Assembly: GCA_029261165.1 (NCBI GenBank) | Contig: JAJDBV010000001.1 | Coordinates: 62,569-126,568 of the forward strand | Reading direction: 5' to 3' | Length of the DNA: 64,000 nucleotides | From: Nitrospirota bacterium | GTDB lineage: Bacteria; Nitrospirota; Nitrospiria; SBBL01; JAADHI01 | Part shown: positions 1-64,000 of the stretch, in pieces | How the letters are laid out: every line of letters starts with the position of its first letter | How positions within the stretch are numbered: the stretch's first letter is position 1 | Notes under the pieces: generated by a model | Databases searched by the model: none | What the model saw: the letters and a program-made list of their open reading frames with translations, nothing else | What the model was told of the DNA's origin: nothing | Translations under genes and position numbers: made by a program

Positions 1-824
1 TCTAGTATCCGTGCTCCTCGAGGAAGCACTTCTTTGAATTCGTTGTAGAGTGTCTCTAAATCAATATTTTCCGTCCTTAATCGGTATTGTTCAGCATGTT
101 GATCGTAATATGCTATCGACGTATATTTTCCTTTCTGATAACCATCAGCGCTTTTAATAAGTTCTGCATTACCTTTTCCAAGGAGGGCATTTGACCGGTT
201 TTCTAAACGTAAAATTGCGCTCTCAAGAGCACCATCAATCGCCCGTGGGTATAAGATATCATCGTACGCTTCTGCTGGAGGGGATAATTTTCTTTGGAAA
301 GCAAGATTCAGAAACCTTATATGCGCACCCCATTGGCCTAAGAGTTCACGAAGCTCTGGCAGAGAAACCACTCCAGACTCGTTTTCTATCAATGCTAATG
401 ATTGCTTTCCGATGGATACTATTTGGTTAAGGAGGGACCTCTCATGACTTTTCAAGCCAAGGTCTTCCTTATCTTTATTTTTGATTAGGTACGATAAAGT
501 CCAGAAACGACGGCTTACATATGGGTGCTCGTTTTTTAAATCTTTCACAAATTTCCCATATAATATCCTTGATTCAATCCGTAGTTGTTTTAGAGGCCCA
601 TAGAAGTCTTTAAGCTTTCGATTTATCTCTTCACGCTCATCTTCTGATCGTCGTAGACGCAAATTTTCGCGCATTTGAGAATTATGTTCTGAGTTTTGGT
701 GGCGCTGGGACTTAATAAGACAAAAGTTAGCTATGGAACTAGCCAATACCGCAACAAGCCCAACAATAATTGGACCCCAAGCATTTATTTTTTCAATGTC
801 AAGAACGTTAGGATCCGCCATCAT
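1..824 (-). CDS. Hypothetical membrane-anchored helical protein whose C-terminal part (running off the left edge) looks like the start of a class I SAM-dependent methyltransferase domain; partial
   Basis: Own minus-strand translation from ATG at 824 (MMADPNVLDIEKINAWGPIIVGLVAVLASSIANF...) stays open to position 1. It is absent from the ORF track because it is edge-truncated. It has one N-terminal hydrophobic helix and a charged helical middle. The last residues, ...YYDQHAEQYRLRTENIDLETLYNEFKEVLPRGARILD, resemble the lead-in to MTase motif I. Confidence 0.5.
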   Translation of the reverse strand, partial: MMADPNVLDIEKINAWGPIIVGLVAVLASSIANFCLIKSQRHQNSEHNSQMRENLRLRRSEDEREEINRKLKDFYGPLKQLRIESRILYGKFVKDLKNEHPYVSRRFWTLSYLIKNKDKEDLGLKSHERSLLNQIVSIGKQSLALIENESGVVSLPELRELLGQWGAHIRFLNLAFQRKLSPPAEAYDDILYPRAIDGALESAILRLENRSNALLGKGNAELIKSADGYQKGKYTSIAYYDQHAEQYRLRTENIDLETLYNEFKEVLPRGARIL

Positions 825-1056
825 TTATCCCTTTATAAAAAAATCTAGTCTATTTTTTAGCTGTGAGGATGGGAGGTTCAACTAACTTCACCTTCCTACA
901 CATACTGGAATCCTGAGCAACACTCCTATCACCGAATCATACTGCCCGCCCAACTATATTGCAATCCTTCCCCCATTTTTCGCGTGCATACTCGCTATAT
1001 GTAGTATTTTAGGAATAAAAATATATAACGCGTAAAAACGAAAGCCCGAAGAAAAT

Positions 1057-1290
1057 CTACCTGTTAGTCGAGAGGTTTTTGTCCAGGATAAATTTATCAG
1101 GACTTTCCTGATAAGCTTTGATACAGGCAATACATATACAAGATTTTCCTTTTGAGTTTTCTGGGATCAAATTCTGTAGTGCCGGGGGGATCGTTACTTT
1201 GAAGCACCAACAAGGATCTTTACTGTGGGCCATACAGTTATTATTAGTCCCACAAAATGGGCAAATATTCTCATTGATTAATTTTTCCAT
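1057..1290 (-). CDS. Cysteine-rich CWC-family small protein
   Basis: 77-aa ORF with CPFCG..C...CWC...CICIAC cysteine spacing typical of Cys-rich CWC proteins. Confidence 0.6.
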   Translation of the reverse strand: MEKLINENICPFCGTNNNCMAHSKDPCWCFKVTIPPALQNLIPENSKGKSCICIACIKAYQESPDKFILDKNLSTNR

Positions 1291-1766
1291 TCAACACCAT
1301 CTTGAGCCTTCATCGATACAAAATCACTGCTGTCCCGTTAAGCGGGAAAAAGGGGGCCTGATTCTGAGCCGATTTAGTATGATATGGTTCGCACTAACTA
1401 TTTGAATCAGAAAGGATAATCAGGTCAAGATTCATTATGATACGCTCTTTTCAGATATATTTAAACTGGTTTCGAGGTATGAATTAGAACTTCTTTCTAA
1501 AGAACGCTCACAAGATAAATCTGTGGAGAAATAATCGCGTTGTATACAAGGTTTCAAATATGAGGAGGCTGTAGACATGGTGCTGCACAAGAGAATCAGG
1601 ACAAAGCCACTTGATTGACATGAGATATGGTGTTTGTAAGCAGGCAGGTTGTCGGAGGTGATGACGGTCTTGCGATAGTTAGGACTTGAGCACGGCCGAC
1701 GCCTTATATATAAGTTCGGCCTCTTCATGCGTTATTCCTTGTTCATTGATAACACAAGTGGCACTA

Positions 1767-2591
1767 TCAGGTACTCCTCTTTCCTTTAAAAATCAAATCG
1801 ATTTTCCTCCCATCCGCCCGGTACCAGGCATTATACAAACCGAGATGGTTATCAATATTCTGTATCGTGTTAAAAAGAAAGTAAGGAACAAGCTTTGTCA
1901 TTGGCCGGCTTTCGATAACCGCACGCTGTAGCCTCGCCATACGGTCGGATGTATGCGCCACGATCAGGAAGCCCACCGGCTCCTTGGTACCAACCGGGGC
2001 CAATACTTTTTTGATCTGCAAAAAGACAATCAATTTCTGGATGAACTCTGGCATATGCGTCGTCCCCGCATCGATCTCTACGATGTAGCTGAAATAGGAG
2101 CCATTTCGAAGCTGTACGGTAAAACGCAGATCCGGAATCCGCTTCTTTCTGGCCTTGTGAACCAGCTTGGCCAAGTCCTGATGATCATAAAGCCTGATCA
2201 CACGATACCGCGTTGGATCTCCCTCATATATTTTCCGGATTAATCGCGTCACGATCACCTCATGAAAAATAATCCGGGCATCCAATCGAACATGCCGAAC
2301 CCGGCCTGCCGGCATAATCCCCTCACTCCCCAATAGATTGATGCCCGCTTCAGCCAAAAAATAAACGGGGCGATGATCGCTTACCTTTCCCTGCATCCGT
2401 TTCGGACGTAAACAAGAGATAAATTTTGCATCGAGGAGTTTCTTCATCCTGCGAAGCAGGACCTTCCGAATCACCCGTTTTCCCTTTCCGACAAAGAACC
2501 GGACATGAAGATCGTCCTCAAACGCTGGGCCATATGCCAGATACTTAAAGACCTCGATATCCCGATCTGTCAGATGCATACCCTTAATCAT
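1767..2591 (-). CDS. Replication-relaxation family protein (wHTH N-terminus)
   Basis: 274 aa. The N-terminal LTDRDIEVFKYLAYGP... and C-terminal PDLRFTV...YIVEIDAGT pattern match replication-relaxation (Replic_Relax-like) proteins. The start overlaps the primase stop by 8 nt. Confidence 0.55.
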   Translation of the reverse strand: MIKGMHLTDRDIEVFKYLAYGPAFEDDLHVRFFVGKGKRVIRKVLLRRMKKLLDAKFISCLRPKRMQGKVSDHRPVYFLAEAGINLLGSEGIMPAGRVRHVRLDARIIFHEVIVTRLIRKIYEGDPTRYRVIRLYDHQDLAKLVHKARKKRIPDLRFTVQLRNGSYFSYIVEIDAGTTHMPEFIQKLIVFLQIKKVLAPVGTKEPVGFLIVAHTSDRMARLQRAVIESRPMTKLVPYFLFNTIQNIDNHLGLYNAWYRADGRKIDLIFKGKRST

Positions 2592-4323
2592 GTCCAGCGC
2601 TCCTGTCGTGTCCCGAAGTCTGAGACAGATGCTCGATGTCCGCTTTGATTTGCGCGAGATCTTTCAGTCTTGACGCGGAGAAAATAGCATCCACCTTCTT
2701 GATCAATGCCTTCGCTTTATTCGGATCGTTTCGAATCCGCTTGATCAGCACCGTATGACCTTCTGCCAGGCGATTGACATGCCAGAGTAACCCCGCTTTA
2801 GACAACCCCTTCGCCTGACAGACAAGACGTGCATAGGCTTTTAATAACAGCCGATTCATTTGAGCAAGCTCTCTATTTTTCTGGATCTCCGCCTTGAGTT
2901 TTACTTGAAGCGCACGGCATTTTTCCGTCTGATCAGAGGGGGCGACGATCTTGTTCCCTTTAGATTGATCAGCAATCTTCTCTTTGTTTTTATCCGTAGC
3001 CGTCTTGCTATGACGTGCACCATACTGCTCAATCGTCTTCAAGATATTTTCTTGCGGCAAGCCGCAGGCCTCGGATAAAACAATGAGCATCTCCTTTTTC
3101 TCCACCTCATCGGGAAAGCAATGCCATAGGGCGCCGATACCTTGTAAGGCCCTGTCCCGGTGCAAGGGGTTCTTCATGTCGTTCTGATTCCACATCGCGC
3201 CGACCATCCAGGGTCCGGCCTTGACCGGTGCGTCTATAACGGCCCGGATAACCTCCGGCCCTTTCTTGCAGATCAGTTCATCCGGGTCCTTGATGATCCG
3301 CGTTTCATCCTCCGGATCGCATGCTGCGATCTGCGCCACATAGAGAGAGAACTTGGCATCATCTTTCAATAAAACCCGAATCGCCCGATCCGTCCCTTCC
3401 CTGCCCGCACGATCGCTGTCAAACAAAAGAATCAAACGCTCAAAACGTGTGCACTCCAAGGCCGGGATGAACACCTCCTTAAAAGCACTGCCACCCAAGG
3501 CAATCACATTATGAATACCGACCGACCAGAGCTGAAGACAATCGACAATCCCCTCCACGATCACGAGTGTCCGGTCATCCGGAACCCGGCGCTTGGCATA
3601 AAAGAGATTGAAGGGCGATTCGGCCTGAAAATTTGCACTTTTTTTGTATTTCGGATATCTATCTTTTTCTGCAGGGGGAATAACTGCAAGCGCGTGTTTT
3701 GTCAGGGCGCCGACAAACCCTTCGATCCTTCCATCAAGACCACGCCAGCCAAAAAGAATGCGGTAGCGCCCTCCGAATCCTAAAGTCAGAATGCCCGAGG
3801 CCTTGATTGCATCATAGGCATATCCCTTCTTTTTCAGGTGCAAAATCAAGGCTGAGCGGTCCCTCAAATAGCCGACATCATGCCCCCTCAAGACTTGTGC
3901 AGATAATTTTCTCTCGGAAACCAGGTACTCCCAGAATGGCTTTGCCTCCGCCAGGGCCCAGTCTGCCTTGGCCTGCCGCATGATCTCTTCACGTATGTCT
4001 GTCTTTGTGCTTTTCGAAGCTTCGGGGAGTCGATATCCCACTTCGCATGCAAGGGTTTCCAGGGCAGAGCGGAGATCATACCCTTTCAGTTTTGCCAGAA
4101 AGGAAAACACATCGCCACCGGTCAACCTACCCGGACACTGAAAGCAGTTGAAGAGCTGTTTATCGACGGTAATGGAAAAACAGTGATGCCCCTTGCAAAA
4201 GGGGCACTCCGGGAGTTGGCGGTGATTTCCCCTCCCCGTCACCGTCATGCCGGTGAACTTTGCTATGATTTCGACAATGTCCACCTGGCGCTTGACCGCT
4301 TCAAAAGGGTTGATGTTTTTCAC
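2584..4323 (-). CDS. DNA primase (CHC2 zinc finger + Toprim) with coiled-coil C-terminus
   Basis: 579 aa. CHC2-type zinc finger CPFCKGHHCF...CFQC, Toprim-like VIVEGIVDC...LLFDSDRAGREG, and a long K/E/A-rich C-terminal helix. Confidence 0.8.
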   Translation of the reverse strand: MKNINPFEAVKRQVDIVEIIAKFTGMTVTGRGNHRQLPECPFCKGHHCFSITVDKQLFNCFQCPGRLTGGDVFSFLAKLKGYDLRSALETLACEVGYRLPEASKSTKTDIREEIMRQAKADWALAEAKPFWEYLVSERKLSAQVLRGHDVGYLRDRSALILHLKKKGYAYDAIKASGILTLGFGGRYRILFGWRGLDGRIEGFVGALTKHALAVIPPAEKDRYPKYKKSANFQAESPFNLFYAKRRVPDDRTLVIVEGIVDCLQLWSVGIHNVIALGGSAFKEVFIPALECTRFERLILLFDSDRAGREGTDRAIRVLLKDDAKFSLYVAQIAACDPEDETRIIKDPDELICKKGPEVIRAVIDAPVKAGPWMVGAMWNQNDMKNPLHRDRALQGIGALWHCFPDEVEKKEMLIVLSEACGLPQENILKTIEQYGARHSKTATDKNKEKIADQSKGNKIVAPSDQTEKCRALQVKLKAEIQKNRELAQMNRLLLKAYARLVCQAKGLSKAGLLWHVNRLAEGHTVLIKRIRNDPNKAKALIKKVDAIFSASRLKDLAQIKADIEHLSQTSGHDRSAGHD

Positions 4324-4348
4324 AATCGAGTTCTCTTTTCTTTCACTC

Positions 4349-4443
4349 GTTGACGGAGCCCCCTTGAAGATCGACGGTCAACAAAATAGAAAAACGACCA
4401 AAATACGATCATGAACTTTAACCGTCAACTGACAACCGTCAAC
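4349..4443. repeat. Cluster of GTCAAC-core repeats between traD stop and primase start
   Basis: GTTGACGG at 4349-4356 (inverted copy), GGTCAAC at 4376-4382, and AACCGTCAAC at 4420-4429 and 4434-4443 (14-bp spacing). Confidence 0.7.
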
Positions 4444-4464
4444 CGCAAACAATCCCTTCATACA

Positions 4465-6258
4465 TCATTGCCATCCCAGTATTTCTCCATCATCAGGATT
4501 CGGAGTGGCAGGTGGGGTGCCCTCAGACATTTCCGGCGGCAGCTCCGGCAAATCGAGATCTTTATATGAAGGAGCGACCAGGGGTTCATCGACGGGCCGA
4601 TAGGCCTTTGCAGGCAGACCGATCCTTTTTCTTATCCAACTCGTCTTAAACGAAGAGAGCTGTCTGACCTTAAACCCGCGCATCCCGCCTGAGAAGATGA
4701 GGGCTTGATCGAGCGGCAGGTTCTGAATTGTATCGGGCGTCTCAAGGGGCGTTTCGATATATCCGGTTGAGGTCGTCGAACCGCGTTTCATCGATCGAGA
4801 AACCCGTTTGTCTTTGATCAAGGTTTTTCCAAGCTGGTCACTTAAGCGTTTGCACGTCACCAGTTCACATCCCTGCAAATAGATGTTTGTCTTGGTGTTG
4901 ACGGCAATCGACGCCACCTCGTGTCGTTGATACCGGTAGAGCTGCTCCTCCGATTGCAGGCCGGTCACGATGCCAACCCGTGCGGAACGGGCCGTGTTTG
5001 CAAAATCAGCCATATCGGGCAGATGCAGGGCATAAAATTCATCCAAATAGAAAAAGAGGGAGGGGCCGTCTTTTTTTGTCCGGACCGGTTTGTCATAGAC
5101 TTTCATCATCAGGGCGCGGAGCAGGATCGATGCGGCCAGACGCGCCTTTGGGTTGCTGTGAGGACTGGCGATGATCAGGAGTGTCGGTTCACGGAAAAGG
5201 AGATCGAGATCGAGGTCCGGCCGGGAGAACGCGGCTGAGATCTCCGGTTCCGAAAAGAGATCAAGGCGATTCAAGATCCCGCTTAAAACATCCTGCAACC
5301 GATATTTATTGATAAAGAGTGGTTCGAATTTCTGCTGAAGCGAGGGGTTGCCGCAGTAGGTCACCGCTGCCTGCAAGGACGGCAGCCCCCTGAGCACGAG
5401 TTGGTAGACCATCGGCAAACAAACTTGGCTCCGATTTTTGTATCCCTGGATCAACTGACAGATCAACGTGAAAAGCCGCCGTTCCTGATCCGCAAACCAG
5501 ATCGAGCTGTCATCCCCGTCCGTATTCCGCTTCCCATAAACCACCTCCTCGATCCCTGAAATGAGGTCTTCACTCGCAGATCCAAGTGGCTCAAAACCGA
5601 TACAATGGGGATGAAAGGGATCAAAGAGGATCACTTTTTTCCCCTGTGCCTGCCATGCGCCCGCAATCGTTTCGTATCCTTCAGGGGATTTCACATCAAG
5701 CAGGATGGACGAACAGTCCCCTGAAGCATCTTCAATCAGTTGCGGAAAGATAAAACCGGTTGTCTTGCCGGTGCCTGCGCGTCCCATGATCCGGACATGT
5801 TCAAACCGGTCTTTTTCAGGAAGGGACAAGACGACGGAAAAGAAAAAGCGTCTTGTCCCCAATAGATATCGGTTCTTATCCGGAGGGACCCAGACAAACT
5901 CATATAAAATCCAAAACAGGAGTACCGACCCGATCATTGCGCCTCCAAGAACAAGGATGATCCGGCCCGGATCAGAAAATAAAGACCGGCCATGCAGGTG
6001 ATACCCCCATCCCAGGGCCGCGCTGACAAAGACGGCAAGGATCAGAAAGAAGGACAAAAGTGAGAGCGGAAAGCGGGCCCAATTTCCAAGGTGGCGCAGC
6101 AACTCGAAGGCCCCCGCATAACGGCCGGATCCCCTTCGGCCCGACCGTGCCGCACCGACAACAATCAAAAAAACAAGAAGACCGGCGATGAGAAAAAAAA
6201 AGACCTGGTCGGAAAAAAGCCCGCTGTTCATTATCGATTCGATTTGATTCATCTTCAT
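4465..6258 (-). CDS. traD: Type IV coupling protein (TraD/VirD4 family)
   Basis: 597 aa. N-terminal TM helices, Walker A GRAGTGKT, Walker B-like FFYLDEF. Located beside the primase and T4SS genes. Confidence 0.85.
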   Translation of the reverse strand: MKMNQIESIMNSGLFSDQVFFFLIAGLLVFLIVVGAARSGRRGSGRYAGAFELLRHLGNWARFPLSLLSFFLILAVFVSAALGWGYHLHGRSLFSDPGRIILVLGGAMIGSVLLFWILYEFVWVPPDKNRYLLGTRRFFFSVVLSLPEKDRFEHVRIMGRAGTGKTTGFIFPQLIEDASGDCSSILLDVKSPEGYETIAGAWQAQGKKVILFDPFHPHCIGFEPLGSASEDLISGIEEVVYGKRNTDGDDSSIWFADQERRLFTLICQLIQGYKNRSQVCLPMVYQLVLRGLPSLQAAVTYCGNPSLQQKFEPLFINKYRLQDVLSGILNRLDLFSEPEISAAFSRPDLDLDLLFREPTLLIIASPHSNPKARLAASILLRALMMKVYDKPVRTKKDGPSLFFYLDEFYALHLPDMADFANTARSARVGIVTGLQSEEQLYRYQRHEVASIAVNTKTNIYLQGCELVTCKRLSDQLGKTLIKDKRVSRSMKRGSTTSTGYIETPLETPDTIQNLPLDQALIFSGGMRGFKVRQLSSFKTSWIRKRIGLPAKAYRPVDEPLVAPSYKDLDLPELPPEMSEGTPPATPNPDDGEILGWQ

Positions 6259-6267
6259 TCTCCAATA

Positions 6268-7281
6268 TTATTGATGTTGCGAACTTACCGCCGATTTCTC
6301 CAAAGCGGGATGAAACGCTAAGGCCTCTCCTCCCTCCCGGATCAATTCGCTTATCCCTTCCGCAATCCTGATTTCAATGCCGTACCCTTCACGCCCCTCT
6401 GATCGCTCGGCAAGACAGGTCAGGCCGACCTGGCGCTCAGTTAGTGCCGGGAAAAGATCCGCCGGCAGCGGGTCGATTTCTTCCAGATGAAAATAGAGCG
6501 GCAAGGGCCGGCGTCCGGGTGGGTAAGAAAGAAGCTGATGCGCGATGGAAAGGAAGGCAAGCTGCAATAGTCGCCGTGATTCGGGAATCTCCATCGGGAG
6601 ACAAACGATCAGGACGCTTGGCTCGTGGTGGTAGATCGGCGCATAGGCTGTGGGGCGGGAAAAGAGCGCCTCAATCCGGGTCTCCTGAAAAAAAGAGAAG
6701 CGCGTATAGATCTCCCGCAGGACCTCTGCCTGATCATTATTGGAAAGCAAGTTGATCTGTTCCAAGAGCGCCAGATGCAAAGGGCTTTTCTGAAAGCGGA
6801 GCCATTCTTTCAGAGCGCGGAGTCCCAGACCCACTTGCCGATAGATGCCCGGCAGGGTGGCCTCCTTGCCCGGATCGTTGATCGCGATCTCAATAAGCGC
6901 CTTCAGTATCTTCCGTGCATTTAGATCATTCCCACGCGCTTCTTCTTTTCCAAAGAAGAAATCGGCCAACCACTCAGGTGACAACTGATCCGAGTGAAAG
7001 AGCGGATTGAGTGAAAGTGAATCAGGATGATTCGGCTTCAAACGCATGAAGACCTTGCTATCGGCGGTCATCGCTTCGATCCTCTCCACCACATCCGGAT
7101 TATGGGTGAAGACAATGGATGAGCAGCATTGTTCCGCCTCCCTTTGAAGCAGGTGCAACCAGAAGCGCCGGGTGACTTCTGCTTTGGAGGGGGTGATCAG
7201 CAGATGCCCCAAGCGCGCCTCCAAAGAGAGATATTTTCCGAGAAGATTTCTTCTTCCGATATAGATGCGATTGTTTCCCAT
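6268..7281 (-). CDS. Soluble, P-loop-degenerate paralogue of the adjacent coupling protein (T4CP-like pseudo-ATPase)
   Basis: 337 aa with no TM helix. It aligns segment by segment, by eye, with the TraD ATPase domain. GHLLITPSKAEVT stands in place of the Walker A, SLNPLF matches FEPLG, and EPSVLIVCLP...LYFHLEEIDPLP matches EPTLLIIASP...FFYLDEFYALHLP. There are 9 nt between its stop and the traD start. Confidence 0.45.
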   Translation of the reverse strand: MGNNRIYIGRRNLLGKYLSLEARLGHLLITPSKAEVTRRFWLHLLQREAEQCCSSIVFTHNPDVVERIEAMTADSKVFMRLKPNHPDSLSLNPLFHSDQLSPEWLADFFFGKEEARGNDLNARKILKALIEIAINDPGKEATLPGIYRQVGLGLRALKEWLRFQKSPLHLALLEQINLLSNNDQAEVLREIYTRFSFFQETRIEALFSRPTAYAPIYHHEPSVLIVCLPMEIPESRRLLQLAFLSIAHQLLSYPPGRRPLPLYFHLEEIDPLPADLFPALTERQVGLTCLAERSEGREGYGIEIRIAEGISELIREGGEALAFHPALEKSAVSSQHQ

Positions 7282-7316
7282 CGTTTCGCCTCCAGATATT
7301 TTCCCTTAATCATACA

Positions 7317-7405
7317 ACCGATTCTCATCCGAAAAAGATGGCGTTTTTGGCATTTTAGGGGGGTCATTTTGCCAAAAATGACATGATTTTCGGATGAGAA
7401 TCGGT
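7317..7405. promoter_or_regulatory. Perfect 19-bp inverted repeat with nested hairpins in the divergent intergenic region (candidate operator / oriT / single-strand initiation structure)
   Basis: ACCGATTCTCATCCGAAAA at 7317-7335 is the exact reverse complement of 7387-7405. The inner stem GTCATTTT (7363-7370) pairs with AAAATGAC (7375-7382). An alternative stem pairs TTTTTGGC (7345-7352) with GCCAAAAA (7371-7378). Confidence 0.5.
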
Positions 7406-7441
7406 GTTATCGTTTGCTCTGTTGGCAAGAGGAGCAAACAA

Positions 7442-8077
7442 ATGGTGTTCAGCATTTTTAATTTCAGAGGGAAGACAGCGCAACTTATGTTGCTCATGTG
7501 TACGTTCTGCTTTGTTCAGCAAAGCGCTGCGGCGGAGATCATCATGGAACCGTATCAATACCCATCAGAGAGTGCGATTCACTTTTCAGAAAGAGAAATG
7601 TTTGTCATCTGTGACTGTCCGGAAGCACAGGATCTGGCGCGTCATCTCGTCGCACCGCCCCTGGCCTTGAAGGCATCCTCTTCGAAAAAGGGGTCAAGCA
7701 AAACGGCCGTCTTGAAAAGATCAAAGGTGAAATCAAAACCGATCAAATACACCCTCTCTTTTGGATTTGATTCAGACCGGCTTTCTCCGGCGGCACTCCA
7801 AAAGCTGAACAAGGTCGTCCAAAAGATTAAATCCATGCCCGGCAGGAAAAGGATCGCAGTCCTCGGCTACACCTGTGAGATCGGACCGAAGATCTATAAC
7901 GACCGCTTGTCGTTGAGGCGGGCCGAATCGGTTGTGCGCCATCTCAAGGCACAGGGACTGCCGACCTTGGAAGCGGAAGGAAAGGGAAGCTGCTGTCCGG
8001 TCTCTAAAAAAATAGGGCTGAACCGCAGGGTGGAGATTCGGGTGGAAATCATTGACCCACAAGGAGAGCAATCATGA
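7442..8077 (+). CDS. OmpA/MotB-domain lipoprotein-like protein, first gene of the pilus operon
   Basis: C-terminal OmpA-type peptidoglycan-binding motif (FGFDSDRLSPAA...NDRLSLRRAESV...NRRVEI). Signal peptide from ATG 7442, preceded by AAGAGGAG. Confidence 0.75.
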   Translation: MVFSIFNFRGKTAQLMLLMCTFCFVQQSAAAEIIMEPYQYPSESAIHFSEREMFVICDCPEAQDLARHLVAPPLALKASSSKKGSSKTAVLKRSKVKSKPIKYTLSFGFDSDRLSPAALQKLNKVVQKIKSMPGRKRIAVLGYTCEIGPKIYNDRLSLRRAESVVRHLKAQGLPTLEAEGKGSCCPVSKKIGLNRRVEIRVEIIDPQGEQS

Positions 8078-8814
8078 AATCGAAACGATCTATTTTAATC
8101 ATTTCAGCCATCGCCATCATCTTCTATTTTGTACCGATCTTCACGCTTCAATCCGCCCACTCCCATGAAAAACCGCTGGATGCCGCTGAGACGATTCGGT
8201 CCCGTTTTCCAACCCTCAGGATCGACCGCATCGAAACAACAGAGATCGACGGCCTGTACGAGCTCACCCTCAAAGACGACATCCTCTACTACCATCCGGA
8301 TTCCGGCACAACCTTCTTCGGGGAACTCTGGAGTAAAGAAAAAAAGAACCTGACCGCGATACGGAAGGCGGCCCTTCAAACAGCGAAAATCAATGATCTC
8401 CCGTTTGACAAAGCGATCAAGATCGGGAACGGACCCCATACCGTCATAGAGATCGTCGACCCGGACTGCCCCTACTGCAGGAAGACCCATGCCTTTTTCA
8501 ACAAAAGGAAGGATCTGACACGATATGTCTTCCTCTATCCCATCACGCAGATTCATCCGGAGGCGGAAATCAAGTCGCTTTACATCCTCTGTTCTGAAAA
8601 CAGGCAAGAGGCCTATGAAGAGGCGCTCTCCGGCGGATTAGACGATCTTCCGCTGACTCCGTGCACGGATGAAGCGGTCACGGCGCTTCTTGATCAACAC
8701 AAACAGGTCGGAAAACAGCTCAATGTGCGGGGGACCCCCGCACTCTGGATCGACGGCCAGTTCGTTTCAGGGGCCGACTTTAAAAAAATCACTGAAATCC
8801 TGGATGGTCATTGA
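8074..8814 (+). CDS. dsbC: DsbC-like thiol:disulfide interchange protein
   Basis: 246 aa, signal peptide, thioredoxin active site DCPYC, DsbC/DsbG-like domain order. ATGA overlap with the upstream gene. Confidence 0.8.
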   Translation: MKSKRSILIISAIAIIFYFVPIFTLQSAHSHEKPLDAAETIRSRFPTLRIDRIETTEIDGLYELTLKDDILYYHPDSGTTFFGELWSKEKKNLTAIRKAALQTAKINDLPFDKAIKIGNGPHTVIEIVDPDCPYCRKTHAFFNKRKDLTRYVFLYPITQIHPEAEIKSLYILCSENRQEAYEEALSGGLDDLPLTPCTDEAVTALLDQHKQVGKQLNVRGTPALWIDGQFVSGADFKKITEILDGH

Positions 8815-8866
8815 TGGCAGGGAACAACAAGAAGAAGGAATTTACAACATCATAGGAGAATACAAC

Positions 8867-9196
8867 ATGGAAAGATTCAAAAAGAGGTGCCGCCGTTTTT
8901 TTAATAAAAGGAATCAAACCGTCATGCTGTCCGTGCTGTTTTTGTTGATCTTCAGCACGGCCGCCATGGCGATTGTCGCCCCTACCGCAGGGTCGTTCGC
9001 CTACGACGCCTACGATATCGGGGTCAACAAGATCCTGAAAGGTCCGATCGGATTCATTTTAGGCGTGCTCGCCATCGGCTTCGGGGCCTGGGCCGCCATC
9101 CGGACGGAAATCATCATGGCCATCTCGGCCGTGCTTGGCGGGGCCATCCTCTTGAAGGCCGACACGATCGTCGCAAGCCTGGGAATGATTATCTGA
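8867..9196 (+). CDS. traA: TraA-like propilin
   Basis: 109 aa from ATG 8867 (AGGAGA 8 nt upstream). The basic leader ends in AAMA, as in the F TraA leader (LAMA cleavage site). It is followed by two hydrophobic helices. The longer track ORF (8669) overlaps dsbC and is rejected. Confidence 0.6.
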   Translation: MERFKKRCRRFFNKRNQTVMLSVLFLLIFSTAAMAIVAPTAGSFAYDAYDIGVNKILKGPIGFILGVLAIGFGAWAAIRTEIIMAISAVLGGAILLKADTIVASLGMII

Positions 9197-9202
9197 CGCC
9201 CG

Positions 9203-9271
9203 CTCTGCGGCCGTCGCCTTAGAAGCCCTCAGGATCCTCCCGCTTGAGGGGGAAGGGTTGCGGCCGCAGAG
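9203..9271 (+). repeat. Long hairpin directly after the pilin gene (possible attenuator/RNA stabiliser)
   Basis: CTCTGCGGCCG (9203-9213) pairs perfectly with CGGCCGCAGAG (9261-9271). An inner imperfect stem pairs CCTCAGG with CTTGAGG. No U-tract follows. Confidence 0.5.
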
Positions 9272-9287
9272 AATGGAGGAGTAGGGA

Positions 9288-9557
9288 ATGGAACAACATC
9301 GTTTTCCGACCTATCTATCAAGCCCTTTTCAGATCCTCTGGCTTGAAGCGGACGAACTTGTTTTTGTCATCATCTTTTACGTGCTGTCCTTGATGTTCGG
9401 GCGGGTCTTCATCCCCTTCATCATCATAGGACCTTGGATTTATGCGTCGATCAAGAAGAAACATCCGAGGGGTTTTTTGAAGCATCGTTTTTACATGATC
9501 GGTCTGGCCAGGCTGAAGGGCTATCCCATCTATTTTGAAAAGGAATTTCAGGAGTAG
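9288..9557 (+). CDS. traL: TraL-like pilus assembly protein
   Basis: 89 aa. The RFP..L...ILWLEADEL N-terminus plus TM helices match TraL. Position is immediately upstream of traE. Confidence 0.7.
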   Translation: MEQHRFPTYLSSPFQILWLEADELVFVIIFYVLSLMFGRVFIPFIIIGPWIYASIKKKHPRGFLKHRFYMIGLARLKGYPIYFEKEFQE

Positions 9558-9566
9558 GGATCCAAT

Positions 9567-10118
9567 ATGAAAATCGAAACCTACATGAACCGGGTATCGA
9601 ACACCTTTGCAGAAAACAGGATCTTGAAGTTTTTTGTCCTGGTGATCGGCGTGACCGTTTTCTGGAACACGATCCAGATCGAGAAGGCCTTGAACGCGCA
9701 ACGAACGATTCTGATTCCGCCTGTCATGACCACCCGGTTGGAGATCAGTGGTGAGACGGCATCCGACCGGACAATCGACGCCTATGCCCGATATGTCATT
9801 TCACTGATCGGGAATTTTACTCCCGCAACGGCAAGGCGGCAGTTCGATTCCCTGTTGACCCTCTTTACGCCGGAGTCCTTCCAGAGATCCAAAATCTTGC
9901 TCTATGACCTTGCGGACCGGATCGAGACGACACAGGTCACCAATGCCTTTTTTATTCAACAGATCCTGGTCACACAAGCAAGAATCGAGGTCAGAGGCTT
10001 GAACAAGCAGTTTTCGGAGACGGCTTCGCTGGGTGAAATGAAGCGGACCTATCTGGTCGACTACAAAATCATCAACGGTCGGTTTTCCCTGATCGATATC
10101 AGCGAGAAACGCCTCTAA
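9567..10118 (+). CDS. traE: TraE-like pilus assembly protein
   Basis: 183 aa, single N-terminal TM helix, QRT..IPP motif region as in F TraE. Fits the conserved traL-E-K-B order. Confidence 0.8.
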   Translation: MKIETYMNRVSNTFAENRILKFFVLVIGVTVFWNTIQIEKALNAQRTILIPPVMTTRLEISGETASDRTIDAYARYVISLIGNFTPATARRQFDSLLTLFTPESFQRSKILLYDLADRIETTQVTNAFFIQQILVTQARIEVRGLNKQFSETASLGEMKRTYLVDYKIINGRFSLIDISEKRL

Positions 10119-10137
10119 AGGAGAAAGGAGCCTTTCC

Positions 10138-10914
10138 ATGTTGTTTGCCGTCATTTTATTGATCCTGGGTTTCACGGGTCCAAACGTGTTTGGCCAAGAG
10201 ATCCAACAGAACGTCCAGGGATCGACCGGGAATGTCCGTCTCCTCCCTGAAGTCGCCACGAAAGTGGCGCTGAGCAATAGCGATGTCAACCGGGTGATCT
10301 GCGCCGCAACCATTACGGATATCGTCTACTCGAAAGAGAAGGGGCTGACCGTTCATTACACGAAGAAGGACGCCTATCTCAAATTCGAGGTGGTCAAAGA
10401 GAACAACAAGATCCTCTACGCGTCGACCCCGACAGAGATCTATATCACCTGCGGCACGCAGGTCTACCACCTGATCGCCCTGCCGAAGCGCATCCCTTCT
10501 CTGACCATCCATCTGGCAAGCGGAAGCTCTGAAACCATCAAAGCAAACCGTTCCTTATTCCGTGGCCTGCCTTTCGAGGAAAAGATCCTCAAGCTCATCA
10601 AGGCGGTCTATACCGATGCCATCCCGAACAGCTTCACGATCCAGACCTCAGGAAAACCGATCCATCTCTTCCAAAATGTTTCCCTGACGCAGATCCGAAC
10701 GATCACGGTTGATGGCGAAGGATTGGTCATCAAGGAATACCGCATCGTCCCCAAAAACACCGAGACAAGCCTCAAGTTGAAAGAAAAGGATTTTCTGAGG
10801 AGTGAACTCGCACTCCGGCCGGTCGGCATCACGATCGACCGGCTCTCATTGAAGCCGGGGGAGACGGCAAGAATGCTGATCGTCGAACGGCGGGGAGGAC
10901 CGTTTTATGAATAA
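10138..10914 (+). CDS. traK: TraK-like (VirB9-like) secretin-type protein
   Basis: 258 aa, signal peptide, beta-rich. Fits the conserved position between traE and traB. Confidence 0.75.
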   Translation: MLFAVILLILGFTGPNVFGQEIQQNVQGSTGNVRLLPEVATKVALSNSDVNRVICAATITDIVYSKEKGLTVHYTKKDAYLKFEVVKENNKILYASTPTEIYITCGTQVYHLIALPKRIPSLTIHLASGSSETIKANRSLFRGLPFEEKILKLIKAVYTDAIPNSFTIQTSGKPIHLFQNVSLTQIRTITVDGEGLVIKEYRIVPKNTETSLKLKEKDFLRSELALRPVGITIDRLSLKPGETARMLIVERRGGPFYE

Positions 10915-12070
10915 ATTCACGAAATTCTGGAGCCAATTGAAACCGGGACAGAAACAGCGGACAGTCCTGATGCTGTTTCTCATCGCCATCATTCTCTTCT
11001 CGCTCTGGGCCTACCATGCAAGCCGTTCGTCCTCTTCAATCCCGCTTACGGAAGGGAAGCAAAAGGAGATCTCGCTTGATCCGAAGGTTCTGGAAAAAAC
11101 CATGGTCGAGGAGACCAAGAAAGCGACACGGGAACAAAATGCGAAACTGTTACAACTCACAAAAGAGATCGAAGCACTCAAAAGAGAGAAAGACATGCCG
11201 CAACCCGTGCCCCATCTACCGAATCAGAAAGCGCTTCCCATATCGCCGGGAAAACCGCTCAAGATGCCGCCGCCACCGGGACCCTTGTCCCTGTCACAAA
11301 CAAATACCCCGATCATCACCACGCGGGAGACGATCGGCCGGATCTCCGTCGCCTCCAACCCCTTCGCCGGGTCCATCTCAACAGAGGAAGACGGCAAAAA
11401 AAAGAAAGAACCCGACACCATCTATCTTCCCCCTTCCTTCATGGAAGCGACCTTATTGACCGGCCTCGATGCGGAGACGGTTGAATCGGCCAGGGGACAG
11501 CCCGAGCCGGTCCTGCTCCGGATCAGGGATCTCGCCGTTCTGCCGAACCGGATCAAGGCAAACCTGAAGGGCTGTTTTGTCATCGCGCACGGCTACGGAA
11601 AACTCTCAAAGGAGCGGGTGATGCTCCGCTTGGTCACCCTCTCCTGCCTGGCGAAAGACGGACAGGCGGTGATCGATCAGCCAATCAAGGGCTTCGTCGC
11701 GGATGAAGACGGCAAGAACGGCCTGAGAGGGAATGTCGTCTCCCGGATGGGGGCCTCGGTCGCCTATGCCACCCTTGCCGGTTTTGCCGGGGGCGCCGGC
11801 GACGCCTTTACGACCGCGTCGACCACGACGACGACCAGTCCCCTGGGTGCAACAGGCATCATCGCGCCGAAAGACCTCGGTAAGGCCGCGATCGGAGGAG
11901 GACTCTCCGGCGGAAGCAAGGAGATCCAGCGTCTCTTTCTCGACCTGGCCCGCCAGGCAACCCCGATCATCGAGATCGGCGCAACAAAAACAGTCACACT
12001 GATCATCACCGAAGGGGTCGAACTGAAGATCAAGGAGACCTGTATAGGAGGCGCAACATGCAAGGATTAA
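10907..12070 (+). CDS. traB: TraB-like (VirB10-like) protein
   Basis: 387 aa. N-terminal TM helix, coiled coil, proline-rich linker (PPPPGP), and a Gly/Ala/Thr-rich C-terminal beta domain, as in TraB/VirB10. Confidence 0.8.
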   Translation: MNKFTKFWSQLKPGQKQRTVLMLFLIAIILFSLWAYHASRSSSSIPLTEGKQKEISLDPKVLEKTMVEETKKATREQNAKLLQLTKEIEALKREKDMPQPVPHLPNQKALPISPGKPLKMPPPPGPLSLSQTNTPIITTRETIGRISVASNPFAGSISTEEDGKKKKEPDTIYLPPSFMEATLLTGLDAETVESARGQPEPVLLRIRDLAVLPNRIKANLKGCFVIAHGYGKLSKERVMLRLVTLSCLAKDGQAVIDQPIKGFVADEDGKNGLRGNVVSRMGASVAYATLAGFAGGAGDAFTTASTTTTTSPLGATGIIAPKDLGKAAIGGGLSGGSKEIQRLFLDLARQATPIIEIGATKTVTLIITEGVELKIKETCIGGATCKD

Positions 12071-12576
12071 AAACAATCGGAACCATGACTGTTCTTTTCA
12101 TGCTGAGCGGATGTGCGGCATTCACGCCGTATGAATCCAATTTTACCTGTCCTAAGACCTTCAACGGGAAATGTGTCTCGACAACGACCGCCTACAAGGA
12201 ATCCCTCGAAGGCCGAAGGAAGAATAGGTCTGAAGGGGGCCGTCCCGACAAAGGGTCTTCGGAGAACGAAGTGGCAGAGGATCAAGCGACCCCGTCCGAT
12301 TCAAAAAAAGGTTCCCCGGAACACACCTACTTCAATGCCCTCATCGATAAACTGACCGGAATTTTAAAAGAGCCGAAGGCCCCAGTGATCGCCCCGCCCC
12401 AGGTGCTTCGCATCCTGGTCCTGCCCTACCAGGGGGAAAATGCGGTGCTCTACATGCCGCGCTATATCTACCTGATCATCGATGATGCGCACTGGGTGCT
12501 CGGGAACCAGCTTTCGGAAAACAGCTCCGGAAAAGATGAAACCAAGTCGGGAAAACGATCATTCCCCTTACGCTGA
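12058..12576 (+). CDS. traV: TraV-like outer-membrane lipoprotein
   Basis: Lipobox LSGC followed by FTCP...GKC, the conserved cysteines seen in F TraV. Position is between traB and traC. Confidence 0.7.
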   Translation: MQGLKTIGTMTVLFMLSGCAAFTPYESNFTCPKTFNGKCVSTTTAYKESLEGRRKNRSEGGRPDKGSSENEVAEDQATPSDSKKGSPEHTYFNALIDKLTGILKEPKAPVIAPPQVLRILVLPYQGENAVLYMPRYIYLIIDDAHWVLGNQLSENSSGKDETKSGKRSFPLR

Positions 12577-12587
12577 AGGAAGCTTGC

Positions 12588-15077
12588 ATGAGAATTCCAA
12601 ACCTCTTCAATATCTTCGGATCAAACGGCGGCCTGATGGTCTCGGAACTTGAATCGCTCTCGACACGAAACAAGTTTTCAGACTACCTGCCTTGGCTGGC
12701 CTACGACCCCGAGACAAGGCGCTACATCAATACGGACGGCACGGAGGGCTACCTCTGGGAATGTACGCCCTTGGCCTTTGCCGGTCTCAAGTCCCAACAG
12801 ACCTTGAAAAACCTGATCCAGTTCCCGATGCCGGAAGGGACCATCCTGCAATTCATCCTCTATGCGGACGACGACATTGCTCCCTTCCTTTCCCACTTCC
12901 GTGCCTCGAAACTTCGGGATATTCCGATCGTCCGGAAGACGACGGACACCTTCTGCGACTTCCTGAACAGGGGAACCGGCGGAATGAAGAGCCTCTCCGG
13001 CATCCCCATCCGGAACTTCAGGCTTTTTATTTCGATCAAGTTTCCGGCAGTCAGAAAATCACGCGCTTTAAATGAACTCGATGAGATCAAGAAATCAATC
13101 GAAGAGACTCTTCACGGCGCCTCCCTCTTCCCGGAGCCTCTCCCTCCGGAGCGGTTGATCGACTGGATGTGGCGCTTATTCAATCAGTCGGAACATCACG
13201 GTCAGTATGCGGAAGGCCTGCCGATCCGGAAGCAGATCATCTCCTCCGAAACCGCGATCCGGCACAACCCGTCAAACCTGGCCATCGGGGAGAACACCTT
13301 CCGATGCACGACACCGAAGATCTTTCCGAAGCATGTCGACCTCCTCATGACCAATCAACTCTTCGGCGGCTGCTGGGGCGGCGGCTCGGACGGCGACCAG
13401 ATCAAGACCCCGTTTTTATATACCTTGAACATCATCTTCCATGACCAGAAGACGGCGCTCCATAAAAAATGCAATCTCATCCTGATGCAGAAAGGGGTCG
13501 GCAGCTTCGCCCTCTCTCTGGCTCGGAAACAGGATGAATTCCAGTGGGCTACCGATGCGCTCGAAAAGGGGACCCGCTTCCTGCAGATTCTGCCGACCCT
13601 CTGGGTCTGGCACAAGGATGATCAGGTCGCCGCGGAGGCGATCACCCGGGCGAAACGGATCTGGGAATCCCACGATTTCGTGATGCAGGAAGATAGGGGG
13701 ATCCTGCCGGTCCTCTTCACCAGCGCCCTCCCCTTCGGCCTCTATGACAAGGGGAACAATATCGACCTGATCGACCGGGATTTCATCGCACCGGCCGATG
13801 CCATCACCTCGCTCCTGCCGATCCAGTCCGATTTCTCAGGAGGCGGGCGGCCCATCATCGTCTTCAGCGGCCGGAAGGGCCAGATCTGCGGCCTCGACAT
13901 CTTCGACAAACATGCCAACAACCACAACTGCCTCGTCTCGGCCACGAGCGGATCGGGAAAGTCTTTTTTCGTGAACTACCTCGTCTACAACTACTTCGGG
14001 AGCGATTCGATCATCCGGATCATCGATATCGGGGGTTCCTACAAGAAACTGGCAAAGATGTTCAAGGGCGTCTATCTCGACTTCGGAAACGACTCCAAGG
14101 CCTGTCTCAACCCCTTCAGCAATATCCGGGATTTCAAGGAAGACATCTCCGTCATCGCCGCGATCATCCTCCAGATGACCTTCTCCGCAACCGGGACGGT
14201 CCCGCGGGACAATGCCGAGACGATCATGACCCTGATCAAGTCGGCGGCGACATGGGCCTATGAGGAACAGCCCAAGAATCACCATCATATCGATCTTGTC
14301 TATGAGTACCTGAAGACCTTTCCGGAGCATGCAGGCCATCTCGATCTCGACCTGGAAGGCCTGGTCTCCTTGTCTCGGACGCTCGCATTCAACCTGATGG
14401 AATTCACGACCCATGGGAACTACGGCCGATGGGTCAACGGCAAATCGACCCTTGATATTTCAAATGACGAGTTTGTCGTGCTGGAACTCGAGCATCTCAA
14501 GGCGCAAAAAGAACTCTTCAAGGTCATCACGCTCCAGGTCGTGAACGCCGTCACGCAGGATCTCTATCTCTCCGACAAGTCCAGAAGGCGACTGATCAAC
14601 TTCGATGAAGGCTGGCAGTTCATCGGGGCAGGGGGCGAGATGATGGCCCTGGAGGAGGTCATCGAAGGGGGTTATCGGCGGGCAAGGAAATATGGCGGGA
14701 GCTTCAACGTCATCACGCAATCGCCCCTTGATCTCAAGATGTTCGGCAGTGTCGGAGAGGTCATCAGCGCCAACTCCGCCTTTAAATTCTTCCTGGAATC
14801 CCCCGATTTTGAAAAGGCGCACCAGGAACAATTGATCGACTACGATCCCTTCACGATGAAACTTTTAAAAAGTACAAAGAGCAGGAAACCCTACTACTCG
14901 GAAATATTTATGGACACCCCCTTCGGTAAGGGCGTGGGACGGCTGGTCGTCGATCCCTTCTCCTACTATGTCTACACCTCGGACGGCGCCGAGGTTGCCG
15001 AAATCGAGTCGCTGGTTTCACAAGGTTACCCCTATGAGCATGCAATTGAAATGTTGGTTGAAAAATATCATCGGTGA
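12588..15077 (+). CDS. traC: TraC (VirB4-family) T4SS ATPase
   Basis: 829 aa, Walker A SGSGKS, Walker B-like LINFDEGW. Size and position are typical of F-type TraC. Confidence 0.9.
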   Translation: MRIPNLFNIFGSNGGLMVSELESLSTRNKFSDYLPWLAYDPETRRYINTDGTEGYLWECTPLAFAGLKSQQTLKNLIQFPMPEGTILQFILYADDDIAPFLSHFRASKLRDIPIVRKTTDTFCDFLNRGTGGMKSLSGIPIRNFRLFISIKFPAVRKSRALNELDEIKKSIEETLHGASLFPEPLPPERLIDWMWRLFNQSEHHGQYAEGLPIRKQIISSETAIRHNPSNLAIGENTFRCTTPKIFPKHVDLLMTNQLFGGCWGGGSDGDQIKTPFLYTLNIIFHDQKTALHKKCNLILMQKGVGSFALSLARKQDEFQWATDALEKGTRFLQILPTLWVWHKDDQVAAEAITRAKRIWESHDFVMQEDRGILPVLFTSALPFGLYDKGNNIDLIDRDFIAPADAITSLLPIQSDFSGGGRPIIVFSGRKGQICGLDIFDKHANNHNCLVSATSGSGKSFFVNYLVYNYFGSDSIIRIIDIGGSYKKLAKMFKGVYLDFGNDSKACLNPFSNIRDFKEDISVIAAIILQMTFSATGTVPRDNAETIMTLIKSAATWAYEEQPKNHHHIDLVYEYLKTFPEHAGHLDLDLEGLVSLSRTLAFNLMEFTTHGNYGRWVNGKSTLDISNDEFVVLELEHLKAQKELFKVITLQVVNAVTQDLYLSDKSRRRLINFDEGWQFIGAGGEMMALEEVIEGGYRRARKYGGSFNVITQSPLDLKMFGSVGEVISANSAFKFFLESPDFEKAHQEQLIDYDPFTMKLLKSTKSRKPYYSEIFMDTPFGKGVGRLVVDPFSYYVYTSDGAEVAEIESLVSQGYPYEHAIEMLVEKYHR

Positions 15078-17514
15078 TGTCGTGGCACCCGGCATGGTCG
15101 TCCTGTCACTCTCGACACCGGCCTTCTCCGCCGCCCCCGATCCCGGTCAGGCGGGAAGCGATCTGGGGAAGTGGGTCCTGGAGCGCCTTGGCTCGACCGA
15201 TGGGATCAGGGAGCGGAGCGCCAAGCCGCTCACGAACAACGATACCCCCATGAAAAGCCTGGACGATGCGACATCATTCGATGCCCAGCTTTCCTGTCCT
15301 TCCTCGAATCGTTTCTTGAAGGTAACAGCGGCTGCGGATGGTGGGACAGGAGACCTCTTTCCCTTGACCGTCGAAGTCGATCAGGACATGGATGACATGA
15401 TCGATTACACCTACAGCTTTCCCTTTCCGGTTTCAGGGGTCTGCGCCAACGGCGTGATTGCATGCGACGTCGGCACGTGGAGCGGCTGCAATTATTACAA
15501 ATGGGCGGCAGACAGCAATACAAAAGTAAGCCTACAGTCCGTCTTTATGACCGAACTGGAAGGCTGTTACTGTGTCAACAATAGCTGCGGAGGACCTTCC
15601 GCGACAACCCTTTCTAGAATACTTGATGACTTAGGCGGCGGTGTCGCCGCTGCAATCCAGACGCTTGACCCGAAGTACGCCATCTCGGATGTGAAGATTG
15701 CCGGATCGTCGATCAACTTTTATGGGCAAGGTTCCGCCGCTTGCTCTGCCGTGCCTCTCGTAAGCGGATCAGTCAATCCAGAACAGTACTTCGGATCTCC
15801 TGCCGGTCTTCCAACCGATACTGCAAGCGAAGTGACCAGCCAGTCCGGGGATCCCGACAGCTTCTATAATCTCATGGCCGGTTCTTTGGCTGCCGGGACG
15901 GCCGCCTCGGCTTATCCGGCATGTGCCATCGACCGCGTGATCACGGTGACCACGACAACCAACACCCTGAACAACAGTGGCTCAGGGACGATCTGCAATG
16001 ATCATTTCATCTATGCCAGGATTTATGAAGCAAATCCGACCACGTTTCATCTCCAGCTCCTCGATACGAGCCCGGGTGGATTTCCGCATTGGAACTGCGG
16101 CGGCCCCGGAACAGGCGGTGGCATCGGCGACTGGCATACGTTGGAGATTGTCACTCTCCCCGCTCCCCCGACCTCTTTCAGCTTCTCAATCAATGCGAGT
16201 GGCGGTGGATGCAGCACGACATCGACCTCGACGGTCTCGACATCCAATACGCCTCTGAATGTGATTACTTGCAGCGCCGGCGGCGCACAGTTCCCGAACT
16301 ATACCTATAGTTACCTATTCAATTACACAAAGGATGATCTGATAGAAGTGATCAACGACACCTGTACCGGATTGGAAGCCGATTCGAAATGTCAGTTGAA
16401 AGAGGAGTCGGTTGACGGTGTCAGGACCTACGCCGCTTACAATCCGACAGGGCTTTCTCCTCTGGCATCCTGTAAAAACTTTACCGGCGCGGTCGGGACC
16501 TATACCAAATGCAGGGACTGGTGGGAGAAGGACCGGACCTACCGTTGTGAAACAGATACGACTTACGACTTCAGCGATGCGCAAAAAAGGATGGAGGTCG
16601 TCACCGGTAATGTGATCAACAACCCGACCGATCTCTACTACGAAGATCTCAGAAAAGAACCCGAAGGTACATGGATCTCTGAGAACAACACCGTCGGACT
16701 TCCGCCGACTGCCCCGGCCTCCGACTGCGAAATGTCCTGCAAGACGAGTAAACCGTCCATTGATACCGATGCCTCGCTCAGTGGGAATACCTCACAGTTT
16801 CGGACCTCCACCAGCAGTACCGATTTCTTCTACAAGTCGTGTCCGATTGTCTCAGGCGCTCCGACCTGTCCCCTCGATCCGGGTGAGACCCTGGTGCGTG
16901 ATTGCCAATGCCAGGATGATTTTTCCGAGGCCGCATCCCAGATGGAGGTGCTCAAATCGGCGGGAGAAAATATGAGCTGTGACGGAACAACCGATCCGAG
17001 CACGGGACTCTGCACCGGTCAGATCAAGATCTTCGAGGGCAAGGGGGCGAGCTGCCGGCCGTCCGGTGCGGAAACCACCTTCTTCAACTGCTGCAGCAAC
17101 GGTTCTTCATCCATCGTCGACTTTTTAAAATACTGCAAGACATCTGAGAAAGAATTAAACGACGCGAGGGATCAAGGCCGGACACATGAGATCGGGAAAC
17201 GCTGCATCAAAAAGATCCCTCTGATCGGCTGCGTTCAAAAAGAGCGGGTCTATTGTTCATTCAATGGAAAACTCGGCCGGATCGTCCAGGAGCAGGGACG
17301 CCCGCAACTGAAAACCTTCGGACCCAGTGGCAATTGGGGATCGCCGGGTGCCCCGAACTGCACCGGGTTTTCACCGGAAGACTTTCAAATGATCGACTTC
17401 GGTCAAATCGACCTTTCGGATTACTTCGGCGACATCACGACCAAAAACCAGGGCCAGATGGAAACCGAGATGGGAAACGAAATCAATGACTTTTATAACG
17501 ACTTACGGCCTTAA
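15034..17514 (+). CDS. traN: TraN-like cysteine-rich mating-pair stabilisation protein
   Basis: About 826 aa from ATG 15034, with a signal peptide and many cysteines. The conserved TraN C-terminus is present (FFNCCS...YCSFNGKLGRIVQEQGRPQL...CTGFSPEDFQMIDFGQIDLSDYF). Confidence 0.8.
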   Translation: MSMQLKCWLKNIIGDVVAPGMVVLSLSTPAFSAAPDPGQAGSDLGKWVLERLGSTDGIRERSAKPLTNNDTPMKSLDDATSFDAQLSCPSSNRFLKVTAAADGGTGDLFPLTVEVDQDMDDMIDYTYSFPFPVSGVCANGVIACDVGTWSGCNYYKWAADSNTKVSLQSVFMTELEGCYCVNNSCGGPSATTLSRILDDLGGGVAAAIQTLDPKYAISDVKIAGSSINFYGQGSAACSAVPLVSGSVNPEQYFGSPAGLPTDTASEVTSQSGDPDSFYNLMAGSLAAGTAASAYPACAIDRVITVTTTTNTLNNSGSGTICNDHFIYARIYEANPTTFHLQLLDTSPGGFPHWNCGGPGTGGGIGDWHTLEIVTLPAPPTSFSFSINASGGGCSTTSTSTVSTSNTPLNVITCSAGGAQFPNYTYSYLFNYTKDDLIEVINDTCTGLEADSKCQLKEESVDGVRTYAAYNPTGLSPLASCKNFTGAVGTYTKCRDWWEKDRTYRCETDTTYDFSDAQKRMEVVTGNVINNPTDLYYEDLRKEPEGTWISENNTVGLPPTAPASDCEMSCKTSKPSIDTDASLSGNTSQFRTSTSSTDFFYKSCPIVSGAPTCPLDPGETLVRDCQCQDDFSEAASQMEVLKSAGENMSCDGTTDPSTGLCTGQIKIFEGKGASCRPSGAETTFFNCCSNGSSSIVDFLKYCKTSEKELNDARDQGRTHEIGKRCIKKIPLIGCVQKERVYCSFNGKLGRIVQEQGRPQLKTFGPSGNWGSPGAPNCTGFSPEDFQMIDFGQIDLSDYFGDITTKNQGQMETEMGNEINDFYNDLRP

Positions 17515-18178
17515 GGGTCGAGACAAGGTGAAAGGGCTGAACTGGAATCCAGCAGCAGTCTTTTTAGCCCTTTTCTCCGTGTTCTTGATGATTGCCGGTT
17601 TGCCGGAAACGTCCCTTGCGAAAGACCTTGGGACCTTCGGGGCGACCTATCCCATTGCAGAGCCGGACGCCCTCGATGAAATCGAGCGCCGCGTAAAAGA
17701 GGTCGATTGGAGTCAGGTCATCAACAAGAAAAACCTGGAAAAGGCCGTGAACGCTTACCGGCCCTCCGACCTGAAAAAGATCGGACGGGCCGAAAGAGAC
17801 CGGATCTTCAATGTCAATATGGCCTACACCCTGCAATTGGACATCCCCGATGGGAAGGGAGGCATCCTTTATCCACGTGGATACCGCTTCAACCCGCTTG
17901 AATATATCCATCTTCCAAATATTATCGTCATCATCAACGGGGATGATCCGGAACAGGTCGCCTGGTTTCTATCCTCCCGTTACGCGGACAGTTTCAAGGT
18001 CTCCCTTCTTTTGACGGAGGGGGACTATGCGCAACTTTCAGAACAGTTCAACCGTGCCGTTTATTACGCCGATGGGCGCCTGTTGAAACGGCTTAACATA
18101 CAGGCGGTTCCGTCTGTGGCCATGCAGAAAGGGACCCTCATGGAGGTTAAGGAAATTGCGATTCCTCAAAATAAATAA
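17486..18178 (+). CDS. traW: TraW-like pilus assembly protein
   Basis: 230 aa, signal peptide, DLGTFGATYPIAEPD motif as in F TraW (DLGTWGDTWPVKEPD). Confidence 0.7.
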   Translation: MTFITTYGLKGRDKVKGLNWNPAAVFLALFSVFLMIAGLPETSLAKDLGTFGATYPIAEPDALDEIERRVKEVDWSQVINKKNLEKAVNAYRPSDLKKIGRAERDRIFNVNMAYTLQLDIPDGKGGILYPRGYRFNPLEYIHLPNIIVIINGDDPEQVAWFLSSRYADSFKVSLLLTEGDYAQLSEQFNRAVYYADGRLLKRLNIQAVPSVAMQKGTLMEVKEIAIPQNK

Positions 18179-18179
18179 G

Positions 18180-19175
18180 ATGGGACTCTGCTCACTGGTC
18201 TTGTTCGCCATCCTCTTCAGTGCCGGTAAAGCCGATGCAGTCGGCTACGGCACACCACTCAATCCGGTGACTGATATCTGCTGGAACTGTGTGTTTCCGA
18301 TCAAGATTGCGGGGGTTACGGTCGTGCCCGGTGATGTCATGGATGCTCCCGATCCTGCGGTTGGCCCCATCTGTGTCTGTCCGGCACCCCCGCCGATCTT
18401 TTTGAGACCGGGCATCCCGATCAGTTTCTGGGAACCGGCCCGCTTTGTCGAAACGGTCAAGGATCCATTTTACTTTCCGAGCTTGGGCATCACGATGGGC
18501 AATCCAAAACCGGGGTTTCTAGGCGGCACGCATTCAGAGATCGGAAGCAGCAACCTGATTGATACCTCGACTTTTGCACAGGCGCACTATTTTATCTTTC
18601 CCGCATGGGCCTTGATGGAACTGCTGGTCGACTTCGTCTGTGTGGAGAGCAGCGGCTTCGATCTCGCCTATCTGACCGAGGTCGATCCCTTGTGGAACAA
18701 CGACATGCTGGCGTTCATCATCAATCCGGAGGCCCTCCTGTTCGCCAATCCGGTCGCCCAGATGTCCTGCATCGCGGACAGCGTGGCCTCAAACGCGGGT
18801 CTGCCCCTCAGCGTCCTCTACTGGTGCATGGGATCGTGGGGGAGCGCCTATCCTCTTACAGGACATGTAAATGACGATGCCTACGTCCAGGCCAATGCGG
18901 CCATCGCCGCCCGGATGATCTACAAGCTCTCGCGGGAGATGCTGGTCTGCGATACCGGGATCAACTTATGCGGCTGTGTCCCCACACCGATCTGGGTCAA
19001 GCACAACTACCGTCTCCATATCGCAAAACCGGTTCGGGATTTCACCTGTCATCCGATCGGGAGATCGAGCATGATCTGGGGCCAGGCGAAGAATCCACCC
19101 TTTTCCGCCGGGCCGAATGCAAGCGACAACTTTTTATGGATGATCTTCAGGAAGAGGGCCTGCTGCGCCTTTTAG
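18180..19175 (+). CDS. traU: TraU-like protein
   Basis: Signal peptide from ATG 18180. The conserved NPVTDICWNCVFPIKIAG motif is characteristic of TraU. Confidence 0.85.
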   Translation: MGLCSLVLFAILFSAGKADAVGYGTPLNPVTDICWNCVFPIKIAGVTVVPGDVMDAPDPAVGPICVCPAPPPIFLRPGIPISFWEPARFVETVKDPFYFPSLGITMGNPKPGFLGGTHSEIGSSNLIDTSTFAQAHYFIFPAWALMELLVDFVCVESSGFDLAYLTEVDPLWNNDMLAFIINPEALLFANPVAQMSCIADSVASNAGLPLSVLYWCMGSWGSAYPLTGHVNDDAYVQANAAIAARMIYKLSREMLVCDTGINLCGCVPTPIWVKHNYRLHIAKPVRDFTCHPIGRSSMIWGQAKNPPFSAGPNASDNFLWMIFRKRACCAF

Positions 19176-19183
19176 GAGCTTTG

Positions 19184-20209
19184 ATGGAAAGTTTTAAACA
19201 GATCAGGACGGTCTCTTCTTTTATTTTCGTGTTGACCATTGGGACCATGTTATCAGTGCATGTCCTGGCATCAGAACTGGATCAGACAAAAACGGTTTCC
19301 ATTCAAACGCCTACCCCCTGTCACATCGTCGAAAAGATCGAACAACCGAAGGTGTATTTAATCAGCGCGACCGAGCAGTGTGTTCAGATGATCGGCCTCC
19401 TACAAATTACGATAAGTGCTACCTACAACAAAGTTCAGGTTTATATCGATGGAAAGTTCTGGCAAGAACAGGAAGTAGAGACGATTAATCTTGGTGATGT
19501 CAGCGGTCTGTTAGATCAAAGTCACGAGATAGAAAACAGTCTCATGCTTCCCCCAAGCAGATTTAAGAAAGAAGCGACAGAGAAGGCAGAGACATTAACG
19601 CAATTTTTCTCTTCAGAAACCTATCAAGGAAGACTTCGTGAAGAAACGGATCGATTAAAGAGAGAGGTCTTTAACCTCCCTTTAGAGGATTTTCCGCAAC
19701 CGGAAGATGCGGGATCGGAGACAGGACAACGAGAATACTTGTCACAATCGGAGAGGATCTATATTTTCATCTCCTCTGCAATGCCGATCCGTACCTTACG
19801 CAACTACGCCGCAGATCTGGATCACCTGGGCGATCCAAATGTCTCGATGGTCATGCGGGGGTTTATCGGAGGCATGAAGCATGTCAAGCCGACCCTCGAT
19901 TTTGTCTCAAGGCTGATCGTGAAAGATCCCGCTTGCAGGGTGAAGGAAGAACAGTGTCCGGCACACCGGATCAACCTGCAGATCGACCCCTTGCTTTTCA
20001 GGAAATACAAGATTGCCCGTGTGCCCGCCCTCGTTTATGTCCCTTCCCTTTCTTCTCAAGATCAACAGGCGAGTGAAGGGCTCGATGAGGTGCCGCCCCA
20101 TACGACGCTTTATGGGGACGCATCCCTGGAATACCTCATCGAAACGCTGCATCGAAACAATAAGCGGGAATCACTGAATCAAATGCTTAAATCGTTTACG
20201 GGAGATTAG
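19184..20209 (+). CDS. trbC: TrbC-like (F-type) pilin assembly protein with extended N-terminal region
   Basis: Starts at ATG 19184 after AGGAG. The C-terminal IYIFISSAMP...MVMRGFIGG...IDPLLFRKYKIARVPALVYV matches the TrbC_Ftype pattern. The upstream part of the track ORF overlaps traU and is rejected. Confidence 0.65.
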   Translation: MESFKQIRTVSSFIFVLTIGTMLSVHVLASELDQTKTVSIQTPTPCHIVEKIEQPKVYLISATEQCVQMIGLLQITISATYNKVQVYIDGKFWQEQEVETINLGDVSGLLDQSHEIENSLMLPPSRFKKEATEKAETLTQFFSSETYQGRLREETDRLKREVFNLPLEDFPQPEDAGSETGQREYLSQSERIYIFISSAMPIRTLRNYAADLDHLGDPNVSMVMRGFIGGMKHVKPTLDFVSRLIVKDPACRVKEEQCPAHRINLQIDPLLFRKYKIARVPALVYVPSLSSQDQQASEGLDEVPPHTTLYGDASLEYLIETLHRNNKRESLNQMLKSFTGD

Positions 20210-20218
20210 AGAAAACCG

Positions 20219-20521
20219 ATGGCGGACAATCAAGCAAAATGGCCCTGTTTCCACTGGTTCTTTACCGTGTTGATCGCGGTGACGATCTCACTCCTCTGTC
20301 TCTTTGTCTATGACACATATTATGCTCCGAAGATCATCACCGTTGATCTCAAGGGCTATATGGCAGAACAGAAAAAGCTCTATCTCTCAGGGCAGATAGA
20401 TGATGCGGCCTTGAAGGAAAACATCGATCAATTACAGAAGAAGATAAAATCCGTTCCCGAAAATACAATCGTCTTAATCGAAGAAGTGGTGGTCAGCGAT
20501 GCAGCAACCCTCACCCCATAG
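20219..20521 (+). CDS. Small single-TM protein, possibly TrbI-like
   Basis: 100 aa with an N-terminal TM helix and a charged helical tail. The call rests on position within the tra operon only. Confidence 0.35.
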   Translation: MADNQAKWPCFHWFFTVLIAVTISLLCLFVYDTYYAPKIITVDLKGYMAEQKKLYLSGQIDDAALKENIDQLQKKIKSVPENTIVLIEEVVVSDAATLTP

Positions 20522-20975
20522 GCTCTTTATCTTTATGTGCGTCCTTGTTGCCGCAGGCACATCGATCCCTGAGCGGATCAGCGTGACGATCACGCCCTCG
20601 CTTCGAAACCGGATCTTTTTGCTGGATCGATACCCCAACACCGGGAGCATCCAAAAGAATCAATACGTCCTTTTTATTTTACGGTCCGAAATTATTGAAG
20701 GTTCCAAAACCAATAAAGTTATTAAGAAAGTGGCTTGTGTTCAAGGCGACGAATTGTTTGTTCGTGAACGATCCTATTTCTGCAACGATCGTTATTTGGG
20801 TGCGGCGAAGGAATACTCCCTGAAGGGTGAAAAATTAACTCATTTCCCCTTTCAGGGGATCATCCCGGAAGGAAAGCTGTTTGTATTTTCAAATCATGTC
20901 GACAGTTTTGATTCCCGGTATTTTGGATTTGTGAGGAGAGACGATGTCCTGGCGATTGCTCATCCCATTCTTTAG
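20499..20975 (+). CDS. S26-family conjugative signal peptidase (TraF/TrhF type)
   Basis: 158 aa. ITPSLRN (Ser region), KKVACVQGDEL (Lys box) and SFDSRYFGFV motifs match LepB/TraF-like peptidases. Confidence 0.7.
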   Translation: MQQPSPHRLFIFMCVLVAAGTSIPERISVTITPSLRNRIFLLDRYPNTGSIQKNQYVLFILRSEIIEGSKTNKVIKKVACVQGDELFVRERSYFCNDRYLGAAKEYSLKGEKLTHFPFQGIIPEGKLFVFSNHVDSFDSRYFGFVRRDDVLAIAHPIL

Positions 20976-21807
20976 CGTGCTTTTGTGTTGCAACGATCTA
21001 AATGCGGCTGAAATAAAGCGATCAGAAGACCTAAACTCGAATCCGAAGCGTGGATGGTGGTGGTATGAGATTTTACCCAGCGAAGAAGAAAACGTCGATA
21101 ATCAGGAGAGGATCTTGCCGTCTCTCTCGGATTATTCATTAGAGAAGCTCTGGGAGATGCACCCGGATGAGTTTCAAAGTCTCCTGCTGAAAATCCACAA
21201 AAAGGCGGTCATGACCCTCAAAGAAAACGATGTCCGGGACTATCTCGTGATTCAGGACATCGCCCGTAGAAAGGCCCTGGCCTTCACCAACGTCAATGCG
21301 ATGATCGTCCAGAAATATCCGGGATTGTCCCTAGAAGCGGACTTTCCGACCGTCCTTCCGGGGAGAAACGCCAAGGTCAGGCAAGAGCGGATGGAAATCG
21401 AGACGGAGCTGGAACGATCCCGGAAAGACTTCGCCCTGATCTACTTCTATTCTCCGGTCTGTCATTTCTGCACCGAACAGAGCCGGATCTTGAACTTTTT
21501 TCTCACGAAGTATCCGTGGGAAGTCAGAAAGGTTGATATTACGAAGCAACCTGAACTGGCTGAAAATCTCGGCGTGCGCGGCGTTCCCTATCTCCTATTG
21601 ATCTCAAAAAAGAATCAAGAAACGATCCCGATTTCAGCCGGGGTCATTTCCCTTAAAACACTGGAGAAACGTCTCTTCAGAGGGATACGCCTGATCAACA
21701 AGGAGACAACGCCGGAAGGATACTCGATGTTTGAATATGAACGCGGGGGTGGATTCGATGCGACAGCCCCACTCAAAGTCAATGGAGTCCCGCACCCGAA
21801 ACGATAA
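20944..21807 (+). CDS. traF: TraF/TrbB-like thioredoxin-fold protein
   Basis: 287 aa, signal peptide, thioredoxin-like C-terminal domain with a CHFC active site. Position is upstream of traH. Confidence 0.75.
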   Translation: MSWRLLIPFFSVLLCCNDLNAAEIKRSEDLNSNPKRGWWWYEILPSEEENVDNQERILPSLSDYSLEKLWEMHPDEFQSLLLKIHKKAVMTLKENDVRDYLVIQDIARRKALAFTNVNAMIVQKYPGLSLEADFPTVLPGRNAKVRQERMEIETELERSRKDFALIYFYSPVCHFCTEQSRILNFFLTKYPWEVRKVDITKQPELAENLGVRGVPYLLLISKKNQETIPISAGVISLKTLEKRLFRGIRLINKETTPEGYSMFEYERGGGFDATAPLKVNGVPHPKR

Positions 21808-21832
21808 AAAGACGAAAATAAAAGGAGTCATT

Positions 21833-23263
21833 ATGGGCCGAATCTTTCTGACGATATTATTTCTTTTGATGACGCAATCGACAAGCTTCTCAGCCGGTTG
21901 GGTCGATGACTGGATCAACCAGAAGACCGTTGTCTCTCCCGGCTCTTTCAATGGGCAGAAGCGGGGTTACCTGAACGGCGGGAGTTTTTCCGCCCGCTGG
22001 TTCAACAGCAATGATTACCCGGTGTCGGTCAGTCCACCCAGGATCAAATCGGGTTGTGGCGGGATTGACGCCTTTGCCGGAGGGATCTCTTTTATGAATT
22101 TCGATCACCTCGTGAAAAAGCTACAAGCAATGGTGACCAATGCGCCCGCCGTCGCCTTCGACCTCGCCTTCAACGTCCTTTGTGAACCCTGCGCAAAGTC
22201 GATCAAATCCTTCGAGGCAATCACCGACACGCTCAACCAACTGCAATTTAATGACTGTCAGTCTTCGCAGGTCCTGGTCGCAAGGTCTTTCCAGGCGCTT
22301 GGATCAGATAACGGAAAGGTCCGGGCAATGGCGGAGAGTGATTTTTCTCTCACTTCAGGCGTCCAGGATCTTCGGAAGGATCTGACCGACATCTGGAGCG
22401 CCAACAACAATCAGCCGCAAACAAGCGATGCGACGCAGATTGCGGGCTGTCCTACAGATCTAAAAGATGTTTTTGCAACACCAGGGCGGACGGTCCTTGA
22501 AGGGATCGCGCTTAAGAAGAGTTATTCGACAACATACATCGATCTTGCCCGTGGTTTTACAGGTGATATCGAAATCTCCCAAATCACCTCTCCCAATGGC
22601 ACGGTTCAGATCGTTCCGCGGTTCATTCCCCCTTGTGAACAGAACAAGGCCGATTCCATCGATAACTTTTTTACAGGCCAGGCCTATCAACGGCCCTCGG
22701 ACGGCGGGACCTGCACGGTAATCACCGACGCCAATGCAAATCTCATTGCATGGGCAACAACGATCATGCAGGGGATCACCAATAAGATGGAGACCGGGAC
22801 ATCCTTGACGGCGACAGAGGTTGCCTTTATCGACAGTCTTCCGCTCCCAGTCTATTCAGCCCTCAAATTCGGCGTGGCGACCGATCAGACGGCGAACACC
22901 ATCGGGATGCTTTCCGAGGTCACGGCGCGGGCCTACGCCTTCAGCATGATGGCCGATCTTTACCATCTGACGACACAAGGCATCCATACCGCGCAGGCGA
23001 TCATCTCAAAGCAGGGCCAGTCAACTGGCCCGACCTGCCAAATGGACCTATTCGAACCCGCGATCCAATCGACGCATGAACTGACATTCCGCATTCATGA
23101 TTCATTAAAACGCCTGCAACGTGCTTATGCCTCAATGACCAGTGAGATCAACGCCATTATGGAGGTTTCAAACCGCTTCGATCAATTCAACACCACTGCG
23201 AGAGGAAGGCTTTCACAATTGTTCAATCCTTCCCTCGCCAACATGGCCCTTGGAGGAAATTAA
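21833..23263 (+). CDS. traH: TraH-like protein
   Basis: Signal peptide from ATG 21833 (AAAGGAG upstream). GCGGIDAFAGGISFMNFD motif as in TraH. Confidence 0.85.
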   Translation: MGRIFLTILFLLMTQSTSFSAGWVDDWINQKTVVSPGSFNGQKRGYLNGGSFSARWFNSNDYPVSVSPPRIKSGCGGIDAFAGGISFMNFDHLVKKLQAMVTNAPAVAFDLAFNVLCEPCAKSIKSFEAITDTLNQLQFNDCQSSQVLVARSFQALGSDNGKVRAMAESDFSLTSGVQDLRKDLTDIWSANNNQPQTSDATQIAGCPTDLKDVFATPGRTVLEGIALKKSYSTTYIDLARGFTGDIEISQITSPNGTVQIVPRFIPPCEQNKADSIDNFFTGQAYQRPSDGGTCTVITDANANLIAWATTIMQGITNKMETGTSLTATEVAFIDSLPLPVYSALKFGVATDQTANTIGMLSEVTARAYAFSMMADLYHLTTQGIHTAQAIISKQGQSTGPTCQMDLFEPAIQSTHELTFRIHDSLKRLQRAYASMTSEINAIMEVSNRFDQFNTTARGRLSQLFNPSLANMALGGN

Positions 23264-23267
23264 ACGA

Positions 23268-26200
23268 ATGCGTTTTAAGACCACATTGCTCTTTTGCTTT
23301 GCCCTCCTGATGGCTTCGGTCTCTCCGGCCTCGGCCCTGGAGATGGAATACTATACCTACAACGGCTTTGGTCCAGTCGTCAGTGCGTTCTCGAAAACCG
23401 CCCTGATCTTCAGCGACGCGGCCTATCGTGGGCTTTTTTTCACGGTGATCGTCATGGGGATCCTGTTCGGTGGCGCCGCAGTCTATTTTGCAAATCGGAG
23501 CGGGCGGCCTTCTCCTTTATCCTGGGTCGTCCCTGTCCTCTTCGGTGTGGTTTTCTATCTGGCATTGATCCTTCCGACCGGATCGCTGCATATCTATGAC
23601 CCAGTGAAAAACCAGTATCAGGAGGTCGCCGGTATCCCGGACGGCATTGTTCTCATTACCGGTACTTTGAACAAGATTCAGCGGGGCCTGGTCGATATCG
23701 TCTCGACAGCGGGTGATCCGGTCGGCTACCAGGCGCAGGCGGGAGGCGCCGGCTTCGATATGCTCCTGAATGTTCACTCCAAGGGGGTGCTTCTTGCGGA
23801 TCACTACATCCATCAATCGCTCAGAAAATATATCGAGGATTGCGTCTTTTTTGAGCTCATGAGGCCGGGAACGACACTCACGGTGAATCAATTCGCCAAC
23901 AACGCCGATTTCATTCCGTTCTTTGACGCGGCCGCCAATCCCGCGATTTTCACGGTCTTTTTTGAGGACGCCGTGCCGGAAGGGGTCACCATGACCTGTG
24001 CGGCCGCCGTCACAGAGATCAAGACGAAGATCACCGGTCCGGCACAGTTTGAAAATACGACCAAGGCGAGATGCGCGGAGGCCGGTTTCGATCCGACGAT
24101 CCCTGTTGAATATACGACCTGCAAATCGATGCTCTCGAACTTGGTTAGCTGGTTTGAAGGGGCCGCCTTTGATGTCACACAAATTTACCGCCAGAAATTG
24201 ATCGCAGAAGAGATCAATAATGTCGTCCTGGCGGCCAGTCCCGATACGGCAATTCAACTGCTCGGATCTCGAAATACGGGGACCGCAATGCTCTCCGCAG
24301 GCATGATGGCCAATGAGTGGATCCCGATCATCCGGGCGGTGACGACTGCGATTGCCATCGGCATCATCCCGATTCTGGTGATCTTTATCCCGACGCCGAT
24401 TTTCTTAAAAGCATTGTCTCTCATTGCCGGTTTTTTTATCTGGCTTGCCGCCTGGGGCGTGACCGATGCGATCGCGCATCAATTCGCGATCGATTATGCC
24501 GCCACCGTTTTCGAAGAGGTGAGGCAGTACCAACTGGGTCTGACGGCGATCTCTTCGTTTGGGACCGCCTCGCTTAAAACACTGGCCGCTTTCGGCGCCA
24601 TTCGTTGGTCCGGATTGATGTTGGCCACCGTGATCACCACCACGTTGATCCGTTTCGGGGGACATGCGCTCAGCTATCTGGCGGGACAACTGACGGCGAC
24701 ACCGAAACAAAAGGGGGAATCGGTCGGAGAACTGGCCAAACCGGAAGGGGCGGCCACGGCGCTTAAATCGCTTGAGGAGTCCCCTCCTGTGATGGCGAAT
24801 GCCCATAAATTTAACTTCAATCGAAGGATCAGTTCGAAGACGAGCCGGTTGGCCAAGGGGATCGGGGAAGGGATCGGATTCGGGACCCAGGAGCAGGGTT
24901 TTGCGACGGGACAGACAGAAGGGCAATTTGCGCGTGGCGCGGCGGTTGGGAAAGAACGGTTCGCTCAAGATGTTGCAGGCGGCGATGTGCCGGCCGCCGG
25001 AGAAGTGTCAGCCTACTTCCATGAGAGTTCACGTTTTGGACGGAGTGAAGGGGCGTTTCAATTGGGTAAGCAAGTATTCGGCATTGATACGCCGTCCGAG
25101 GCCGCATCTTTTGAGGCAACAGGAAAGTTGATTACACCCGAAATGGCGGCCTACGCGGAAAAGCAAGGATTCAGCGGTGTTGTTCCAGGGATGCACCTGA
25201 CCCATGCCGGGTTTAACCCGAAAACAGGGGAGGCCGCTTCGATGTCCTTTTCGGGACCCGTTACGAACGACAATCTCAATGCCATAAAAGACCTCGCAGA
25301 ACGGAACGGCCACGACAGCGCCTCTCAACTTTTGCAGCCCGGAATGATCGCGTCCTTCACGATCAATCCTCAGAACGGCAAAGGCACCTTTCATGCCACT
25401 GACAGCACCGCCGTGCAGAGTGAAGATTTTGGCGAAACAACTATTAATGCCGGCAAGGGGCTCACGGTCGATACACCCCAAGGGAGTTTTCACCTAAAGT
25501 CGGGAAAGGTTCAACAGGTTGGCGGACAGGTCTACATCAACGGCAGCACTGAAGATGGAAAAAAGGTTCAGCTCGAAGGAGCATTATCCGATGGTTATAC
25601 GGTGATTCCCGGGTTGAAGCAAAATAAAGACGGCACGGTCCAAATGAGTTCAAAACGTGGAGACTCGCTCTATGAATACCAATGGAAAGGGCTCCGGTCC
25701 ACGGAGGATGGCATGCTTCGAACCGGTCTTGTCAAAGACCGGGATGGAGACATCTCCCACATTGCGCTGAATCTCACACATGCGGAGACCCAGCAAGGGA
25801 TTCGCGGTTATGAAACACTCGATTCGGACGGTCTGGAAAAGTTAGCGGGTGTCGTGAGATCCGAGGGGGGACCGGTCAATGTCGCGGATACACTGGAGCA
25901 TCTTGCTTCGGAGGGAAGATCTGCAGACGTGGCATTCTCTAAAACGACAGGCGGAGACAGCGGATTCGGAACTTTGTCTGTGAATGCCGGAGGAAGCGCG
26001 ATAACACGAGACTTCTCGCTCTCACAAAGCGGATGGGAGACAATTTCCAAAGCCCACAGCAGCAGTTTGAGCGGGAGAAGGGATGTTTCAGAAGACGTGT
26101 CTAAGAGGTCCGTCGATCATGGCGTCAGTATCGGATCTGCCATGCAGATGGCTCTCAATAGAGATCCGGCGATTGCGTCATTTGTCTCGGATCCTGATAT

Positions 26201-26618
26201 TGCCAAGAACCAACCGAATACCTTTAATGCGAATGTCGCAACAACAGCCAGAAATCTTGCAAGCGATCTTGGGGGTTTTATAACGAAGAAGGGGGCAGAT
26301 ATTGGGCATCTAAGTGGGGAACTAGGGGTGCGTACAGCTATCGGGGGAGGTGGCAGTGTCGGGAAAATGTCAAGAGAGAGCGAAGTAACTGACCTCCTTA
26401 CCGGAGAATATGATCGGTTGATCCGAAATTCCTTCCAAGAAGCGAACGACCGAGGACTAAATAAATTGGAAACAGGAAAATTTATCAGCAGTAAAATTGG
26501 GGATTATACTCAACAAATTTATGACAAAACCAGGACATTAACAACTCAAGATTTTGGAGCCGATGCAGGAATTGGAGGGATTAAGAGGTTGGTGAATGAT
26601 CCATCAGACGATAAATAA
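23268..26618 (+). CDS. traG: TraG-like (F-type TraG) pilus assembly / mating-pair stabilisation protein
   Basis: About 1116 aa from ATG 23268. Signal peptide, a multi-TM N-terminal half and a large soluble C-terminal half. It is the last gene of the traF-H-G trio. Confidence 0.85.
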   Translation: MRFKTTLLFCFALLMASVSPASALEMEYYTYNGFGPVVSAFSKTALIFSDAAYRGLFFTVIVMGILFGGAAVYFANRSGRPSPLSWVVPVLFGVVFYLALILPTGSLHIYDPVKNQYQEVAGIPDGIVLITGTLNKIQRGLVDIVSTAGDPVGYQAQAGGAGFDMLLNVHSKGVLLADHYIHQSLRKYIEDCVFFELMRPGTTLTVNQFANNADFIPFFDAAANPAIFTVFFEDAVPEGVTMTCAAAVTEIKTKITGPAQFENTTKARCAEAGFDPTIPVEYTTCKSMLSNLVSWFEGAAFDVTQIYRQKLIAEEINNVVLAASPDTAIQLLGSRNTGTAMLSAGMMANEWIPIIRAVTTAIAIGIIPILVIFIPTPIFLKALSLIAGFFIWLAAWGVTDAIAHQFAIDYAATVFEEVRQYQLGLTAISSFGTASLKTLAAFGAIRWSGLMLATVITTTLIRFGGHALSYLAGQLTATPKQKGESVGELAKPEGAATALKSLEESPPVMANAHKFNFNRRISSKTSRLAKGIGEGIGFGTQEQGFATGQTEGQFARGAAVGKERFAQDVAGGDVPAAGEVSAYFHESSRFGRSEGAFQLGKQVFGIDTPSEAASFEATGKLITPEMAAYAEKQGFSGVVPGMHLTHAGFNPKTGEAASMSFSGPVTNDNLNAIKDLAERNGHDSASQLLQPGMIASFTINPQNGKGTFHATDSTAVQSEDFGETTINAGKGLTVDTPQGSFHLKSGKVQQVGGQVYINGSTEDGKKVQLEGALSDGYTVIPGLKQNKDGTVQMSSKRGDSLYEYQWKGLRSTEDGMLRTGLVKDRDGDISHIALNLTHAETQQGIRGYETLDSDGLEKLAGVVRSEGGPVNVADTLEHLASEGRSADVAFSKTTGGDSGFGTLSVNAGGSAITRDFSLSQSGWETISKAHSSSLSGRRDVSEDVSKRSVDHGVSIGSAMQMALNRDPAIASFVSDPDIAKNQPNTFNANVATTARNLASDLGGFITKKGADIGHLSGELGVRTAIGGGGSVGKMSRESEVTDLLTGEYDRLIRNSFQEANDRGLNKLETGKFISSKIGDYTQQIYDKTRTLTTQDFGADAGIGGIKRLVNDPSDDK

Positions 26619-26620
26619 AC

Positions 26621-26863
26621 CTAATTGCTTGCAAAGCCATCGTCATAGCCTACATCACCTGGAGAAAGTCCCTGATTCAAGGGATCAAGCGGGTCTTGCG
26701 GGTCATGTATTGGACGATCATCTGATCCCATTTTAAAGACCTGAGAGACATCCCTTGATAGGAGCGCGCGAACGAACCGTCTGATAGCGAAAATAATCGA
26801 AAAGCCAACAATAACGGTCAATACAACGCCGATCATTATTCTATTCTCCTTTGTCTTTGCCAC
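26621..26863 (-). CDS. Small single-TM protein convergent with traG (candidate entry-exclusion factor)
   Basis: 80 aa with one N-terminal TM helix (IMIGVVLTVIVGFSIIFAI) and an acidic, Pro-rich tail. Its stop lies 3 nt from the traG stop. Confidence 0.5.
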   Translation of the reverse strand: MAKTKENRIMIGVVLTVIVGFSIIFAIRRFVRALLSRDVSQVFKMGSDDRPIHDPQDPLDPLNQGLSPGDVGYDDGFASN

Positions 26864-26900
26864 ATGGATAAAAGACTACTGCGTCAGGCCAAGAAAGTCA

Positions 26901-27329
26901 ATGAGGTACCTATCTATAATATTTGCCGCAATACTCCTCCTTGCAATTCCCCGCATAGGTCACGCCTTTTGCTTTGAAGAGGCTGGAGGGATGTACGGGG
27001 TTTCACCGCGACTCCTCTGGGCCATTGCCAAAGTGGAATCCGACTTCAATCCGGATGCAATCAATCGAAACAGAAACGGGAGTTATGATGTCGGGCTCAT
27101 GCAGATTAATTCCTGGTGGGAAAAAAGGTTAGGGAATGACTTGTGGAAATCGTTAAAGAATCCCTGCCAGAACGTGAAAGTGGGGGCATGGGTGTTGGCA
27201 CAGTGCATTCAACGGTTCGGGCGCACATGGAAGGGGATCGGATGCTACAACACCTCCAACGACGCGAAGCGTGCAAAGTACGCGAAAAAAGTCTTTGCCA
27301 CTTTAAGGCAATTAAACAATATGAAATAG
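26901..27329 (+). CDS. Lytic transglycosylase (VirB1/P19-like)
   Basis: 142 aa, signal peptide, SLT catalytic region AIAKVESDFNPDAIN...GSYDVGLMQIN. Confidence 0.8.
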   Translation: MRYLSIIFAAILLLAIPRIGHAFCFEEAGGMYGVSPRLLWAIAKVESDFNPDAINRNRNGSYDVGLMQINSWWEKRLGNDLWKSLKNPCQNVKVGAWVLAQCIQRFGRTWKGIGCYNTSNDAKRAKYAKKVFATLRQLNNMK

Positions 27330-27342
27330 GAAGGAACGACTG

Positions 27343-27786
27343 GTGGAAGATTGGCAACTCTGGTTTATCGTCGGAATAGGTCTGGTCATTTTAGAAACAT
27401 TTATCCCCGGCTTCGTCCTTGCCGGTGTTGGTATCGCTTGTCTTGTTTCAGCATTGGCATCTTATTTGGGTATGGGATACGGGATCCAAGGCCTTATTCT
27501 AATCAGCATGACCATGCTCTTTTTTATAACAATCCGACCGATATTCGTGAGGCTCGTTTACGCCTCTCCAGGAAATAAAAAAACGAACATCGACGCCCTC
27601 ATCGGGAAATCCGGCCTGGTCATTACCCGAATCGACCCGGTTACTCATAAGGGAAGAGTCCTGGTCGATGGTGAAGACTGGAAAGGGGTCTCCGAGGGAC
27701 CCGATGCCCATGAACAAAATGAAAGGGTCGAGGTCGTCAGGGTATCCGGAACGAAACTCATCGTCAAACGAAAGGAAGGGTCATAA
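27343..27786 (+). CDS. NfeD-family membrane protein
   Basis: 147 aa (GTG start). Three TM helices plus a C-terminal OB-like soluble domain. TAATG overlap with the downstream SPFH gene. Confidence 0.75.
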   Translation: MEDWQLWFIVGIGLVILETFIPGFVLAGVGIACLVSALASYLGMGYGIQGLILISMTMLFFITIRPIFVRLVYASPGNKKTNIDALIGKSGLVITRIDPVTHKGRVLVDGEDWKGVSEGPDAHEQNERVEVVRVSGTKLIVKRKEGS

Positions 27787-28745
27787 TGGCAACCATTATC
27801 ATTTATGGAATCTTGGTGCTCCTAATCGTGGTCTTCGCATCGCTGGGATTTAAAATCGTACAACAAGCGGAGACGATGGTCATTGAAAGACTGGGTGCCT
27901 ATCATAGAACGCTTCATCAGGGGATCAACTTCATCTGGCCAATCATCGACCAGCCGAGGGAAATAGATTGGAAATATATTCGAAACGATCTGAATGGAAA
28001 CAAGATCATTGAAATGAAAACGATCAACACGATCGATTTGAGAGAAACCGTCTACGATTTCCCACGACAGAACGTCATCACGAAAGACAATGTCGTTATG
28101 GAGATCAACGCGATCTTATACTTTCAGATCACCGATCCCCATAAGGTCGTCTACGAAATTGTCAACCTCCCAGACGCTATAGAAAAACTGACACAAACAA
28201 CATTGAGAAGCGTCATTGGAGAGATGGACCTCGATAAAACACTCAGCTCACGGGATACCGTCAACGACAAACTCAAAATGATCCTGGACGACGCGACCGA
28301 CAAGTGGGGCGTGAAAGTGACCCGCGTTGAACTTCAGGACATCCTGCCCCCGCGAGACATAAAAAATGCGATGGAGGCACAAATGCGGGCAGAACGGCAT
28401 AAACGTGCTGCGATCCTCAATGCGGAAGGGGCGAGGCAAGCCACCATCCTCGAAGCGGAAGGAATTAGAGAAGCCGCCATTAATAAAGCGGAAGGTGAAG
28501 CGAAAGCACGCATTCTGACAGCCGATGCCGAGGCCTCGGCGATCGACAAGATTACCAGGGCGATATCGGATGCGAAGGGAAACCCGGCACAATACCTCAT
28601 CGCAATACGGTACCTTGAGACCCTCAAAGAGATGGTCTCTGGAAAAGACAACAAGGTCATCTATCTGCCGTTCGAGGCGGCGGGTCTTCTCGGCTCCATC
28701 GGCGGCATTAAGGAAATGTTCAACGGGACGGCATTGACCCGATAG
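27786..28745 (+). CDS. SPFH/band-7 (stomatin-like) protein
   Basis: 319 aa. N-terminal TM helix, SPFH core, Ala/Glu-rich coiled coil (AEGEAKARILTADAEA). This is the classical NfeD-SPFH gene pair. Confidence 0.85.
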   Translation: MATIIIYGILVLLIVVFASLGFKIVQQAETMVIERLGAYHRTLHQGINFIWPIIDQPREIDWKYIRNDLNGNKIIEMKTINTIDLRETVYDFPRQNVITKDNVVMEINAILYFQITDPHKVVYEIVNLPDAIEKLTQTTLRSVIGEMDLDKTLSSRDTVNDKLKMILDDATDKWGVKVTRVELQDILPPRDIKNAMEAQMRAERHKRAAILNAEGARQATILEAEGIREAAINKAEGEAKARILTADAEASAIDKITRAISDAKGNPAQYLIAIRYLETLKEMVSGKDNKVIYLPFEAAGLLGSIGGIKEMFNGTALTR

Positions 28746-28760
28746 GAAAGGAAATAGCAA

Positions 28761-28982
28761 ATGGAACCGAAAAACGGAAATAAAAAACGACCCAAGAAGA
28801 CCAAAACTGATCTGGCCGTTTCACTTGATCAATTCTCATCTCAAGAACAGGCCTTGATCACGTTGGCGGCGGACAATAAAAACCAGTCCATCCCTGAATT
28901 CATGGCGGAGGGAGTTCGCTTTTTCATTAGGGAGATGGTTGAAATCAGGTTCAAACCAGATACGCCGTCTTTGGAACGATGA
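28761..28982 (+). CDS. Small basic protein, possibly ribbon-helix-helix DNA-binding
   Basis: 73 aa. A K/R-rich N-terminus is followed by DLAVSLDQFSSQEQALITLAA...IPEFMAEGVRFFI, which resembles a beta-strand/helix/helix layout. Weak RBS. Confidence 0.35.
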   Translation: MEPKNGNKKRPKKTKTDLAVSLDQFSSQEQALITLAADNKNQSIPEFMAEGVRFFIREMVEIRFKPDTPSLER

Positions 28983-29010
28983 TCTGGGTTCGAGAGGAGG
29001 TGATGCGGCC

Positions 29011-29211
29011 ATGAGGATGAGCGGAGATGAAATCAAACATGATCGCGTTTGGAATGGATTCGATTATGCGCTGCAAGTATGGGTCATCAACGGTTATATC
29101 CAAGACTGTGGTCATCCCGAAGAAATGAAAAACCAAGGATGCTGTAATCAGCATAAGCTTGCGGGGAGGTCTATTCTGGACATTTCCGGAGCTGAAATTT
29201 GCAGGAAATAG
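29011..29211 (+). CDS. Small Cys-containing hypothetical protein
   Basis: 66 aa from ATG 29011, 10 nt after AGGAGG. No recognisable family. Confidence 0.3.
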   Translation: MRMSGDEIKHDRVWNGFDYALQVWVINGYIQDCGHPEEMKNQGCCNQHKLAGRSILDISGAEICRK

Positions 29212-29406
29212 GATCAACCCGGTTGATTTTTAAACCCCTCCCTTTAATACGACCTTTCATGGTTCATTGGTGAAATATTATGGGCTCTTAGAGGTGATGT
29301 TAGGGTTTTGTGAAGTGTTGAACAGGAATCAAGAAAAGTCCAAAACTGTGGTTTGAGGCTAAAGATATTGGTATAAAAACAGGTTTTCTGCTGTTAGGAT
29401 GGGGGG

Positions 29407-29477
29407 TCCGGAGGCAAGAAGGGGGGGCGCGCCCGTGTCTGCTGACTGAGTCGGGAACGAATCTCCTTGCCTCCGGA
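29407..29477. repeat. 12-bp perfect inverted repeat between convergent gene ends
   Basis: TCCGGAGGCAAG (29407-29418) pairs with CTTGCCTCCGGA (29466-29477). It lies between the + strand cargo genes and the arsC stop. No U-tract. Confidence 0.5.
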
Positions 29478-29498
29478 AAAATGACCTTCTTTATCGGT

Positions 29499-29903
29499 TT
29501 ACTTCGACTTTAAAGACTCAATGAGCGCCTCGATCTTTTGACGAATTAGGTCTCTGACTTTAACAAACTGATCCATCGGCATTGTTTTTGGGTCTGGGAT
29601 CGCCCAATCTTCTCTTTGTTTGGCCCTGATAATAGGACAAGCATCTGCGCATCCCATTGTAACAACCCAATCGTATTCAATATCAGGAATCTCATCTAAG
29701 CCCTTAGAGCGGTGTCCGGTCAGGTCGTAGCCGATTTCTTTCATCGAAGTAACCGCCTTATCATTCACCTTTCCTGAGGGGCGGGATCCGCTGCTATAAG
29801 GATCGATGATATCTGCACCAAGCATCCTGGCGAATCCCTCCGCCATCTGGCTTCTACAGGCGTTTTCTACGCAGACGAACGAGACTGTTTTCTTTTGATT
29901 CAT
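29499..29903 (-). CDS. arsC: Arsenate reductase, LMW-PTP (thioredoxin-coupled type) family
   Basis: CX5R P-loop VCVENACRSQMAEG, TMGCADACP and DWAIPDP motifs. The start ATG 29903 forms an ATGA overlap with the aquaporin stop (alternative ATG at 29912). The 205-aa track ORF extension is rejected. Confidence 0.8.
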   Translation of the reverse strand: MNQKKTVSFVCVENACRSQMAEGFARMLGADIIDPYSSGSRPSGKVNDKAVTSMKEIGYDLTGHRSKGLDEIPDIEYDWVVTMGCADACPIIRAKQREDWAIPDPKTMPMDQFVKVRDLIRQKIEALIESLKSK

Positions 29904-30568
29904 TGGCAACATTCTTTTTCTTTGAGAGAACGGCATCCGATGACGGCGAGAAACGCTCCGGTTATGGGCGCAAAGATATAGATCCAAAGGGGTCGAAGAT
30001 GGCCGCTTACCAATGCCGGTCCGATTGAGCGTGCCGGATTCATTGACGCACCGGATATAGGACCGCCCAAAAAGGCTTCTAAAGCAACGACCCCGCCGAT
30101 CATAAGACCCGCCCATCCTTTTTTTTGATGTGGACTCGACGTCAGGACACAGATGGTGAAGATCAAAATCAAGGACAATAAAACTTCGAGCACGAACGAT
30201 TCTATTTCACTTCCTCTTGGTAAAGTCGCCCCAAGAGTGGGATGATCAAGAAATAAGAATGAGAGTGTTCCGCTGGCAGCAACTGCACCGATGAGTTGAC
30301 TGGTGACATAGGGGAACACCTTTTTTCTTGGAAATTGTTTTCCGTACCAGAGTGCGATAGTCACGGCGGGGTTGATGTGCGCCCCCGAGATTTCTCTGAA
30401 TAAGTAAATCATGATGCCGACTGCGAGACCGAAAGTGAGTGCGATACCGGCCTGTGTGATCAGACCTCGAGTGATATCATTGACGACTATCGCGGATGTG
30501 CCGGAAAAAACAAGCACGTATGTTCCAATGAACTCCGCAAGAAAGCTTTTAAACGTCGTCGGTTTCAT
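29900..30568 (-). CDS. MIP-family channel (aquaporin/aquaglyceroporin), likely As(III)-conducting
   Basis: 222 aa, six TM helices, two NPA boxes (HINPAVT, SMNPARS). Translationally coupled to arsC. Confidence 0.85.
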   Translation of the reverse strand: MKPTTFKSFLAEFIGTYVLVFSGTSAIVVNDITRGLITQAGIALTFGLAVGIMIYLFREISGAHINPAVTIALWYGKQFPRKKVFPYVTSQLIGAVAASGTLSFLFLDHPTLGATLPRGSEIESFVLEVLLSLILIFTICVLTSSPHQKKGWAGLMIGGVVALEAFLGGPISGASMNPARSIGPALVSGHLRPLWIYIFAPITGAFLAVIGCRSLKEKECCQ

Positions 30569-30601
30569 AGATCTCTCCTATACATTTACATTCATAAAAA
30601 G

Positions 30602-32095
30602 TCAGTCCATCTTGACCATATATTCATAGTGGTTGCCGGCCTCCCCTGAACCCCTCCCATAGTAATGCCATTTCGGGAAATTGAAATCGGATGTAATCGA
30701 GGAGGGTTCCAGAAGCACCGCTTCCAAGAATTCCTCGAGGTTATTGACATTGTAAATGTTCACTTCAAAACCCCATTCATCCATTTGGTCAAAAAAGGGC
30801 AGCATGTTCTCGGTATGCCAATTCATCGCAAAACGGTTAACCCCCCAGCTTCTATACATGTCAAGTATATCTTTTGCCTTCTCAGGCGTGCTTAAGGCAA
30901 AAGGTACCAAAAACTCGATCGGCATTTGTAATATGGCCTTGGGATATGTAATCGCTAATGTCTTGAAGCCTTGTTGCTGTACCTTTTCAACATCTCCATG
31001 AAACCACAAACGTGAAGCATCCAATTTATAATAATCGACCAATTCGAGAAGACGATCGATTACCATTCCGCCTTCTTTAAAGTCAAACTTAAGCGACTTC
31101 TCTGTCTTTGATAAGCGGTTTACGAAGGAATCTATGTGGAGCCACTCTTCGTCCTTCATCCGAGGCGTCGTATCGATATGATCATGTCTTAATATGATGT
31201 CATCCCCGTCCGGGGACATGCGGACGTCACATTCACCCCACGTGATATCAGAAGATAGAAACTGTCGAAGATTGATTTCGTCATTTACCCCATGCCAAAC
31301 GAATTGAATATGTTTCGGAAGCGATTTTTTGTCGATTAACTCAGTCAGGTCATACCTGCTTCCTTTGATGGCATTATAAGGGAGCCGGACTCTCTTCGAC
31401 TCAAAGATGGTGTCGGCATGTAACAGGAAGATCTCCTCTTCAGGATCAATCTTTGCGATTTCCTTTAGGTTTTCGGGCTCATTGTCGACGACCGCAAATA
31501 CACGATATCCGTTCTCTTGAAATTTGCGTATCCCATCGACTTTCGCTTCTTTTACGCTTTGATCCCATCCGTATGGGTTCATTTGCAACAACGAGTCGGA
31601 AAATTCAACCTTATGTGATTTTCCAAGCTGGTTGAGAGAAATCAGGGTTTCTGTCCGCACCGATTCCGGGCGTCCGGTGTTTAAACCGACAAAAGTATTC
31701 GGCTGGAGCTGAAACCATCTGATCACTTCAAGGACACCCTTAAAGGGTCTATGCGCATTCAATATAGATGCTTCCATCCAACGATTTTGTCTATACCATT
31801 CTAATATGTCGTTCTGTTGATCAAGTGCAATATGCATCTCAGACAAAAGGCGATCAACCTGGTTTTCATGGACTTTAATCTGAGAAATCTGTAGATCTTT
31901 AAAATAATGAGTGTGATGAAGTCGGTCATAAGCGGCCAGGATATTGCGTATCATATACCGCATATCAAGAATGGTGCCGTCAATATCAAATACGATAACC
32001 AGCTTCTCATCCGAGTGAAGATAGTGACTGTTTTCAAAATGAGAGGCCAGCAAACTCATCCAATTTTCTTTTTTCTTCTCCGTTTTCATTTTCAA
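30602..32095 (-). CDS. HAD-family phosphatase fused to a GDPD/PLC-like phosphodiesterase-like domain
   Basis: 497 aa. HAD motif I VFDIDGT, motif II GLNTGRP, motif IV-like AVVDNEPEN. The C-terminal half, WHGVND...ECDVRMSPDGDDIILRHDH, resembles the HRG...E.DV...DG..V..HD signature of glycerophosphodiesterases. Assignment of the second domain is tentative. Confidence 0.5.
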   Translation of the reverse strand: MKMKTEKKKENWMSLLASHFENSHYLHSDEKLVIVFDIDGTILDMRYMIRNILAAYDRLHHTHYFKDLQISQIKVHENQVDRLLSEMHIALDQQNDILEWYRQNRWMEASILNAHRPFKGVLEVIRWFQLQPNTFVGLNTGRPESVRTETLISLNQLGKSHKVEFSDSLLQMNPYGWDQSVKEAKVDGIRKFQENGYRVFAVVDNEPENLKEIAKIDPEEEIFLLHADTIFESKRVRLPYNAIKGSRYDLTELIDKKSLPKHIQFVWHGVNDEINLRQFLSSDITWGECDVRMSPDGDDIILRHDHIDTTPRMKDEEWLHIDSFVNRLSKTEKSLKFDFKEGGMVIDRLLELVDYYKLDASRLWFHGDVEKVQQQGFKTLAITYPKAILQMPIEFLVPFALSTPEKAKDILDMYRSWGVNRFAMNWHTENMLPFFDQMDEWGFEVNIYNVNNLEEFLEAVLLEPSSITSDFNFPKWHYYGRGSGEAGNHYEYMVKMD

Positions 32096-32181
32096 TATTT
32101 CTCCAATGATCGACAGACCCGTTCTGATCGGCGGGTGGGTAGGATTCCCACCCGCCGAAAATTAATCATGAACCGTGAAGA

Positions 32182-33363
32182 TTAAAATACATACTGCATC
32201 TGAACGAAGACCTCATCTAGATCCTTTCCAGGTACCCCATCCACATCCTCTCCGATTCGGTAGGTTCCCTGGAGCTTGATGTCATGCTTCTTGACGAAAA
32301 AGTAGTTCAAACCGACAGAGGTTCGGGTCCACTCATCAAGATAACCATCGGCATCCTGGGATTCATATCCGGCAACCACCTCCATCCGGCTCGGAATCAC
32401 CATATATCCGGCTTCGACCGCAAAGTTTTCCAAATCGGTGCTGCCGCTTTTAAAAATACCCTTCGTGACGGTACTGTCGACCGTATCGGCATTGAACCGG
32501 TTGTATTCAGCATCGATGGAAAGCCCCTTCACCCGAAGGGCAGCACTTATTTCAAAGCCGGTCACTGAATCAACATCTGGTTTACCAGCGCCGTCATCAA
32601 CGCCATTTGTGGTACGGGTATTATTGTCATCATCGTTATCCCAGGAAAAGCCGGCGACGCCGATCGTCGCCTTCAGATCCTGCTTAAAATCCCCCTGAGA
32701 CATCTTTAATTGTCCAAAAGGGTGGAAATCAATCCGGCCGCCAACAATCCAGCCCTCGTTAAAGTCATTATTTTTGTTGACCGGCGTGTCAAAGTCGAGT
32801 TTTTTGGCATCCGGATCGATCGACGCCGATGCGAACGATAGACCGTAAGTCACCTTATGCCCGTCCAAAAATCCTCCGGTGGCATGAATCCCTAAGTTCC
32901 TGTCCGGAGTGCCGTAGTTATGGTCTCCGACAAAGGTACGCTCCACGAGCTGCTGTTTTTTCGAAGAAGTTAAGCTTTCGCGAGAGAACATCACCTTGGC
33001 ATTTCCCACAGTAAGCTTTGCATGTTTAAACCCTTTATACTGGAGATAAGCGTCCTTTACTGCGAGTTCATTCCCATCCTCTGCCTTTCCCATATCCCAT
33101 TGAAATTTGCCGGTCCAGTCTTTATGCAGGCTCCCCTCAATGTACGGCCGAAAACGCCGAAAAAACACTTCGTCCGTAGATTCTCCAACTTCAGGATCCT
33201 TTTGATGGTATTGAAGCTGGATCCGCCCCCCCATCTTCACAAACTTATCGCCGTCCTTAAAAACGGTGATTCCTGCCGCTGTCGAGAGAGAGGGTGAGCC
33301 CGTTAAGATTAACCCGCTGACCGCAATTGTAACGACTATCCTTCCAATCAAATTTTTGAACAC
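32182..33363 (-). CDS. Phosphate-selective porin O/P (OprO/OprP)-like outer-membrane porin
   Basis: 393 aa, signal peptide. FFRRFRPYIEGSL..DW..KFQWD and VKDAYLQYKG...VGNAKVMFSRESLTSS motifs fit the Porin_O_P pattern. C-terminal aromatic residue (YVF). Confidence 0.7.
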   Translation of the reverse strand: MFKNLIGRIVVTIAVSGLILTGSPSLSTAAGITVFKDGDKFVKMGGRIQLQYHQKDPEVGESTDEVFFRRFRPYIEGSLHKDWTGKFQWDMGKAEDGNELAVKDAYLQYKGFKHAKLTVGNAKVMFSRESLTSSKKQQLVERTFVGDHNYGTPDRNLGIHATGGFLDGHKVTYGLSFASASIDPDAKKLDFDTPVNKNNDFNEGWIVGGRIDFHPFGQLKMSQGDFKQDLKATIGVAGFSWDNDDDNNTRTTNGVDDGAGKPDVDSVTGFEISAALRVKGLSIDAEYNRFNADTVDSTVTKGIFKSGSTDLENFAVEAGYMVIPSRMEVVAGYESQDADGYLDEWTRTSVGLNYFFVKKHDIKLQGTYRIGEDVDGVPGKDLDEVFVQMQYVF

Positions 33364-33442
33364 TGGAACCTCCTCTTTTATTTTATATATTTTCCTTCTT
33401 CCCGGTTGTCATCGTGAAACAGTTTGGATTCTGCATGAACGT

Positions 33443-33481
33443 TGTTAAGAAGATGTGGCTGGATTGTTAAGATTGTGTGAA
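33443..33481 (-). promoter_or_regulatory. Pho-box array (4 hexamers, 11-bp period) upstream of the porin operon
   Basis: The plus strand shows TGTTAA (33443), TGTGGC (33454), TGTTAA (33465), TGTGAA (33476). Read on the minus strand these are TTCACA TTAACA GCCACA TTAACA. The array lies 80-118 bp upstream of the porin start. Confidence 0.6.
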
Positions 33482-33509
33482 ATGGCAAGGAGAAGTGTTT
33501 TAGAAAAAA

Positions 33510-35285
33510 TTAGCGATACGAAGGGATAGTAAATGTAAAAGTCGTCCCTTTACCCGATTGGCTGCTGACGGAGATTTCGCCATTGTGGGCTTGAACGATA
33601 TGTTTGACGATCGAAAGACCGAGACCGGTACCACCCAATTCTCTGGAGCGGGCCTTATCAACACGGTAAAAGCGTTCGAATATGCGCGGAAGGTCTTTAT
33701 CAGGTATCCCAATGCCGGTGTCGGCGACACTGACTTTTATATGGGCATCACCTTCTTCTGCAGACACAACAACGCAACCACTCGGAGGGGTGTATTTGAG
33801 GGCGTTTTCGATCAGGTTGAATAATACCTGCGCCAGCCTTGTTTCATCCGCAATAACTTGATGTAACTTCTCGGATACCTTTGTCCTGATCGTAATTGAC
33901 TTCTTGACCGCCTGCATGTCGAGGCTTGCGACGACCCTTTTAATGATGGGGAAAAGAGGGCATGGGTTGAGATCCATATTCAGCTTTCCGGATTCGATCT
34001 TTGACAGATTCAAGAGGTCATCCACCAGCCGTGCCAGGCGCTCTGCCTCCGTGTGGACGATCTTAATGAAATCCCTTGCATGCGCCTGATCATCAAGCGC
34101 CCCATCCAGCAGGGTCTCGGCATAGCCCTGGATACTGGAGATCGGCGTTCTTAATTCGTGGGAAACATTCGCGACAAAATCTTGGCGAATTTTTTCGAGT
34201 CGGCGCAGGTTCGTATTATCGTGAAAGACAAGGATCGCCCCTTCCCGTTGGTTGTCTCTCAGAACAGGTGTTGCATAAACCGATAAGACCCTATCTTCCG
34301 GTGCGGCGAGTGAAATTTCACAGGCGTCTAAGTGGGATTGACTTTTAATAGCGCAATCGATAGTCTCTGCGATTTCAAGATTGCGAATGACCTCAATCGA
34401 ATTTTTGCCGGTGACATCATGTTTGATCTGGAAAATATCTTTGAGCGCCCGGTTCATGAGTAAGATCTTCCCTTTTGGATCGACAACAAGAACCCCTTCA
34501 AGCATGCTCAGCAAAACTGCTTCAAGGCGTGAGCGACTGATGTTCATCTCCTGTAAGCGGCTTTCGAGTTGTTCGGACATCTCATTGAAGGCATGGCCAA
34601 GATCACCGATTTCGTCATTTAAAAAGAAGGTATCTATTTTTGAAAAGTCTCCTTGAGCGATCCGTTTAGCGATCTTTGAGATTTCTCTGATCGGTTTAGA
34701 AATATAAGCGGATGCAAAAAAGGTGATAATGATCGCCATGATAAAGACCGCAAAGAGTGAAAAAGCGATTATCCTTTTCAGTTGTTTTGAGATCAGATCG
34801 ATATCTGAGAGAGGGAGGGAAAGCCGGATGACGCCACCCCTGCGTTGACTGCTGAACGGCATCGCCATGTAAAGCATGTTGGTATTGATTGTTGAGCTGA
34901 AGCGCTTACTTTCGCCAAAGCCCGATTTTAAGGCATCTTGGACTTCAGGGCGATTCAGGTGATTTTCAACCTGTTGCAGCGCCCCGCCGTCAAGTTCGGA
35001 ATCTCCCAAAACCTTTCCAGTGAGGGAAATAATCGTTACTCTTAAATTGAGATCTTGTCCGATCCGGTCGGTGATTTGATCAAACACCTCTGGTGTCTCT
35101 TGATCGTTCTTCATGTTTTCGAGACTATGTTTCGCCAGTGTGGTCTTTTTTTTGAGATCGGTTTGAATATTCTGGTAGGTATAACTCCGCAGGTTTTGAT
35201 TAAGATAGAGGTATCCGACCGACAGGATAACCGCAGTGATGATGGTAAAGGTCAGCGTGATCTTATAATGGGTATTGATTCTCAT
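33510..35285 (-). CDS. phoR: Phosphate regulon sensor histidine kinase PhoR-like
   Basis: 591 aa. Two TM helices flank a periplasmic domain, followed by HAMP, PAS, HisKA (SHELRTP) and HATPase_c (GGTGLGLSIV) domains. Adjacent to pstSCAB. Confidence 0.8.
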   Translation of the reverse strand: MRINTHYKITLTFTIITAVILSVGYLYLNQNLRSYTYQNIQTDLKKKTTLAKHSLENMKNDQETPEVFDQITDRIGQDLNLRVTIISLTGKVLGDSELDGGALQQVENHLNRPEVQDALKSGFGESKRFSSTINTNMLYMAMPFSSQRRGGVIRLSLPLSDIDLISKQLKRIIAFSLFAVFIMAIIITFFASAYISKPIREISKIAKRIAQGDFSKIDTFFLNDEIGDLGHAFNEMSEQLESRLQEMNISRSRLEAVLLSMLEGVLVVDPKGKILLMNRALKDIFQIKHDVTGKNSIEVIRNLEIAETIDCAIKSQSHLDACEISLAAPEDRVLSVYATPVLRDNQREGAILVFHDNTNLRRLEKIRQDFVANVSHELRTPISSIQGYAETLLDGALDDQAHARDFIKIVHTEAERLARLVDDLLNLSKIESGKLNMDLNPCPLFPIIKRVVASLDMQAVKKSITIRTKVSEKLHQVIADETRLAQVLFNLIENALKYTPPSGCVVVSAEEGDAHIKVSVADTGIGIPDKDLPRIFERFYRVDKARSRELGGTGLGLSIVKHIVQAHNGEISVSSQSGKGTTFTFTIPSYR

Positions 35286-35467
35286 CAGTCGGATTCCGGC
35301 CTGGATGTCCTTTTATGTTCCTATAGGAGGCATCTTATCATAGATTTTATCGGCTCTGTCTGGAACGATGCTGCACCATAGATGATGGTCCGTCCCATAC
35401 CGGTGACTGTTGATCTCCCACTGAGTTTGGATGAAAACCTAAACCATTTCAATCGTTGCAATGCAAC

Positions 35468-35506
35468 TTCACAGAAACTTGACAAATCCTTCATTTTTTC
35501 ACCACA
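35468..35506 (+). promoter_or_regulatory. Pho-box array upstream of pstS
   Basis: TTCACA (35468), TTGACA (35479), TTCATT (35490), ACCACA (35501), at exact 11-bp spacing. The array ends 74 bp upstream of the pstS ATG. Confidence 0.65.
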
Positions 35507-35579
35507 TAACTCCTTTATTGTGCCTCTTGTAGTTAAAAAAATTACTTATATGCATTCAAGAATAAGGAGAGAACTGACC

Positions 35580-36629
35580 ATGAAAATAATAAAACTTTTA
35601 GTGCTGGTCCTGACCGTTTCTTCTTTTGCGATCGGTGCTGTTCCGGCGCAAGCCGCACGAGACCATATCAGTATTGTCGGTTCTTCGACGGTTTATCCCT
35701 TTGCGACGGTCGTTGTGGAACGATTTGGAAAAACCACCTCTTTTAAGACACCGAAGGTTGAATCGACCGGATCGGGCGGCGGTTTTAAGCTATTCTGTGC
35801 CGGGGTCGGTGTTGGGCATCCAGATATCACAAATGCATCGCGCCGCATCAAAAAATCGGAATATGAAAAATGCCAGAAGAATGGTGTTCGTGAGATCGTT
35901 GAGGTCAAAATCGGCTATGATGGCATTGCGATCGCCAACTCAAAAAAAGCGGCAAAATTTTCGCTTGAGCTACGTGATCTTTTCCTGGCATTGGCCAAAA
36001 ATGTCCCCGATCCCAAAGGGGGAGAACAACTGATCGAGAACCCTTATAAAACGTGGAAAGAGGTCAATCCAAAACTTCCGAATCAGAAGATCGAAGTCCT
36101 CGGACCGCCGCCGACCTCCGGCACGCGCGACGCCTTTGCGGAGCTCGCCCTGGAGGGAGGATGCAAAACATTTAAATGGATCGCGGCGATGAAGAAAAAG
36201 GATAAAAAGGCCTACAAACGGCTCTGTCACACGATTCGAGAGGATGGGGCCTATATCGAAGCCGGAGAGAATGACAATCTGATTGTCCAGAAACTACAGG
36301 CAAATTCGAATGCGCTCGGTGTTTTTGGTTTCAGTTTCCTCGATCAAAACCTCGACAAGGTTCAAGGGTCGTCGATCAAAGGGGTGAAACCGAGGTTTGA
36401 GTCGATTGCCGACGGCAGCTATCCGATTTCCCGTCCCCTCTATTTTTATGTTAAAAAGGCGCATATCAATGTCATTCCGGGGATGAAGGAGTACCTCTCC
36501 GAATTTACCAGTGAAAAGGCCTGGGGTGATGAAGGATACCTGGCAGATCGCGGTTTGATTCCGATGCCGAAAATGGAACGGAGAAAATTTTTAAGCGATG
36601 TCAAAGGCTTGAAAGCGCTTAAAATGTAA
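35580..36629 (+). CDS. pstS: Phosphate ABC transporter substrate-binding protein PstS
   Basis: Signal peptide from ATG 35580 (AAGGAGAG upstream). GSSTVYPF...GSGGG motifs of the PstS (PBP-like-2) family. First gene of pstSCAB. Confidence 0.9.
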   Translation: MKIIKLLVLVLTVSSFAIGAVPAQAARDHISIVGSSTVYPFATVVVERFGKTTSFKTPKVESTGSGGGFKLFCAGVGVGHPDITNASRRIKKSEYEKCQKNGVREIVEVKIGYDGIAIANSKKAAKFSLELRDLFLALAKNVPDPKGGEQLIENPYKTWKEVNPKLPNQKIEVLGPPPTSGTRDAFAELALEGGCKTFKWIAAMKKKDKKAYKRLCHTIREDGAYIEAGENDNLIVQKLQANSNALGVFGFSFLDQNLDKVQGSSIKGVKPRFESIADGSYPISRPLYFYVKKAHINVIPGMKEYLSEFTSEKAWGDEGYLADRGLIPMPKMERRKFLSDVKGLKALKM

Positions 36630-36693
36630 TCAAATAATCTGAAAGGGATTGACAGGGACAGAGCGTGACAAGCTCTGTCCCCTTTTGTTTATC

Positions 36694-38079
36694 ATGCAGA
36701 TAACGCTGATTATTTTTTCTATTTTACTTGCACTGAGCGTTGCCGCCTATTTTTTTGGCTGCCGCCGCGCGGTCGCCATCGCTCAGGGAAACATTCGAAA
36801 CCTTCACTCCCTGCCGGAGCATTACGGTTTCTATGCTGCAATCTGGTGCGGTCTGCCGGCCCTTTTGGTCCTTGGGCTCTGGACTGTTTTTGAAACACCG
36901 ATCATGACGCACCTTGTTGTTTCTGAACTCCCAAGAACCTTTCAAGAATTGGAGCCGGGCCGTCTCAACCTGGTCATCAATGACATTAAAAACATGGCCA
37001 ATGGCATCATCGTTTCAGAAGAAACAGATCCGAACCTGCTGGCTGCCGCCGACCGTTACCGTTCACTTCAGTCGATGGGACAGGCCGCCCTGGCCGTAGT
37101 CGTGCTGACACTGGCCCTTGGCTGCGGCAGTGTGGCTTTATATCTCATCCGAGCCAAACAGCGGGCCAGGAACAGGGTCGAAACCATCGTGAAAGGATTG
37201 CTCTTCGTCTGTTCATGCATTGCGATCCTGGCCACGATCGGGATCGTGCTTTCCGTTGTATTTGAATCGATCCGCTTTTTTAAGCTGGTTCCGGTGAGCG
37301 ATTTTTTGTTTGGCTTAAAGTGGAGCCCTCAGACCGCGATTCGGGTTGATCAGGTCGGGGGATCGGGGGCATTCGGGGCGGTTCCCTTATTTGTCGGAAC
37401 GCTCTTGATCTCCTTGATTGCAATGGTCGTCTCCGTGCCGGTCGGGCTCATGTCAGCCATCTACCTTTCCGAATACGCCTCCCGTTCCTTTCGCGCAGTT
37501 GCCAAACCGCTGCTTGAGATTTTAGCGGGGATCCCGACGGTTGTGTACGGCTTCTTTGCCGCGATAATGGTCGCGCCGTTTATCCGCGATACCGGCAGCC
37601 GATTCGGTTTCGATGTGGCGTCCGAGAGTGCCTTGGCCGCCGGATTGGTGATGGGGATCATGATTATCCCGTTCGTTTCTTCCCTTTCGGACGATGTAAT
37701 CAATGCCGTTCCGCAATCGTTGCGTGACGGCTCTTATGCACTCGGCGCGACGCAGTCGGAGACGATTCAGCGGGTTGTCATTCCGGCGGCCCTCCCTGGA
37801 ATTGTCAGCGGGATTCTCCTTGCCGTTTCCCGCGCAGTCGGGGAGACGATGATTGTTGTGATGGCTGCCGGTTTGTCCGCCAATCTGACCCTGAATCCCT
37901 TTGAGACGGTTACGACTGTAACGGTTCAGATTGTAACGCTCTTGACCGGCGATCAGGAATTTGACAGCGCCAAGACGCTCGCTGCCTTTGCCTTAGGCCT
38001 GCTTCTCTTTACGGTCACATTGATTCTCAACGTGATTGCTTTGTATATCGTGAGAAAATATCGGGAGGAATATGAGTAA
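36694..38079 (+). CDS. pstC: Phosphate ABC transporter permease PstC (long form)
   Basis: Multi-TM protein with an N-terminal extension. EAA-loop region AVPQSLRDGSYALGATQSETI. The start is ambiguous (TTG 36649 or ATG 36694). Confidence 0.9.
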   Translation: MQITLIIFSILLALSVAAYFFGCRRAVAIAQGNIRNLHSLPEHYGFYAAIWCGLPALLVLGLWTVFETPIMTHLVVSELPRTFQELEPGRLNLVINDIKNMANGIIVSEETDPNLLAAADRYRSLQSMGQAALAVVVLTLALGCGSVALYLIRAKQRARNRVETIVKGLLFVCSCIAILATIGIVLSVVFESIRFFKLVPVSDFLFGLKWSPQTAIRVDQVGGSGAFGAVPLFVGTLLISLIAMVVSVPVGLMSAIYLSEYASRSFRAVAKPLLEILAGIPTVVYGFFAAIMVAPFIRDTGSRFGFDVASESALAAGLVMGIMIIPFVSSLSDDVINAVPQSLRDGSYALGATQSETIQRVVIPAALPGIVSGILLAVSRAVGETMIVVMAAGLSANLTLNPFETVTTVTVQIVTLLTGDQEFDSAKTLAAFALGLLLFTVTLILNVIALYIVRKYREEYE

Positions 38080-38142
38080 GGTACAGTTGACAGTGACCCG
38101 TTATCAGTTGACGGTTAAAGAACAAAAAAGTAGGAAGAGGGT

Positions 38143-39399
38143 GTGAATAAACAGCTTAAAAAAAGGTATGCAGCGGATCTCCGTTTTCGGATCTATGGCA
38201 TGTCAGCGGTTGCGATGAGCCTTCTTTTCTTGTTGCTTTTGTTTGTCAGTATTATCGGAAAAGGGTATACCGCCTTTCAGCAGACGGCGCTTTTATTGGA
38301 TGTTTATATTGACTCTGAAACGATCGATCCGGAAGGGACACGGGACAGAGCGGTTTTGTCCTCAGCAGATTTCGGCGCCGTGATCAAACAGGCCATGCAG
38401 AAGATCTTCCCGGAAGTCTCGGATCGCCGTGATAAACGCGCCTTGTATCGCCTGGTCAGCTCTGGTGCGGAGTTTAAGCTGCGCGATCAGGTCTTGGCCC
38501 ATCCTGAACAGATCGGGAAAACCCTGCCAATCTGGGTCCCGGCGGATGGCGACGTCGATATGTTGATGAAAGGATCTATTGCCCGTGATGCGTCGGAGAC
38601 GGATCGTCCCCTGAAAGATAAGCAGATTGCATGGATCGACCACCTCATCAGCGAGGGGCGTCTGAAGAAGCAATGGAATACCACCTTTTTCAGCGCGGGT
38701 GATTCCCGCGACCCTGAATTGGCCGGGATTGGGGGCGCGCTCGCCGGTTCCCTTTTGACGCTGTTTGTCACCCTGCTTTTATCCTTTCCGATCGGTGTCG
38801 CCGCAGCGGTCTATCTGGAACGGTTTGCGCCGCGGAATCGATGGACCGACCTGATCGAAGTAAATATCAACAATCTCGCCGCGGTGCCGTCGATTGTCTT
38901 CGGTCTGTTGGGTCTAGCCGTTTTTATTAATCTCTTTGGTCTTCCAAGATCGGCCCCAATCGTTGGGGGCTTGGTTCTGTCGCTGATGACCCTCCCGACG
39001 ATTATTATCGCAGGCCGCGCCTCCTTGAAGTCTGTCCCTCCGTCGATTTATGAAGCGGCCTTAGCCATCGGCGCCTCGCAGATGCAGGCGGTGATGCATC
39101 ACGTGCTCCCGATGGCAATGCCGGGAATAATGACCGGAACGATTATCGGCATGGCGCGGGCCTTGGGAGAAACCGCCCCCTTGTTGATGATCGGCATGGT
39201 CGCGTTTATCGTCGATATTCCGGGAGGGATATTCGACTCGAGTACGGTGCTTCCGGTTCAAATTTTTCTTTGGGCCGACAGTCCTGAACGTGGGTTTATG
39301 GAACGGACCGCGGCGGCAATCATGGTGCTGCTCCTCTTTTTGATCGTGATGAATGCGACTGCGGTCATCCTGCGTAAACGTTTCGAGGGGCATCGATGA
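38143..39399 (+). CDS. pstA: Phosphate ABC transporter permease PstA (long form)
   Basis: 418 aa, GTG start. EAA-loop [18 protein letters not shown], with a large periplasmic insert after TM1. Confidence 0.9.
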
Positions 39400-40313
39400 A
39401 AAAAGAGGAGCACATCATGGGAAAAATTGAACCTGCCATCCCCTTTCCCAATAGCCGCTTTGTTCATCAACAAACGCTTAAAAGAGGGCGTGCAATCCGG
39501 TCTGATCAGATCGCCGGGCAGGAGATTCAGGAAACGGTCGGTGAAATCAGGCTGGATGATCCACGCCTGAGCTGCCGGGATGTCAGTGTATTTTATGGTG
39601 ATAAACAGGCCCTTCGGGGGATCAACCTCGACATTGGACGTCATGAAGTTTTTGCGATGATCGGGCCTTCCGGCTGCGGCAAGTCGACCTTTTTAAGGTG
39701 CTTTAATCGGATGAATGACACGATCTCAAATTGCCGCGTCACCGGAACGATTATGATGGACGGCCGGGATATTAATCATAATGAGACCGACCCGGTTTCC
39801 TTGCGTGTTCGAGTGGGCATGGTCTTTCAAAAGCCGAACCCCTTTCCAAAATCGATCTGGGAGAATGTCGCCTTCGGACCCCGGATACACCACCTTGCAA
39901 AAACGAAGGAAGGCCTTCATGAAATCGTGGTCAAGAGTCTTCAGCAGGCCGGATTATGGGATGAAGTCAAAGATCGCTTGCACCAAGCTGGGCTAGGGCT
40001 TTCCGGGGGACAGCAGCAACGGCTCTGTATTGCACGGACCATTGCGATTCATCCTGAGGTGATCCTGATGGACGAGCCCTGCTCTGCGCTCGATCCGATT
40101 GCAACAGGAAAAATTGAAGAGCTGATCAATACATTACGGAAGGATTACACCATCTGTATCGTCACGCATTCGATGCAGCAGGCATCGCGTATTTCAGACC
40201 GTACGGCCTATTTCCATCTCGGCAATCTTGTCGAGGTAGGGGAAACCAAAAAAATATTCATCAATCCGCTACATCCTTTAACGGAAGATTACATTACAGG
40301 CCGTTTAGGCTAA
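39396..40313 (+). CDS. pstB: Phosphate ABC transporter ATP-binding protein PstB
   Basis: Walker [10 protein letters not shown], signature LSGGQQQRL, Walker B ILMDEP, and FNRMND, which is typical of PstB. ATGA overlap with pstA. N-terminal extension of about 50 aa. Confidence 0.9.
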
Positions 40314-40325
40314 AGGGAGTGCTCC

Positions 40326-41024
40326 TTATTGGGAAGCTTGCCCTTCATAGAACCGATAGCCAATCCCTCTGACCGTTTCAATCAGTTTTCCCATCTTTCC
40401 CAGCTTTTGTCTGAGGTTGCGGATGTGGGTATCGACTGTTCGAGTGGTTACATCCGCTTCGATATCCCAAACATCATCCAGGAGCATTTCTCTGGGTTGT
40501 ACTCTCCCTTCTCGTTGCACGAGCGTCAGAAGCAGGTTGAACTCCATAAGTGTCAGTGTGACCTCTTGATCAGAAACAGTGACGCGATGGCGGGGAATAT
40601 CGATCTTAAGTTGACCAAATTCAAGGATATCCTTGCCACCATCATCATCCATGCCGCGTTTTAATATCGCCTTGACTCTCAAGACCAGTTCCCGAGTGCT
40701 GAAAGGTTTCACGACATAGTCATCTGCGCCCAACTCAAACCCGACAATTCTGTCGATCTCTTCCCCCTTAGCGGTTAACATGATGACCGGAAGATGAGAG
40801 CGCCTATGGTCCCGTTTGATTTCTTTGCAGATCTGAAGCCCATCCATTCCCGGGAGCATAATATCCAAAATAATCAAATCGATGACCTCCTGAGAGAGCT
40901 TTTCCAGCCCTTCTTCGCCGCTTGTGGCGGCGACACAATGGAATCCAGATTTTTCCAAGTTATATTTGACCAGCTTTGAGAGGTGCTTATCATCTTCAAT
41001 AATCAAGATCTTATTTTTAGACAT
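40326..41024 (-). CDS. phoB: Phosphate regulon response regulator PhoB (OmpR family)
   Basis: Starts MSKNKILIIEDD at 41024 (GGAGAAACA upstream). Receiver domain with DLIILDIMLPGMDG, and a winged-helix C-terminus ending GIGYRF. Confidence 0.85.
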   Translation of the reverse strand: MSKNKILIIEDDKHLSKLVKYNLEKSGFHCVAATSGEEGLEKLSQEVIDLIILDIMLPGMDGLQICKEIKRDHRRSHLPVIMLTAKGEEIDRIVGFELGADDYVVKPFSTRELVLRVKAILKRGMDDDGGKDILEFGQLKIDIPRHRVTVSDQEVTLTLMEFNLLLTLVQREGRVQPREMLLDDVWDIEADVTTRTVDTHIRNLRQKLGKMGKLIETVRGIGYRFYEGQASQ

Positions 41025-41104
41025 TGTTTCTCCTTGCCAGGCTCTACTGCGGGTCATAATATCGAGGGCTTATCGTGGCGTATTACAGAGATTCTGTCAA
41101 CCGG

Positions 41105-41143
41105 TTCACAAGAATTTAACTTTCCCTTCACAAAACCATAACT
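41105..41143 (+). promoter_or_regulatory. Pho-box array upstream of psiE (shared divergent region with phoB)
   Basis: TTCACA (41105), TTAACT (41116), TTCACA (41127), ATAACT (41138) at exact 11-bp spacing. A TATATT -10-like element follows. The psiE ATG is at 41186. Confidence 0.6.
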
Positions 41144-41185
41144 TCATTGGTTTATATTTCCCATTATCACAAAGAGGAGAAAAAC

Positions 41186-41629
41186 ATGGAGGATCCCATT
41201 CAAGATGTATCGGTCATCAGCACGGCCGACCTTTCCCGATTATTTTCACAGGCGCTTCGCATCTTATTGTTTGCGCTGATCGGAATTATCCTGATCGCGA
41301 TCGGCGGCGGAGTCATCAAAACCTTTCTTGGCCTACAGCATCTGCTCTCGGAACAACTCGACGTGGCGTTGCGGCGGTTTCTGGTTGATGTTCTGATCAT
41401 CCTGGCACTCGTGGAGGTCTTCAATGCCTCGCTGACTTATTTCGCAGAAGGGCGGGTTAAGGTCACTTTTATCGTCGATACCGTCCTGGTGGTTATGCTG
41501 AGTGAAATGATTGCGCTTTGGTTCAGCGGGGGAGAGTTAACGCGCTTTATAGTCATTACCCTTTGTTTGGTCACCCTCGGTCTCATCCGGATCATCGCAG
41601 TACGGTTCTCCCCCGATTTAATAAAATAA
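41186..41629 (+). CDS. psiE: PsiE-like phosphate-starvation-inducible membrane protein
   Basis: 147 aa from ATG 41186 (AGAGGAGA upstream). Four TM helices with the LVEVF...YFAEGRVKV...VD layout of the PsiE family. Pho-box array upstream. Confidence 0.6.
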   Translation: MEDPIQDVSVISTADLSRLFSQALRILLFALIGIILIAIGGGVIKTFLGLQHLLSEQLDVALRRFLVDVLIILALVEVFNASLTYFAEGRVKVTFIVDTVLVVMLSEMIALWFSGGELTRFIVITLCLVTLGLIRIIAVRFSPDLIK

Positions 41630-41745
41630 ACGGAAGTGAGGCCACCGATCTTGCGCTAAGAGTTCCGGCAGGTCTGCCATAATCCAAACCCCGACAGAGG
41701 GGACGACTCGATATGACACATTTACACACATAAGGAGGAAGAGAA

Positions 41746-42777
41746 ATGTTCCATCTCGGATTGAAAAGAGCGATCATTTGCAAGGACATTGGTAGTGCAA
41801 AGCTCGACATAGAAAAGGTTGCTTGTTACCGCCCCAGATCGGGTGATGCGGCGATCTTCGAGGTCGCATCGATTGGGAGACATAAACGACTCCAGATCGA
41901 CAGCGGACGAAACGCAACCCTCTTTCCGGGAGACCAGATCATGGCCGCATTCGGCAACCGCTACGCCACCAACCAGTTCAAAGGGGTGATCCCGGAAGAA
42001 CCCTCGCGCGAATTCCATATCTTGGGGCAGGGCGGGGTGATTGGCATGGTTCGCTCGGCGCACGCCGGGATGCCGAAACCGACGGTTGTCCGCATGATCG
42101 GGTACGCGGTCGATGAACAAGGGGAGGTTTTGAATACCCGCACCCATAAAAGTCTTGACGCGTTCAGTGGGAATGTCCCCTCTAAGGCCCGTGTGATCCT
42201 CTCTGTCGGCGCATCAATGGACAGCGGAAAAACGACGACCGCCGGACATCTCATCCGAAGCCTTAAAAAGGCGGGCAAATGGGTTGTCTATATTAAACTC
42301 ACTGGAACGGTTTATACCAAAGACATACATTTTTGCCTTGACTGCGGCGCTGATCTTACGATCGATTTTTCGGCGCTTGGATTCCCCTCAACCTATCTCT
42401 GCGAACAGGAAGAACTGCTCGCCCTTTATCAAACCCTGCTGAATCGTGCAGCGGAGATTGACCCCGACTACATTGTGGTGGAAATCGCCGACGGGATCTA
42501 CCAGCGGGAGACAAAACTGCTCTTAAACAGCCGGAGGTTCATGTCAACGGTCTACGCTGTTTTATTCTCCTGCGGCGACAGCCTCAGCGCAGTCAACGGG
42601 GTGCAATACCTGACTTCCATCAGCGCCCAGCCGGCCGCCCTCTGCGGGACTTTTACCATCAGTCCGATGCTCATTGAGGAGGTCGAGTCGCTCTGCGATC
42701 TCCGAATCGCGACGCTCAAGGATATTCTTCAGCCGGAATTTGTGGCTTATATCGAATCGCTGGGGTGCCTGATATGA
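41746..42777 (+). CDS. SIMIBI-type P-loop protein, distantly DUF1611-like
   Basis: 343 aa. VILSVGASMDSGKTTTAGHL (P-loop), IKLTGT, TIDFSALGF and DYIVVEIADG follow the order of DUF1611/BioD-like motifs (GTDxxxGKxTT, TGQTG, EGQG) but are divergent. Confidence 0.4.
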   Translation: MFHLGLKRAIICKDIGSAKLDIEKVACYRPRSGDAAIFEVASIGRHKRLQIDSGRNATLFPGDQIMAAFGNRYATNQFKGVIPEEPSREFHILGQGGVIGMVRSAHAGMPKPTVVRMIGYAVDEQGEVLNTRTHKSLDAFSGNVPSKARVILSVGASMDSGKTTTAGHLIRSLKKAGKWVVYIKLTGTVYTKDIHFCLDCGADLTIDFSALGFPSTYLCEQEELLALYQTLLNRAAEIDPDYIVVEIADGIYQRETKLLLNSRRFMSTVYAVLFSCGDSLSAVNGVQYLTSISAQPAALCGTFTISPMLIEEVESLCDLRIATLKDILQPEFVAYIESLGCLI

Positions 42778-43445
42778 ATGTACTGCAGCAAAATCATACC
42801 CAGCGGACGAACCATCCAGCAGAGGGAACCACCAACGAGGTGATCGCCTCCCTCTCTTCCGGGGAGGTTTTTACCAACCTGTTCATAGAAAAGGAACTCA
42901 AAAAACTCCCCTGGCGCCTGCTCCGTCTGATCGACCTCGCCGACCAACTAGTTCGGCAGGGGAGTCGTTACCGTCAATACAGGCGTGACCGCTCCCTCTC
43001 TATAAAAAATCTGGCGCGTCCGAAACGCCGTCTCTCCTGTTCGGAGTTCATCTGGTACCTTCTCTCCCTGGCCGGGTTGAGCATGGGCGACTGCCCCGTC
43101 AGCAGCAAAAGGATGGCCTTTCGGCGAATGGTTTACCCGGAAGTGCTGGAGAAGATACGCGATGCGGACATTCAGATCGGCGACATCATGGTCTATGCGC
43201 ACCCCCGCGAAGAACTGAAGCGTCAAAGGGAATTGTTTGGAAAAAGCCAGGTCGGGCATGTGGTCATGGTGGTCTCAACGCATCCCAAAATTGTGGTCGG
43301 TTCCCACGGCCTGGAATCGACGCCGGAAGGAGAGCCGACCGGTACGGGATACCGCCTCTTGCTTCGCGGGTGGCATCAATGGACAAAGGCGCGGCCGCTT
43401 CAGGCCGTTTACCGCATCCGCTCAATAGAGGGGGGGAAACAATGA
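42765..43445 (+). CDS. NlpC/P60-like (papain-fold) cysteine peptidase/amidase-like protein
   Basis: 226 aa. Candidate catalytic Cys in CSEFIWYLLSLAG and His in GHVVMVV, with GDIMVY between them. No signal peptide. Overlaps both neighbours. Confidence 0.45.
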   Translation: MPDMNVLQQNHTQRTNHPAEGTTNEVIASLSSGEVFTNLFIEKELKKLPWRLLRLIDLADQLVRQGSRYRQYRRDRSLSIKNLARPKRRLSCSEFIWYLLSLAGLSMGDCPVSSKRMAFRRMVYPEVLEKIRDADIQIGDIMVYAHPREELKRQRELFGKSQVGHVVMVVSTHPKIVVGSHGLESTPEGEPTGTGYRLLLRGWHQWTKARPLQAVYRIRSIEGGKQ

Positions 43446-45247
43446 AAGACTTCATCCTAAGAAAATCGATACATCTTCGGAAAATTATCCTGACACATCT
43501 TTGGGACATGAAGGGTCAGCTCTTTATCGCAGGTTCCTGTGTACTCGGCTTTACGCTCATGGAACTCCTCACGCCCTGGCCGCTCAAGATGCTTTTCGAC
43601 CATGTTTTGTCTGATAAGCCGCTTCCGCCGATCATCTCCGCCCTGGAACCCTTCTTTGGCAACCAAAAAGAGAGGGTCCTCATTTTCATCGCATTGAGCG
43701 TTTTTTTGATTGCGCTTCTCCGCAGTGTTTTTTCTTACTTCCGGCTTTATCTGACCACCCGGATCGGCCACCATCTGGTTTATGCCATTCGGAGTGCACT
43801 TTTTAAACATCTTCAACGTGTTCCGCTCGCTTTTCATCACCGCACCCGTTCCGGAGAACTGATGACGAAGGTGACCGGAGACACCGCTGTTTTGCGGAGT
43901 GTCTTCAGCGATTCGGTTCTTGTGACATGCTCACATCTACTCACCGTCGTCGGGATGTTTATCATTATGCTGAGGATGAACTGGAAACTCAGCCTCGTCA
44001 TCCTGGTGACGATTCCGATGATCTCGTGGGCGCTCTCGCATCTCAACACCAAAATTATGGTCTCAGCCCGGAATCGGCGAAAAGCAGAGGGACGGATCGC
44101 TTCCCGCTTAAACGAGATGCTCGCTTCCGTCCCGATGATTCGGGCGTTCGGCAGGGAAAAATATGAAGAGAGCCGGTTTGAATCCGAGAGTCTCCAAACG
44201 CTTGAAGAGTCCCTCCAGACGGGGCGGGTCGGCGCCGCAGCGACCCGAACCGTCGAAGTCATCAGTGCTTTCGGCCTTGCAATAGTGGTTTTCTTCGGCG
44301 CAAAACAGGTGCTTGAAAATGAGATTACGCCGGGCCAGATCATCGTTTTTATCTCCTATTTGTCAAGCCTTCACAAACCGCTTCGCGCGCTTGCCCGCCA
44401 GTTGGCGCGTTTTTCAAGCGCGGCCGCCAGCGCTGAACGGATTGAAGCGCTACTGTGTGAGATGCCTGAAACCCCGGACCCTCCCGACGCCATCGTTATC
44501 GTCCCTGCTTCGCTACAGGGGGCCATCGCCTTTGAGGCGGTCTCTTTTGGCTACGGCCAGTCCATGCCGGTGCTGAAGCAGGCCTCCTTTTCCATTGCTT
44601 CCGGAAAACGCGTGGTGCTGGTCGGCGAATCGGGCACAGGCAAGTCCACCCTCATCAATCTGATTTTAAGGCTGCATGAGCCGGATCAGGGGAGGATTTT
44701 GATTGATGGTCTGGATATCAGGAGATACCGCCGGGAATCGCTTCGAAACCACATCGGCATCGTACTTCAGGATGCCATGCTTTTCGGCGCGACGATTCGT
44801 GAAAACATCATCTATGGAAAACCGGAAGCGACTGCCGGAGAGATCGAAACATCTGCCCGGCTGGCGCATGCCGCGCCGTTCATTCAGGCCTTTCCGAAGG
44901 GGTATGAGACGGAAATCGGTGAAGGCGGCGCGACCCTTTCAGGCGGCCAGCGGCAGCGGATCGCACTGGCGAGGGCGCTGATCAAGCGTCCGCCGATCCT
45001 GATCCTCGATGAACCCACCTCCGCCGTCGATGCCGAATCAGCCAAGATGATCTGGCGCGCCGTTGCAGCCCTCGACTGGGGGCCGACGCTCATCGTCATC
45101 ACCCACCAGTTTTCCCCTTTTATGGCCTTTGATCAGGTTTTTACTTTGGAAAACGGCGAGATCATTGTGCAGGGACGGGATCATGCCCTGCTTGCCAGGG
45201 AAGACCACGATAATCGCCTCCATGCATTACAACCTGACCTCCGGTGA
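43442..45247 (+). CDS. ABC exporter, fused permease/ATPase (MsbA/ABCB-like)
   Basis: 601 aa from ATG 43442 (ATGA overlap with the upstream gene). Six-TM domain, Walker A GESGTGKST, signature LSGGQRQRIALARAL, Walker B ILILDEPTS. Confidence 0.85.
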   Translation: MKDFILRKSIHLRKIILTHLWDMKGQLFIAGSCVLGFTLMELLTPWPLKMLFDHVLSDKPLPPIISALEPFFGNQKERVLIFIALSVFLIALLRSVFSYFRLYLTTRIGHHLVYAIRSALFKHLQRVPLAFHHRTRSGELMTKVTGDTAVLRSVFSDSVLVTCSHLLTVVGMFIIMLRMNWKLSLVILVTIPMISWALSHLNTKIMVSARNRRKAEGRIASRLNEMLASVPMIRAFGREKYEESRFESESLQTLEESLQTGRVGAAATRTVEVISAFGLAIVVFFGAKQVLENEITPGQIIVFISYLSSLHKPLRALARQLARFSSAAASAERIEALLCEMPETPDPPDAIVIVPASLQGAIAFEAVSFGYGQSMPVLKQASFSIASGKRVVLVGESGTGKSTLINLILRLHEPDQGRILIDGLDIRRYRRESLRNHIGIVLQDAMLFGATIRENIIYGKPEATAGEIETSARLAHAAPFIQAFPKGYETEIGEGGATLSGGQRQRIALARALIKRPPILILDEPTSAVDAESAKMIWRAVAALDWGPTLIVITHQFSPFMAFDQVFTLENGEIIVQGRDHALLAREDHDNRLHALQPDLR

Positions 45248-45260
45248 TTTTTTTTCGCAC

Positions 45261-45299
45261 TTCACGCAAAGTTCACATTGCCTTGATCCTGTCTCAATA
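45261..45299 (+). promoter_or_regulatory. Pho-box-like array upstream of the 45346 gene
   Basis: TTCACG (45261), TTCACA (45272), TTGATC (45283), TCAATA (45294) at 11-bp spacing. The first two hexamers are strong and the last two are weak. Confidence 0.4.
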
Positions 45300-45345
45300 T
45301 GTGTCTGTTTTAATTAGCAGTATACATAAAACGAAAGGAGAAAAG

Positions 45346-45999
45346 ATGAAATTCCCAGCAAAAATAAAATCGGATACAGATTATTTCCAAAACAAAGAAA
45401 GGACACTCAAAACAAAAGAGACCGGGCTGGAAGAGGCGGTTTTAACCGTGCTCGATGCGGAACTCGCAATCTGGAGAAAATATGCCGGACGGCTTGGGTC
45501 GATCCAGACGTATTACAAGGGCTTGTCAACCCGGGGGATCGGGACGGAATGGCGGGAGCCGGAATCTTGTTATGTCGAAAACCTTCCGGAACCAGAACGT
45601 GGGTCGGTGATATCGGAAAATGCGGAAGCCTTGCTGACGATCTATGATCGACTTTCAGATCCTTTGGATCAGCTCCAATTTGTCGCCCTTCTCCTGTCTC
45701 ACCTCTCGGACAGGGCAAAGTATGCATCAGTCGGCTACCTCATTTTACTGGTCTTGTTTCGAATCGGTCGATTGCCGCAGGCGCTTGAGTGCGCCCTATC
45801 CGGTTTGAGCCGGGATAAGGCGTATGGTTTCAGCGACTTCCTACGGCTTTTGGATGGCCTGCTGCGGTTCGAGCATCATGCCTTTCGGGATGACTGGATC
45901 ACCGCAGTGAATTTATTTATTGATGCCATTGACGGTCATACATTCCGAATCTGGTATCGTGTCGCCGCTTTGAAGGGCTTTCGCCTCGCGAACGCATAA
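45346..45999 (+). CDS. Hypothetical soluble protein
   Basis: 217 aa from ATG 45346 (AAAGGAGAAAAG upstream). No recognisable motifs. Confidence 0.5.
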   Translation: MKFPAKIKSDTDYFQNKERTLKTKETGLEEAVLTVLDAELAIWRKYAGRLGSIQTYYKGLSTRGIGTEWREPESCYVENLPEPERGSVISENAEALLTIYDRLSDPLDQLQFVALLLSHLSDRAKYASVGYLILLVLFRIGRLPQALECALSGLSRDKAYGFSDFLRLLDGLLRFEHHAFRDDWITAVNLFIDAIDGHTFRIWYRVAALKGFRLANA

Positions 46000-46017
46000 C
46001 GCAAAACAGGAGAAAAA

Positions 46018-47031
46018 ATGAGCTTATTGACTTTAAGCGAGGAAAGGCAGAAAGAATCACTCGTTCACCCTTTGCCGACCCGTTGCGGGCTTGTCTTGGC
46101 GGCCGGTGATGGTAAACGTCTTCAGCCCTATATAAAGCAATTACGGGGAGATCATCTTCCAAAACAATATGTCAATTTTTTCGGGAGCCGTTCTATGCTG
46201 GAGCAGACCTGCCGCCGCGCAGAAAAGCTGATTCCTTCAGAGCGTCTCTTCACGGTCGTGGGGTCACACCATCTCTCACATATGGAGGTATGGTGTCAGC
46301 TCTCCGGCCGCCCTGAAGGAACAGTGGTCTTCCAACCGAAGAATCGAGAGACAGGGCCGGGACTCCTTCTCCCGCTGATGCACATCTCTAAACGTTACCC
46401 AGAGTCGATTGTATCGGTCTACCCAGCGGATCATTATATTCCTGATGAAACACGCTTCATGGATTATGTTGATCTGGCATATCGTATCGTCGAAGAAGAT
46501 CCTTCCAAATTGACCATGTTAGGGATAAAACCTCATCGTCCCGAACCGGGATACGGCTACATCATGCCCGGGCGAAAGATGAGGCATCTTACGCCTTCCG
46601 GCATCTACGAGGTGCTTCATTTTATCGAAAAACCCGATCTTCAGGCCGCACGGAGGCTCATCGACCACGGTGGACTCTGGAACACGATGGTCATGGTCTT
46701 TAAGACCAGGACGGTCCTTGAACTTATCCGAAGTATCATGCCTTCGCTTTATGCCGCCTTTGAAAAAATCGGAGAAGCAATCGGAACGCCATCCGAAGCT
46801 GAGGAGGTGGAGGCGCTCTACAATGATCTGGAGCCTGTGAATTTTTCAAAACATTTTCTTGAAAGGCTCTCCTGTCAGGAGTCATCACGAATAACTGTTC
46901 TGCAAGTAGAGGGTGTTTACTGGAATGACTGGGGCTCGGCAGAAAGGATTGAGAGTGATTCTATAAGGCACCAAGAACATCATCTCCTGGATCATGTTGA
47001 GAATAAGTCATCTGAATACGCCAACAAATAG
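46018..47031 (+). CDS. Sugar-phosphate nucleotidyltransferase (mannose-1-phosphate guanylyltransferase-like)
   Basis: 337 aa. N-terminal LVLAAGDGKRLQP nucleotide-binding motif, and YPADHYI and GYGYI motifs as in ManC/GMP-type NTP-transferases. Confidence 0.7.
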   Translation: MSLLTLSEERQKESLVHPLPTRCGLVLAAGDGKRLQPYIKQLRGDHLPKQYVNFFGSRSMLEQTCRRAEKLIPSERLFTVVGSHHLSHMEVWCQLSGRPEGTVVFQPKNRETGPGLLLPLMHISKRYPESIVSVYPADHYIPDETRFMDYVDLAYRIVEEDPSKLTMLGIKPHRPEPGYGYIMPGRKMRHLTPSGIYEVLHFIEKPDLQAARRLIDHGGLWNTMVMVFKTRTVLELIRSIMPSLYAAFEKIGEAIGTPSEAEEVEALYNDLEPVNFSKHFLERLSCQESSRITVLQVEGVYWNDWGSAERIESDSIRHQEHHLLDHVENKSSEYANK

Positions 47032-47262
47032 GAAAGTCAGAGGAGAGGGGATGGCAACACCGATCTGACATAAACATAGGATAAAGAGTCGTAAAAGAGT
47101 GCTGTTTGCTGGCACTCGCTAAGAAGCACTGAGCGGATTCAGGCGAAAAGAAACGATCACCTTAAACTCAGGTGGAGACCGTTGACCCAGGCAATTCAAA
47201 ATTTTTTATCTGTTGCTGAAACACGAAATCTCCTTTTACTTATGACAGTTATACATCGTATT

Positions 47263-48024
47263 TCAACATTTGCATAAGTGCCACCTTAGATAGTCTTTCG
47301 TTTGTTGCTGATATGGATTTGAAAAAACATTTTCACTCATCCCATGTTCAATAAGTTTCCCTTCACAAATAAAAACAACATCATCAGCGATTTTTTTTGC
47401 CTGATCCAATTTATGGGTCACGATAACAATCGTCAAATTTCCGCTTAATCGCCCGACCAGTTCTTCAATGGCACTTGTGGAGGTGGGGTCCAGTGAGGAG
47501 GTGGGCTCATCCATAAGTAATACCCTGGGTTCAACCGCCAATGCCCTGGCGATGGAAAGCCGCTGCTGTTGTCCCTGTGAGAGTTCCAGGGCGGAACGGT
47601 TTAGTTTGTCCTTTACCTCTTCCCATAAAGATACGGCCTTTAGCATTTCTTCTACAATCCGCGGAAATTCGTATTTCCTTCCGGAGCAGAGGTGTCTTAC
47701 CCCAAAGAGGACATTGTCATAAATAGACTTCGGAAAAATACAGGGTTTTTGGAAAACCATGCCCACGTTCTGGCGGAGGAGGGGAACTTTTGTGCCATTG
47801 TTATAGATATTTTCATCGTCAAAAAAGACTTCACCCCTGAGTCGAAAACATGGAATATGGTCATTCATCCGGTTCAGAGTGCGTAGCAGTGTACTTTTCC
47901 CGGCGCCTGATGGACCGATAATAGAGGTGACCTTTCCTTTATCAAAGTTCAGACTGACATTTTTCAAAACCGGTGACGTCCCATAATCGATGGAAACATC
48001 TTTCAAGGTAAAAAGGGGCTTCAT
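47263..48024 (-). CDS. pstB: Second PstB-type ABC ATPase
   Basis: 253 aa. GPSGAGKST, LNRMND, LSQGQQQRL, LLMDEPTS. Confidence 0.85.
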   Translation of the reverse strand: MKPLFTLKDVSIDYGTSPVLKNVSLNFDKGKVTSIIGPSGAGKSTLLRTLNRMNDHIPCFRLRGEVFFDDENIYNNGTKVPLLRQNVGMVFQKPCIFPKSIYDNVLFGVRHLCSGRKYEFPRIVEEMLKAVSLWEEVKDKLNRSALELSQGQQQRLSIARALAVEPRVLLMDEPTSSLDPTSTSAIEELVGRLSGNLTIVIVTHKLDQAKKIADDVVFICEGKLIEHGMSENVFSNPYQQQTKDYLRWHLCKC

Positions 48025-48866
48025 CTTTCCGCCTCCAGTGTGATTTTTTCCCGTATCAGCATTGATCCAATGCTCATGAACATAACCAGAGCGACCAATA
48101 CGAGCGCCGCACCCCAGGCATTGGTTAACGCCCGGGGGTTTATTGCCTCCTGGGCCAGAATTAAGATATGGGTCTGTAATGTTGTCACCGGTTCACGAAA
48201 TGAGGACGGGAGAAGAACACCGGAAAAGGTGGTGGCGGTAAACATGATCGCCGCTGTTTCTCCTGCCGCCCTGGCCAATCCCAGCAACAGCCCCGTTACC
48301 ACACCATGGAGAGACTGGGGTATTATGACGGCACGGACTAATCTTTCCTGTGTTAACCCCAGCGCCAACCCCGCTTCCAGATACTTAACCGGGATACTTT
48401 CTATTGCTTCCTTGATACTCACAATCACTGTGGGTAGAACCATGATGGCCAGGATAAAAGAGCCTGTAAGCCATGAGACTCCCAGTTTAAGAAAGACCCC
48501 GAAGAACATATATCCGAAGAGGCCGAATATAATAGTCGGTACAGCGTTTAAGGCATATACCAATAAATCTGCTGTTCCCCGCAGGGATGGACTTAAATAT
48601 TCTGTCTGGTATACTGCGGAGCCCAGGGCGATGGGAAGGGCCAAAACCCCTGCCGCACCTATCAGAATGAGTGTTCCCATGGTCTGATAAAAAATGCCCC
48701 CATTTTTACCGAATTCTCTTGATTCCGCAGTAAGAAACTCCAAATTGATTGCAGGCAGGCCACGGACAAAAATAGCGCTCAATATGATGAATAACAGGGA
48801 AATGGCCGTAACCGTTGTGGTGGTGCAGGCCGAGAAAAATATTACCTCTTTCAGGTCCCTTCTCAT
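48021..48866 (-). CDS. pstA: Second PstA-type permease
   Basis: 281 aa, six TM helices, EAA-loop IPVKYLEAGLALGLTQ. 4-nt overlaps with both neighbours. Confidence 0.85.
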   Translation of the reverse strand: MRRDLKEVIFFSACTTTTVTAISLLFIILSAIFVRGLPAINLEFLTAESREFGKNGGIFYQTMGTLILIGAAGVLALPIALGSAVYQTEYLSPSLRGTADLLVYALNAVPTIIFGLFGYMFFGVFLKLGVSWLTGSFILAIMVLPTVIVSIKEAIESIPVKYLEAGLALGLTQERLVRAVIIPQSLHGVVTGLLLGLARAAGETAAIMFTATTFSGVLLPSSFREPVTTLQTHILILAQEAINPRALTNAWGAALVLVALVMFMSIGSMLIREKITLEAER

Positions 48867-49765
48867 CTCTTTTTTTGTTTCATCTTATTATTGATTCCCC
48901 GGCCGGCCAGGGGGCCGACAATACTGTTTCCGATAAAGGTAATTCCCATCACCGTAAGAAAGAGAATTAAGCCTAATCCAGCCAGGGCATTCCAGTGATA
49001 CCCAACTCCCAAGGCCTCCGCCCCTTCTCTGCCCAGTTTTGAGGTAATGGTCTGACCGGTGGTAAAGATGTTATAAAAGGGCCGGGGTATTCTATCAAGA
49101 CTCCCGATGACCAGCATAACTGAAATTGTCTCACCCATTGCGCGGCCGATCCCGAGAAGAACCGCTCCTGCAATCCCTTTTATCGCGCCAGGCAGTACCG
49201 CATAAAGAATGGTCTCTGATCTCTTCAGGCCGAGAGCGAGGGCCTGGTCTCTATACTCTTTAGGTACAGACCTCAGGGCATCCTCGGAGAGCGTCATTAC
49301 GGTGGGTAAAATCATGATACTCAGGAGGATCCCTGCCGTAAAAAAAGAATTTCCATCAATCAGGTTGAACGTGTTCTTTACCGCAGTTGTTAAAAGGGAA
49401 ATGCCAAGAAGCCCATAAACGACACCGGGAATACCGGCTAGAAGTTCCATCATCATTTTAATGACAAGACGGACGCGTCCCGAAAGCACTTCCGAAGTTA
49501 TAATGGCGCTCCCCAGAGCCAGGGGAAGGGCAAAAGATACTGCGATAAAGGTGACGACACCTGTTCCGTAAATCATAGGGAGGGCTCCATAGACCTCGCC
49601 CGGATACCATTCACTGCCGGATAGGAATCCCAGCCCCTCATGTTGAAATATGGGGAAGCTCTCCATGATGAGAAAAATAAAGATGATTCCTGTGACGCTA
49701 ATCGAGATAAAAAAAGAGGAGGCGAAAAAGGCCCTGCCGGGACGCCACCTACTTAATGCCCACAT
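48863..49765 (-). CDS. pstC: Second PstC-type permease
   Basis: 300 aa, six TM helices, EAA-loop VPKEYRDQALALGLKRSETI. Confidence 0.85.
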   Translation of the reverse strand: MWALSRWRPGRAFFASSFFISISVTGIIFIFLIMESFPIFQHEGLGFLSGSEWYPGEVYGALPMIYGTGVVTFIAVSFALPLALGSAIITSEVLSGRVRLVIKMMMELLAGIPGVVYGLLGISLLTTAVKNTFNLIDGNSFFTAGILLSIMILPTVMTLSEDALRSVPKEYRDQALALGLKRSETILYAVLPGAIKGIAGAVLLGIGRAMGETISVMLVIGSLDRIPRPFYNIFTTGQTITSKLGREGAEALGVGYHWNALAGLGLILFLTVMGITFIGNSIVGPLAGRGINNKMKQKKR

Positions 49766-50600
49766 AACCGGATGCCTCCACTATCTTTTGTCCTTCAAGG
49801 CTTAAGATATACTGGATAAATTCCTTTGCAAAACCGGCAGGTTCACCGTCGGTGATCAGGGATAAATTCCTCGATATGGGGTAAGAACCGTTTTTTATGT
49901 TTTTGATAGAGGGTTCGATTACTGGTCCGTTGACTTCAATTCCGACCCCTTTTACATCCTTGTTAATCCATGCATGGGAAAGCATCCCGATAGCGGTATC
50001 GCTTAAGGCAATTTTAGTCTGCTCTTCATTATTGGAACCCGAGATCAGGTCCGCTCCCCTGGTCCTGGCATTTTCATCCCCGAAGATATAAGCCATAAAT
50101 ACATGCCGCGTCCCCCTGTGGGCCTCCTTGTCAATAACGAAGATACTTTTATCCGGCCCGCCAACCTTTTTCCAGTTATCAATCTCGCCTGTATAAATTT
50201 TTTGTATCTGTTCCCTGGATAGTTTTTTTACCCCGGCATCATATATCTCAGAGGAGATGACGCAGGCGACGGCATCTCTGCCGATGACATGGACGTTAAA
50301 ATCTATTTTCGGAAAGTTTTTGATCTCTTCATCGGTAATATGGCGTGAGATCATACCGATATCGACCAGGCCGTTTCCCAGGGATTTAGCCCCCACTCCA
50401 GACCCCCCGGGATTAATAGTTATATTGATGCCCGGATGGACCGCCATAAATTTTTCCGCTGCCCTGACTGCCACAGGAAGCACCGTTGTGGAGCCTGCCA
50501 TCTTGATCGTTGCTTTCTCCGCACCGACAGTGGAAAGGGGCAGGAACACAATTTCTGACAGTAGCATCAGGGAACATATAAAACCGATTTTTAATCTCAT
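49749..50600 (-). CDS. pstS: Second PstS-family (PBP-like-2) substrate-binding protein
   Basis: 283 aa, signal peptide, GSTTVLP...GGSGVG motifs of the phosphate-binding protein family. Confidence 0.8.
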   Translation of the reverse strand: MRLKIGFICSLMLLSEIVFLPLSTVGAEKATIKMAGSTTVLPVAVRAAEKFMAVHPGINITINPGGSGVGAKSLGNGLVDIGMISRHITDEEIKNFPKIDFNVHVIGRDAVACVISSEIYDAGVKKLSREQIQKIYTGEIDNWKKVGGPDKSIFVIDKEAHRGTRHVFMAYIFGDENARTRGADLISGSNNEEQTKIALSDTAIGMLSHAWINKDVKGVGIEVNGPVIEPSIKNIKNGSYPISRNLSLITDGEPAGFAKEFIQYILSLEGQKIVEASGYVGIK

Positions 50601-50664
50601 TTTTACTCCTTTACTTATATGGCTATAACCATACTTAGATACATCAGGTCAAAATTAATCCACT

Positions 50665-50979
50665 TTATGGTTCCTTAAAAGTCATCTTGCAGCATCCAAG
50701 GTTAATCGCCATCTCATCGTTCTCCCGCAATGACACAAGAACTACAGGATGAAGACTATAGCAGACCTTCTGGCCTTCACGCGATGAATCCAAGAGATTG
50801 GCATTTTTAAGAATTCCCAGATGATGGGCAATGCGTGGTTGAGTCAGGTTCAGCTCTTTGGCTATTTCCGTGCCGCATTTTTCTCCCTTGAAAAGAGATT
50901 TCAGAATCAAAAGCCGCGTTTCATCCCCCATAGCCCTCAGAATCCGCGCACATTCGTTTGTTGATAAGATATTTTTCAT
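50665..50979 (-). CDS. arsR: ArsR/SmtB-family transcriptional regulator with C-terminal vicinal cysteines
   Basis: 104 aa. wHTH (CGTEIAKELNLTQPRIAHHLGILKNANLL), no ELCVCDL motif, Cys96-Cys97 near the C-terminus. It sits 64 bp upstream of pstS2 on the same strand. Confidence 0.8.
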   Translation of the reverse strand: MKNILSTNECARILRAMGDETRLLILKSLFKGEKCGTEIAKELNLTQPRIAHHLGILKNANLLDSSREGQKVCYSLHPVVLVSLRENDEMAINLGCCKMTFKEP

Positions 50980-51363
50980 AATATTATTCCGGGATTCAAA
51001 TTATAAATGTATACACATAAGCAGATACTTTCTCAAATCCTTAGCATCTTGTCAAGGCTTTTTTGAATATCCCAGCCATGTGCACAACTCCCTTCACGCT
51101 CGGCCTAATTATTATTTTTAGTAGGAATAAAGTAATGTGTGGTGAAAGAATCCGTATGATATTTTCAACCACTTCGGTCTGAGAATTATTGATTTCTCCT
51201 CGCTATCGTCAATTCTCAGGCTTCTGTTTCTTTAGGATTGGACGGCCGCATCAATGAAGCTTTTTCCCTCCTAAAGTGTGATTTCTTACCAATAATTCGA
51301 AGTAGCACCTTTCACCTGGATATCGATAAAACTAAAGCGTTCTCTTTGCTAAAAAACAGGATA

Positions 51364-52191
51364 TTACCGATCCCGTTTCTGCATACTTTTCCGAACGAAC
51401 CTTCCGATAGCCAGGAAAAAGAAGATAAGGCCGAATGCACAGACAATTGAGGCCCCGGTCGGCGTGTCCCAGGCGACTGAAGCGGCAAGGCCGAAGAGGC
51501 TTGCCAGAAGCCCGATCCCCCACCCGATCCACAACCGGGATAGGATCCTATCTGACAGCATTAGGGAGATCAGGGCCGGAACAATCAGGTATGAAAAGAC
51601 GAGCAACACCCCCGCAAGGGCAACCGAACTGGTGACAACAAGGCCGAACGTCATATAGAAAAGGAGGTCCCAACTGCGAACACGATATTGTTTTGAAATT
51701 GCCTGATCCGGTTCAAAGGAGATCATGACAAACGGCTTACGAAAGGCCCAATGAAAGATTCCGACGGTGGTATAAAGCAGCGCCGTCTTGATGACCTCCT
51801 TTGGTGTTACGGTTAAGATATTCCCGACGAGAAGTGATCGAATATGTTCTGCCCCGCCCGGAGCCTGATCCAGAACAATCAGGCTGGCGGCTGCGGACAT
51901 GACATAGATCGTTCCAATAATCGCTTCCTGCGGGATCACCTCCCGGCGTTGGCGCGATAAGGAAAAGAAGACGGCTCCAATAAAGGTCATTCCCAGAGAA
52001 AGATAATACGCCGCCGGATCATGCAGGTCGTGTCCTAAAAGGAGGGCAAGCGTCGATCCTAACGCGGCCATTTGGGCCAATGCCAAATCGACAAAGATGA
52101 CCCCGCGGCGGACCACATGGATTCCAAGATAAGTATGAATCCCGGTCAGGATGAGGCAGGCGATGAAAGGCCAAATAAGTAGAGAAACCAT
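51364..52191 (-). CDS. ABC-3 family metal (Zn/Mn) transporter permease, ZnuB-like
   Basis: 275 aa with 8-9 TM helices. Layout is typical of ZnuB/TroCD/MntB permeases. Sits beside a ZnuA-like gene. Confidence 0.8.
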   Translation of the reverse strand: MVSLLIWPFIACLILTGIHTYLGIHVVRRGVIFVDLALAQMAALGSTLALLLGHDLHDPAAYYLSLGMTFIGAVFFSLSRQRREVIPQEAIIGTIYVMSAAASLIVLDQAPGGAEHIRSLLVGNILTVTPKEVIKTALLYTTVGIFHWAFRKPFVMISFEPDQAISKQYRVRSWDLLFYMTFGLVVTSSVALAGVLLVFSYLIVPALISLMLSDRILSRLWIGWGIGLLASLFGLAASVAWDTPTGASIVCAFGLIFFFLAIGRFVRKSMQKRDR

Positions 52192-52202
52192 TTAACTCCT
52201 TT

Positions 52203-53114
52203 TTATTCCAATGCAGTCGTTAAGGTTGCCACTATATGATCAAAGAGCTGAAAATAATCAGTCATCCCGGTTGCCTTTGAGACAGAGGGTGGAAGAACAA
52301 CAACCTTGGCCCCAGATTTTCTCGCAACGAATTGGGGCGTTTTAGAATTAAAATAAGGCTCAACGATGATGATTTTGACCTTTTCCTCTTTGATCCGTTC
52401 GATCAGTTGTATTAAATGGGACGACGACGGGGGAATCCCCGGCTTCGGTTCCACATAGCCGACTGCCATGAGGCCGAATCGCCGGAGAAAGTAGGGCCAG
52501 CTGTTGTGATAGGTGATCACCTTTTTCTCTTTAAACGGCTTCATCGCCTCGCTCCATCGGGCCATCGCCGCATCGAGTCTTCTGGAAAATTGAATGACGT
52601 TTTGATCGTATTGCTCCTTCCCTTCTGGGTCGATCCGCTTCAGGCCTGCCGCAATATTTCGAGCGATCTGTTTTCCGTTTAACGGGTCGAGCCAGTAGTG
52701 GGGATTTCCTTGTCCATGGACGTCCCCCGCGGAGCGGTCAATCCGTTCCCTGGGAACCTCAAGAAGTGCCACCCCCTCTGAGGCATCGACATGACCATTT
52801 CTCCCCCGTAGAATCTTGACGTTTCGAGCCCCCATTAATAATGAAGGGATCCATTCGGCCTCTAAGCCCAAACCGACCTGTACAAAGAGTTTGGCCCGCG
52901 AGAGTTTCAGCATGTAACTCGGCTTTGCCTCGATGAAGTGGGGATCCTGCACCCCTTTGGCGATAAAATCGACCTGAACCCGATCCCCCCCGATCTCCCT
53001 TGTAATGGCGGCCAGATCTTCCGTCGTCGTGATGACCTTGATCGGAGCGGCGTCAACGGATAGCGGAATTTGCATGGCCACAAGCAAAACACCCCAAACA
53101 AATATCTGTTTCAT
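52203..53114 (-). CDS. Metal ABC transporter substrate-binding protein, ZnuA/TroA-like
   Basis: 303 aa, signal peptide. Cluster A-I SBP pattern (DPHFIEAKPS, NPHYWLDP, HNSWPYF). Confidence 0.8.
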   Translation of the reverse strand: MKQIFVWGVLLVAMQIPLSVDAAPIKVITTTEDLAAITREIGGDRVQVDFIAKGVQDPHFIEAKPSYMLKLSRAKLFVQVGLGLEAEWIPSLLMGARNVKILRGRNGHVDASEGVALLEVPRERIDRSAGDVHGQGNPHYWLDPLNGKQIARNIAAGLKRIDPEGKEQYDQNVIQFSRRLDAAMARWSEAMKPFKEKKVITYHNSWPYFLRRFGLMAVGYVEPKPGIPPSSSHLIQLIERIKEEKVKIIIVEPYFNSKTPQFVARKSGAKVVVLPPSVSKATGMTDYFQLFDHIVATLTTALE

Positions 53115-53123
53115 TTGACCCCC

Positions 53124-54326
53124 TTAAAAAATATGGGCGGCATGCGCGCCGATTAAAAACTCATATTGGACAAAAACCGCATGAATCGGATCTGCTAGGT
53201 CATCCGAGCGATCCAAGTTATACTGAAGGCGGATCTTCGAGAACTCCGAGGGATAAAATGTCAGATTCGGGGAGATGCGCCATCGGTCTCCCGTCCGCGG
53301 ATCGTCCGGCTTGGTCGCATCAGCCTGTCCATATCGGAAACCAGCGACCCATCGCCTTTTAAATCCATAGAGCGACTGGATGTAAAATCCGTCCGTATTG
53401 AACCTCTCTTCAGGAAGCGCAGGAAGCGTGTTTGTTTTACCCGCCTCGTAGGATCGCCGCATGACCTCCCCCTGTAAGGTTACAAAGGGCCAGCCATGGT
53501 CGGTCATAAGCGGTTTCCATTTGACAAAGAGATCGATCCCAAGAATCCGCGTCTCCGTATCGATCCCCGTTCCGTTTGAACCAAAGAGATGAGAGGTTCC
53601 GACAACCCAGGTGACTGTCTCACTCAGATCAAAAGAGGTCTTAAGGCGGCTCATATAAAGAAGATCGTTCCCACTATGGATCTCTTTATCGAGGATCGGT
53701 CTTCCGGCGAAGGTTTCTCCAGAGGTCGAGAGGAAACTTGTGGCCGTTTCCCCCTTGGCGTTTTGTGCACTCCCGATCAGCTCCAGGTAAAAGGGGAGGG
53801 GAAGGAGGGCAGAGATCTGAACCCCGGGATTTCTGATCCCATCCCCCCCGAACATCAATGTATTGATAATGGTCTGGTCGGCGAAGTCCCACGCATGGGG
53901 ATGCAATCGATTCAGACGGCCAAACCGCGTGAAAAACTGACCGGCCATAATCTGGAATCCGTAGGGAAGGCCGAGCGTCGTTAAAAAGGCCTCTTCAACC
54001 TCAACGAACGATTCTCCATCTTCTAACCCGAAGATCAGATGCCCCTCGGCACGGAAAAAGGGATCGACGACGCCAGTGAAGGTCAACTCCAGGTTTTGTA
54101 GGGTAAATCCTCTTTCGTTCGGGTCATGCGCGCCGAACTGAAGATTCTCCGGTTCGGAAAAATATCCGGCCGCAAATAACCCGTCCAGAGAGATATCAGG
54201 ATTGAAACTTTGCGGCCTCTTTGATTGAGACCTGATAAGAGGCCCCTCCTGAGCGAATACAGGTGTAGCAATTCCCAATAGGGCAGATAGCATCAAAACG
54301 AACCAAATCATAATATTCTCCTCCAT
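53124..54326 (-). CDS. Outer-membrane beta-barrel protein of unknown family
   Basis: 400 aa, signal peptide ending VFAQE, alternating beta-strand pattern, C-terminal HIF. First large gene of the Znu-like operon. Confidence 0.55.
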   Translation of the reverse strand: MEENIMIWFVLMLSALLGIATPVFAQEGPLIRSQSKRPQSFNPDISLDGLFAAGYFSEPENLQFGAHDPNERGFTLQNLELTFTGVVDPFFRAEGHLIFGLEDGESFVEVEEAFLTTLGLPYGFQIMAGQFFTRFGRLNRLHPHAWDFADQTIINTLMFGGDGIRNPGVQISALLPLPFYLELIGSAQNAKGETATSFLSTSGETFAGRPILDKEIHSGNDLLYMSRLKTSFDLSETVTWVVGTSHLFGSNGTGIDTETRILGIDLFVKWKPLMTDHGWPFVTLQGEVMRRSYEAGKTNTLPALPEERFNTDGFYIQSLYGFKRRWVAGFRYGQADATKPDDPRTGDRWRISPNLTFYPSEFSKIRLQYNLDRSDDLADPIHAVFVQYEFLIGAHAAHIF

Positions 54327-54453
54327 AATGTTCCCCTTTTCAGGCAGAGTTCTGAAAATAGGTCCATTATAGCCAATGATTGATGCGCATTTTCACGGTT
54401 GATCCGTGCGGTAGGCGCACTAATACACTATTACAAGATTGCGCTTAGGATGG

Positions 54454-54759
54454 TCAGGAGAAGAGAGGAGGTCCCCGGGGGACAATTTGAGAGGTTTGGA
54501 ACTGAAATATAAAGGAGCGTTGATGAATCGGATCTGATGATATAGCAAATAAGAAAACGGCAAGTGTCACCAGAAATGTGAGCGTGACATGGCTATACTG
54601 AACCCAGAAACCGATCGCACATTCATGAGAATCGAGGATTTCATTTTCCGAGTAGGCATGGAAGAGGGCAAAACTGGAAAAGAGGAGGAGATAAATAACC
54701 AAGCCGGTCGCTAAAAGGGAAGGGATCAGGTTTTTTTTAGATAAAGCAACTGGTCGCAT
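54454..54759 (-). CDS. Small membrane protein (2-3 TM helices)
   Basis: 101-aa ORF with hydrophobic helices and His/Cys between them (DSHECAIGFWVQYSH). Lies 128 bp upstream of the barrel gene. Confidence 0.4.
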   Translation of the reverse strand: MRPVALSKKNLIPSLLATGLVIYLLLFSSFALFHAYSENEILDSHECAIGFWVQYSHVTLTFLVTLAVFLFAISSDPIHQRSFIFQFQTSQIVPRGPPLFS

Positions 54760-54796
54760 AATAGTGAAGGCTAACCCAGAAAGGAAAAGGTGTCAA

Positions 54797-54838
54797 GACA
54801 GACTGACAGACAGACAGACAGACAGACTGACTGACTGA
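54797..54838. repeat. Tetranucleotide simple-sequence repeat (GACA/GACT), about 10.5 units
   Basis: GACA GACT GACA x5 GACT x3 GA, read directly. It starts 38 bp upstream of the 54759 start codon. Confidence 0.95.
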
Positions 54839-54909
54839 AATGTGTCCTAATGCTGATCTGAGCGTAGCCACACTCTTTCTCCCCGCAATCAACAATTCTT
54901 CAGCCCACT

Positions 54910-54935
54910 AAACGTGAGGACTTGTCCTCACGTTT
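54910..54935. terminator. 12-bp perfect palindrome (bidirectional terminator-like)
   Basis: AAACGTGAGGAC TT GTCCTCACGTTT. A-run and T-run flanks are built into the stem. Confidence 0.45.
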
Positions 54936-55072
54936 CAAAGGTATGAATTTCGATGATTTGTAGATGTGAGGTCTTAGGCAAAGCATATTCATGGCCTCTT
55001 TAAGCCGTGTACCGACTAGAAAGGCATATAAGTGTGATGGACAGAGGGATGAAAGAGGCCGAGGGGCTTTGC

Positions 55073-55306
55073 TTATATTGGTATCTCTCTTTTTAAGAGA
55101 AAAGCGTGGGCCTTATCATTGCATTGACACTGTACCTGAGCTTTAAAACAAGTATTGGATGCATAAGTATCTATTCTAATTAATAATGGTTCACGGCTTG
55201 GTCCGTGGCATCGGATATGCGATTCAATTTTGCCTTTTATTTTACTTCTTACAGTAGATGAAATTAAACGAGGCCATTCATATTTATCGGTCATGCGTAT
55301 CCTCAT
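55073..55306 (-). CDS. Hypothetical small protein
   Basis: 77-aa ORF in an AT-rich segment, with no recognisable family. Coding status uncertain. Confidence 0.25.
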   Translation of the reverse strand: MRIRMTDKYEWPRLISSTVRSKIKGKIESHIRCHGPSREPLLIRIDTYASNTCFKAQVQCQCNDKAHAFLLKREIPI

Positions 55307-55329
55307 TGAGTTTTCAGAGTTACTTTTAA

Positions 55330-55364
55330 AAAAGGGGGGGGAGTGATGAGGCTCCCCCCCTTTT
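55330..55364. terminator. G/C hairpin flanked by A- and T-runs (bidirectional terminator-like)
   Basis: AAAAGGGGGGGGAG ... CTCCCCCCCTTTT. Confidence 0.5.
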
Positions 55365-55900
55365 AGAAGGAGATGCGCCTAAAAGTTTTCTGGTTAGGCG
55401 TACTTGAAAGGTATCAGATGATTGAGATAAATCAATCCCCTCAAAAGGGGGGTGGGTGGTCTTCTTCCCGTCAGAGATAGATCTTGCTTTCTCCTCTTCC
55501 AGAAATGTTGGTTCTTGATCTATTCCCATCTGTCCAAGATTTATCAAGAACTGAGTTGCGCCTGGATAGGAAAAAACGGTGATACGGTTGGTGGCATAGT
55601 ATCCTGCCTACGAACAGGCCAGGGCGGTAATGAACTTAAGTGTAGAAGGCACCTTACATTGATTTCAGAAGTCTTAGGTTCGCTTGACCTGGAGGTGAAA
55701 CATGCTTCAGACCTTTCGGCTGCGGAACTCTCAGACGTACTCGAATACCGAGCGGATTCATCAAGCGGGGATCCAGAAATCTTCTTGTTATCCCGATAGG
55801 ATATATGCGTACTGTATAGTTTTTGTATAGTAGACAGACAAAAACAGACTGATCCTGACGGGAAGCCTCACTGTTGCAATCCTGCATAACTCAATATAAA

Positions 55901-56125
55901 CTAAGAGAAAAGGAAACAGACTGAAAAAGAAAGCTTCCTTGGGTTTACCTTCTCCTGCTCCTTAGGGGCCAGTGATCGGGGATGACTGATATCCCTCTTT
56001 GATGGTCCCTCTCCTGAGGAATCTATTGCCTGATCCCGGTAAAAACCAGCACGAGAGAGGCCAAGCGCCTTACAGGCAGGTTTGATCCCAATATCACAGG
56101 CAAGAAGCGCCGCGGTTCCCCTCAA
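55901..56125 (-). pseudogene. N-terminal fragment of IS3 OrfB (DDE domain missing)
   Basis: ACKALGLSRAGFYR matches the HTH_21 region of IS3 OrfB. The frame ends after about 74 codons with no integrase core. Confidence 0.6.
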
Positions 56126-56622
56126 TTGCTTTCTCCGCTCTTTTGATCTTCCAGGGGCATCCTCAATATTTGTGAGACTTTTTTTTGAACTTCTATAATC
56201 AGTTCGGCCTGCTTAAGCCGGATTTTCAATCGATCATTTTCCTTCTCAAGTTGTCCGACTTTGAGCCCAAGCGGGTTCTGTGTGCTCTTCTTCCGACCTC
56301 GCTTCTTCGGCCTCAGGGCAGACAAGGTCCCTTCTTCCCGTTGACGACGCCATGTCTTTATATTCGAAGCGTACAGCCCTTCCCTTCGAAGCAGTGCCCC
56401 CAGGCTCCCTGATTCAGTACAGGCATCGGCCATCTTTAGTAAACGTAACTTCTCCCTGGCCGAAAATTTACGCCGGTTCGGCTTCTCTGAAACCTCCGGA
56501 TCACTGGCCTCTACGGGGAGAGACATCCCCGGCTGTTTCGCCGGGGGAAAAGATGGAATTCCAGTCGCCCTACGGGCTCCTTCTTTTCCATCTTTTTTGA
56601 TTGTTTCCACTTCCATCATCAC
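56122..56622 (-). CDS. IS3-family transposase OrfA (HTH + leucine zipper)
   Basis: 166 aa. RRKFSAREKLRLL...EGLYASNIKTWRRQ HTH region, with a C-terminal LEKENDRLKIRLKQAELIIEVQKK zipper. Confidence 0.75.
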   Translation of the reverse strand: MMMEVETIKKDGKEGARRATGIPSFPPAKQPGMSLPVEASDPEVSEKPNRRKFSAREKLRLLKMADACTESGSLGALLRREGLYASNIKTWRRQREEGTLSALRPKKRGRKKSTQNPLGLKVGQLEKENDRLKIRLKQAELIIEVQKKVSQILRMPLEDQKSGESN

Positions 56623-56668
56623 TTATTCCTCCTTACCCTCTACTCTAATTTATTGGTCACAGCACGCT

Positions 56669-57230
56669 AGTCAAAACTATGCACTTTAGTGCAAGGCTTT
56701 AGCATGTAGAGACTTGTGCTAATCTAGAAAGCATGGGAGAACAGAGACGAAGTGGTCATACGGTCACACGCTTTACAGCACATTTGGTGTGGGTGACAAA
56801 ATACAGATATCCAGTATTGAAGGGCGATGTTCAAAAACGTTGTCGAGAGTTGATCATTCAGATATGTGATTCGGAGGATGTACAGATATTAAAAGGAGTT
56901 GTTAGCAAAGATCACGTACATATTCACATAGAGTACCCATCAAAGTTATCGATCAGTGAGTTGGTTAAACGTCTGAAGGGGCGAACCTCTCGAATTCTTC
57001 AGCAAGAATTTCCGCAGTTAAGGAAACGGTATTGGGGTCGGCACTTTTGGGCGATAGGCTACGGAGGTTGGTCGACCGGTAATATTACGGATGAAATGGT
57101 TCAGCAATATTTGGAGCATCATCGAGACCCATCGAATGAGGATAATGACAACATAATTCTTGAATAACAGATTTTGGACTTTCAGTCCTGTCGCAACCTA
57201 TGCACTTTCAGTGCATAGTGGTTGAGTAGG
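56669..57230 (+). mobile_element. IS200/IS605-family element (tnpA only)
   Basis: tnpA is flanked by subterminal hairpins: TGCAC-TTTA-GTGCA at 56680-56693, and CAACCTATGCACT-TTC-AGTGCATAGTGGTTG at 57194-57224. Confidence 0.75.
56733..57167 (+). CDS. tnpA: IS200-type Y1 (HUH) transposase TnpA
   Basis: 144 aa. HLVWVTKYRYPVL, HUH motif DHVHIHI, and a C-terminal Tyr region (MVQQYLEHH). Confidence 0.85.
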   Translation: MGEQRRSGHTVTRFTAHLVWVTKYRYPVLKGDVQKRCRELIIQICDSEDVQILKGVVSKDHVHIHIEYPSKLSISELVKRLKGRTSRILQQEFPQLRKRYWGRHFWAIGYGGWSTGNITDEMVQQYLEHHRDPSNEDNDNIILE

Positions 57231-57250
57231 GGGTAAGTGTCTCACTTATA

Positions 57251-57502
57251 TTGACACAGAGGGTTCACAACTTCTTCTCTCCTTCCGTCAAACTGATCGA
57301 CAAGCTAAGAGTTGCGTCCAAAACAATCAAACGATATGCTCGGCCTAAGACCCCTTATCAGAGAGTCCTGGAATCGCCCCAAGTCTCTGAGTCCTTCAAG
57401 GCAAATTTAAAAGAACAAAGGCGACCCCTTAACCCTTTTGTCCTCAGGAAGGCCATGGAAAGAAAACTCAAAAAGATCTTTGATCTTCTTTCCAGAAAGT
57501 AA
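57251..57502 (+). pseudogene. Probable C-terminal remnant of a transposase
   Basis: The 83-aa ORF (..KRYARPKTPYQRVLES...NPFVLRKAMERKLKKIF) resembles conserved C-termini of some DDE transposases. It is followed by two ATGAGTCAACG direct repeats (57512-57522, 57549-57559). Recognition is weak. Confidence 0.3.
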
Positions 57503-57862
57503 CATCCTTTTATGAGTCAACGTTCTCTTCCTTCGGTAACATTTTCTAATGAGTCAACGGGTCAAGCTATCAAGTTGGCATTACTGTCCTATTGACTGAT
57601 AAAATTGTCTACAAAATGCCACAAACTATATCGTAAAGGAAAATACTTCGCACAGTATTACAAAACAAGAACCATTCTACACTCCCAATAATTGTTCATT
57701 CGCAAGCTTTTGGTTTCTGAACATTTGTACCTCTACAGCGAGAATACTTTGACTGAAACAAACGGACAGAGAATTCACCCCTCCCCTCAATCCTTTTCTT
57801 GAGAGGCGCTTGACATCGGTTATGATTCCGGTGAGAATCAAAAATGAGGGGGAAAATCCATC

Positions 57863-58300
57863 ATGATTACAATGGCGCCGCATGACATGAAAAAGAGACT
57901 TTTCTTTGTCCTCTGTTTTGCAATCTTTCTCATTGGTGGTTCCCTTCATGGCGAAGCGCGCATCGAACCTCCGGGGCAAGCCCGGACCGTTTCGGAAGCA
58001 GAGAAGCCGGCAGAGTGGCTCGACCACAATGGACATAACAAAGCGTGGTGGGTGAATCAGATAAGGATCTGGAAGGAGAAAAGAGAAGACGCCCTCAACA
58101 CATTACTCCAGGCGGAAGAGGCGTTCAAAATGACCCGATTTAAGAACTACTCCGCAGCGCAGAAGCGGATGGAAAGGAACCAGCTCCGGGAAGAGATTCA
58201 GGCGCATACGGAGGCACTTCGAAAGGCTGAGGCAATGCTTCATATCACTCTCCCGGAACAGGCACGAAAGGCAGGGGTCCCCTCCGGTTGGCTTCGGTAA
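57863..58300 (+). CDS. Secreted coiled-coil hypothetical protein
   Basis: 145 aa. Signal peptide (KKRLFFVLCFAIFLIGGSLHG) followed by a charged helical region. Confidence 0.4.
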   Translation: MITMAPHDMKKRLFFVLCFAIFLIGGSLHGEARIEPPGQARTVSEAEKPAEWLDHNGHNKAWWVNQIRIWKEKREDALNTLLQAEEAFKMTRFKNYSAAQKRMERNQLREEIQAHTEALRKAEAMLHITLPEQARKAGVPSGWLR

Positions 58301-58347
58301 ACCTCATGACTTAATCAGAGGTTCGTTGAGTAAGCCCCCTGTCCTCA

Positions 58348-58965
58348 TCAATGCGTGTGTACATCACCAAGCCCATCTACCTCATCGTGATGCGAATCAT
58401 CACCGTGACCTGACTTGCCTTCATCGTTGTGTCCACCGCCACTATGGCCATGTCCCTCTGGAGTTTCCTGATCCAGTGCCTGGTAATCATCACTGCTCAT
58501 ATTGGGTAAGGCCTTTACAAATGCAACGATATTCCAGAGTTCAGGGTCTTTGTGCGTCGGCCCCCAGGCCGGCATGCCGGTCATTCGGATTCCGTTTTTA
58601 ATCACCCAGAACAACTCGGCGGCAGACATTTGTTCGGCACGCTTGGCAAGGTCCGGCGGCTCAGGATTCAGCCCCTGGGCTGTCGGAGAGGCTGAAGCTC
58701 CTGGAGGGGTATGGCAGCTTGCACACATCTCACGAAAGCTGCGGAATCCTTCTTCGACCTGTTGCGCCCCTTCCATGGGCGGTACTTTGATCAAGGCGGC
58801 ACGGCTTTTTACGGCGTTCTCCCGTGTGGTGGCCAAGACCCAACGGACCAGAGCCGGATCTTTCCATGATGTGGATACATCGAACAGGCCGGCATAGACC
58901 ACCGTCAGACCGACAAGCGTGGCAAGGGTTATGGCAGTACCTAAAGTTATGACAACATTTTTCAT
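58348..58965 (-). CDS. Membrane-anchored mono-haem c-type cytochrome with His-rich C-terminal tail
   Basis: 205 aa. N-terminal TM/signal anchor, CASCH haem motif, distal Met region GIRMTGMPAWG. The C-terminal tail is EGHGHSGGGHNDEGKSGHGDDSHHDEVDGLGDVHTH. Confidence 0.75.
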   Translation of the reverse strand: MKNVVITLGTAITLATLVGLTVVYAGLFDVSTSWKDPALVRWVLATTRENAVKSRAALIKVPPMEGAQQVEEGFRSFREMCASCHTPPGASASPTAQGLNPEPPDLAKRAEQMSAAELFWVIKNGIRMTGMPAWGPTHKDPELWNIVAFVKALPNMSSDDYQALDQETPEGHGHSGGGHNDEGKSGHGDDSHHDEVDGLGDVHTH

Positions 58966-59140
58966 ATCAACTCCTTTCTATATTTGATACGTATCATGGG
59001 TTAAAAGCTATTTTTAAAAGTCCCTCAAGTTTTCTATCCGTCATTCTATGCTGAGTCACTGGGTTGATCTCATCTATCGGGAGAGAGAAAATGTCACCTC
59101 TCACAATTCTTACGCGGTGGCGTTACAAGGCAGGTTTCAC

Positions 59141-59308
59141 TTAGTCCACCACGGGCTCTAATCCCTCGCGATTGACCAGAATGGTCTGATCAATGATTTC
59201 TCCGCAAAGTAGACAGCGGAACCCATTAAAAAAAAGCCTGTCCATGTCATCCCAATAATCCTGAAATCGATTTGGGACCATCAAACCATCACATCTTGGA
59301 CAACGCAT
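59141..59308 (-). CDS. Small zinc-ribbon protein (below the ORF-track size cutoff)
   Basis: Own translation gives MRCPRCDGLMVPNRFQDYWDDMDRLFFNGFRCLLCGEIIDQTILVNREGLEPVVD (55 aa), with two CxxC pairs. AGGAGG lies 7 nt upstream of the ATG. Confidence 0.5.
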   Translation of the reverse strand: MRCPRCDGLMVPNRFQDYWDDMDRLFFNGFRCLLCGEIIDQTILVNREGLEPVVD

Positions 59309-59401
59309 AACACACCTCCTTTTTTCAAAGGATGGGTATGTCCCCGGAATATCGGTGAACCGTTATCCGGACCTTTTGTCTATGGGCATTGCAAGGGGGT
59401 A

Positions 59402-59803
59402 TTAAAGGCGAAAGGATTGGTGGATTTGATAAAGATTAGAAAAACGCTTGGGTAACTTGAGCGTTTGCGAAAAGGAGAAAGGGAGCTGGTGAGGCTGGCG
59501 AAAATTCGTGGACAAGAAAATTGAACCTGGGGATTCGTTTCTCGGAAGAGGTTGAAGAGAGTCTCTTTCCCAGTTTGACTGCTGTTTGGAAAGTGATATC
59601 GTCCCGACGCAGCTATGTTCGACCTCATTGGGGGCGTGATGGGAATCGTTCATCTCTTGGTGCCCCTGCCCGGTATGGGTTGCCATTATAGGCTGGGCGG
59701 CCACAGATGCATTATCCCAGGGACAGATCCCCCAGACAAATGACCAGACGAGGAGTAGGACAAAGGTGAAGAGCCGTTTTTTTAACGAAGGGTACTTGTT
59801 CAT
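59402..59803 (-). CDS. Secreted His-containing hypothetical protein
   Basis: 133 aa. Signal peptide followed by HTGQGHQEMNDSHHAPNEVEH. Confidence 0.4.
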   Translation of the reverse strand: MNKYPSLKKRLFTFVLLLVWSFVWGICPWDNASVAAQPIMATHTGQGHQEMNDSHHAPNEVEHSCVGTISLSKQQSNWERDSLQPLPRNESPGSIFLSTNFRQPHQLPFSFSQTLKLPKRFSNLYQIHQSFRL

Positions 59804-60180
59804 GTTTAAAGTATAATCACGCTATACCTTTGTGTCAATTCGCCAGTGTAACAATTTGTTGAATGAAGATCCATCCCGACGTATAATCCCATTGATCCCT
59901 CCTTGGTTATGAGCAACACTTTAAAAAGGCGAGTATAGCCTTTTTGGGACACTCACTTAGAGGGGGCTTTCTCTCTATCCCCTTTCGACTGTTAATGCTA
60001 TCAGGCTTAAGAGGAAGATGTTCTGGGAAGGTATCGCCTGAAATGCTAGCCTTCCAGCCGTCTTGGGGAGAACCCGCCGTACGGAATGATAGGGGGAAGT
60101 CTGGAAATATGGACATCAGTAAATCCCGATCCGCGTCAAACTCCTAGACAACCGCCCTGCGGCGTCCGCACCGATAAGGA

Positions 60181-60660
60181 ATGAAAATGCCAAAAGAAAA
60201 GAGCCCTGGAGGGCTTGGGGGGTGGCTGATATTGGTTGGATTAGGGATCATCATCGCACCTATAAAGCTCATGGCGGCCTTCCTTCCTGCTATTAAGATA
60301 TTTTCTGATGGAACGTGGGAAGTTCTGACGGTGCCTGGCAGTGAGTCATATAATCTGCTGTGGGGACCAATTATACTGGGGGAGATGTTAATAAACGGTG
60401 GTTCGCTGATCGTTTGGCTATACGTTGCTTTTCTTTTCTTCTCAATGAAAAAGGGTTTTCCAAAATGGTACATCAGAATCATGGTGTTTCAAGTAGCCTT
60501 CATACTTCTTGATGCGCTTGCTATTAGCTTGGTTCTGCCTAGTGAACCGATATTCGATCCTAATACTGCAAAAATATTTGCTAGTGCTCTCATCGGAGCC
60601 TTGATATGGGTTCCTTATGTGCTAGTGTCAAAGCGAGTGAAAGCAACTTTCATTGAGTAA
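60181..60660 (+). CDS. DUF2569-like membrane protein
   Basis: 159 aa. GGLGGWLILVGLGIII N-terminus and four TM helices, typical of DUF2569. Confidence 0.5.
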   Translation: MKMPKEKSPGGLGGWLILVGLGIIIAPIKLMAAFLPAIKIFSDGTWEVLTVPGSESYNLLWGPIILGEMLINGGSLIVWLYVAFLFFSMKKGFPKWYIRIMVFQVAFILLDALAISLVLPSEPIFDPNTAKIFASALIGALIWVPYVLVSKRVKATFIE

Positions 60661-60963
60661 AAATGCCTAACATGCTTGATAAATCTCTCCGGGTCCGGGG
60701 AGGAGCCGTTTGCGTTATTTTGATTAAGATGGTAAGATTTCCATTATATTTACCGCAGATAAAATCGCTTTCCTAGCCTCCGCTGGCAGGGGTTTGAACC
60801 CAAAATTTTGGCAAAGGGGGAAACACTCCCTTTGGAGCTACCAATTCCCCATAGTTTTCTACGGGGCTACCAGATAAAGGAAAGGGTTAGAGAAACCACG
60901 GGTTCTCTAAGCAAGTTGTTCTTTTTTTGGACACCCCGCTGCTAACGGCGAAGAGCAATAATC

Positions 60964-61458
60964 ATGAGAAGATTTTTTTTGAAAAAGAAGAAGCAAAAAA
61001 GGATCGTGTTGGTTTCCCTTCTGTGTTTTCTCTTGTCAGGGATAGGGCTTACTCAGTCCCTCCCGATCCTTCTTCTAATGGTTGGCAATTCTCATCCGGT
61101 ATATATTATCGAGACCGAAGGCAAGGTCCACCTGGTTTTGCACCACCGTGGTAATCAGGATGAACATGAGCAGATCGGGGGCCTCAAGCATCAGCATGAT
61201 CTCCTGGATAAAGTGATTGCTTTTTCGGGCAAGGGAGAGATTTCCCATACCGACCATGAAGTAGAAATACCTAATTTCAAGAAAAAGGCTGTGACCAAGA
61301 CAGAAAACGTCGTGGTCGCAAAAAACCTTGCTCCACTTCGAATTGTCCAAATATTGCCGACTTCCATTAAGCTGGATGTTATCCAGTTCACACTTCATTC
61401 ACCGCCAACAACCAATCCAACGATTGGGTCTCTCCATAAAATCATCCTTTTGATTTAA
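60964..61458 (+). CDS. Small His-rich exported protein immediately upstream of the efflux genes (CzcI-like position)
   Basis: 164 aa. N-terminal TM/signal sequence, then HLVLHHRGNQDEHEQIGGLKHQHD...SHTDHE. Confidence 0.4.
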   Translation: MRRFFLKKKKQKRIVLVSLLCFLLSGIGLTQSLPILLLMVGNSHPVYIIETEGKVHLVLHHRGNQDEHEQIGGLKHQHDLLDKVIAFSGKGEISHTDHEVEIPNFKKKAVTKTENVVVAKNLAPLRIVQILPTSIKLDVIQFTLHSPPTTNPTIGSLHKIILLI

Positions 61459-61554
61459 TCCTCCGAGCTTATTATCGGTTTTCACCGTTCCCCTATATCA
61501 TCCGCATCGATATAGGGAAATACCGAGTAATTAAGATTCCTTCGGAGGATATTC

Positions 61555-63036
61555 ATGAATACGCATAACGAGCGCAGCCCTCGTCCTTCCAGGACGAGGT
61601 TCGGTAAGCGAACAAGATCAGAGATTCACAACCTGTTGTGTAGGAGAAAGCTTGTCCCTTTGGGGCGGGGGTTCTTCAACCTGAAAGTCATCATTTTATT
61701 TAGTACTGCGCTTGTATTTGGCGTGACCGGCTGTGCGCAGCATCGCACGGATCCGGTGCGACTGGAACCTCGTCCACTCGGGAGTAAAATACCAAGCTTT
61801 CGTCCATCCGCTAAGCCGAACGATATCCCGGAAGAGCCACGCAGCCATATTACAGTAGAGGATGCCCTCGCACTGGCCCTCATGAGGAACCCGGATCTGG
61901 CAGCTACTGCCTGGGAAATTCGTGCCCGTGAGGGAGCAATACTTCAAGCCGGCCTGTTTCCCAATCCAGAAATCAGCACAGAGATAGAAGACCTTGGCGG
62001 ATCTGCTTTTAGTGGAGCGGATCAGGCTGAAGCGACAATTTCTCTGGACCAGTTCATCGAATTGGGTGGAAAGCGTCTCAAGAGGAAAAAGCTTGCCTCT
62101 CTGACTTTTGACCTAGGGGGTTGGGATTATGAGGCGAAACGGATTGATCTCTTCACCCAGGTCACGCAGGCCTTCGTGCGTGTCTTGGGTGCGCAAGAAA
62201 ATCTTACCCTATCGGATGAGATGGTCCGCCTGGCACAACAGGTTGCAGATACGGTCTCCGGGAGAGTCCAGGCGGGGAAGGTCTCCCCAGTAGAGGAAAT
62301 CAAGGCGAAAGTGGCACTTGCTTCTGTTCAGATTGAAATGCGTCGTGCGAAAAAGGCCCTGGAGGCTCTGCGTAAACAGTTGGCCGCAACATGGGGGAGT
62401 ACCACACCCACCTTTACGTTGGCGAAAGGGAATCTTAGATCCGTCTTCCCCGTCCCGTCTTTCGATCAACTTGTAAACCACCTTTCACAAAATCCGGAAC
62501 TTGCCCGCTGGGGCACAGAGATCTCACAGCGTGAATCGGTGATCGACCTGGAAAGATCAAACGCTATTCCGGATATAACCCTGAGTGGCGGGGTGAGGCG
62601 ATTCAATGAGACAGACACCACTGGGTTTGTCGCCGGCTTCTCGATCCCGCTTCCGATCTTGAATCAAAATCAGGGCGCCATTCAAGGAGCGCGCGCCCAA
62701 CTTTCAAAGGCAAAGGAGGAACGGAGGGCCGCTGAGGTCCGTCTTACATCAGAACTGGCAGAGGCATATCGTGCCCTCTCTACTGCGAGTGCCGAGGTAC
62801 GGGGTCTCGAGAGGGACGTTCTTCCCGGAGCGGAAAGAGCATTTAACTCAGTGAATGAAGGATACCGTCTCGGAAAGTTTGGTCTGCTGGATGTCCTGGA
62901 TGCCCAGCGGACCCTGTTTGGTGCACGTGCCCAGCATCTTGAAGCGTTGATCGGCTACCATCAGGCGGTTGCCGGCGTAGAACAGTTGATTGGGGCGCGA
63001 TTAAATGACGTCAAGAATACGATAAGAAAAGATTAA
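61555..63036 (+). CDS. TolC/CzcC-family outer-membrane efflux lipoprotein
   Basis: 493-aa ORF. Lipobox VTGC and two OEP repeats (LSLDDAL-like ITVEDALALALMRNPDL...). The true start is probably internal (possibly TTG before GRGFFNLKVIILF). Confidence 0.8.
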   Translation: MNTHNERSPRPSRTRFGKRTRSEIHNLLCRRKLVPLGRGFFNLKVIILFSTALVFGVTGCAQHRTDPVRLEPRPLGSKIPSFRPSAKPNDIPEEPRSHITVEDALALALMRNPDLAATAWEIRAREGAILQAGLFPNPEISTEIEDLGGSAFSGADQAEATISLDQFIELGGKRLKRKKLASLTFDLGGWDYEAKRIDLFTQVTQAFVRVLGAQENLTLSDEMVRLAQQVADTVSGRVQAGKVSPVEEIKAKVALASVQIEMRRAKKALEALRKQLAATWGSTTPTFTLAKGNLRSVFPVPSFDQLVNHLSQNPELARWGTEISQRESVIDLERSNAIPDITLSGGVRRFNETDTTGFVAGFSIPLPILNQNQGAIQGARAQLSKAKEERRAAEVRLTSELAEAYRALSTASAEVRGLERDVLPGAERAFNSVNEGYRLGKFGLLDVLDAQRTLFGARAQHLEALIGYHQAVAGVEQLIGARLNDVKNTIRKD

Positions 63037-63048
63037 GGAGAAGAGGTT

Positions 63049-64000
63049 ATGAAAAGTAAAAAGATCATTATCGCCCTATCGATTGTCTTTATAGGGATGA
63101 CCACAGCCGTCTGGTTATTTTGGCCTGCCGGTTCGTCTGAAGTTCAAATCCTGGAAGCTGAGCATGAAGAGGGACATGACGCGCATGAGGATGAACATGA
63201 TGGTGAACACGACGAGCATGAAGAGGGGCATGATGAGCATGAGGATGAGAAGATCATTCGTTTGAGTGATGCTGAAATGCGGGAGTTTGGGATCAAACTC
63301 GGCAGAGCCAGCCGAGGGAATCTCCATAAATACGTGAACCTTCCAGGCGAAGTGAGGCCGAATTCAGAACGGCAGGCGCATGTTGTTCCTCGCGTTTCCG
63401 GCATCGTTCGAGAGGTCCGAAAAAGCCTGGGGGATCGCGTGAAAAAAGGTGAGGTAATTGCCGTGGTCGATAGCCGTGAGTTGGCCGACACCAAGGCGGC
63501 ATTCCTGGCGGCGATCGAGCGCGTAACGCTCGCTAAAGCGAACTTTCTCCGGGAGGAGACCCTTTGGAAGAAGAAGATTTCACCCAAGCAGGATTATCTT
63601 GAGGCGAAGCAGGTCCTGGCTGAGGTCCGTATTGAACGACGGTCTGCCGAGCAAAAGCTTCATTCCCTTGGGTTTTCTGAAAAATATCTGAAACAACTTC
63701 CCAATCAGCCAGACGAATCTTTTACCCGGTATGAGATCGTCGCCCCTTTTAAGGGGACGGTGATCGAGAAACATATCACGCTCGGTGAAGCCTTAAAGGA
63801 GGATAGCGTCGCCTTTATTATCGTTGATCTTTCTAGTGTCTGGGTTGACTTGGGAGTCTATCAGAAAGATCTCCCCTTTGTTCGCAAGGACCAATCGGTC
63901 TTCATCTCCGGAAACGATGGGGTTCTAAAAACAACAGGCAAGATTGCTTATCTGGGCCCGGTGATTGGAGAGGAGACGCGAACAACGCTTGCCCGCATTG
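63049..64000 (+). CDS. RND efflux membrane-fusion protein, CzcB/CusB type, with His/Asp/Glu-rich N-terminus; partial (runs off right edge)
   Basis: Own translation from ATG 63049 gives MKSKKIIIALSIVFIGMTTAVWLF...EHEEGHDAHEDEHDGEHDEHEEGHDEHEDE... It continues with HlyD/MFP-type lipoyl and hairpin regions (RVSGIVREV...GEVIAVVDS). Absent from the ORF track because it is edge-truncated. Confidence 0.85.
   Translation, partial: MKSKKIIIALSIVFIGMTTAVWLFWPAGSSEVQILEAEHEEGHDAHEDEHDGEHDEHEEGHDEHEDEKIIRLSDAEMREFGIKLGRASRGNLHKYVNLPGEVRPNSERQAHVVPRVSGIVREVRKSLGDRVKKGEVIAVVDSRELADTKAAFLAAIERVTLAKANFLREETLWKKKISPKQDYLEAKQVLAEVRIERRSAEQKLHSLGFSEKYLKQLPNQPDESFTRYEIVAPFKGTVIEKHITLGEALKEDSVAFIIVDLSSVWVDLGVYQKDLPFVRKDQSVFISGNDGVLKTTGKIAYLGPVIGEETRTTLARI

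Follow-up and report, generated by a model that had tools for sequence, protein, structure and literature searches.

Four genes lie in tandem on the minus strand at positions 29499-33363 of the 64-kb stretch of DNA that was analysed, hereafter the window, which comes from an uncultured bacterium. They encode an outer-membrane porin, a fusion enzyme, a MIP channel and an LMW-PTP-type ArsC, and they are accompanied by a Pho-box array and two structured elements (Table 1). The gene set described in an earlier note on this DNA is real: its coordinates match, as does its spacing of 86 nt, 33 nt and then an ATGA overlap of the MIP stop (TGA, 29902-29900) with the arsC start (ATG, 29903-29901). The fusion ORF was first called from a TTG (30602-32095), and homologues and public gene calls place the start at the ATG at 32089, giving a first gap of 92 nt. 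It had also been noted that no arsB, acr3 or dedicated arsR lies adjacent; this stands, with the addition that an ArsR/SmtB-family regulator is encoded 17 kb off.

Table 1. Features of the porin-arsC locus and of the phosphate and arsenic genes around it (window coordinates).
Feature	Position	Strand	Description
Structured element	29400-29482	-	3' end of the unit; 17-bp interrupted stem, conserved loop sequences
arsC	29499-29903	-	134 aa; LMW-PTP-type arsenate reductase
MIP channel	29900-30568	-	222 aa; AqpN/NIP-like
Fusion enzyme	30602-32089	-	From ATG; 495 aa, cytoplasmic; HAD phosphatase and predicted GDPD-fold domain
Intercistronic hairpin	32128-32158	-	GC-rich; 12-bp stem, 7-nt loop, no T tract
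Porin	32182-33363	-	OprO/OprP-family outer-membrane porin (Porin_O_P); signal peptide, C-terminal Phe
Pho-box array	33443-33481	-	Upstream of porin; TTCACA-N5-TTAACA-N5-GCCACA-N5-TTAACA, 11-bp phase
phoR-like sensor histidine kinase	33510-35285	-	NCBIfam PnpS 450 bits; PhoR-type models, Pfam domains
Pho-box array of pstS1CAB	35468-35506	+	Operon divergent
pstS	35580-36629	+	PstS family; pstC, pstA, pstB continue to 40313
OmpR-family response regulator	40326-41057	-	Best match PhoB
Pho-box array, five repeats	41094-41143	+	Then 9 nt and TATATT; upstream of psiE
psiE	41147-41629	+	PsiE, PF06146
ArsR/SmtB-family regulator	50665-50979		Directly upstream of second pst operon

The wider cluster runs in the order arsC, aqpN, fusion, porin and phoR, then pstS1CAB, then phoB and then psiE. 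The phoR-like gene adjoins the porin directly upstream on the same strand, and the response regulator has TIGR02154 (PhoB) as its top match, at 244 bits yet under the cutoff. A conjugative element borders the region, in which rearrangement is visible.

The porin matched PF07396 (E 4e-16; 59.6 bits against a gathering score of 20.9), placing it in the phosphate-selective OprO/OprP family. The N-terminal domain of the fusion enzyme matched PF03767 (HAD/Acid_phosphat_B, 30.6 bits against a cutoff of 27), and its HAD motif I, DxDxT, reads D35-I-D37-G-T39 and is invariant in the alignment of homologues. The phosphodiesterase-like assignment proposed for the second domain held for the fold and failed for significant sequence similarity. 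The AlphaFold model of the fusion (pLDDT 88.9) retrieved more than 25 GDPD chains with Foldseek at probability 1.0, with E-values of 7e-7 to 1e-5 and target-normalised TM scores of 0.55-0.68. The domain conserves H266, E286, D288, H302, D303 and K334/D336/K338, the E-x-D...H-D motif is in register with GDPD, and some homologues of the fusion carry PF10223. By sequence, GDPD (PF03009) gave no Pfam match, no PDB profile match and an hhalign probability of 1.9%. The modelled fold and the motif thus support a GDPD-fold, phosphodiesterase-like TIM barrel as the predicted second domain.

The last two genes had been read as a MIP channel and an LMW-PTP-type ArsC, and Pfam agreed on both (PF00230, E 6e-53, with two NPA motifs; LMWPc, E 4e-20). 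In ArsC, the P-loop C11-VENAC-R17-S18 aligns to C10-TGNSC-R16 of pI258, the distal pair C85/C89 aligns to pI258 C82/C89 over a loop three residues shorter (C-X3-C versus C-X6-C), and the DP motif retains its catalytic Asp (D104-P). The best PDB matches were all arsenate reductases. Among the LMWPs beside AqpN, CX5R(S/T) was present in 35 of 35 and the distal Cys pair in 30 of 35. Since ArsC scored under the NCBIfam equivalog cutoffs (TIGR02691, 78.1 versus 174.3; TIGR02689, 92.8 versus 157.6), we file it as an arsenate-reductase-like LMW-PTP with no assigned subfamily.

GlpF-type pores have the selectivity filter W/G/F/R, and AqpZ-type water channels have F/H/T/R. The filter of the MIP channel is F46/A165/A174/R180, and its C-terminal Cys tail (C212, C220, C221) is conserved. 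The same F-A-A-R filter was found in 54 of 61 MIP homologues and in MIPs encoded beside ArsR at 13 loci and beside an ArsM-like methyltransferase at 11; DUF6428 is a further neighbour of this subfamily. The closest solved structure was rice NIP2;1 (E 4e-33), an arsenite and silicic-acid channel, and the bit scores fell from NIP2;1 (118) through AqpM (97) and GlpF (89) to AqpZ (84). Judged by sequence, the channel is a member of the AqpN/NIP-like clade. Membership of the GlpF-type/AqpS group was rejected on the F-A-A-R filter and because GlpF structures cover only half the protein. The earlier note had raised the risk of a strict water channel; the filter is a wide one and AqpZ identity was likewise rejected, with the His and Thr replaced by Ala and an NCBIfam aquaporin Z score of 126 against a cutoff of 256. 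Of the AqpS/ArsC logic suggested for this pair, the combination of channel and reductase therefore survives and AqpS membership does not. The results support a channel that would work like AqpS without belonging to its clade. As(III) would presumably flow outward, and a bidirectional MIP could also admit external As(III).

The earlier note placed the operon under phosphate-starvation control through a Pho box found solely upstream of the porin. The porin array scored 18/20, the top score among ~128,000 positions on both strands of the window. Sites of the form TTNACA-N5-TTNACA with at most one mismatch numbered 10 against 3.2 expected, a count that 0 of 100 shuffles reached; perfect matches occurred only at the porin and pstS promoters, and no such dimer site was found ahead of the fusion, MIP or arsC genes, which bears out the single position of the box. 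At the porin promoter, hexamer repeats at 11-bp periodicity substitute for the -35 element; 9 nt after the array comes CAGAAT (33428-33433), a candidate -10 hexamer. This geometry of repeats, 9 nt and -10 is common to the porin, pstS and psiE promoters of the window. Four relatives (L085, L165, L166 and L168) have an identical geometry at their porin promoters, and it is also seen at an NTP-transferase promoter of L168. The match to pstS, psiE and the porins of relatives supports the proposed control by phosphate starvation, with PhoB predicted to bind at the porin array.

The order Pho box, porin, GC hairpin, fusion, MIP, arsC was found in three further distinct arrangements on four contigs (L085, L165 and L166/L167). 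There, phoR is followed by the Pho box, porin, hairpin, fusion, MIP and LMWP, with a fusion-MIP gap of 1-136 nt and overlapping MIP and LMWP genes. phoBR flanks the block in all four contigs, and phoX-psiE follows in L165-L167 only. L168, whose PstS is 89% identical, is without exactly the fusion-MIP-arsC trio, suggesting that these three genes act as a module. The fusion gene adjoins pst in L010, L011, L023 and L062. In a metagenome survey of the AqpN-ArsC pair, 44 loci could be tested, and 8 of them had pst genes no more than 6 kb from AqpN. L090 has phoB-phoR-arsC-aqpN-DUF6428-pstSCAB-phoU on one strand, L126 has pstSCABB-phoB-aqpN, and the loci with a phosphate link vary in gene order and porin family.

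This survey bears on a reading that we consider highly improbable, namely that the channel conducts mainly inward, taking up, for example, As(III), Sb(III) or a different neutral solute, and owes its place among the Pho genes to gene mobility, without adaptive significance. MIP channels are bidirectional, AqpS of S. meliloti confers sensitivity to external arsenite (PMC6205960), and the region here borders a conjugative element and is rearranged. However, the association has been repeated independently with other gene orders and porin families, and chance placement does not explain such repetition. It is also unlikely that the MIP and LMW-PTP serve phosphate scavenging, the channel moving the glycerol or polyol of the HAD-GDPD enzyme and the LMW-PTP acting as a phosphatase. 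In each of the five loci that carry the trio, the fusion does adjoin the MIP gene; glycerol passes through NIP-type channels (bioRxiv 10.1101/351064), and the fold of LMW-PTP is that of a phosphatase. Yet a MIP neighbour of the fusion gene was seen in 0 of 80 genomes surveyed, versus MIP adjoining LMWP in 27 of 51 loci. The distal Cys pair of the LMWP is typical of thiol-cascade arsenate reductases, and the neighbours of the MIP subfamily (ArsR, ArsM-like methyltransferase, DUF6428) point the same way.

The 101-nt region between porin and fusion folds at -36.6 kcal/mol (z -3.4). The position of its hairpin is kept in L085, L165, L166, L167 and L168, with differing sequences. The hairpin probably either terminates some of the transcripts or stabilises the mRNA, and it probably lowers downstream expression, with part of the transcripts expected to read through. 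The structured element just 3' of arsC folds at -42.8 kcal/mol (z -3.6), is kept in L085, L165, L166 and L168, and matched no Rfam family; in L168 the two structures are ~60 nt apart. A relic Pho box lies 3' of arsC (29298-29314).

Against a single transcription unit, the hairpin could terminate most transcripts. The ArsR-family regulator elsewhere in the window could place the aqpN-arsC pair under arsenic-dependent control. Pho control would then belong to the porin alone, with the hairpin as terminator and an inserted trio transcribed from a separate promoter, weak or responsive to arsenic and perhaps acting through that regulator. The hairpin is strong and directly 3' of the porin, it closes the porin unit in trio-less L168, and genomes have either the whole trio or none of it. 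We nevertheless regard this arrangement as improbable, since a T tract is missing from the hairpin of every genome compared, and the 38 nt from hairpin to fusion ATG, in which no sigma-70-like promoter was flagged, leave scant space for a separate promoter. In addition, no copy of the palindrome beside the arsR gene was found near the porin-arsC cluster, the trio always stands behind a Pho-box porin, with phoX-psiE next in L165-L167, and the fusion gene of a Scalinduaceae genome has its own 18/20 Pho box.

From the observed gene content, motifs, conservation and fold, we conclude with a probability of roughly 0.7 that the four genes form one PhoB-activated transcription unit within a larger Pho-regulon cluster that includes arsenate defence. 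The four genes would be co-transcribed and their induction governed by phosphate. At low phosphate, PhoR would phosphorylate PhoB, which would occupy the four 11-bp-phased TTNACA repeats in place of a -35 element and start transcription upstream of the porin. The porin would let phosphate and organophosphate anions through the outer membrane, these and the following substrates being those we infer. The hairpin would pass part of the transcripts, so that the three downstream genes would be expressed more weakly and still be linked to phosphate. In the cytoplasm, the GDPD-like domain of the fusion would cut a phosphodiester and the HAD domain would dephosphorylate the product, releasing phosphate. 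Arsenate would enter along with high-affinity phosphate uptake and be reduced from As(V) to As(III) by the ArsC-type enzyme. As(OH)3 would leave down its gradient through the AqpN pore, which Ala/Ala in place of the His/Thr of water channels would make wider. Since the porin promoter is like the phosphate-starvation promoters of this genome, arsenic defence appears to be timed to phosphate hunger, when arsenate uptake is likely. An arsenic sensor would be unneeded, as exposure arises from the same condition that serves as the inducing signal.

The E. coli Pho regulon includes phoE and ugpBAECQ, which provide a Pho-induced anion porin and a cytoplasmic glycerophosphodiester phosphodiesterase. 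Both appear in a published list of that regulon (PMC3834237). The locus described here resembles it in having a Pho-linked porin and a cytoplasmic phosphodiesterase-like enzyme, and differs in that the phosphodiesterase-like domain is fused to HAD, seems no more than a distant relative of GDPD and lies with arsenic genes. The AqpS/ArsC pathway is that of the S. meliloti arsR-aqpS-arsC-arsH operon (PMC6205960). As in that pathway, a reductase would make As(III) and a MIP would replace ArsB/Acr3, no efflux pump adjoining. AqpS is described as a GlpF-type aquaglyceroporin (PMC6205960), whereas the channel here is AqpN/NIP-like with the F-A-A-R filter, and a Pho box stands in front of the operon with no ArsR adjacent. 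Salinispora tropica has channel-reductase fusion proteins (Wu, Song and Beitz 2010, as cited in PMC6205960). MIP and ArsC are tightly coupled here too, by gene overlap, but as two polypeptides, the channel having a conserved cytoplasmic Cys-rich tail. With the AqpN proteins of a 2020 paper, the channel subfamily here shares its highest similarity to NIPs and its neighbours ArsR, ArsM-like methyltransferase and ArsC. Our literature search found no paper placing AqpN in an operon that has a Pho box, a porin and an enzyme for scavenging phosphate.

Links between arsenic and phosphate genes have been described. Arsenic islands carry pst/pho genes (PMC3834237), and PhoB controls the arsenite oxidase genes aioBA (PMC3834237, PMC4563254). 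There, as here, the two sets of genes are linked physically and by regulation, with Pho boxes before an arsenic gene. In contrast to those islands, which combine arsenite oxidation with extra pst copies, the present locus has arsenate-detoxification genes inside a Pho-regulon cluster. In Crocosphaera watsonii, arsB is induced by phosphate limitation (Dyhrman and Haley 2011, as cited in PMC11665274), and phosphate stress would similarly turn on arsenic defence here. That work, as cited, concerns the physiology of an efflux-pump gene, whereas our wiring is read from promoter and operon and uses a channel. The coupling of arsenic and phosphate is thus already known, and it is placed here in a Pho-box porin operon with a NIP-like channel and a reductase.

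The four genes that the earlier note had described as an operon were recovered where it had placed them, as minus-strand open reading frames encoding proteins of the Pfam families Porin_O_P, HAD/Acid_phosphat_B (the HAD-GDPD fusion), MIP (an aquaporin-family channel) and LMWPc (ArsC). They are separated by gaps of 86 nt (measured to a TTG start of the fusion gene) and 33 nt and by an ATGA overlap of the MIP stop with the arsC start. In homologues and in public gene calls, the fusion gene begins instead with the ATG at 32089 and encodes 495 aa. The public NCBI call for arsC is 108 aa, and the 134-aa start overlapping the MIP stop agrees with homologues; the shorter call probably begins at the internal Met27 and would so be without the catalytic CX5R loop. 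Around the cluster lie the gene for a phoR-type kinase, which is upstream and likewise on the minus strand, the divergent operon pstSCAB, the gene for a PhoB-like regulator, and psiE. Each position in the window was scored for the presence of four TTNACA hexamers in 11-bp phase. The top site (18/20) was the array just upstream of the porin gene, followed in rank by sites upstream of psiE and pstS. The dimer pattern was found 10 times compared to 3.2 expected, a number reached by no shuffle, and perfect dimer matches were present only at the porin and pstS sites. The porin, pstS and psiE promoters share a geometry of last repeat, 9 nt and a -10-like hexamer (CAGAAT, TATTGT and TATATT, respectively). 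As claimed earlier, the array is confined to the porin gene, with no comparable site in the window before the fusion, MIP or arsC genes. To the extent that sequence can show it, the porin promoter matches a Pho promoter. A TTNACA scan of four distant pst-linked loci (L090, L106, L126 and L151) found no Pho boxes, probably because the consensus diverges there, since L090 has an E. coli-like CTGTCAC box before pstS.

Through the protein searches, four more contigs were identified, in which three different arrangements occur. The order in L085 is phoR, a Pho box of the same geometry, porin, hairpin, fusion, MIP and LMWP (a protein of the LMW-PTP type), and that in L165 and L166/L167 is phoB, phoR, Pho box, porin, hairpin, fusion, MIP, LMWP (with the ATGA overlap), phoX and psiE. 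The porin of these relatives is a Porin_5 protein, another family than the Porin_O_P of the window, so that the arrangement is retained across an exchange of the porin. In L168 (89% PstS identity with the window), the Pho-box Porin_O_P gene is present and the trio of fusion, MIP and arsC is missing; there the porin hairpin is about 60 nt from a conserved structured 3' element, and a Pho box and an NTP-transferase gene come next. The trio occupies exactly the interval between hairpin and 3' element in the window and in the other relatives, and so behaves as a module that a Pho-driven porin gene may or may not have behind it. Since the hairpin is only 38 nt from the fusion start in the window and has no T tract in any genome compared, read-through is the simplest expression route for the trio, which would probably be expressed at a reduced level, attenuated by the conserved hairpin.

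The 3' element (~80 nt) has a 17-bp interrupted stem and invariant TCCGG.GGCA, GCAGAC and CCC blocks in five genomes, and the conservation of its loop sequences exceeds what a simple terminator would require; an Rfam search gave no match across the window and none in the element. Downstream of arsC, a relic Pho-box promoter is homologous to the NTP-transferase Pho box of L168 and L085 and lies where L165 has the Pho box of phoX, a gene that the window lacks. Its decayed -10 hexamer and the lack of a following gene look like a rearrangement breakpoint near 29230. The NTP-transferase gene (PF00483), found with Pho-box-like repeats in the window, L085 and L168, may be an unrecognised member of the Pho regulon. 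A block of F-type conjugation genes near the Pho cluster points to an integrative conjugative element or to a region derived from a plasmid.

Coordinates of features in the window and in contigs from relatives
Feature	Sequence	Position	Strand	Remark
Pho-box array	window	33481-33443		upstream of porin
Pho-box site	window	41094-41143		upstream of psiE
Pho-box site	window	35468-35506		upstream of pstS
Porin	window	32182-33363	-	
Fusion	window	30602-32095	-	
MIP	window	29900-30568	-	
arsC	window	29499-29903	-	
3' element	window	29400-29482	-	marks 3' end of porin/trio unit
3' element	L166	10686-10766		
3' element	L165	9854-9934		
3' element	L085	9086-9170		
3' element	L168	about 8105-8180	-	
Relic Pho box	window	29276-29314	-	
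Pho-box-like repeats	window	45261-45277	+	
NTP-transferase	window	46018-47031	+	
Pho-box-like repeats	L085	9296-9345		
NTP-transferase	L085	9363-10379		
pstS2C2A2B2	window	47263-50600	-	
ArsR/SmtB-family regulator	window	50665-50979	-	
Palindrome	window	51007-51018		
Conjugation block	window	1-27329		
Coupling protein	window	4465-6258		conjugation
TraC	window	12588-15077		conjugation
TraU	window	18156-19175		conjugation
Large TraG-like	window	23142-26618		conjugation
Lytic transglycosylase	window	26901-27329		conjugation

All significant PDB matches of ArsC were arsenate reductases (Synechocystis, pI258, B. subtilis and Corynebacterium). Its C11-X5-R17, C85/C89 and D104 align with C10, R16, C82/C89 and D105 of pI258. 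Between the distal Cys residues, its loop has three residues fewer than in pI258, and its score lies below the curated equivalog cutoffs. The AqpN subfamily of channels is the bacterial sister group of the plant NIPs, and a 2020 article by Pommerrenig reportedly ties AqpN to arsenic in its title. The solved structure closest to the MIP protein was rice NIP2;1/Lsi1 (E 4e-33, ungapped), above AqpM, animal aquaporins, GlpF and AqpZ. The selectivity filter read off the NIP2;1 alignment is F46/A165/A174/R180, and F-A-A-R was invariant in 24 homologues and present in 54/61 metagenomic relatives. By the NIP match and the filter, the protein is therefore not a strict water channel, and it is not an AqpS of the GlpF type either. 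It is a member of the AqpN/NIP-like clade (bioRxiv 10.1101/351064). The AqpS/ArsC logic proposed earlier is supported for the pairing of channel and reductase, with an AqpN-type rather than an AqpS-type channel. In the cytoplasmic C-terminal tail (residues 212-221; A2, the alignment of MIP homologues), C-R-x-x-x-E-x-x-C-C is invariant in the close subfamily. The three-Cys tail marks the subclade of this channel (22/61), a CC-containing tail occurs in 22/61 AqpN homologues, and the Cys residues could form an As(III)-binding or gating site.

The link between AqpN and arsenic was taken here from our own neighbourhood counts. Relatives with the F-A-A-R filter adjoin an ArsR regulator in 13 loci and an ArsM-like methyltransferase in 11. 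Of 80 metagenomic AqpN loci examined, 51 had enough flank for a test of LMWP proximity and 44 had at least 3 kb for a test of pst proximity. An LMWP gene was found within 300 nt on the same strand in 27/51, and pst genes within 6 kb in 8/44; for a few-Mb genome with one or two pst operons, the chance expectation for the latter would be below 1% by our estimate. Among the LMWP proteins adjoining AqpN channels, the P-loop was found in 35/35 and the distal Cys pair in 30/35. Arrangements vary: for example, one locus carries phoB-phoR-arsC-aqpN-DUF6428-pstSCAB-phoU on one strand (L090), another pstSCABB-phoB-aqpN (L126), and three carry arsR- or arsM-associated pstS-aqpN-arsC (L124, L133 and L161).

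The fusion protein has more than 1500 homologues, the best 120 of which share 53-67% identity across many phyla and are almost all unnamed. It lacks a signal peptide. The N-terminal half, in which the DxDxT motif is invariant, is a HAD phosphatase. In the AlphaFold model, which is confident (pLDDT 88.9), the C-terminal half matches many GDPD structures. The earlier phosphodiesterase-like assignment is borne out by fold and motif but not by GDPD membership at the level of sequence: profile searches against PDB returned no GDPD, and hhalign of the family against four neighbouring GDPDs was not significant, so that GDPD identity is predicted from fold and motif. Near pst genes the fusion gene is also found in other phyla, and a Scalinduaceae genome has an 18/20 Pho box dedicated to it. 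The fusion is likely a phosphate-starvation enzyme. Its neighbours in loci L004-L076 (Chloroflexota, Actinomycetota and other phyla) encode CUT1-type ABC permeases, a GFO/IDH/MocA dehydrogenase, a xylose-isomerase-like TIM barrel, an IolD-like TPP enzyme, a classical GDPD and inositol monophosphatase. The permeases, the GDPD, the inositol monophosphatase and genes resembling those of inositol catabolism hint at glycerophosphoinositol-type substrates. These neighbourhoods suggest that the enzyme serves in the use of glycerophosphoinositol or inositol phosphates. The fusion gene was rejected as an anchor of the association, with no MIP neighbour in any of 80 species genomes.

The earlier note was right that no arsR adjoins the cluster, yet an ArsR-family gene is present in the window beside the second pst operon. 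A tblastn search of the window with ArsR, ArsM-like and DUF6428 representatives found nothing; this divergent gene came to light on inspection of the sequence that precedes pstS2. The ArsR/SmtB-family regulator (104 aa) lies 64 nt upstream of the compact pstS2C2A2B2 operon and carries the vicinal pair Cys96-Cys97 close to the C-terminus. Next to the regulator gene, a palindrome, ATGTGTATACAT, adjoins TATAAT. Control of aqpN-arsC by ArsR was dropped as the main model because this palindrome does not recur near the cluster. The second pst operon is possibly an arsenic- or metal-controlled phosphate uptake system, the reverse of Pho-controlled arsenic genes. Proteins of the first pst operon are unusually long compared to those of the second (PstC 476 vs 300 aa, PstA 418 vs 281, PstB 305 vs 253), and in L168, PstC and PstA are extended by DUF3708 and DUF3333. 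Among named PstS homologues, the closest come from gammaproteobacterial MAGs and from short contigs labelled as a cyanobacterium.

Collectively, these results confirm the observation and support its interpretation, Pho-coupled arsenate detoxification, at a probability of about 0.7 and with three corrections: the AqpN-type channel, the putatively attenuating hairpin and the ArsR-family gene in the window. Arsenate enters through phosphate transporters, and the risk is highest when phosphate is scarce. Earlier reports of coupling between arsenic defence and phosphate stress are mostly expression data or arsenic islands with extra pst genes. Here the coupling appears readable from the DNA, as a Pho-box promoter ahead of a conserved operon of porin, phosphate-scavenging enzyme, channel and reductase. 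The arrangement recurs in several uncultured lineages, presents the AqpN subfamily as a Pho-regulon member and gives a testable model of arsenic resistance without an arsenic sensor. A wider reading, which we consider speculative and rather unlikely as a whole, is that the three-gene module of HAD-GDPD enzyme, AqpN with Cys-rich cytoplasmic tail and ArsC docks behind porin genes that are under Pho control and belong to different families, so that arsenate resistance is gated by the nutrient and not the toxicant. In this genome the module may pair with the reverse wiring of ArsR and the second pst operon in a cross-wired phosphate/arsenate homeostasis circuit, and the Cys tail might pass As(III) from reductase to pore.

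A search of the accessible literature found no paper describing a Pho-box operon with aqpN-arsC. Related couplings include arsenic islands carrying pst/pho genes (PMC3834237), aioBA under PhoB control (PMC4563254) and arsB induced by phosphate limitation in Crocosphaera (as cited in PMC11665274). The cluster follows the same channel-plus-reductase logic as AqpS/ArsC of S. meliloti (PMC6205960) and the fusion protein of Salinispora (as cited in PMC6205960).

Follow-up and report, generated by a model that had tools for sequence, protein, structure and literature searches.

Four promoters in the 64-kb stretch of DNA analysed here (the window) carry arrays of four TTNACA-like hexamers that follow each other at steps of exactly 11 bp (Table 1). 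Judged by their letters, the arrays are putative PHO boxes of the Bacillus subtilis type, and very probably they are the operator sites at which the phosphate-starvation response regulator encoded by 40326-41024 binds. A sequence-only reading of the same DNA had listed the 16 hexamers with their coordinates and described their 11-bp periodicity as exact; each hexamer was read at its position and the periodicity holds in all four arrays. The "local Pho regulon" that it proposed on this basis is a prediction.

Table 1. Arrays, -10-like hexamers and genes, in window coordinates
Feature	Position	Strand	Sequence	Detail or basis
P(porin) array	33438..33481	-	TTCACAcaatc TTAACAatcca GCCACAtcttc TTAACAacgtt	hexamers start at 33481/33470/33459/33448
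P(porin) -10-like hexamer	33428..33433	-	CAGAAT	offset 48 from array start
P(pstS) array	35468..35511	+	TTCACAgaaac TTGACAaatcc TTCATTttttc ACCACAtaact	hexamers start at 35468/35479/35490/35501
P(pstS) -10-like hexamer	35516..35521	+	TATTGT	offset 48
P(psiE) array	41105..41148	+	TTCACAagaat TTAACTttccc TTCACAaaacc ATAACTtcatt	hexamers start at 41105/41116/41127/41138
P(psiE) -10-like hexamer	41153..41158	+	TATATT	offset 48
P(45346) array	45261..45304	+	TTCACGcaaag TTCACAttgcc TTGATCctgtc TCAATAtgtgt	hexamers start at 45261/45272/45283/45294
P(45346) -10-like hexamer	45309..45314	+	TTTAAT	offset 48
Low-molecular-weight phosphatase/ArsC-like protein	ends at 29499	-		Pfam
MIP channel	29900-30568	-		Pfam
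HAD/acid-phosphatase-like protein, 497 aa	30602-32095	-		Pfam
Porin_O_P, phosphate-selective porin O/P	32182-33363	-		Pfam
Sensor kinase, PhoR/PnpS type	33510-35285	-		sCache-like, HAMP, PAS, HisKA, HATPase_c (Pfam)
pstS-pstC-pstA-pstB, high-affinity phosphate ABC transporter	35580-40313	+		Pfam; NCBIfam
OmpR/PhoB-family response regulator, presumed array binder	40326-41024	-		Response_reg, Trans_reg_C
psiE, phosphate-starvation-inducible protein E family	41186-41629	+		Pfam PF06146
217-aa protein	45346-45999	+		no family match (Pfam, NCBIfam)
Nucleotidyl transferase, mannose-1-phosphate guanylyltransferase-like	46018-47031	+		Pfam, NCBIfam

Scored with a matrix built from the arrays of relatives only, the array in the divergent phoB-psiE intergenic region is the window's top match at 32.0 bits. 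The porin array, located in the gap that separates the porin start (33363) from the phoR stop (33510), reaches 29.7 bits and 18/20 when matches to 4 x TTNACA are counted, and the pstS array reaches 28.0 bits. Further in-phase units are present upstream of two of these arrays, weak ones at 35446 and 35457 before pstS and a CTGTCA at 41094 before psiE. The array preceding gene 45346, which starts 14 nt past the stop of an upstream ABC exporter gene, is the weakest of the four (15/20 with TTNACA, 16/20 in the CTTNAC register, ~15 bits); its units 1 and 2 alone are good, and the units at 45283 and 45294 match 3/5 positions. All four arrays are tandem direct repeats with an 11-nt unit. Measured against the B. 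subtilis-type description, four TT(A/T/C)ACA-like hexamers at 11-bp periodicity (PMC11870197), three arrays match at 16–18/20 positions and the fourth at 15/20. The CTGTCAT core repeated at 11 bp that characterizes the E. coli type (PMC4415409) was not found in the arrays, where the cores are TTCACA, TTAACA or TTGACA in place of it, and CTGTCA occurs only in the extra unit before psiE. The reverse complement of the motif, TGTNAA, is similar to the WalR box, and the motif is near that of other OmpR-family members. Scans of the window detected no co-oriented array upstream of the second pst cluster or of arsR, as the sequence-only reading had maintained. Nor does a co-oriented array precede phoB or phoR in the window, although five relatives have one before phoB.

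The possibility that A/T-rich intergenic DNA produced the arrays by chance, or if not all of them then the weak fourth one and a further site at 29314, was addressed by several controls. When 4 x TTNACA with period 11 was scored on both strands of the 64 kb (maximum score 20), all positions with at least 15/20 on either strand fell within the four arrays. A comparison with shuffled sequence had been proposed together with the original reading, and it yielded 4 observed loci at a score of at least 15, 3 at 16 or more and 2 at 17 or more, compared with 0.37, 0.03 and 0 loci, respectively, expected from 500 dinucleotide shuffles. The excess is unique to period 11; in the same scan no position reached 16 with periods 7–10 and 12–15, and 0–3 positions reached at least 15. 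As a control for post-hoc choice of the motif, all 1,024 XXNXXX patterns were scored identically, and the most loci were obtained with CTTNAC (listed as its complement GTNAAG) and TTNACA, which represent the same arrays in two registers. The matrix trained on 25 arrays of relatives alone places the psiE, porin and pstS arrays at 28–32 bits, compared to a shuffle maximum of 22.7 and a 95th percentile of 16.1. It owes nothing to the window but does depend on the assumed motif, because the relatives' sites were located by the same TTNACA rule. No shuffle came near these three arrays, and for them chance is effectively excluded. In favour of chance, the shuffles yield 0.1–0.2 loci per window at 13.5–15 bits, two units of the fourth array match 3/5 positions, and the 29314 site is located between two convergent genes without a hexamer at offset 48. 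By sequence alone the fourth array is marginal. It does possess a -10-like hexamer at offset 48 and scores higher in the CTTNAC register, and it is rescued mainly by the orthology of the NTP-transferase downstream, which is 49% identical to the product of L168 7501-8430, a gene with a strong array of its own (17/20) 97 nt upstream. The 217-aa protein, which together with the transferase makes up a predicted two-gene unit (45346..47031, + strand), has no counterpart at the L168 transferase locus. Overall, we consider a chance origin very unlikely.

Conservation within the repeat unit is concentrated in the TTNACA core and not in the spacers. Among 100 units from relatives, position 2 is T in 95%, position 4 is A in 91% and position 5 is C in 79%, while positions 7–11 are weak and A/T-rich; a conserved core of 6–7 nt with a weak A/T-rich tail of 4–5 nt is typical of PHO boxes, and the window units fit the count matrix. 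A -10-like hexamer, recognized by consensus match only, is found 9 nt past the fourth hexamer, at offset 48 counted from where the array starts, in 4/4 window arrays and 18/30 arrays overall. Where the window's porin promoter has CAGAAT, relatives show TATACT, and a consensus scan found no canonical sigma-70 -35/-10 pair at the four promoters. These data also bear on the notion that the phased repeats are structural promoter features, such as bent A/T tracts or stacked -35-like TTGACA elements, rather than protein operators. TTGACA itself is present at 35479, the spacers are A/T-rich, and intrinsic curvature would likewise show an 11-bp phase. However, conservation lies in the core and not in the spacers, the gap between hexamer and -10-like element is 9 nt compared to 16–18 nt for a -35, and the arrays are confined to phosphate-related promoters both in the window and in relatives, so that we give this scenario hardly any credence.

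The gene identities put forward earlier for the porin, the pst genes, the PhoB-family regulator and psiE agree with Pfam and NCBIfam. PHO boxes are expected before phosphate genes and in the company of a cognate regulatory pair; here the candidate targets include pstSCAB, Porin_O_P and psiE, the kinase passes the PnpS model, and the regulator's PhoB score is under the cut-off. PstC, PstA and PstB pass their NCBIfam equivalog cut-offs, PstC and PstA being of the long type with DUF3708 and DUF3333 domains. The genes in 29499..33363 on the minus strand form one predicted operon under P(porin), with its extent taken from Pfam and the L081 gene calls and the single transcript suggested only by the small gaps. 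In NCBIfam, the kinase scores 450 bits with PnpS NF046044 (cut-off 400) and 328.6 with PhoR TIGR02966, below the cut-off of 334.2. The top family of the regulator is PhoB TIGR02154 at 244.3 bits, and because this is below the cut-off of 296.2 we file the protein as a PhoB/PhoP-like OmpR-family regulator rather than a PhoB equivalog; it is by context that it is identified as the Pho regulator. RegX3, which regulates the phosphate response in mycobacteria, is its best relative of solved structure, and among the relatives that contributed sites to the pool the recognition-helix segment VTTRT(V/I)DTHI hardly varies.

A different scenario would make the arrays real operators for another OmpR-family regulator encoded elsewhere, WalR- or OmpR-like, instead of the protein at 40326-41024. 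Direct repeats at 10–11 bp spacing with GT/TT-ACA-type cores are common among OmpR-family proteins, and both the regulator's score under the PhoB equivalog cut-off and a high score of the kinase on the WalK model (444 bits) could be read in this way. The latter score is nevertheless far below the WalK cut-off of 725, yet the same kinase passes PnpS, and no further response regulator was found among the window's main ORFs. In relatives, moreover, the arrays immediately precede the phoB-phoR operon itself as well as pst, porin and phosphatase genes, which is the pattern of an autoregulated Pho system. Control by another regulator is therefore unlikely.

The comparison set consisted of nine loci with PhoB 66–74% identical, apparently from Candidatus Omnitrophota. 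Nearly all arrays in these loci (25/27) are co-oriented and upstream of phoB, porin, pstS, NTP-transferase or HAD/metallophosphatase genes or small ORFs, at 76–220 nt from the gene start for 24 and 437 nt for one. An alignment of porin promoters from the window, L162, L166 and L168 shows conservation of the array and the -10 between diverging flanks, and pstS of both L166 and L168 is preceded by an array nearly identical to P(pstS). The order porin - Acid_phosphat_B - MIP after phoR is also found in L166, and psiE of L168 follows a gene that bears an array and precedes phoB. The Pho-box interpretation of the sequence-only reading thus gains support from the same arrays in nine relative loci, from the relatives' matrix, which recovers the window arrays on top, and from the fixed distance to the -10-like hexamer.

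If the arrays are PHO boxes, scarce phosphate would cause the PhoR/PnpS-type kinase to phosphorylate the regulator, whose winged-helix domains would bind head-to-tail to consecutive 11-nt direct repeats with the consensus (T/G)T(C/A/T)ACA followed by an A/T-rich spacer. Because the repeats are placed at 11-nt steps, all copies would face one side of the helix. Two dimers would fit on four repeats, and well-matched upstream units may nucleate binding to degenerate downstream units. Since the last repeat ends 9 nt before the -10-like hexamer, the bound protein would take the place of the missing -35 and from there recruit RNA polymerase. The targets switched on in this way would be pstSCAB, psiE, the porin-phosphatase operon and gene 45346 with its NTP-transferase partner. 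The binding with its stoichiometry, the activation and the response to phosphate are inferred by analogy with the systems of E. coli, B. subtilis and Streptomyces.

Citing Eder et al. 1999, PMC11870197 describes the B. subtilis PHO box as four TT(A/T/C)ACA-like repeats with 11-bp periodicity, placed on the coding strand shortly before the -10; the window arrays have the same hexamer type, number, period and strand, and are followed by a -10-like hexamer. The Lacticaseibacillus pstS box tttacacaatctttaca... (PMC11870197) is almost the same string as the window porin array TTCACAcaatcTTAACA. The window kinase is also like that of B. subtilis, with an extracytoplasmic sensor-like domain, HAMP and PAS and a match to the Firmicute PnpS model, and phoU, which is missing in B. 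subtilis (PMC4415409), was likewise not found within the window. In contrast, Firmicute boxes allow 4–6 nt spacers (PMC11870197) whereas the window spacing is strictly 11 bp, the window regulator can be called PhoP-like but not a proven PhoP ortholog, and the host appears to belong to an uncultivated Omnitrophota lineage of Gram-negative type, with outer-membrane porins in its predicted regulon.

The pho box of E. coli is located ~10 bp upstream of the -10 and usually comprises two units, compared to four in the window. E. coli and the window share 11-nt direct repeat units and a regulon content, predicted for the window, of pstSCAB, a phosphate porin (phoE-like) and psiE. The window regulator is 42% identical to an E. 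coli PhoB sequence, a figure that is only indicative. E. coli PhoB is a winged-helix regulator that binds head-to-tail on 11-nt direct repeats and replaces the -35, and E. coli PhoR, unlike the window kinase, has no periplasmic sensor domain (PMC4415409, a general review of Pho systems). The PhoP boxes of Streptomyces coelicolor are tandem 11-nt direct repeat units (DRus) with a core GTTCA, in which the T at position 2 is essential. Its operators contain two to six or more units, and binding nucleates at well-conserved core units and extends cooperatively to extension units of poor conservation (PMC2275107). The good units 1–2 and degenerate units 3–4 of the window follow the same core/extension pattern, but the Streptomyces consensus is G+C-rich, G(G/T)TCAYYYR(G/C)G, and belongs to a different phylum.

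We tentatively suggest, without regarding it as probable, that phased TTNACA arrays may mark the phosphate regulon throughout Candidatus Omnitrophota, and that this regulon may extend past classic uptake to arsenic, sugar-nucleotide and unknown-function genes. To our knowledge, this phylum has no cultured representatives for genetics, and its phosphate regulon would then be readable from sequence alone. The arsenic-handling members would be the MIP channel and the ArsC-like low-molecular-weight phosphatase of the porin operon, the latter also being found inside pst operons of relatives. The sugar-nucleotide transferase could possibly function in phosphate-sparing envelope remodelling, analogous to the activation of teichuronic acid synthesis by PhoP in B. 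subtilis, and several proteins of unknown function and small ORFs would also belong to the regulon. The presence of an operator and a kinase of Firmicute style in a diderm lineage would, moreover, bear on the spread of the PhoP/WalR regulator branch.

The control system itself is ordinary and leaves the understanding of the mechanism of Pho regulation unchanged; here it occurs in an uncultivated lineage that has been little studied. For such a lineage it would provide a testable sequence-level definition of a regulon, consisting of a motif (four units of (T/G)T(C/A/T)ACA + 5 nt), a fixed geometry and a first list of target operons, with predicted targets that include genes of unknown function (45346-45999 and the gene for the 497-aa HAD-like protein) and the arsenic-related pair. 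This definition could be used for annotating Pho-regulated genes across Omnitrophota and for reading phosphate stress in groundwater and sediment metatranscriptomes.

Base-by-base reading of the four regions confirmed every hexamer that the sequence-only reading had listed before pstS, a porin operon, psiE and the gene at 45346, and the step from hexamer to hexamer is exactly 11 bp in each of the four arrays (see table). On sequence, this format matches published definitions of PHO boxes, made up in general of 11-nt direct repeats in tandem on which the winged-helix domain binds head-to-tail (PMC4415409); the B. subtilis box has four TT(A/T/C)ACA-like repeats with an 11-bp period (PMC11870197). 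Here units 1 and 2 are good and units 3 and 4 degenerate, the same pattern as in Streptomyces, where core units of good conservation act as nuclei from which binding extends cooperatively to the poorly conserved extension units (PMC2275107). The core of the E. coli pho box is CTGTCAT, whereas the cores in the window are of the TTNACA type; the E. coli core is unused in the arrays, and CTGTCA is found only in the extra upstream unit at 41094, in phase 5' of the psiE array. Because this unit corresponds on the minus strand to TTGACA, a perfect -35 hexamer directed at phoB, binding of a regulator to the psiE array could also influence phoB transcription.

Arrays, genes and neighbouring features (window positions unless a relative's locus, L, is named; arrays by start; match score out of 20 against four TTNACA hexamers; bits from the four-unit matrix scan)
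Feature	Position	Strand	Units or description	Bits
pstS array	35468	+	TTCACAgaaac TTGACAaatcc TTCATTttttc ACCACAtaact	28.0
Porin array	33481	-	TTCACAcaatc TTAACAatcca GCCACAtcttc TTAACAacgtt	29.7
psiE array	41105	+	TTCACAagaat TTAACTttccc TTCACAaaacc ATAACTtcatt	32.0
Gene 45346 array	45261	+	TTCACGcaaag TTCACAttgcc TTGATCctgtc TCAATAtgtgt	about 15.0
Rejected fifth site	29271-29314	-	two-unit TTCACAaaaccCTAACA, 14/20	13.7
Upstream unit of psiE array	41094-41099		CTGTCA; TTGACA on minus strand
F-type conjugative transfer module	1767-27329		near-complete
MIP channel, low-molecular-weight phosphatase/ArsC-like gene	29499-30568	-	end of porin operon
497-aa HAD/acid-phosphatase-like protein		-	after porin, before MIP channel
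Phosphate-selective porin O/P	32182-33363	-	after kinase
Sensor kinase (phoR)	33510-35285	-	sCache-like, HAMP, PAS, HisKA, HATPase_c
pstS, pstC, pstA, pstB	35580-40313	+	pstS stop at 36629
Hairpin	36655-36681	+	10 pairs, G+C-rich, then T-run
OmpR/PhoB-family regulator (phoB)	40326-41024	-	convergent with pstB
psiE	41186-41629		divergent from regulator
217-aa protein	45346		no family match; 3' of fourth array
Nucleotidyl (NTP-) transferase	46018-47031		follows 217-aa protein
Second, short-type pst-like ABC transporter	47263-50600	-	binding protein, two permeases, ATPase
arsR-family repressor gene	50665-50979	-	directly precedes second pst-like cluster
ZnuA-type binding protein, ABC-3 permease, 400-aa protein	51364-54326	-	400-aa protein without family match
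Same block beside phoB, L162	6782-9744
IS200-like Y1 transposase gene	56733-57167	+
Small ORF after array, L164	12708-12908
Small ORF after array, L170	5626-5781
Small ORF after array, L173	12722-12970
Small ORF after array, L174	15267-15410
LMWPc gene in pstB-phoU interval, L164	17748-18062
LMWPc gene in pstB-phoU interval, L171	17395-17811

The frequency of such arrays was assessed by a match count (maximum 20) of four TTNACA hexamers at a fixed period, at every position on both strands. At period 11, positions scoring at least 15 in the 64 kb were confined to the four arrays or their 11-bp-shifted registers, and periods 7-10 and 12-15 yielded 0-3 positions of at least 15 and none of at least 16. 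The comparison with shuffled sequence, which the sequence-only reading had proposed as a check, came out in favour of the arrays, with 4, 3 and 2 loci observed at scores of at least 15, 16 and 17 compared to 0.37, 0.03 and none expected (mean loci per window in 500 dinucleotide-preserving shuffles). As a guard against post-hoc choice of the motif, each of the 1,024 possible XXNXXX patterns was scored identically. The most loci at scores of at least 16 were found for CTTNAC (listed as its complement GTNAAG) and TTNACA, which detect the same arrays in registers one base apart, so that no other kind of fourfold array with 11-bp phasing is as over-represented in the window.

The best matches of the transporter genes, at most 71-83% identical, belong to Gammaproteobacteria and Desulfobacterota, and the loci found through PstC or PstS were dropped for footprinting because they come from other phyla and have unrelated regulators (at most 51% identical to PhoB of the window). 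A search with the regulator returned many proteins with 64-74% identity, the named homologs (64-70% identical) being annotated as Candidatus Omnitrophota/Omnitrophica MAGs; going by these best-hit names, the window probably belongs to the same phylum. Nine distinct loci around such homologs were taken (L162, L164, L166, L168 and L170-L174). Each of the nine has a porin and a pst operon close to phoB-phoR, in varying order. Scanning by the same rule detected 27 arrays with scores of at least 15; in L170-L174, nine positions reached at least 16 at period 11 compared with 0-1 at other periods. All but two of the 27 are upstream of and co-oriented with a gene, 24 at a distance of 76-220 nt from its start and one at 437 nt. 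The genes that follow them are the porin or a small ORF ahead of it (nine), pstS (seven), phoB (five loci, implying a putative autoregulation there), HAD or metallophosphatase genes (two), an NTP-transferase (one) and a 191-aa gene upstream of psiE (one). The small ORF (47-82 codons, no family match), which comes first after the porin-upstream array in several relatives, may be a leader or encode a conserved small protein under Pho control. The block of a ZnuA-type binding protein, ABC-3 permease and 400-aa protein recurs beside phoB in L162, the closest relative.

The recognition-helix segment VTTRT(V/I)DTHI is nearly invariant across the regulators of the window and the relatives, which justifies pooling the relatives' sites. 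The 25 promoter arrays of the relatives (100 units) were combined in an 11-position count matrix whose consensus begins with (T/G)T(C/A/T)ACA, the remaining five positions being weak and A/T-rich. In the window, every hit ranked between the pstS and gene 45346 arrays is a shifted register of one of the three strong arrays. The best matrix score per window in 300 shuffles had a mean of 11.1, a 95th percentile of 16.1 and a maximum of 22.7, with 0.19 loci of at least 13.5 bits expected per window. Matrix scans at other periods are an unclean control, since units of 11 nt overlap once the period is shorter, and the hexamer match count was used instead. Judged against the shuffle scores, the psiE, porin and pstS arrays exceed chance beyond any doubt, whereas the gene 45346 array is marginal on sequence alone.

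Chance matching, excluded for the three strong arrays, is a small possibility for the fourth, which is supported by its score of 16/20 in the CTTNAC register, by the promoter geometry common to all four arrays, and by the 49% identity of the NTP-transferase in its operon to that of L168, a gene with a 17/20 array of its own at 97 nt upstream. No homology was found linking the 217-aa protein to the 191-aa gene that bears an array in L168. The fifth site is located in a gap between convergent genes, without a -10-like hexamer at the common distance, and is followed by CATAAT and an ORF of only ~30 codons; it is probably a chance match, or may instead drive a small or antisense transcript. Weak matches at 533 (+), 50648 (+) and 63037 (-) were rejected as wrongly oriented or located in or behind genes.

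The best -10-like hexamer, sought 40-57 nt from each array start, is at offset 48 (9 nt past the fourth hexamer) in every array of the window (TATTGT, CAGAAT, TATATT and TTTAAT), and 18 of 30 sites overall have one at this offset. A generic sigma-70 scan found no -35/-10 pair at any of the four promoters, which in this respect look like activator-dependent promoters without a -35. In an alignment of the porin promoters of the window, L162, L166 and L168 (mean identity 64%), conserved columns concentrate in the array and the -10-like hexamer; the pstS promoter discriminates less, as it is conserved along its whole length (83%). Purely structural phased DNA is a disfavoured explanation, given that conservation falls on the core of the unit instead of its A/T spacer and that the feature is confined to phosphate-related promoters.

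Pfam and NCBIfam bore out the earlier gene calls, with PstC, PstA and PstB exceeding equivalog cut-offs. The kinase passes the model for PnpS, the phosphate kinase of streptococci (450 bits, curated cut-off 400), and narrowly misses that for proteobacterial PhoR (328.6 vs 334.2). The best-scoring family of the regulator is PhoB TIGR02154 (244 bits, under the cut-off of 296), and its nearest solved relative is RegX3, the phosphate regulator of mycobacteria. The window's main ORFs yielded no PhoU domain, while in most relatives phoU stands beside pst. A strong hairpin just past the pstS stop overlaps the TTG codon to which the pstC start was mechanically assigned. This hairpin resembles an attenuator or stabiliser inside the operon, which would increase pstS over pstCAB, and the true pstC start may be further downstream.

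We consider it very probable that the arrays are B. subtilis-type PHO boxes bound by the local PhoB/PhoP-like regulator under the adjacent PhoR/PnpS-type kinase. Its predicted targets for activation through these boxes are the porin-phosphatase operon, pstSCAB, psiE and, with less certainty, the pair of 45346 and the NTP-transferase; model systems supply, by analogy, the binding and its stoichiometry, the activation and the dependence on phosphate. In the window, phoB and phoR have no co-oriented array of their own, and the phoB intergenic region is common with the psiE array, which points the opposite way. Use of the sites by a different OmpR-family regulator is improbable, as the phoB-phoR operon itself has such arrays in front of it in relatives, and as the model that the kinase passes is that of a phosphate kinase, not WalK.

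The scans agree with the earlier observation that no co-oriented array precedes the second pst-like cluster or arsR. The position of this cluster directly behind arsR, without a PHO-box array, suggests arsenic or other metalloid control rather than phosphate control. The low-molecular-weight phosphatase (LMWPc) gene belongs to the porin operon in the window and to the pst operon in relatives, which hints that arsenate detoxification could be coupled to phosphate starvation.

Immediately to the left of the phosphate cluster is the transfer module (Replic_Relax protein, primase, TraD/TraG-type coupling protein, TraE, TraK, TrbI/TraB, TraV, TraC, TraN, TraW, TraU, TrbC, S26 peptidase, TraF, TraH, TraG_N and SLT lytic transglycosylase), with a G+C content of 0.51-0.55, slightly above that of the Pho region. 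An IS200-like transposase gene is also present, and neither a tRNA gene nor an integrase was seen in the 64 kb.

Among the papers searched, none combined Omnitrophota and the Pho regulon. The operators are of an ordinary, well-understood kind in a lineage without an earlier description of them, and Pho arrays here would not surprise a specialist. The array definition is useful for annotation, and the predicted regulon has unexpected members, namely arsenic-related genes, a sugar-nucleotide transferase and proteins of unknown function.

Follow-up and report, generated by a model that had tools for sequence, protein, structure and literature searches.

The stretch of DNA analyzed here (the window) comprises 64,000 nucleotides from a Nitrospirota bacterium and carries, on its minus strand, a second cluster of pst genes headed by arsR. 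The arsR gene (50665..50979) encodes a 104-residue ArsR/SmtB-family repressor, identified from its ORF, profile matches, alignments and an AlphaFold model, and is followed by a 64-bp gap (50601-50664) and then by pstS2, pstC2, pstA2 and pstB2. The product of pstS2 (49749..50600) is a periplasmic S-type PstS-family binding protein, as judged from profiles, an alignment to 4Q8R, motif counts and a structure model; its best profile match scores 197.7 bits, slightly below the equivalog cutoff of 206.6. The permease genes pstC2 (48863..49765) and pstA2 (48021..48866) exceed their equivalog cutoffs (TIGR02138, 247.6 bits against 196.45; TIGR00974, 201.7 bits against 193.45), and the ATPase gene pstB2 (47263..48024) likewise finds its best match in its own family, slightly below the cutoff (TIGR00972, 326.8 bits against 343.2). 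With PstC and PstA, PstB and a PstS-family protein in one operon, the cluster has the gene set of a PstSCAB importer. The ORF coordinates agree with an earlier note on this DNA, which placed arsR 64 bp upstream of pstS2 on the same strand and described the transporter genes as overlapping: pstS2 and pstC2 share 17 bp, and the two junctions that follow share 4 bp each. A consensus promoter scan of the 64-bp gap gave no convincing sigma-70 promoter. A terminator-like hairpin about 90 bp past pstB2 (47158..47174, minus strand) is a weak call, since the consensus scan that located it gives as many or more matches in shuffled sequence.

Using homologs of the window's ArsR for comparison, we found the arsR-pstS-pstC-pstA-pstB order again amid unrelated flanks in three loci. 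The module is present in 18 of the 80 species genomes retrieved through PstS2, and wherever an ArsR homolog lies on a long enough contig, the cassette follows it. The hosts of this ArsR clade are Nitrospirota, Thermodesulfobacteriota and anammox bacteria, whose contexts differ, and the cassette genes are the only neighbors whose families are conserved between lineages. A second ArsR clade, 38% identical and ending in AINLGCCKISFD, precedes PstS-C-A-B and a phosphate-selective porin, and a third lies next to genes for a rhodanese and for a permease of the PiT family whose score as a sulfate permease is just as high. In the window, zinc-uptake-like znuA and znuB genes lie directly upstream of arsR. 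We rejected arsR as a regulator of these genes, since the flanks change in every other locus and the pst cassette stays; this comparative evidence supports the earlier assignment of arsR to the head of the pst2 genes rather than to znu.

The earlier note had counted 20 G+C in the 60 nt from 47281 and 31 in the 60 nt from 37381, and had taken the difference as a sign of horizontal acquisition. Both counts are correct but unrepresentative. The G+C content is 0.468 for the cluster, 0.499 for the window and 0.516 for pst1; the z-scores of the single genes lie between -0.1 and -1.5, and pstS1 (0.466) and pstS2 (0.464) are equal. As 14.8% of all 3717-bp windows have a G+C content equal to or below that of the cluster, its composition is within the window's normal range, and the argument from composition falls away. 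It is very improbable that the cluster was gained recently as an AT-rich island with an incidental regulator. Its G+C content does lie about 1 SD under the window mean, PstS2 is 69-76% similar to Thermodesulfobacteriota and anammox proteins versus 54-56% to Nitrospiraceae proteins, and an F-type conjugation module is found 20 kb away. However, a composition at the 15th percentile is normal for the window, no integrase, tRNA or repeats border the cluster, and the pairing of regulator and transporter is kept over large evolutionary distances, so that the regulator is not incidental.

The Pho boxes of the window were sought as arrays of four TT[CAG]ACA hexamers at an 11-bp period, in a scan with a positive control. 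Such arrays occur only at 33443-33481, 35468-35506 and 41094-41143, where they belong to the porin, pstS1 and phoB promoters (shuffled-sequence expectation, 0.05 arrays), and none lies near 47-51 kb. There is also no phoU within the arsR-pst2 cluster. With a Pho-box array and a linked phoU both missing, as the earlier note had in part observed, the cluster appears to lie outside the Pho regulon. The same Nitrospirota-style scan upstream of ArsR-less cassettes found no array, a result that is uninformative across phyla.

The regulator is a member of the ArsR/SmtB transcription factors by profiles, topology and fold matches, the family being defined by an HTH_5 winged helix-turn-helix, a length of about 100 residues and an a1-a2-a3-a4-b1-b2-a5 topology. 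It scores 54.9 bits with HTH_5 (PF01022; cutoff 22) and 79.6 bits with NF033788 (cutoff 55). Its AlphaFold model (pLDDT 82.6) has helices at residues 7-16, 20-31, 36-42, 47-59 and 78-87 and strands at 63-68 and 71-76, and its fold matches include CzrA, SrnR and HlyU. A weak NCBIfam match to 'TsoR' gave no lead from the literature.

In R773-type (type 1) ArsR proteins, the metalloid site consists of Cys32, Cys34 and Cys37 within the ELCVCDL motif of helix 3. The translated sequence bears out the earlier observation that the window's ArsR lacks this motif and possesses Cys96-Cys97. It reads GEKC35GTEI(A) instead, retaining Cys35 alone, at the position of R773 Cys32, and thus has no type 1 As(III) site. 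The type 2 site of Acidithiobacillus ferrooxidans ArsR (AfArsR) is formed where helix 5 ends, toward the C-terminus, by Cys95, Cys96 and Cys102. The likeness to AfArsR that had been proposed holds for the vicinal pair near the C-terminus but not for the site as a whole, since a third C-terminal-tail cysteine is absent from this protein and, in our alignments, from its 16 close homologs and the other clades. The only cysteines conserved across the three ArsR clades are the Cys-Cys pair and Cys10, which is the clade-wide third cysteine. The window's ArsR has low similarity to 6J05, with 26.5 bits in the sequence comparison and rank 46 in the fold search. The AlphaFold model places Cys96-Cys97 at the tip of a predicted C-terminal beta-hairpin, after a short helix 5. 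Cys35 is conserved in the closest clade only and is missing from the other two, and Cys73, the sole beta-sheet cysteine, is Tyr in several homologs. ArArsR-type regulators of Cytophagaceae and Flavobacteriaceae use Cys41, the counterpart of R773 Cys32, together with the beta-sheet residues Cys80 and Cys82, and the C-terminal Cys-Cys pair of ArArsR is dispensable for sensing (PMC11868830). Cys35 matches ArArsR Cys41 by position, ArArsR being compared by its described residues only. The characterized As(III)-ArsR sites all use three thiols (PMC11868830), and the conserved Cys10 and Cys96-Cys97 together provide three, the number of ligands that an As(III) site needs.

De novo motif discovery in 15 loci yielded an AT-rich dyad of about 20 bp (information content 17-21 bits) located 30-57 bp before pstS2, which we take as operator-like. 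When the window is scanned with a position-weight matrix built from the other loci, the top match is in the arsR-pstS2 gap, where two overlapping matches cover 50615..50642 (minus strand) and contain the 16-bp near-palindrome TATGGTTATAGCCATA at 50618-50633. A second operator-like site, GTATCTGCTTATGTGTATAC (51009..51028, minus strand; scan rank 4-5 in the window), lies upstream of arsR and begins 21 bp past a TTGACA at 51050-51055. In leave-one-out scans, the motif is the best-scoring match within each locus, and second sites upstream of arsR are also found in four other loci. The dyads rest on a custom motif model because short dyads are not reported by the repeat finder. The second ArsR clade has a TTCATATGAA palindrome immediately past a -10 element. 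In Nitrospinota loci that lack an ArsR gene within 7 kb, the motif lies between the pstS2 -35 and -10 elements; the regulator must then be unlinked, or the motif is recognized by a different protein.

Genes of arsenic metabolism accompany the module in two phyla. In Nitrospiraceae, an arsM-like gene precedes arsR and pstS2CAB in the same operon, and the motif lies upstream of this first gene. In Flavobacteriaceae (Bacteroidota), an arsenosugar-type ArsM (568 bits, cutoff 400) adjoins the cassette, and the same loci also hold an ArsR ending in NCC. A radical-SAM gene beside the anammox loci was considered as an arsenosugar ArsS and dropped, as it bears no visible relation. Within the window itself, a possible third operator-like site (30578..30597, minus strand; scan rank 1-2) lies 10 bp upstream of a gene for a MIP channel (29900..30568, minus strand), which is followed on the same strand by an LMW-PTP ArsC-like gene (29499..29903). 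This site is a single match in an AT-rich 33-bp gap and has no phylogenetic support; it could not be footprinted because MIP homologs are at most 60% identical. The channel-ArsC-like pair may be under the control of the same ArsR. The conserved cysteine triad, the arsM-like, ArsM and ArsR neighbors and the operator-like site before the channel-arsC pair make the arsenic link of the pst2 cluster plausible, and to that extent the arsenic-responsive phosphate importer of the earlier note stands. The recurrence of the five-gene unit across several phyla suggests a dedicated arsenic-triggered phosphate uptake module.

The same thiols could serve a different signal. ArsR might respond to persulfide or reactive sulfur species, to oxidants, or to soft metals, for example Cd, Pb or Zn, in which case the transporter would be an ordinary second phosphate importer made under that stress. 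In fold and sequence, ArsR is no nearer to As(III) sensors than to CzrA, SrnR, HlyU, SqrR and BigR, the last two being sensors of reactive sulfur species or persulfide. Cys35 presumably corresponds to the sensing cysteine of BigR-type proteins, with which it aligns by eye, the third clade has a rhodanese and a PiT/CysP-like permease as neighbors, and znuA and znuB lie immediately upstream of arsR. On the other hand, a vicinal Cys-Cys pair with one further cysteine is the arsenite pattern, as opposed to the two distant cysteines of persulfide sensors; Cys35 is confined to one clade, the flanks including znu are not conserved with the module, and arsM-like or ArsM genes occur in the operon or neighborhood in two phyla. 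We therefore regard a signal other than arsenite as unlikely.

We examined PstS2 for features that bear on the imported anion. Its structure model has a pLDDT of 91.2, and phosphate-binding proteins account for every one of the best 41 fold matches in the PDB. In an alignment to Clostridium perfringens PBP-1 (4Q8R; PMC5381212), PstS2 keeps seven of the nine phosphate ligand positions (S37, T38, T39, S67, S85, G163 and T164), and the other two are changed, Arg125 of PBP-1 to Lys158 and Ser129 to Arg162. These residues lie in the pocket signature D157-K158-E-x-H161-R162-G-T-R (DKExHRGTR), which is common to ArsR-linked PstS proteins, invariant in the PstS2 clade and absent from all solved relatives in the alignment. 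The swap is fixed in two ArsR-linked binding-protein clades that are mutually only 33% identical. The low-barrier-hydrogen-bond Asp, to our knowledge the only known determinant of high phosphate/arsenate discrimination, is absent from PstS2, which has Ser85 at that position. S-type binding proteins are the least arsenate-discriminating known (PMC5381212). PstS2 retains the S-type Thr-Asp-Arg triad (T39, D109, R244), which accepts a proton and recognizes protonated anions such as HPO4(2-) (PMC13614923).

Given two replaced direct ligands, fixed in both clades, the importer might use Lys158 and Arg162 to carry an oxyanion other than phosphate. Candidates would be arsenate, destined for methylation or arsenosugar synthesis, a thio-oxyanion and some other tetrahedral anion. 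The scores of PstS2 and PstB2 below their curated family cutoffs would fit such a role, as would the divergent canonical PstS (RD..SGT) that stands beside the Lys/Arg-type protein in some second-clade loci and the arsenosugar-type ArsM adjoining the Flavobacteriaceae cassette. However, most ligand positions and the triad are retained, and SphX binds phosphate despite having lost the same Arg (PMC13614923). Both permeases score as equivalogs of PstC and PstA, four loci have phosphate-selective porins next to the cassette, and importing arsenate upon an arsenite signal would be self-harming. Transport of an anion other than phosphate thus seems quite improbable.

From the gene content, the conservation of the module, the cysteine set, the pocket signature, the DNA motif and the missing Pho box, we infer as follows what binds the motif, what acts as inducer, which anion is transported and what physiological purpose the system serves. 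ArsR is probably, and we say this with modest confidence, a thiol-ligand (arsenite-type) repressor dedicated to an arsenite-derepressed second PstSCAB-type phosphate importer. Without inducer, an ArsR dimer would bind both dyads, the one in the gap before pstS2 and the one at the arsR promoter, and with both occupied, arsR and pstS2CAB would be off. Binding of As(III), a related soft metalloid or methylarsenite to Cys10 and Cys96-Cys97, with Cys35 as a possible extra ligand in this clade, would release ArsR. Derepression would then yield a Pho-independent ABC phosphate importer whose S-type binding protein has a relocated arginine, with Lys in place of the usual Arg and Arg in place of Ser. 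Its likely purpose would be to sustain the phosphate supply while arsenate competes at the Pho-regulated uptake route.

Several observations count against this explanation: the dispensable pair of ArArsR, the sulfur-type neighbors of the third clade, which fit a sulfur-species sensor equally, the poor discrimination of S-type proteins, the lone match before channel-arsC, the motif in ArsR-less Nitrospinota loci and the lack of a sigma-70 promoter that can be placed with confidence in the 64-bp gap.

A broader reading, which we put forward only tentatively and consider doubtful in its entirety, is that these loci form a widespread undescribed module. Its ArsR clade would have a new three-thiol site, made of Cys10 and the C-terminal hairpin Cys-Cys, and would be dedicated to switching on phosphate uptake, Pst-type in two subclades and PiT-type in the third. 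The Pst partners would have their own binding-protein lineage, in which the relocated arginine provides a second, Asp-independent means of phosphate/arsenate discrimination.

Cells take up arsenate through their phosphate transporters, and it is understood only in part how bacteria secure their phosphate supply when stressed by arsenic. In the module, a distinct candidate arsenite sensor is joined to a binding-protein lineage altered at two direct ligand positions, and the module's hosts include environmentally important anaerobes and nitrite oxidizers. If the proposal is true, it would add a new type of ArsR metalloid site, a candidate second mechanism of phosphate/arsenate discrimination and a simple genomic marker of arsenic-phosphate coupling for metagenomes.

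Parts of the system have counterparts elsewhere. The MIP channel-ArsC-like pair of the window (29.5-30.6 kb) presumably follows the two-gene logic of Sinorhizobium meliloti AqpS-ArsC; unlike that system, its reductase is of the LMW-PTP type, it has no adjacent arsR or arsH, and it follows Pho-box-driven genes. In SpArsR, a C-terminal Cys-Cys pair provides the only sensing ligands, and the protein is selective for MAs(III) and does not respond to arsenite. The window's ArsR resembles both AfArsR and SpArsR in having a C-terminal vicinal pair and no ELCVCDL. It differs from AfArsR in that its third cysteine is N-terminal and its pair is predicted to lie in a hairpin, not at the end of helix 5, and from the pair-only site of SpArsR in that Cys10 is also conserved in its clades. 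PstS2 resembles the S-type proteins PBP-1 and Synechocystis SphX and Sll0540 in its fold, in Ser for Asp, in its triad and in Ser/Thr ligands at two helix N-termini, and departs from them in Lys158, Arg162 and His161.

The closest precedent is Agrobacterium tumefaciens, in which a pstS1/phoB1 locus, distinct from the pst genes under Pho control, is repressed by ArsR1 and induced by As(III) (PMC7965956). As in the pst1/phoB1 locus of strain 5A (PMC7965956, PMC3834237), we find a second, non-Pho pst operon with an ArsR-family repressor and, as suggested here by sequence, a tie to arsenic. In that sole well-studied case, the PstS is ordinary and the arsenic island is large. The arsR-pst2 cluster is instead a compact five-gene unit without an aio/ars island, phoB or phoU; its ArsR is of a different clade with a different cysteine set, its PstS has the Lys/Arg pocket signature, and its hosts are Nitrospirota, Thermodesulfobacteriota and anammox bacteria rather than Proteobacteria. 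Most likely, arsR-pst2 is a new form of the pst operons that are under ArsR control in Agrobacterium.

The cluster lies on the minus strand of the window and consists of arsR (50979..50665; 104 aa), pstS2 (50600..49749; 283 aa with a signal peptide), the permease genes pstC2 (49765..48863) and pstA2 (48866..48021), and the ATPase gene pstB2 (48024..47263). A 64-bp gap separates arsR from pstS2, and the four transporter genes overlap one another by 17, 4, and 4 bp. These gene names are backed by Pfam and NCBIfam, with ArsR matching HTH_5 and the ArsR-SmtB metalloregulators. PstC2 and PstA2 exceed their NCBIfam equivalog cutoffs, and PstS2 (197.7 vs. 206.6) and PstB2 (326.8 vs. 343.2) fall slightly short of theirs, indicating that pst2 is a somewhat divergent Pst system. 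Upstream of arsR, at 51364-54326 on the same strand, are znuB-like (ABC-3) and znuA-like genes, with no adjoining ATPase gene seen, and a gene for a 400-aa protein that has no family match.

At 32-41 kb, the window also contains a canonical Pho cluster (porin O/P, phoR, pstS1-C1-A1-B1, and phoB). The local form of the Pho box, four TT[CAG]ACA hexamers with 11-bp spacing, was taken from the regions upstream of pstS1 and the porin gene, and both strands of the window were scanned for it with shuffled sequence as a control. Only three such arrays were found, compared to 0.05 in shuffled sequence: one at the porin O/P promoter (33443-33481, minus strand), one at the pstS1 promoter (35468-35506, plus strand), and one in the divergent promoter region of phoB and the ORF at 41147 (41094-41143, plus strand). 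No array lies near arsR or pstS2 on either strand. The earlier note's claim to that effect is thus borne out by a scan that detects three other promoters in the window, and it places pst2 outside the recognizable Pho regulon.

That note had also described pst2 as AT-richer and had taken this as consistent with horizontal acquisition. Both of its 60-nt spot counts are right but unrepresentative. In a windowed analysis, the G+C content is 0.468 for the cluster and 0.499 for the window, the z-scores of the cluster's genes range from -0.1 to -1.5, and 14.8% of equal-sized windows have a G+C content as low or lower. The compositional argument for horizontal acquisition therefore has no support and should be dropped; in its genes, its Cys pair, and its missing Pho box, the earlier observation was largely correct. 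Past mobility of pst2 is plausible on grounds other than composition, namely the pattern of PstS2 similarity and the presence of a conjugation system. PstS2 resembles Thermodesulfobacteriota and anammox proteins (69-76%) more closely than Nitrospiraceae proteins (54-56%), and an F-type conjugation system occupies 2584-27329 (approximately 2.5-27 kb) of the window, with genes for a primase-like protein, a type IV coupling protein, TrbI, TraN, TrbC, TraF, TraH, TraG_N, and an SLT transglycosylase. The window, in which no tRNA gene was found, may be part of, or adjacent to, a plasmid or integrative conjugative element.

Homologs with 65-100% identity to the window ArsR occur in metagenome-assembled Nitrospirota, Candidatus Anammoxibacter, and Thermodesulfobacteriota, and three contexts with wholly different flanking genes share the gene order arsR, PBP_like_2, permease, permease, ATPase. 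When genomes were scanned from PstS2 with DKExHRGTR and AIGMLSxAW as peptide patterns, relatives were confirmed at 253 stretches, and 80 loci were kept. Nearly all of these 80 loci carry the four-gene cassette, 18 of them have an ArsR of the first clade (that of the window ArsR) directly upstream of it, and no other neighbor of the cassette is conserved across lineages. Therefore, the znuA-like and znuB-like genes of the window are coincidental neighbors. Judged from comparative sequence data, ArsR is the regulator that belongs with the pst2 transporter.

An ArsR-based metagenome scan returned 50 loci, seven of which hold close relatives of the window ArsR. Approximately 30 others carry a second clade of ArsR, 38% identical to the window protein and ending in AINLGCCKISFD, with PstS-PstC-PstA-PstB genes downstream whose PstC and PstA exceed the equivalog cutoffs; in two of these loci, L099 and L116, a phosphate-selective porin gene follows the cassette. 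A third clade, ending in NLGCCKILVPLD, is found on planctomycete-like contigs, where its gene is divergent to genes for a rhodanese and a PHO4/PiT-family permease. In loci L128 (931-3433) and L134 (1304-3795) the permease is on the opposite strand, and in L128 it is separated from arsR by a gene for a two-domain rhodanese. For this permease, the scores as PitA and as a CysP-type sulfate permease are equal. We found no published description of the arsR-pstS2CAB module in the literature searched.

PstS2 can be aligned from end to end with S-type phosphate-binding proteins, and the best 41 PDB matches to its structural model (pLDDT 91.2) are all phosphate-binding proteins. When the nine phosphate ligands of C. 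perfringens PBP-1 (PMC5381212) are mapped onto PstS2, seven are kept (S37, T38, T39, S67, S85, G163, and T164), whereas Arg125 is replaced by Lys158 and Ser129 by Arg162, with His161 adjoining. S-type proteins have a proton-accepting Thr-Asp-Arg triad (PMC13614923), which PstS2 retains as T39, D109, and R244, all of them family-conserved. Given the two replaced ligands, on one side, and the seven ligands and triad retained, on the other, the substrate of pst2 may not be phosphate, but we favor phosphate as the probable cargo. Among the best 120 PstS2 homologs, essentially all carry the signature DKEx[HS]RGTR. Binding proteins of the second clade are only 33% identical to PstS2, yet they have the same Lys/Arg swap, and 25 of 26 contain V[VI]NKA[EQ]GRSTL. 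Some second-clade loci additionally encode a divergent canonical PstS (RD..SGT). In L098, L105, L108, and L110, a canonical PstS-like gene (RD..SGTG) lies on the strand opposite to arsR, approximately 400-1500 bp upstream of it, divergent from an operon of arsR, Lys/Arg-type pstS, and CAB, such that one second-clade regulator is flanked by two pocket types. With its motif GPPPTSGTR, the window PstS1 is SphX-like, and PstS1 and PstS2 are therefore both S-type binding proteins. Neither has the low-barrier hydrogen bond from Asp that is the known determinant of high arsenate discrimination.

As the earlier note stated, ArsR has a Cys96-Cys97 pair and lacks ELCVCDL; yet Cys35, within GEKCGTEI, is positionally equivalent to R773 Cys32. 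In alignments, Cys10, Cys35, Cys96, and Cys97 are invariant in the closest clade and Cys73 varies, and only Cys10 and the Cys-Cys pair are common to all three clades. In the AlphaFold model of ArsR (pLDDT 82.6), Cys10 belongs to the first turn of helix 1, and helix 3 has Cys35 at its N-cap. A short helix 5 is followed by a C-terminal beta-hairpin formed by residues 90-101, whose tip carries the Cys-Cys pair. Every characterized As(III)-ArsR site consists of three thiols, and such sites arose repeatedly at different positions (PMC11868830). A trivalent metalloid is favored as the inducer mainly because three thiols match these characterized sites. The proposed resemblance to AfArsR holds for the C-terminal vicinal pair but does not extend to sequence or fold, since ArsR is no more similar to AfArsR or CgArsR than to CzrA, SrnR, HlyU, and SqrR, and it may be a sensor of sulfur species or of a metal. 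The C-terminal Cys-Cys pair of ArArsR is dispensable for sensing (PMC11868830), which calls for caution about the pair in the window ArsR as a candidate ligand.

An expectation-maximization search of the arsR-pstS2 gaps of 15 loci yielded a motif of 20-22 bp, roughly GTATGnAnGTATnTAnATAG, with dyad character and 17-21 bits, located 30-57 bp before the pstS2 start. When the 64-kb window was scanned with a matrix built from the other loci, the best matches included sites, all on the minus strand, in the arsR-pstS2 gap (50623-50642, overlapping a 16-bp near-palindrome at 50618-50633), upstream of arsR shortly after a TTGACA (51009-51028), and 10 bp before a MIP-ArsC gene pair (30578-30597). In leave-one-out scans, the gap site was the top match in each 10-16 kb locus. 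Second motif sites lie upstream of arsR in four loci (L005, L006, L007, and L009) and upstream of an arsM-like gene in Nitrospiraceae. The promoter layout of the second clade is perfectly conserved, with TTGACT, 17 nt, a TATAAA-like -10, and then the palindrome TTCATATGAA, an arrangement that would be expected of an autoregulating repressor. In Nitrospinota loci lacking an ArsR gene within 7 kb, the first-clade motif forms the spacer between the -35 and -10 of pstS2. This counts against ArsR as the reader of the motif; in those loci, the site is read either by an unlinked regulator or by a different factor. The operator matrix also matches a palindrome, GTATTTCAACATTTGCATAA, that spans the pstB2 stop codon (47258-47277; approximately 12 bits on both strands). 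Separately, nine Nitrospinaceae loci (L025, L034, L036, L041, L044, L049, L050, L054, and L070) share a conserved TGTAAGGT...CGAC block approximately 60-130 bp upstream of pstS2 and upstream of a TTGCAT -35, perhaps with CTGTC-like repeats of 11-bp period on the other strand; it could represent a Pho box particular to this lineage or a site for some other regulator.

Arsenic genes adjoin the cassette in several lineages. Four Nitrospiraceae or Nitrospirales loci have an operon of an arsM-like gene, arsR, and pstS2CAB, the arsM-like product best matching arsenite methyltransferase (216 bits vs. a cutoff of 263). L042, from a Flavobacteriaceae genome, encodes an arsenosugar-type ArsM (568 bits vs. 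a cutoff of 400) next to a PstS2-type cassette, beside which is also a divergent ArsR ending in NCC; similar divergent ArsRs occur in L063 and L064, and in Leptobacterium (L038) an ArsM homolog immediately precedes pstS2. By family match, the window itself encodes a MIP channel (29900-30568, minus strand) and an LMW-PTP ArsC-like protein (29499-29903, minus strand), a pairing that recurs at other loci. A gap of 33 bp separates this pair from an upstream gene for a HAD-phosphatase-like protein of 497 aa, and that gene in turn comes after the Pho-box-driven porin gene (region 29499-32095, minus strand). The position of the pair downstream of Pho-driven genes, together with the operator-like site in the 33-bp gap, suggests that arsenate detoxification could be coupled to both the Pho regulon and the window ArsR.

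In the most economical reading, ArsR would be an arsenite-type repressor that regulates its own gene and prevents expression of a dedicated importer until trivalent arsenic is present in the cytoplasm, and the importer would carry phosphate independently of the Pho regulon. An arsenic-responsive phosphate importer is the best-supported reading of pst2, and we give it slightly better than an even chance. There is a credible, though less than even, chance that the module reveals both a metalloid site of a new type in ArsR and a new solution to phosphate/arsenate selectivity. The logic proposed here resembles that shown by experiment in A. tumefaciens for ArsR1 and its pst1/phoB1 locus (PMC7965956), and extra pst operons recur in arsenic islands (PMC3834237). 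Unlike these systems, the window unit is compact; compared to A. tumefaciens, its ArsR belongs to a different clade with a different set of Cys residues, its PstS2 has a distinctive binding-protein signature, and modules of its type reside in different host phyla.
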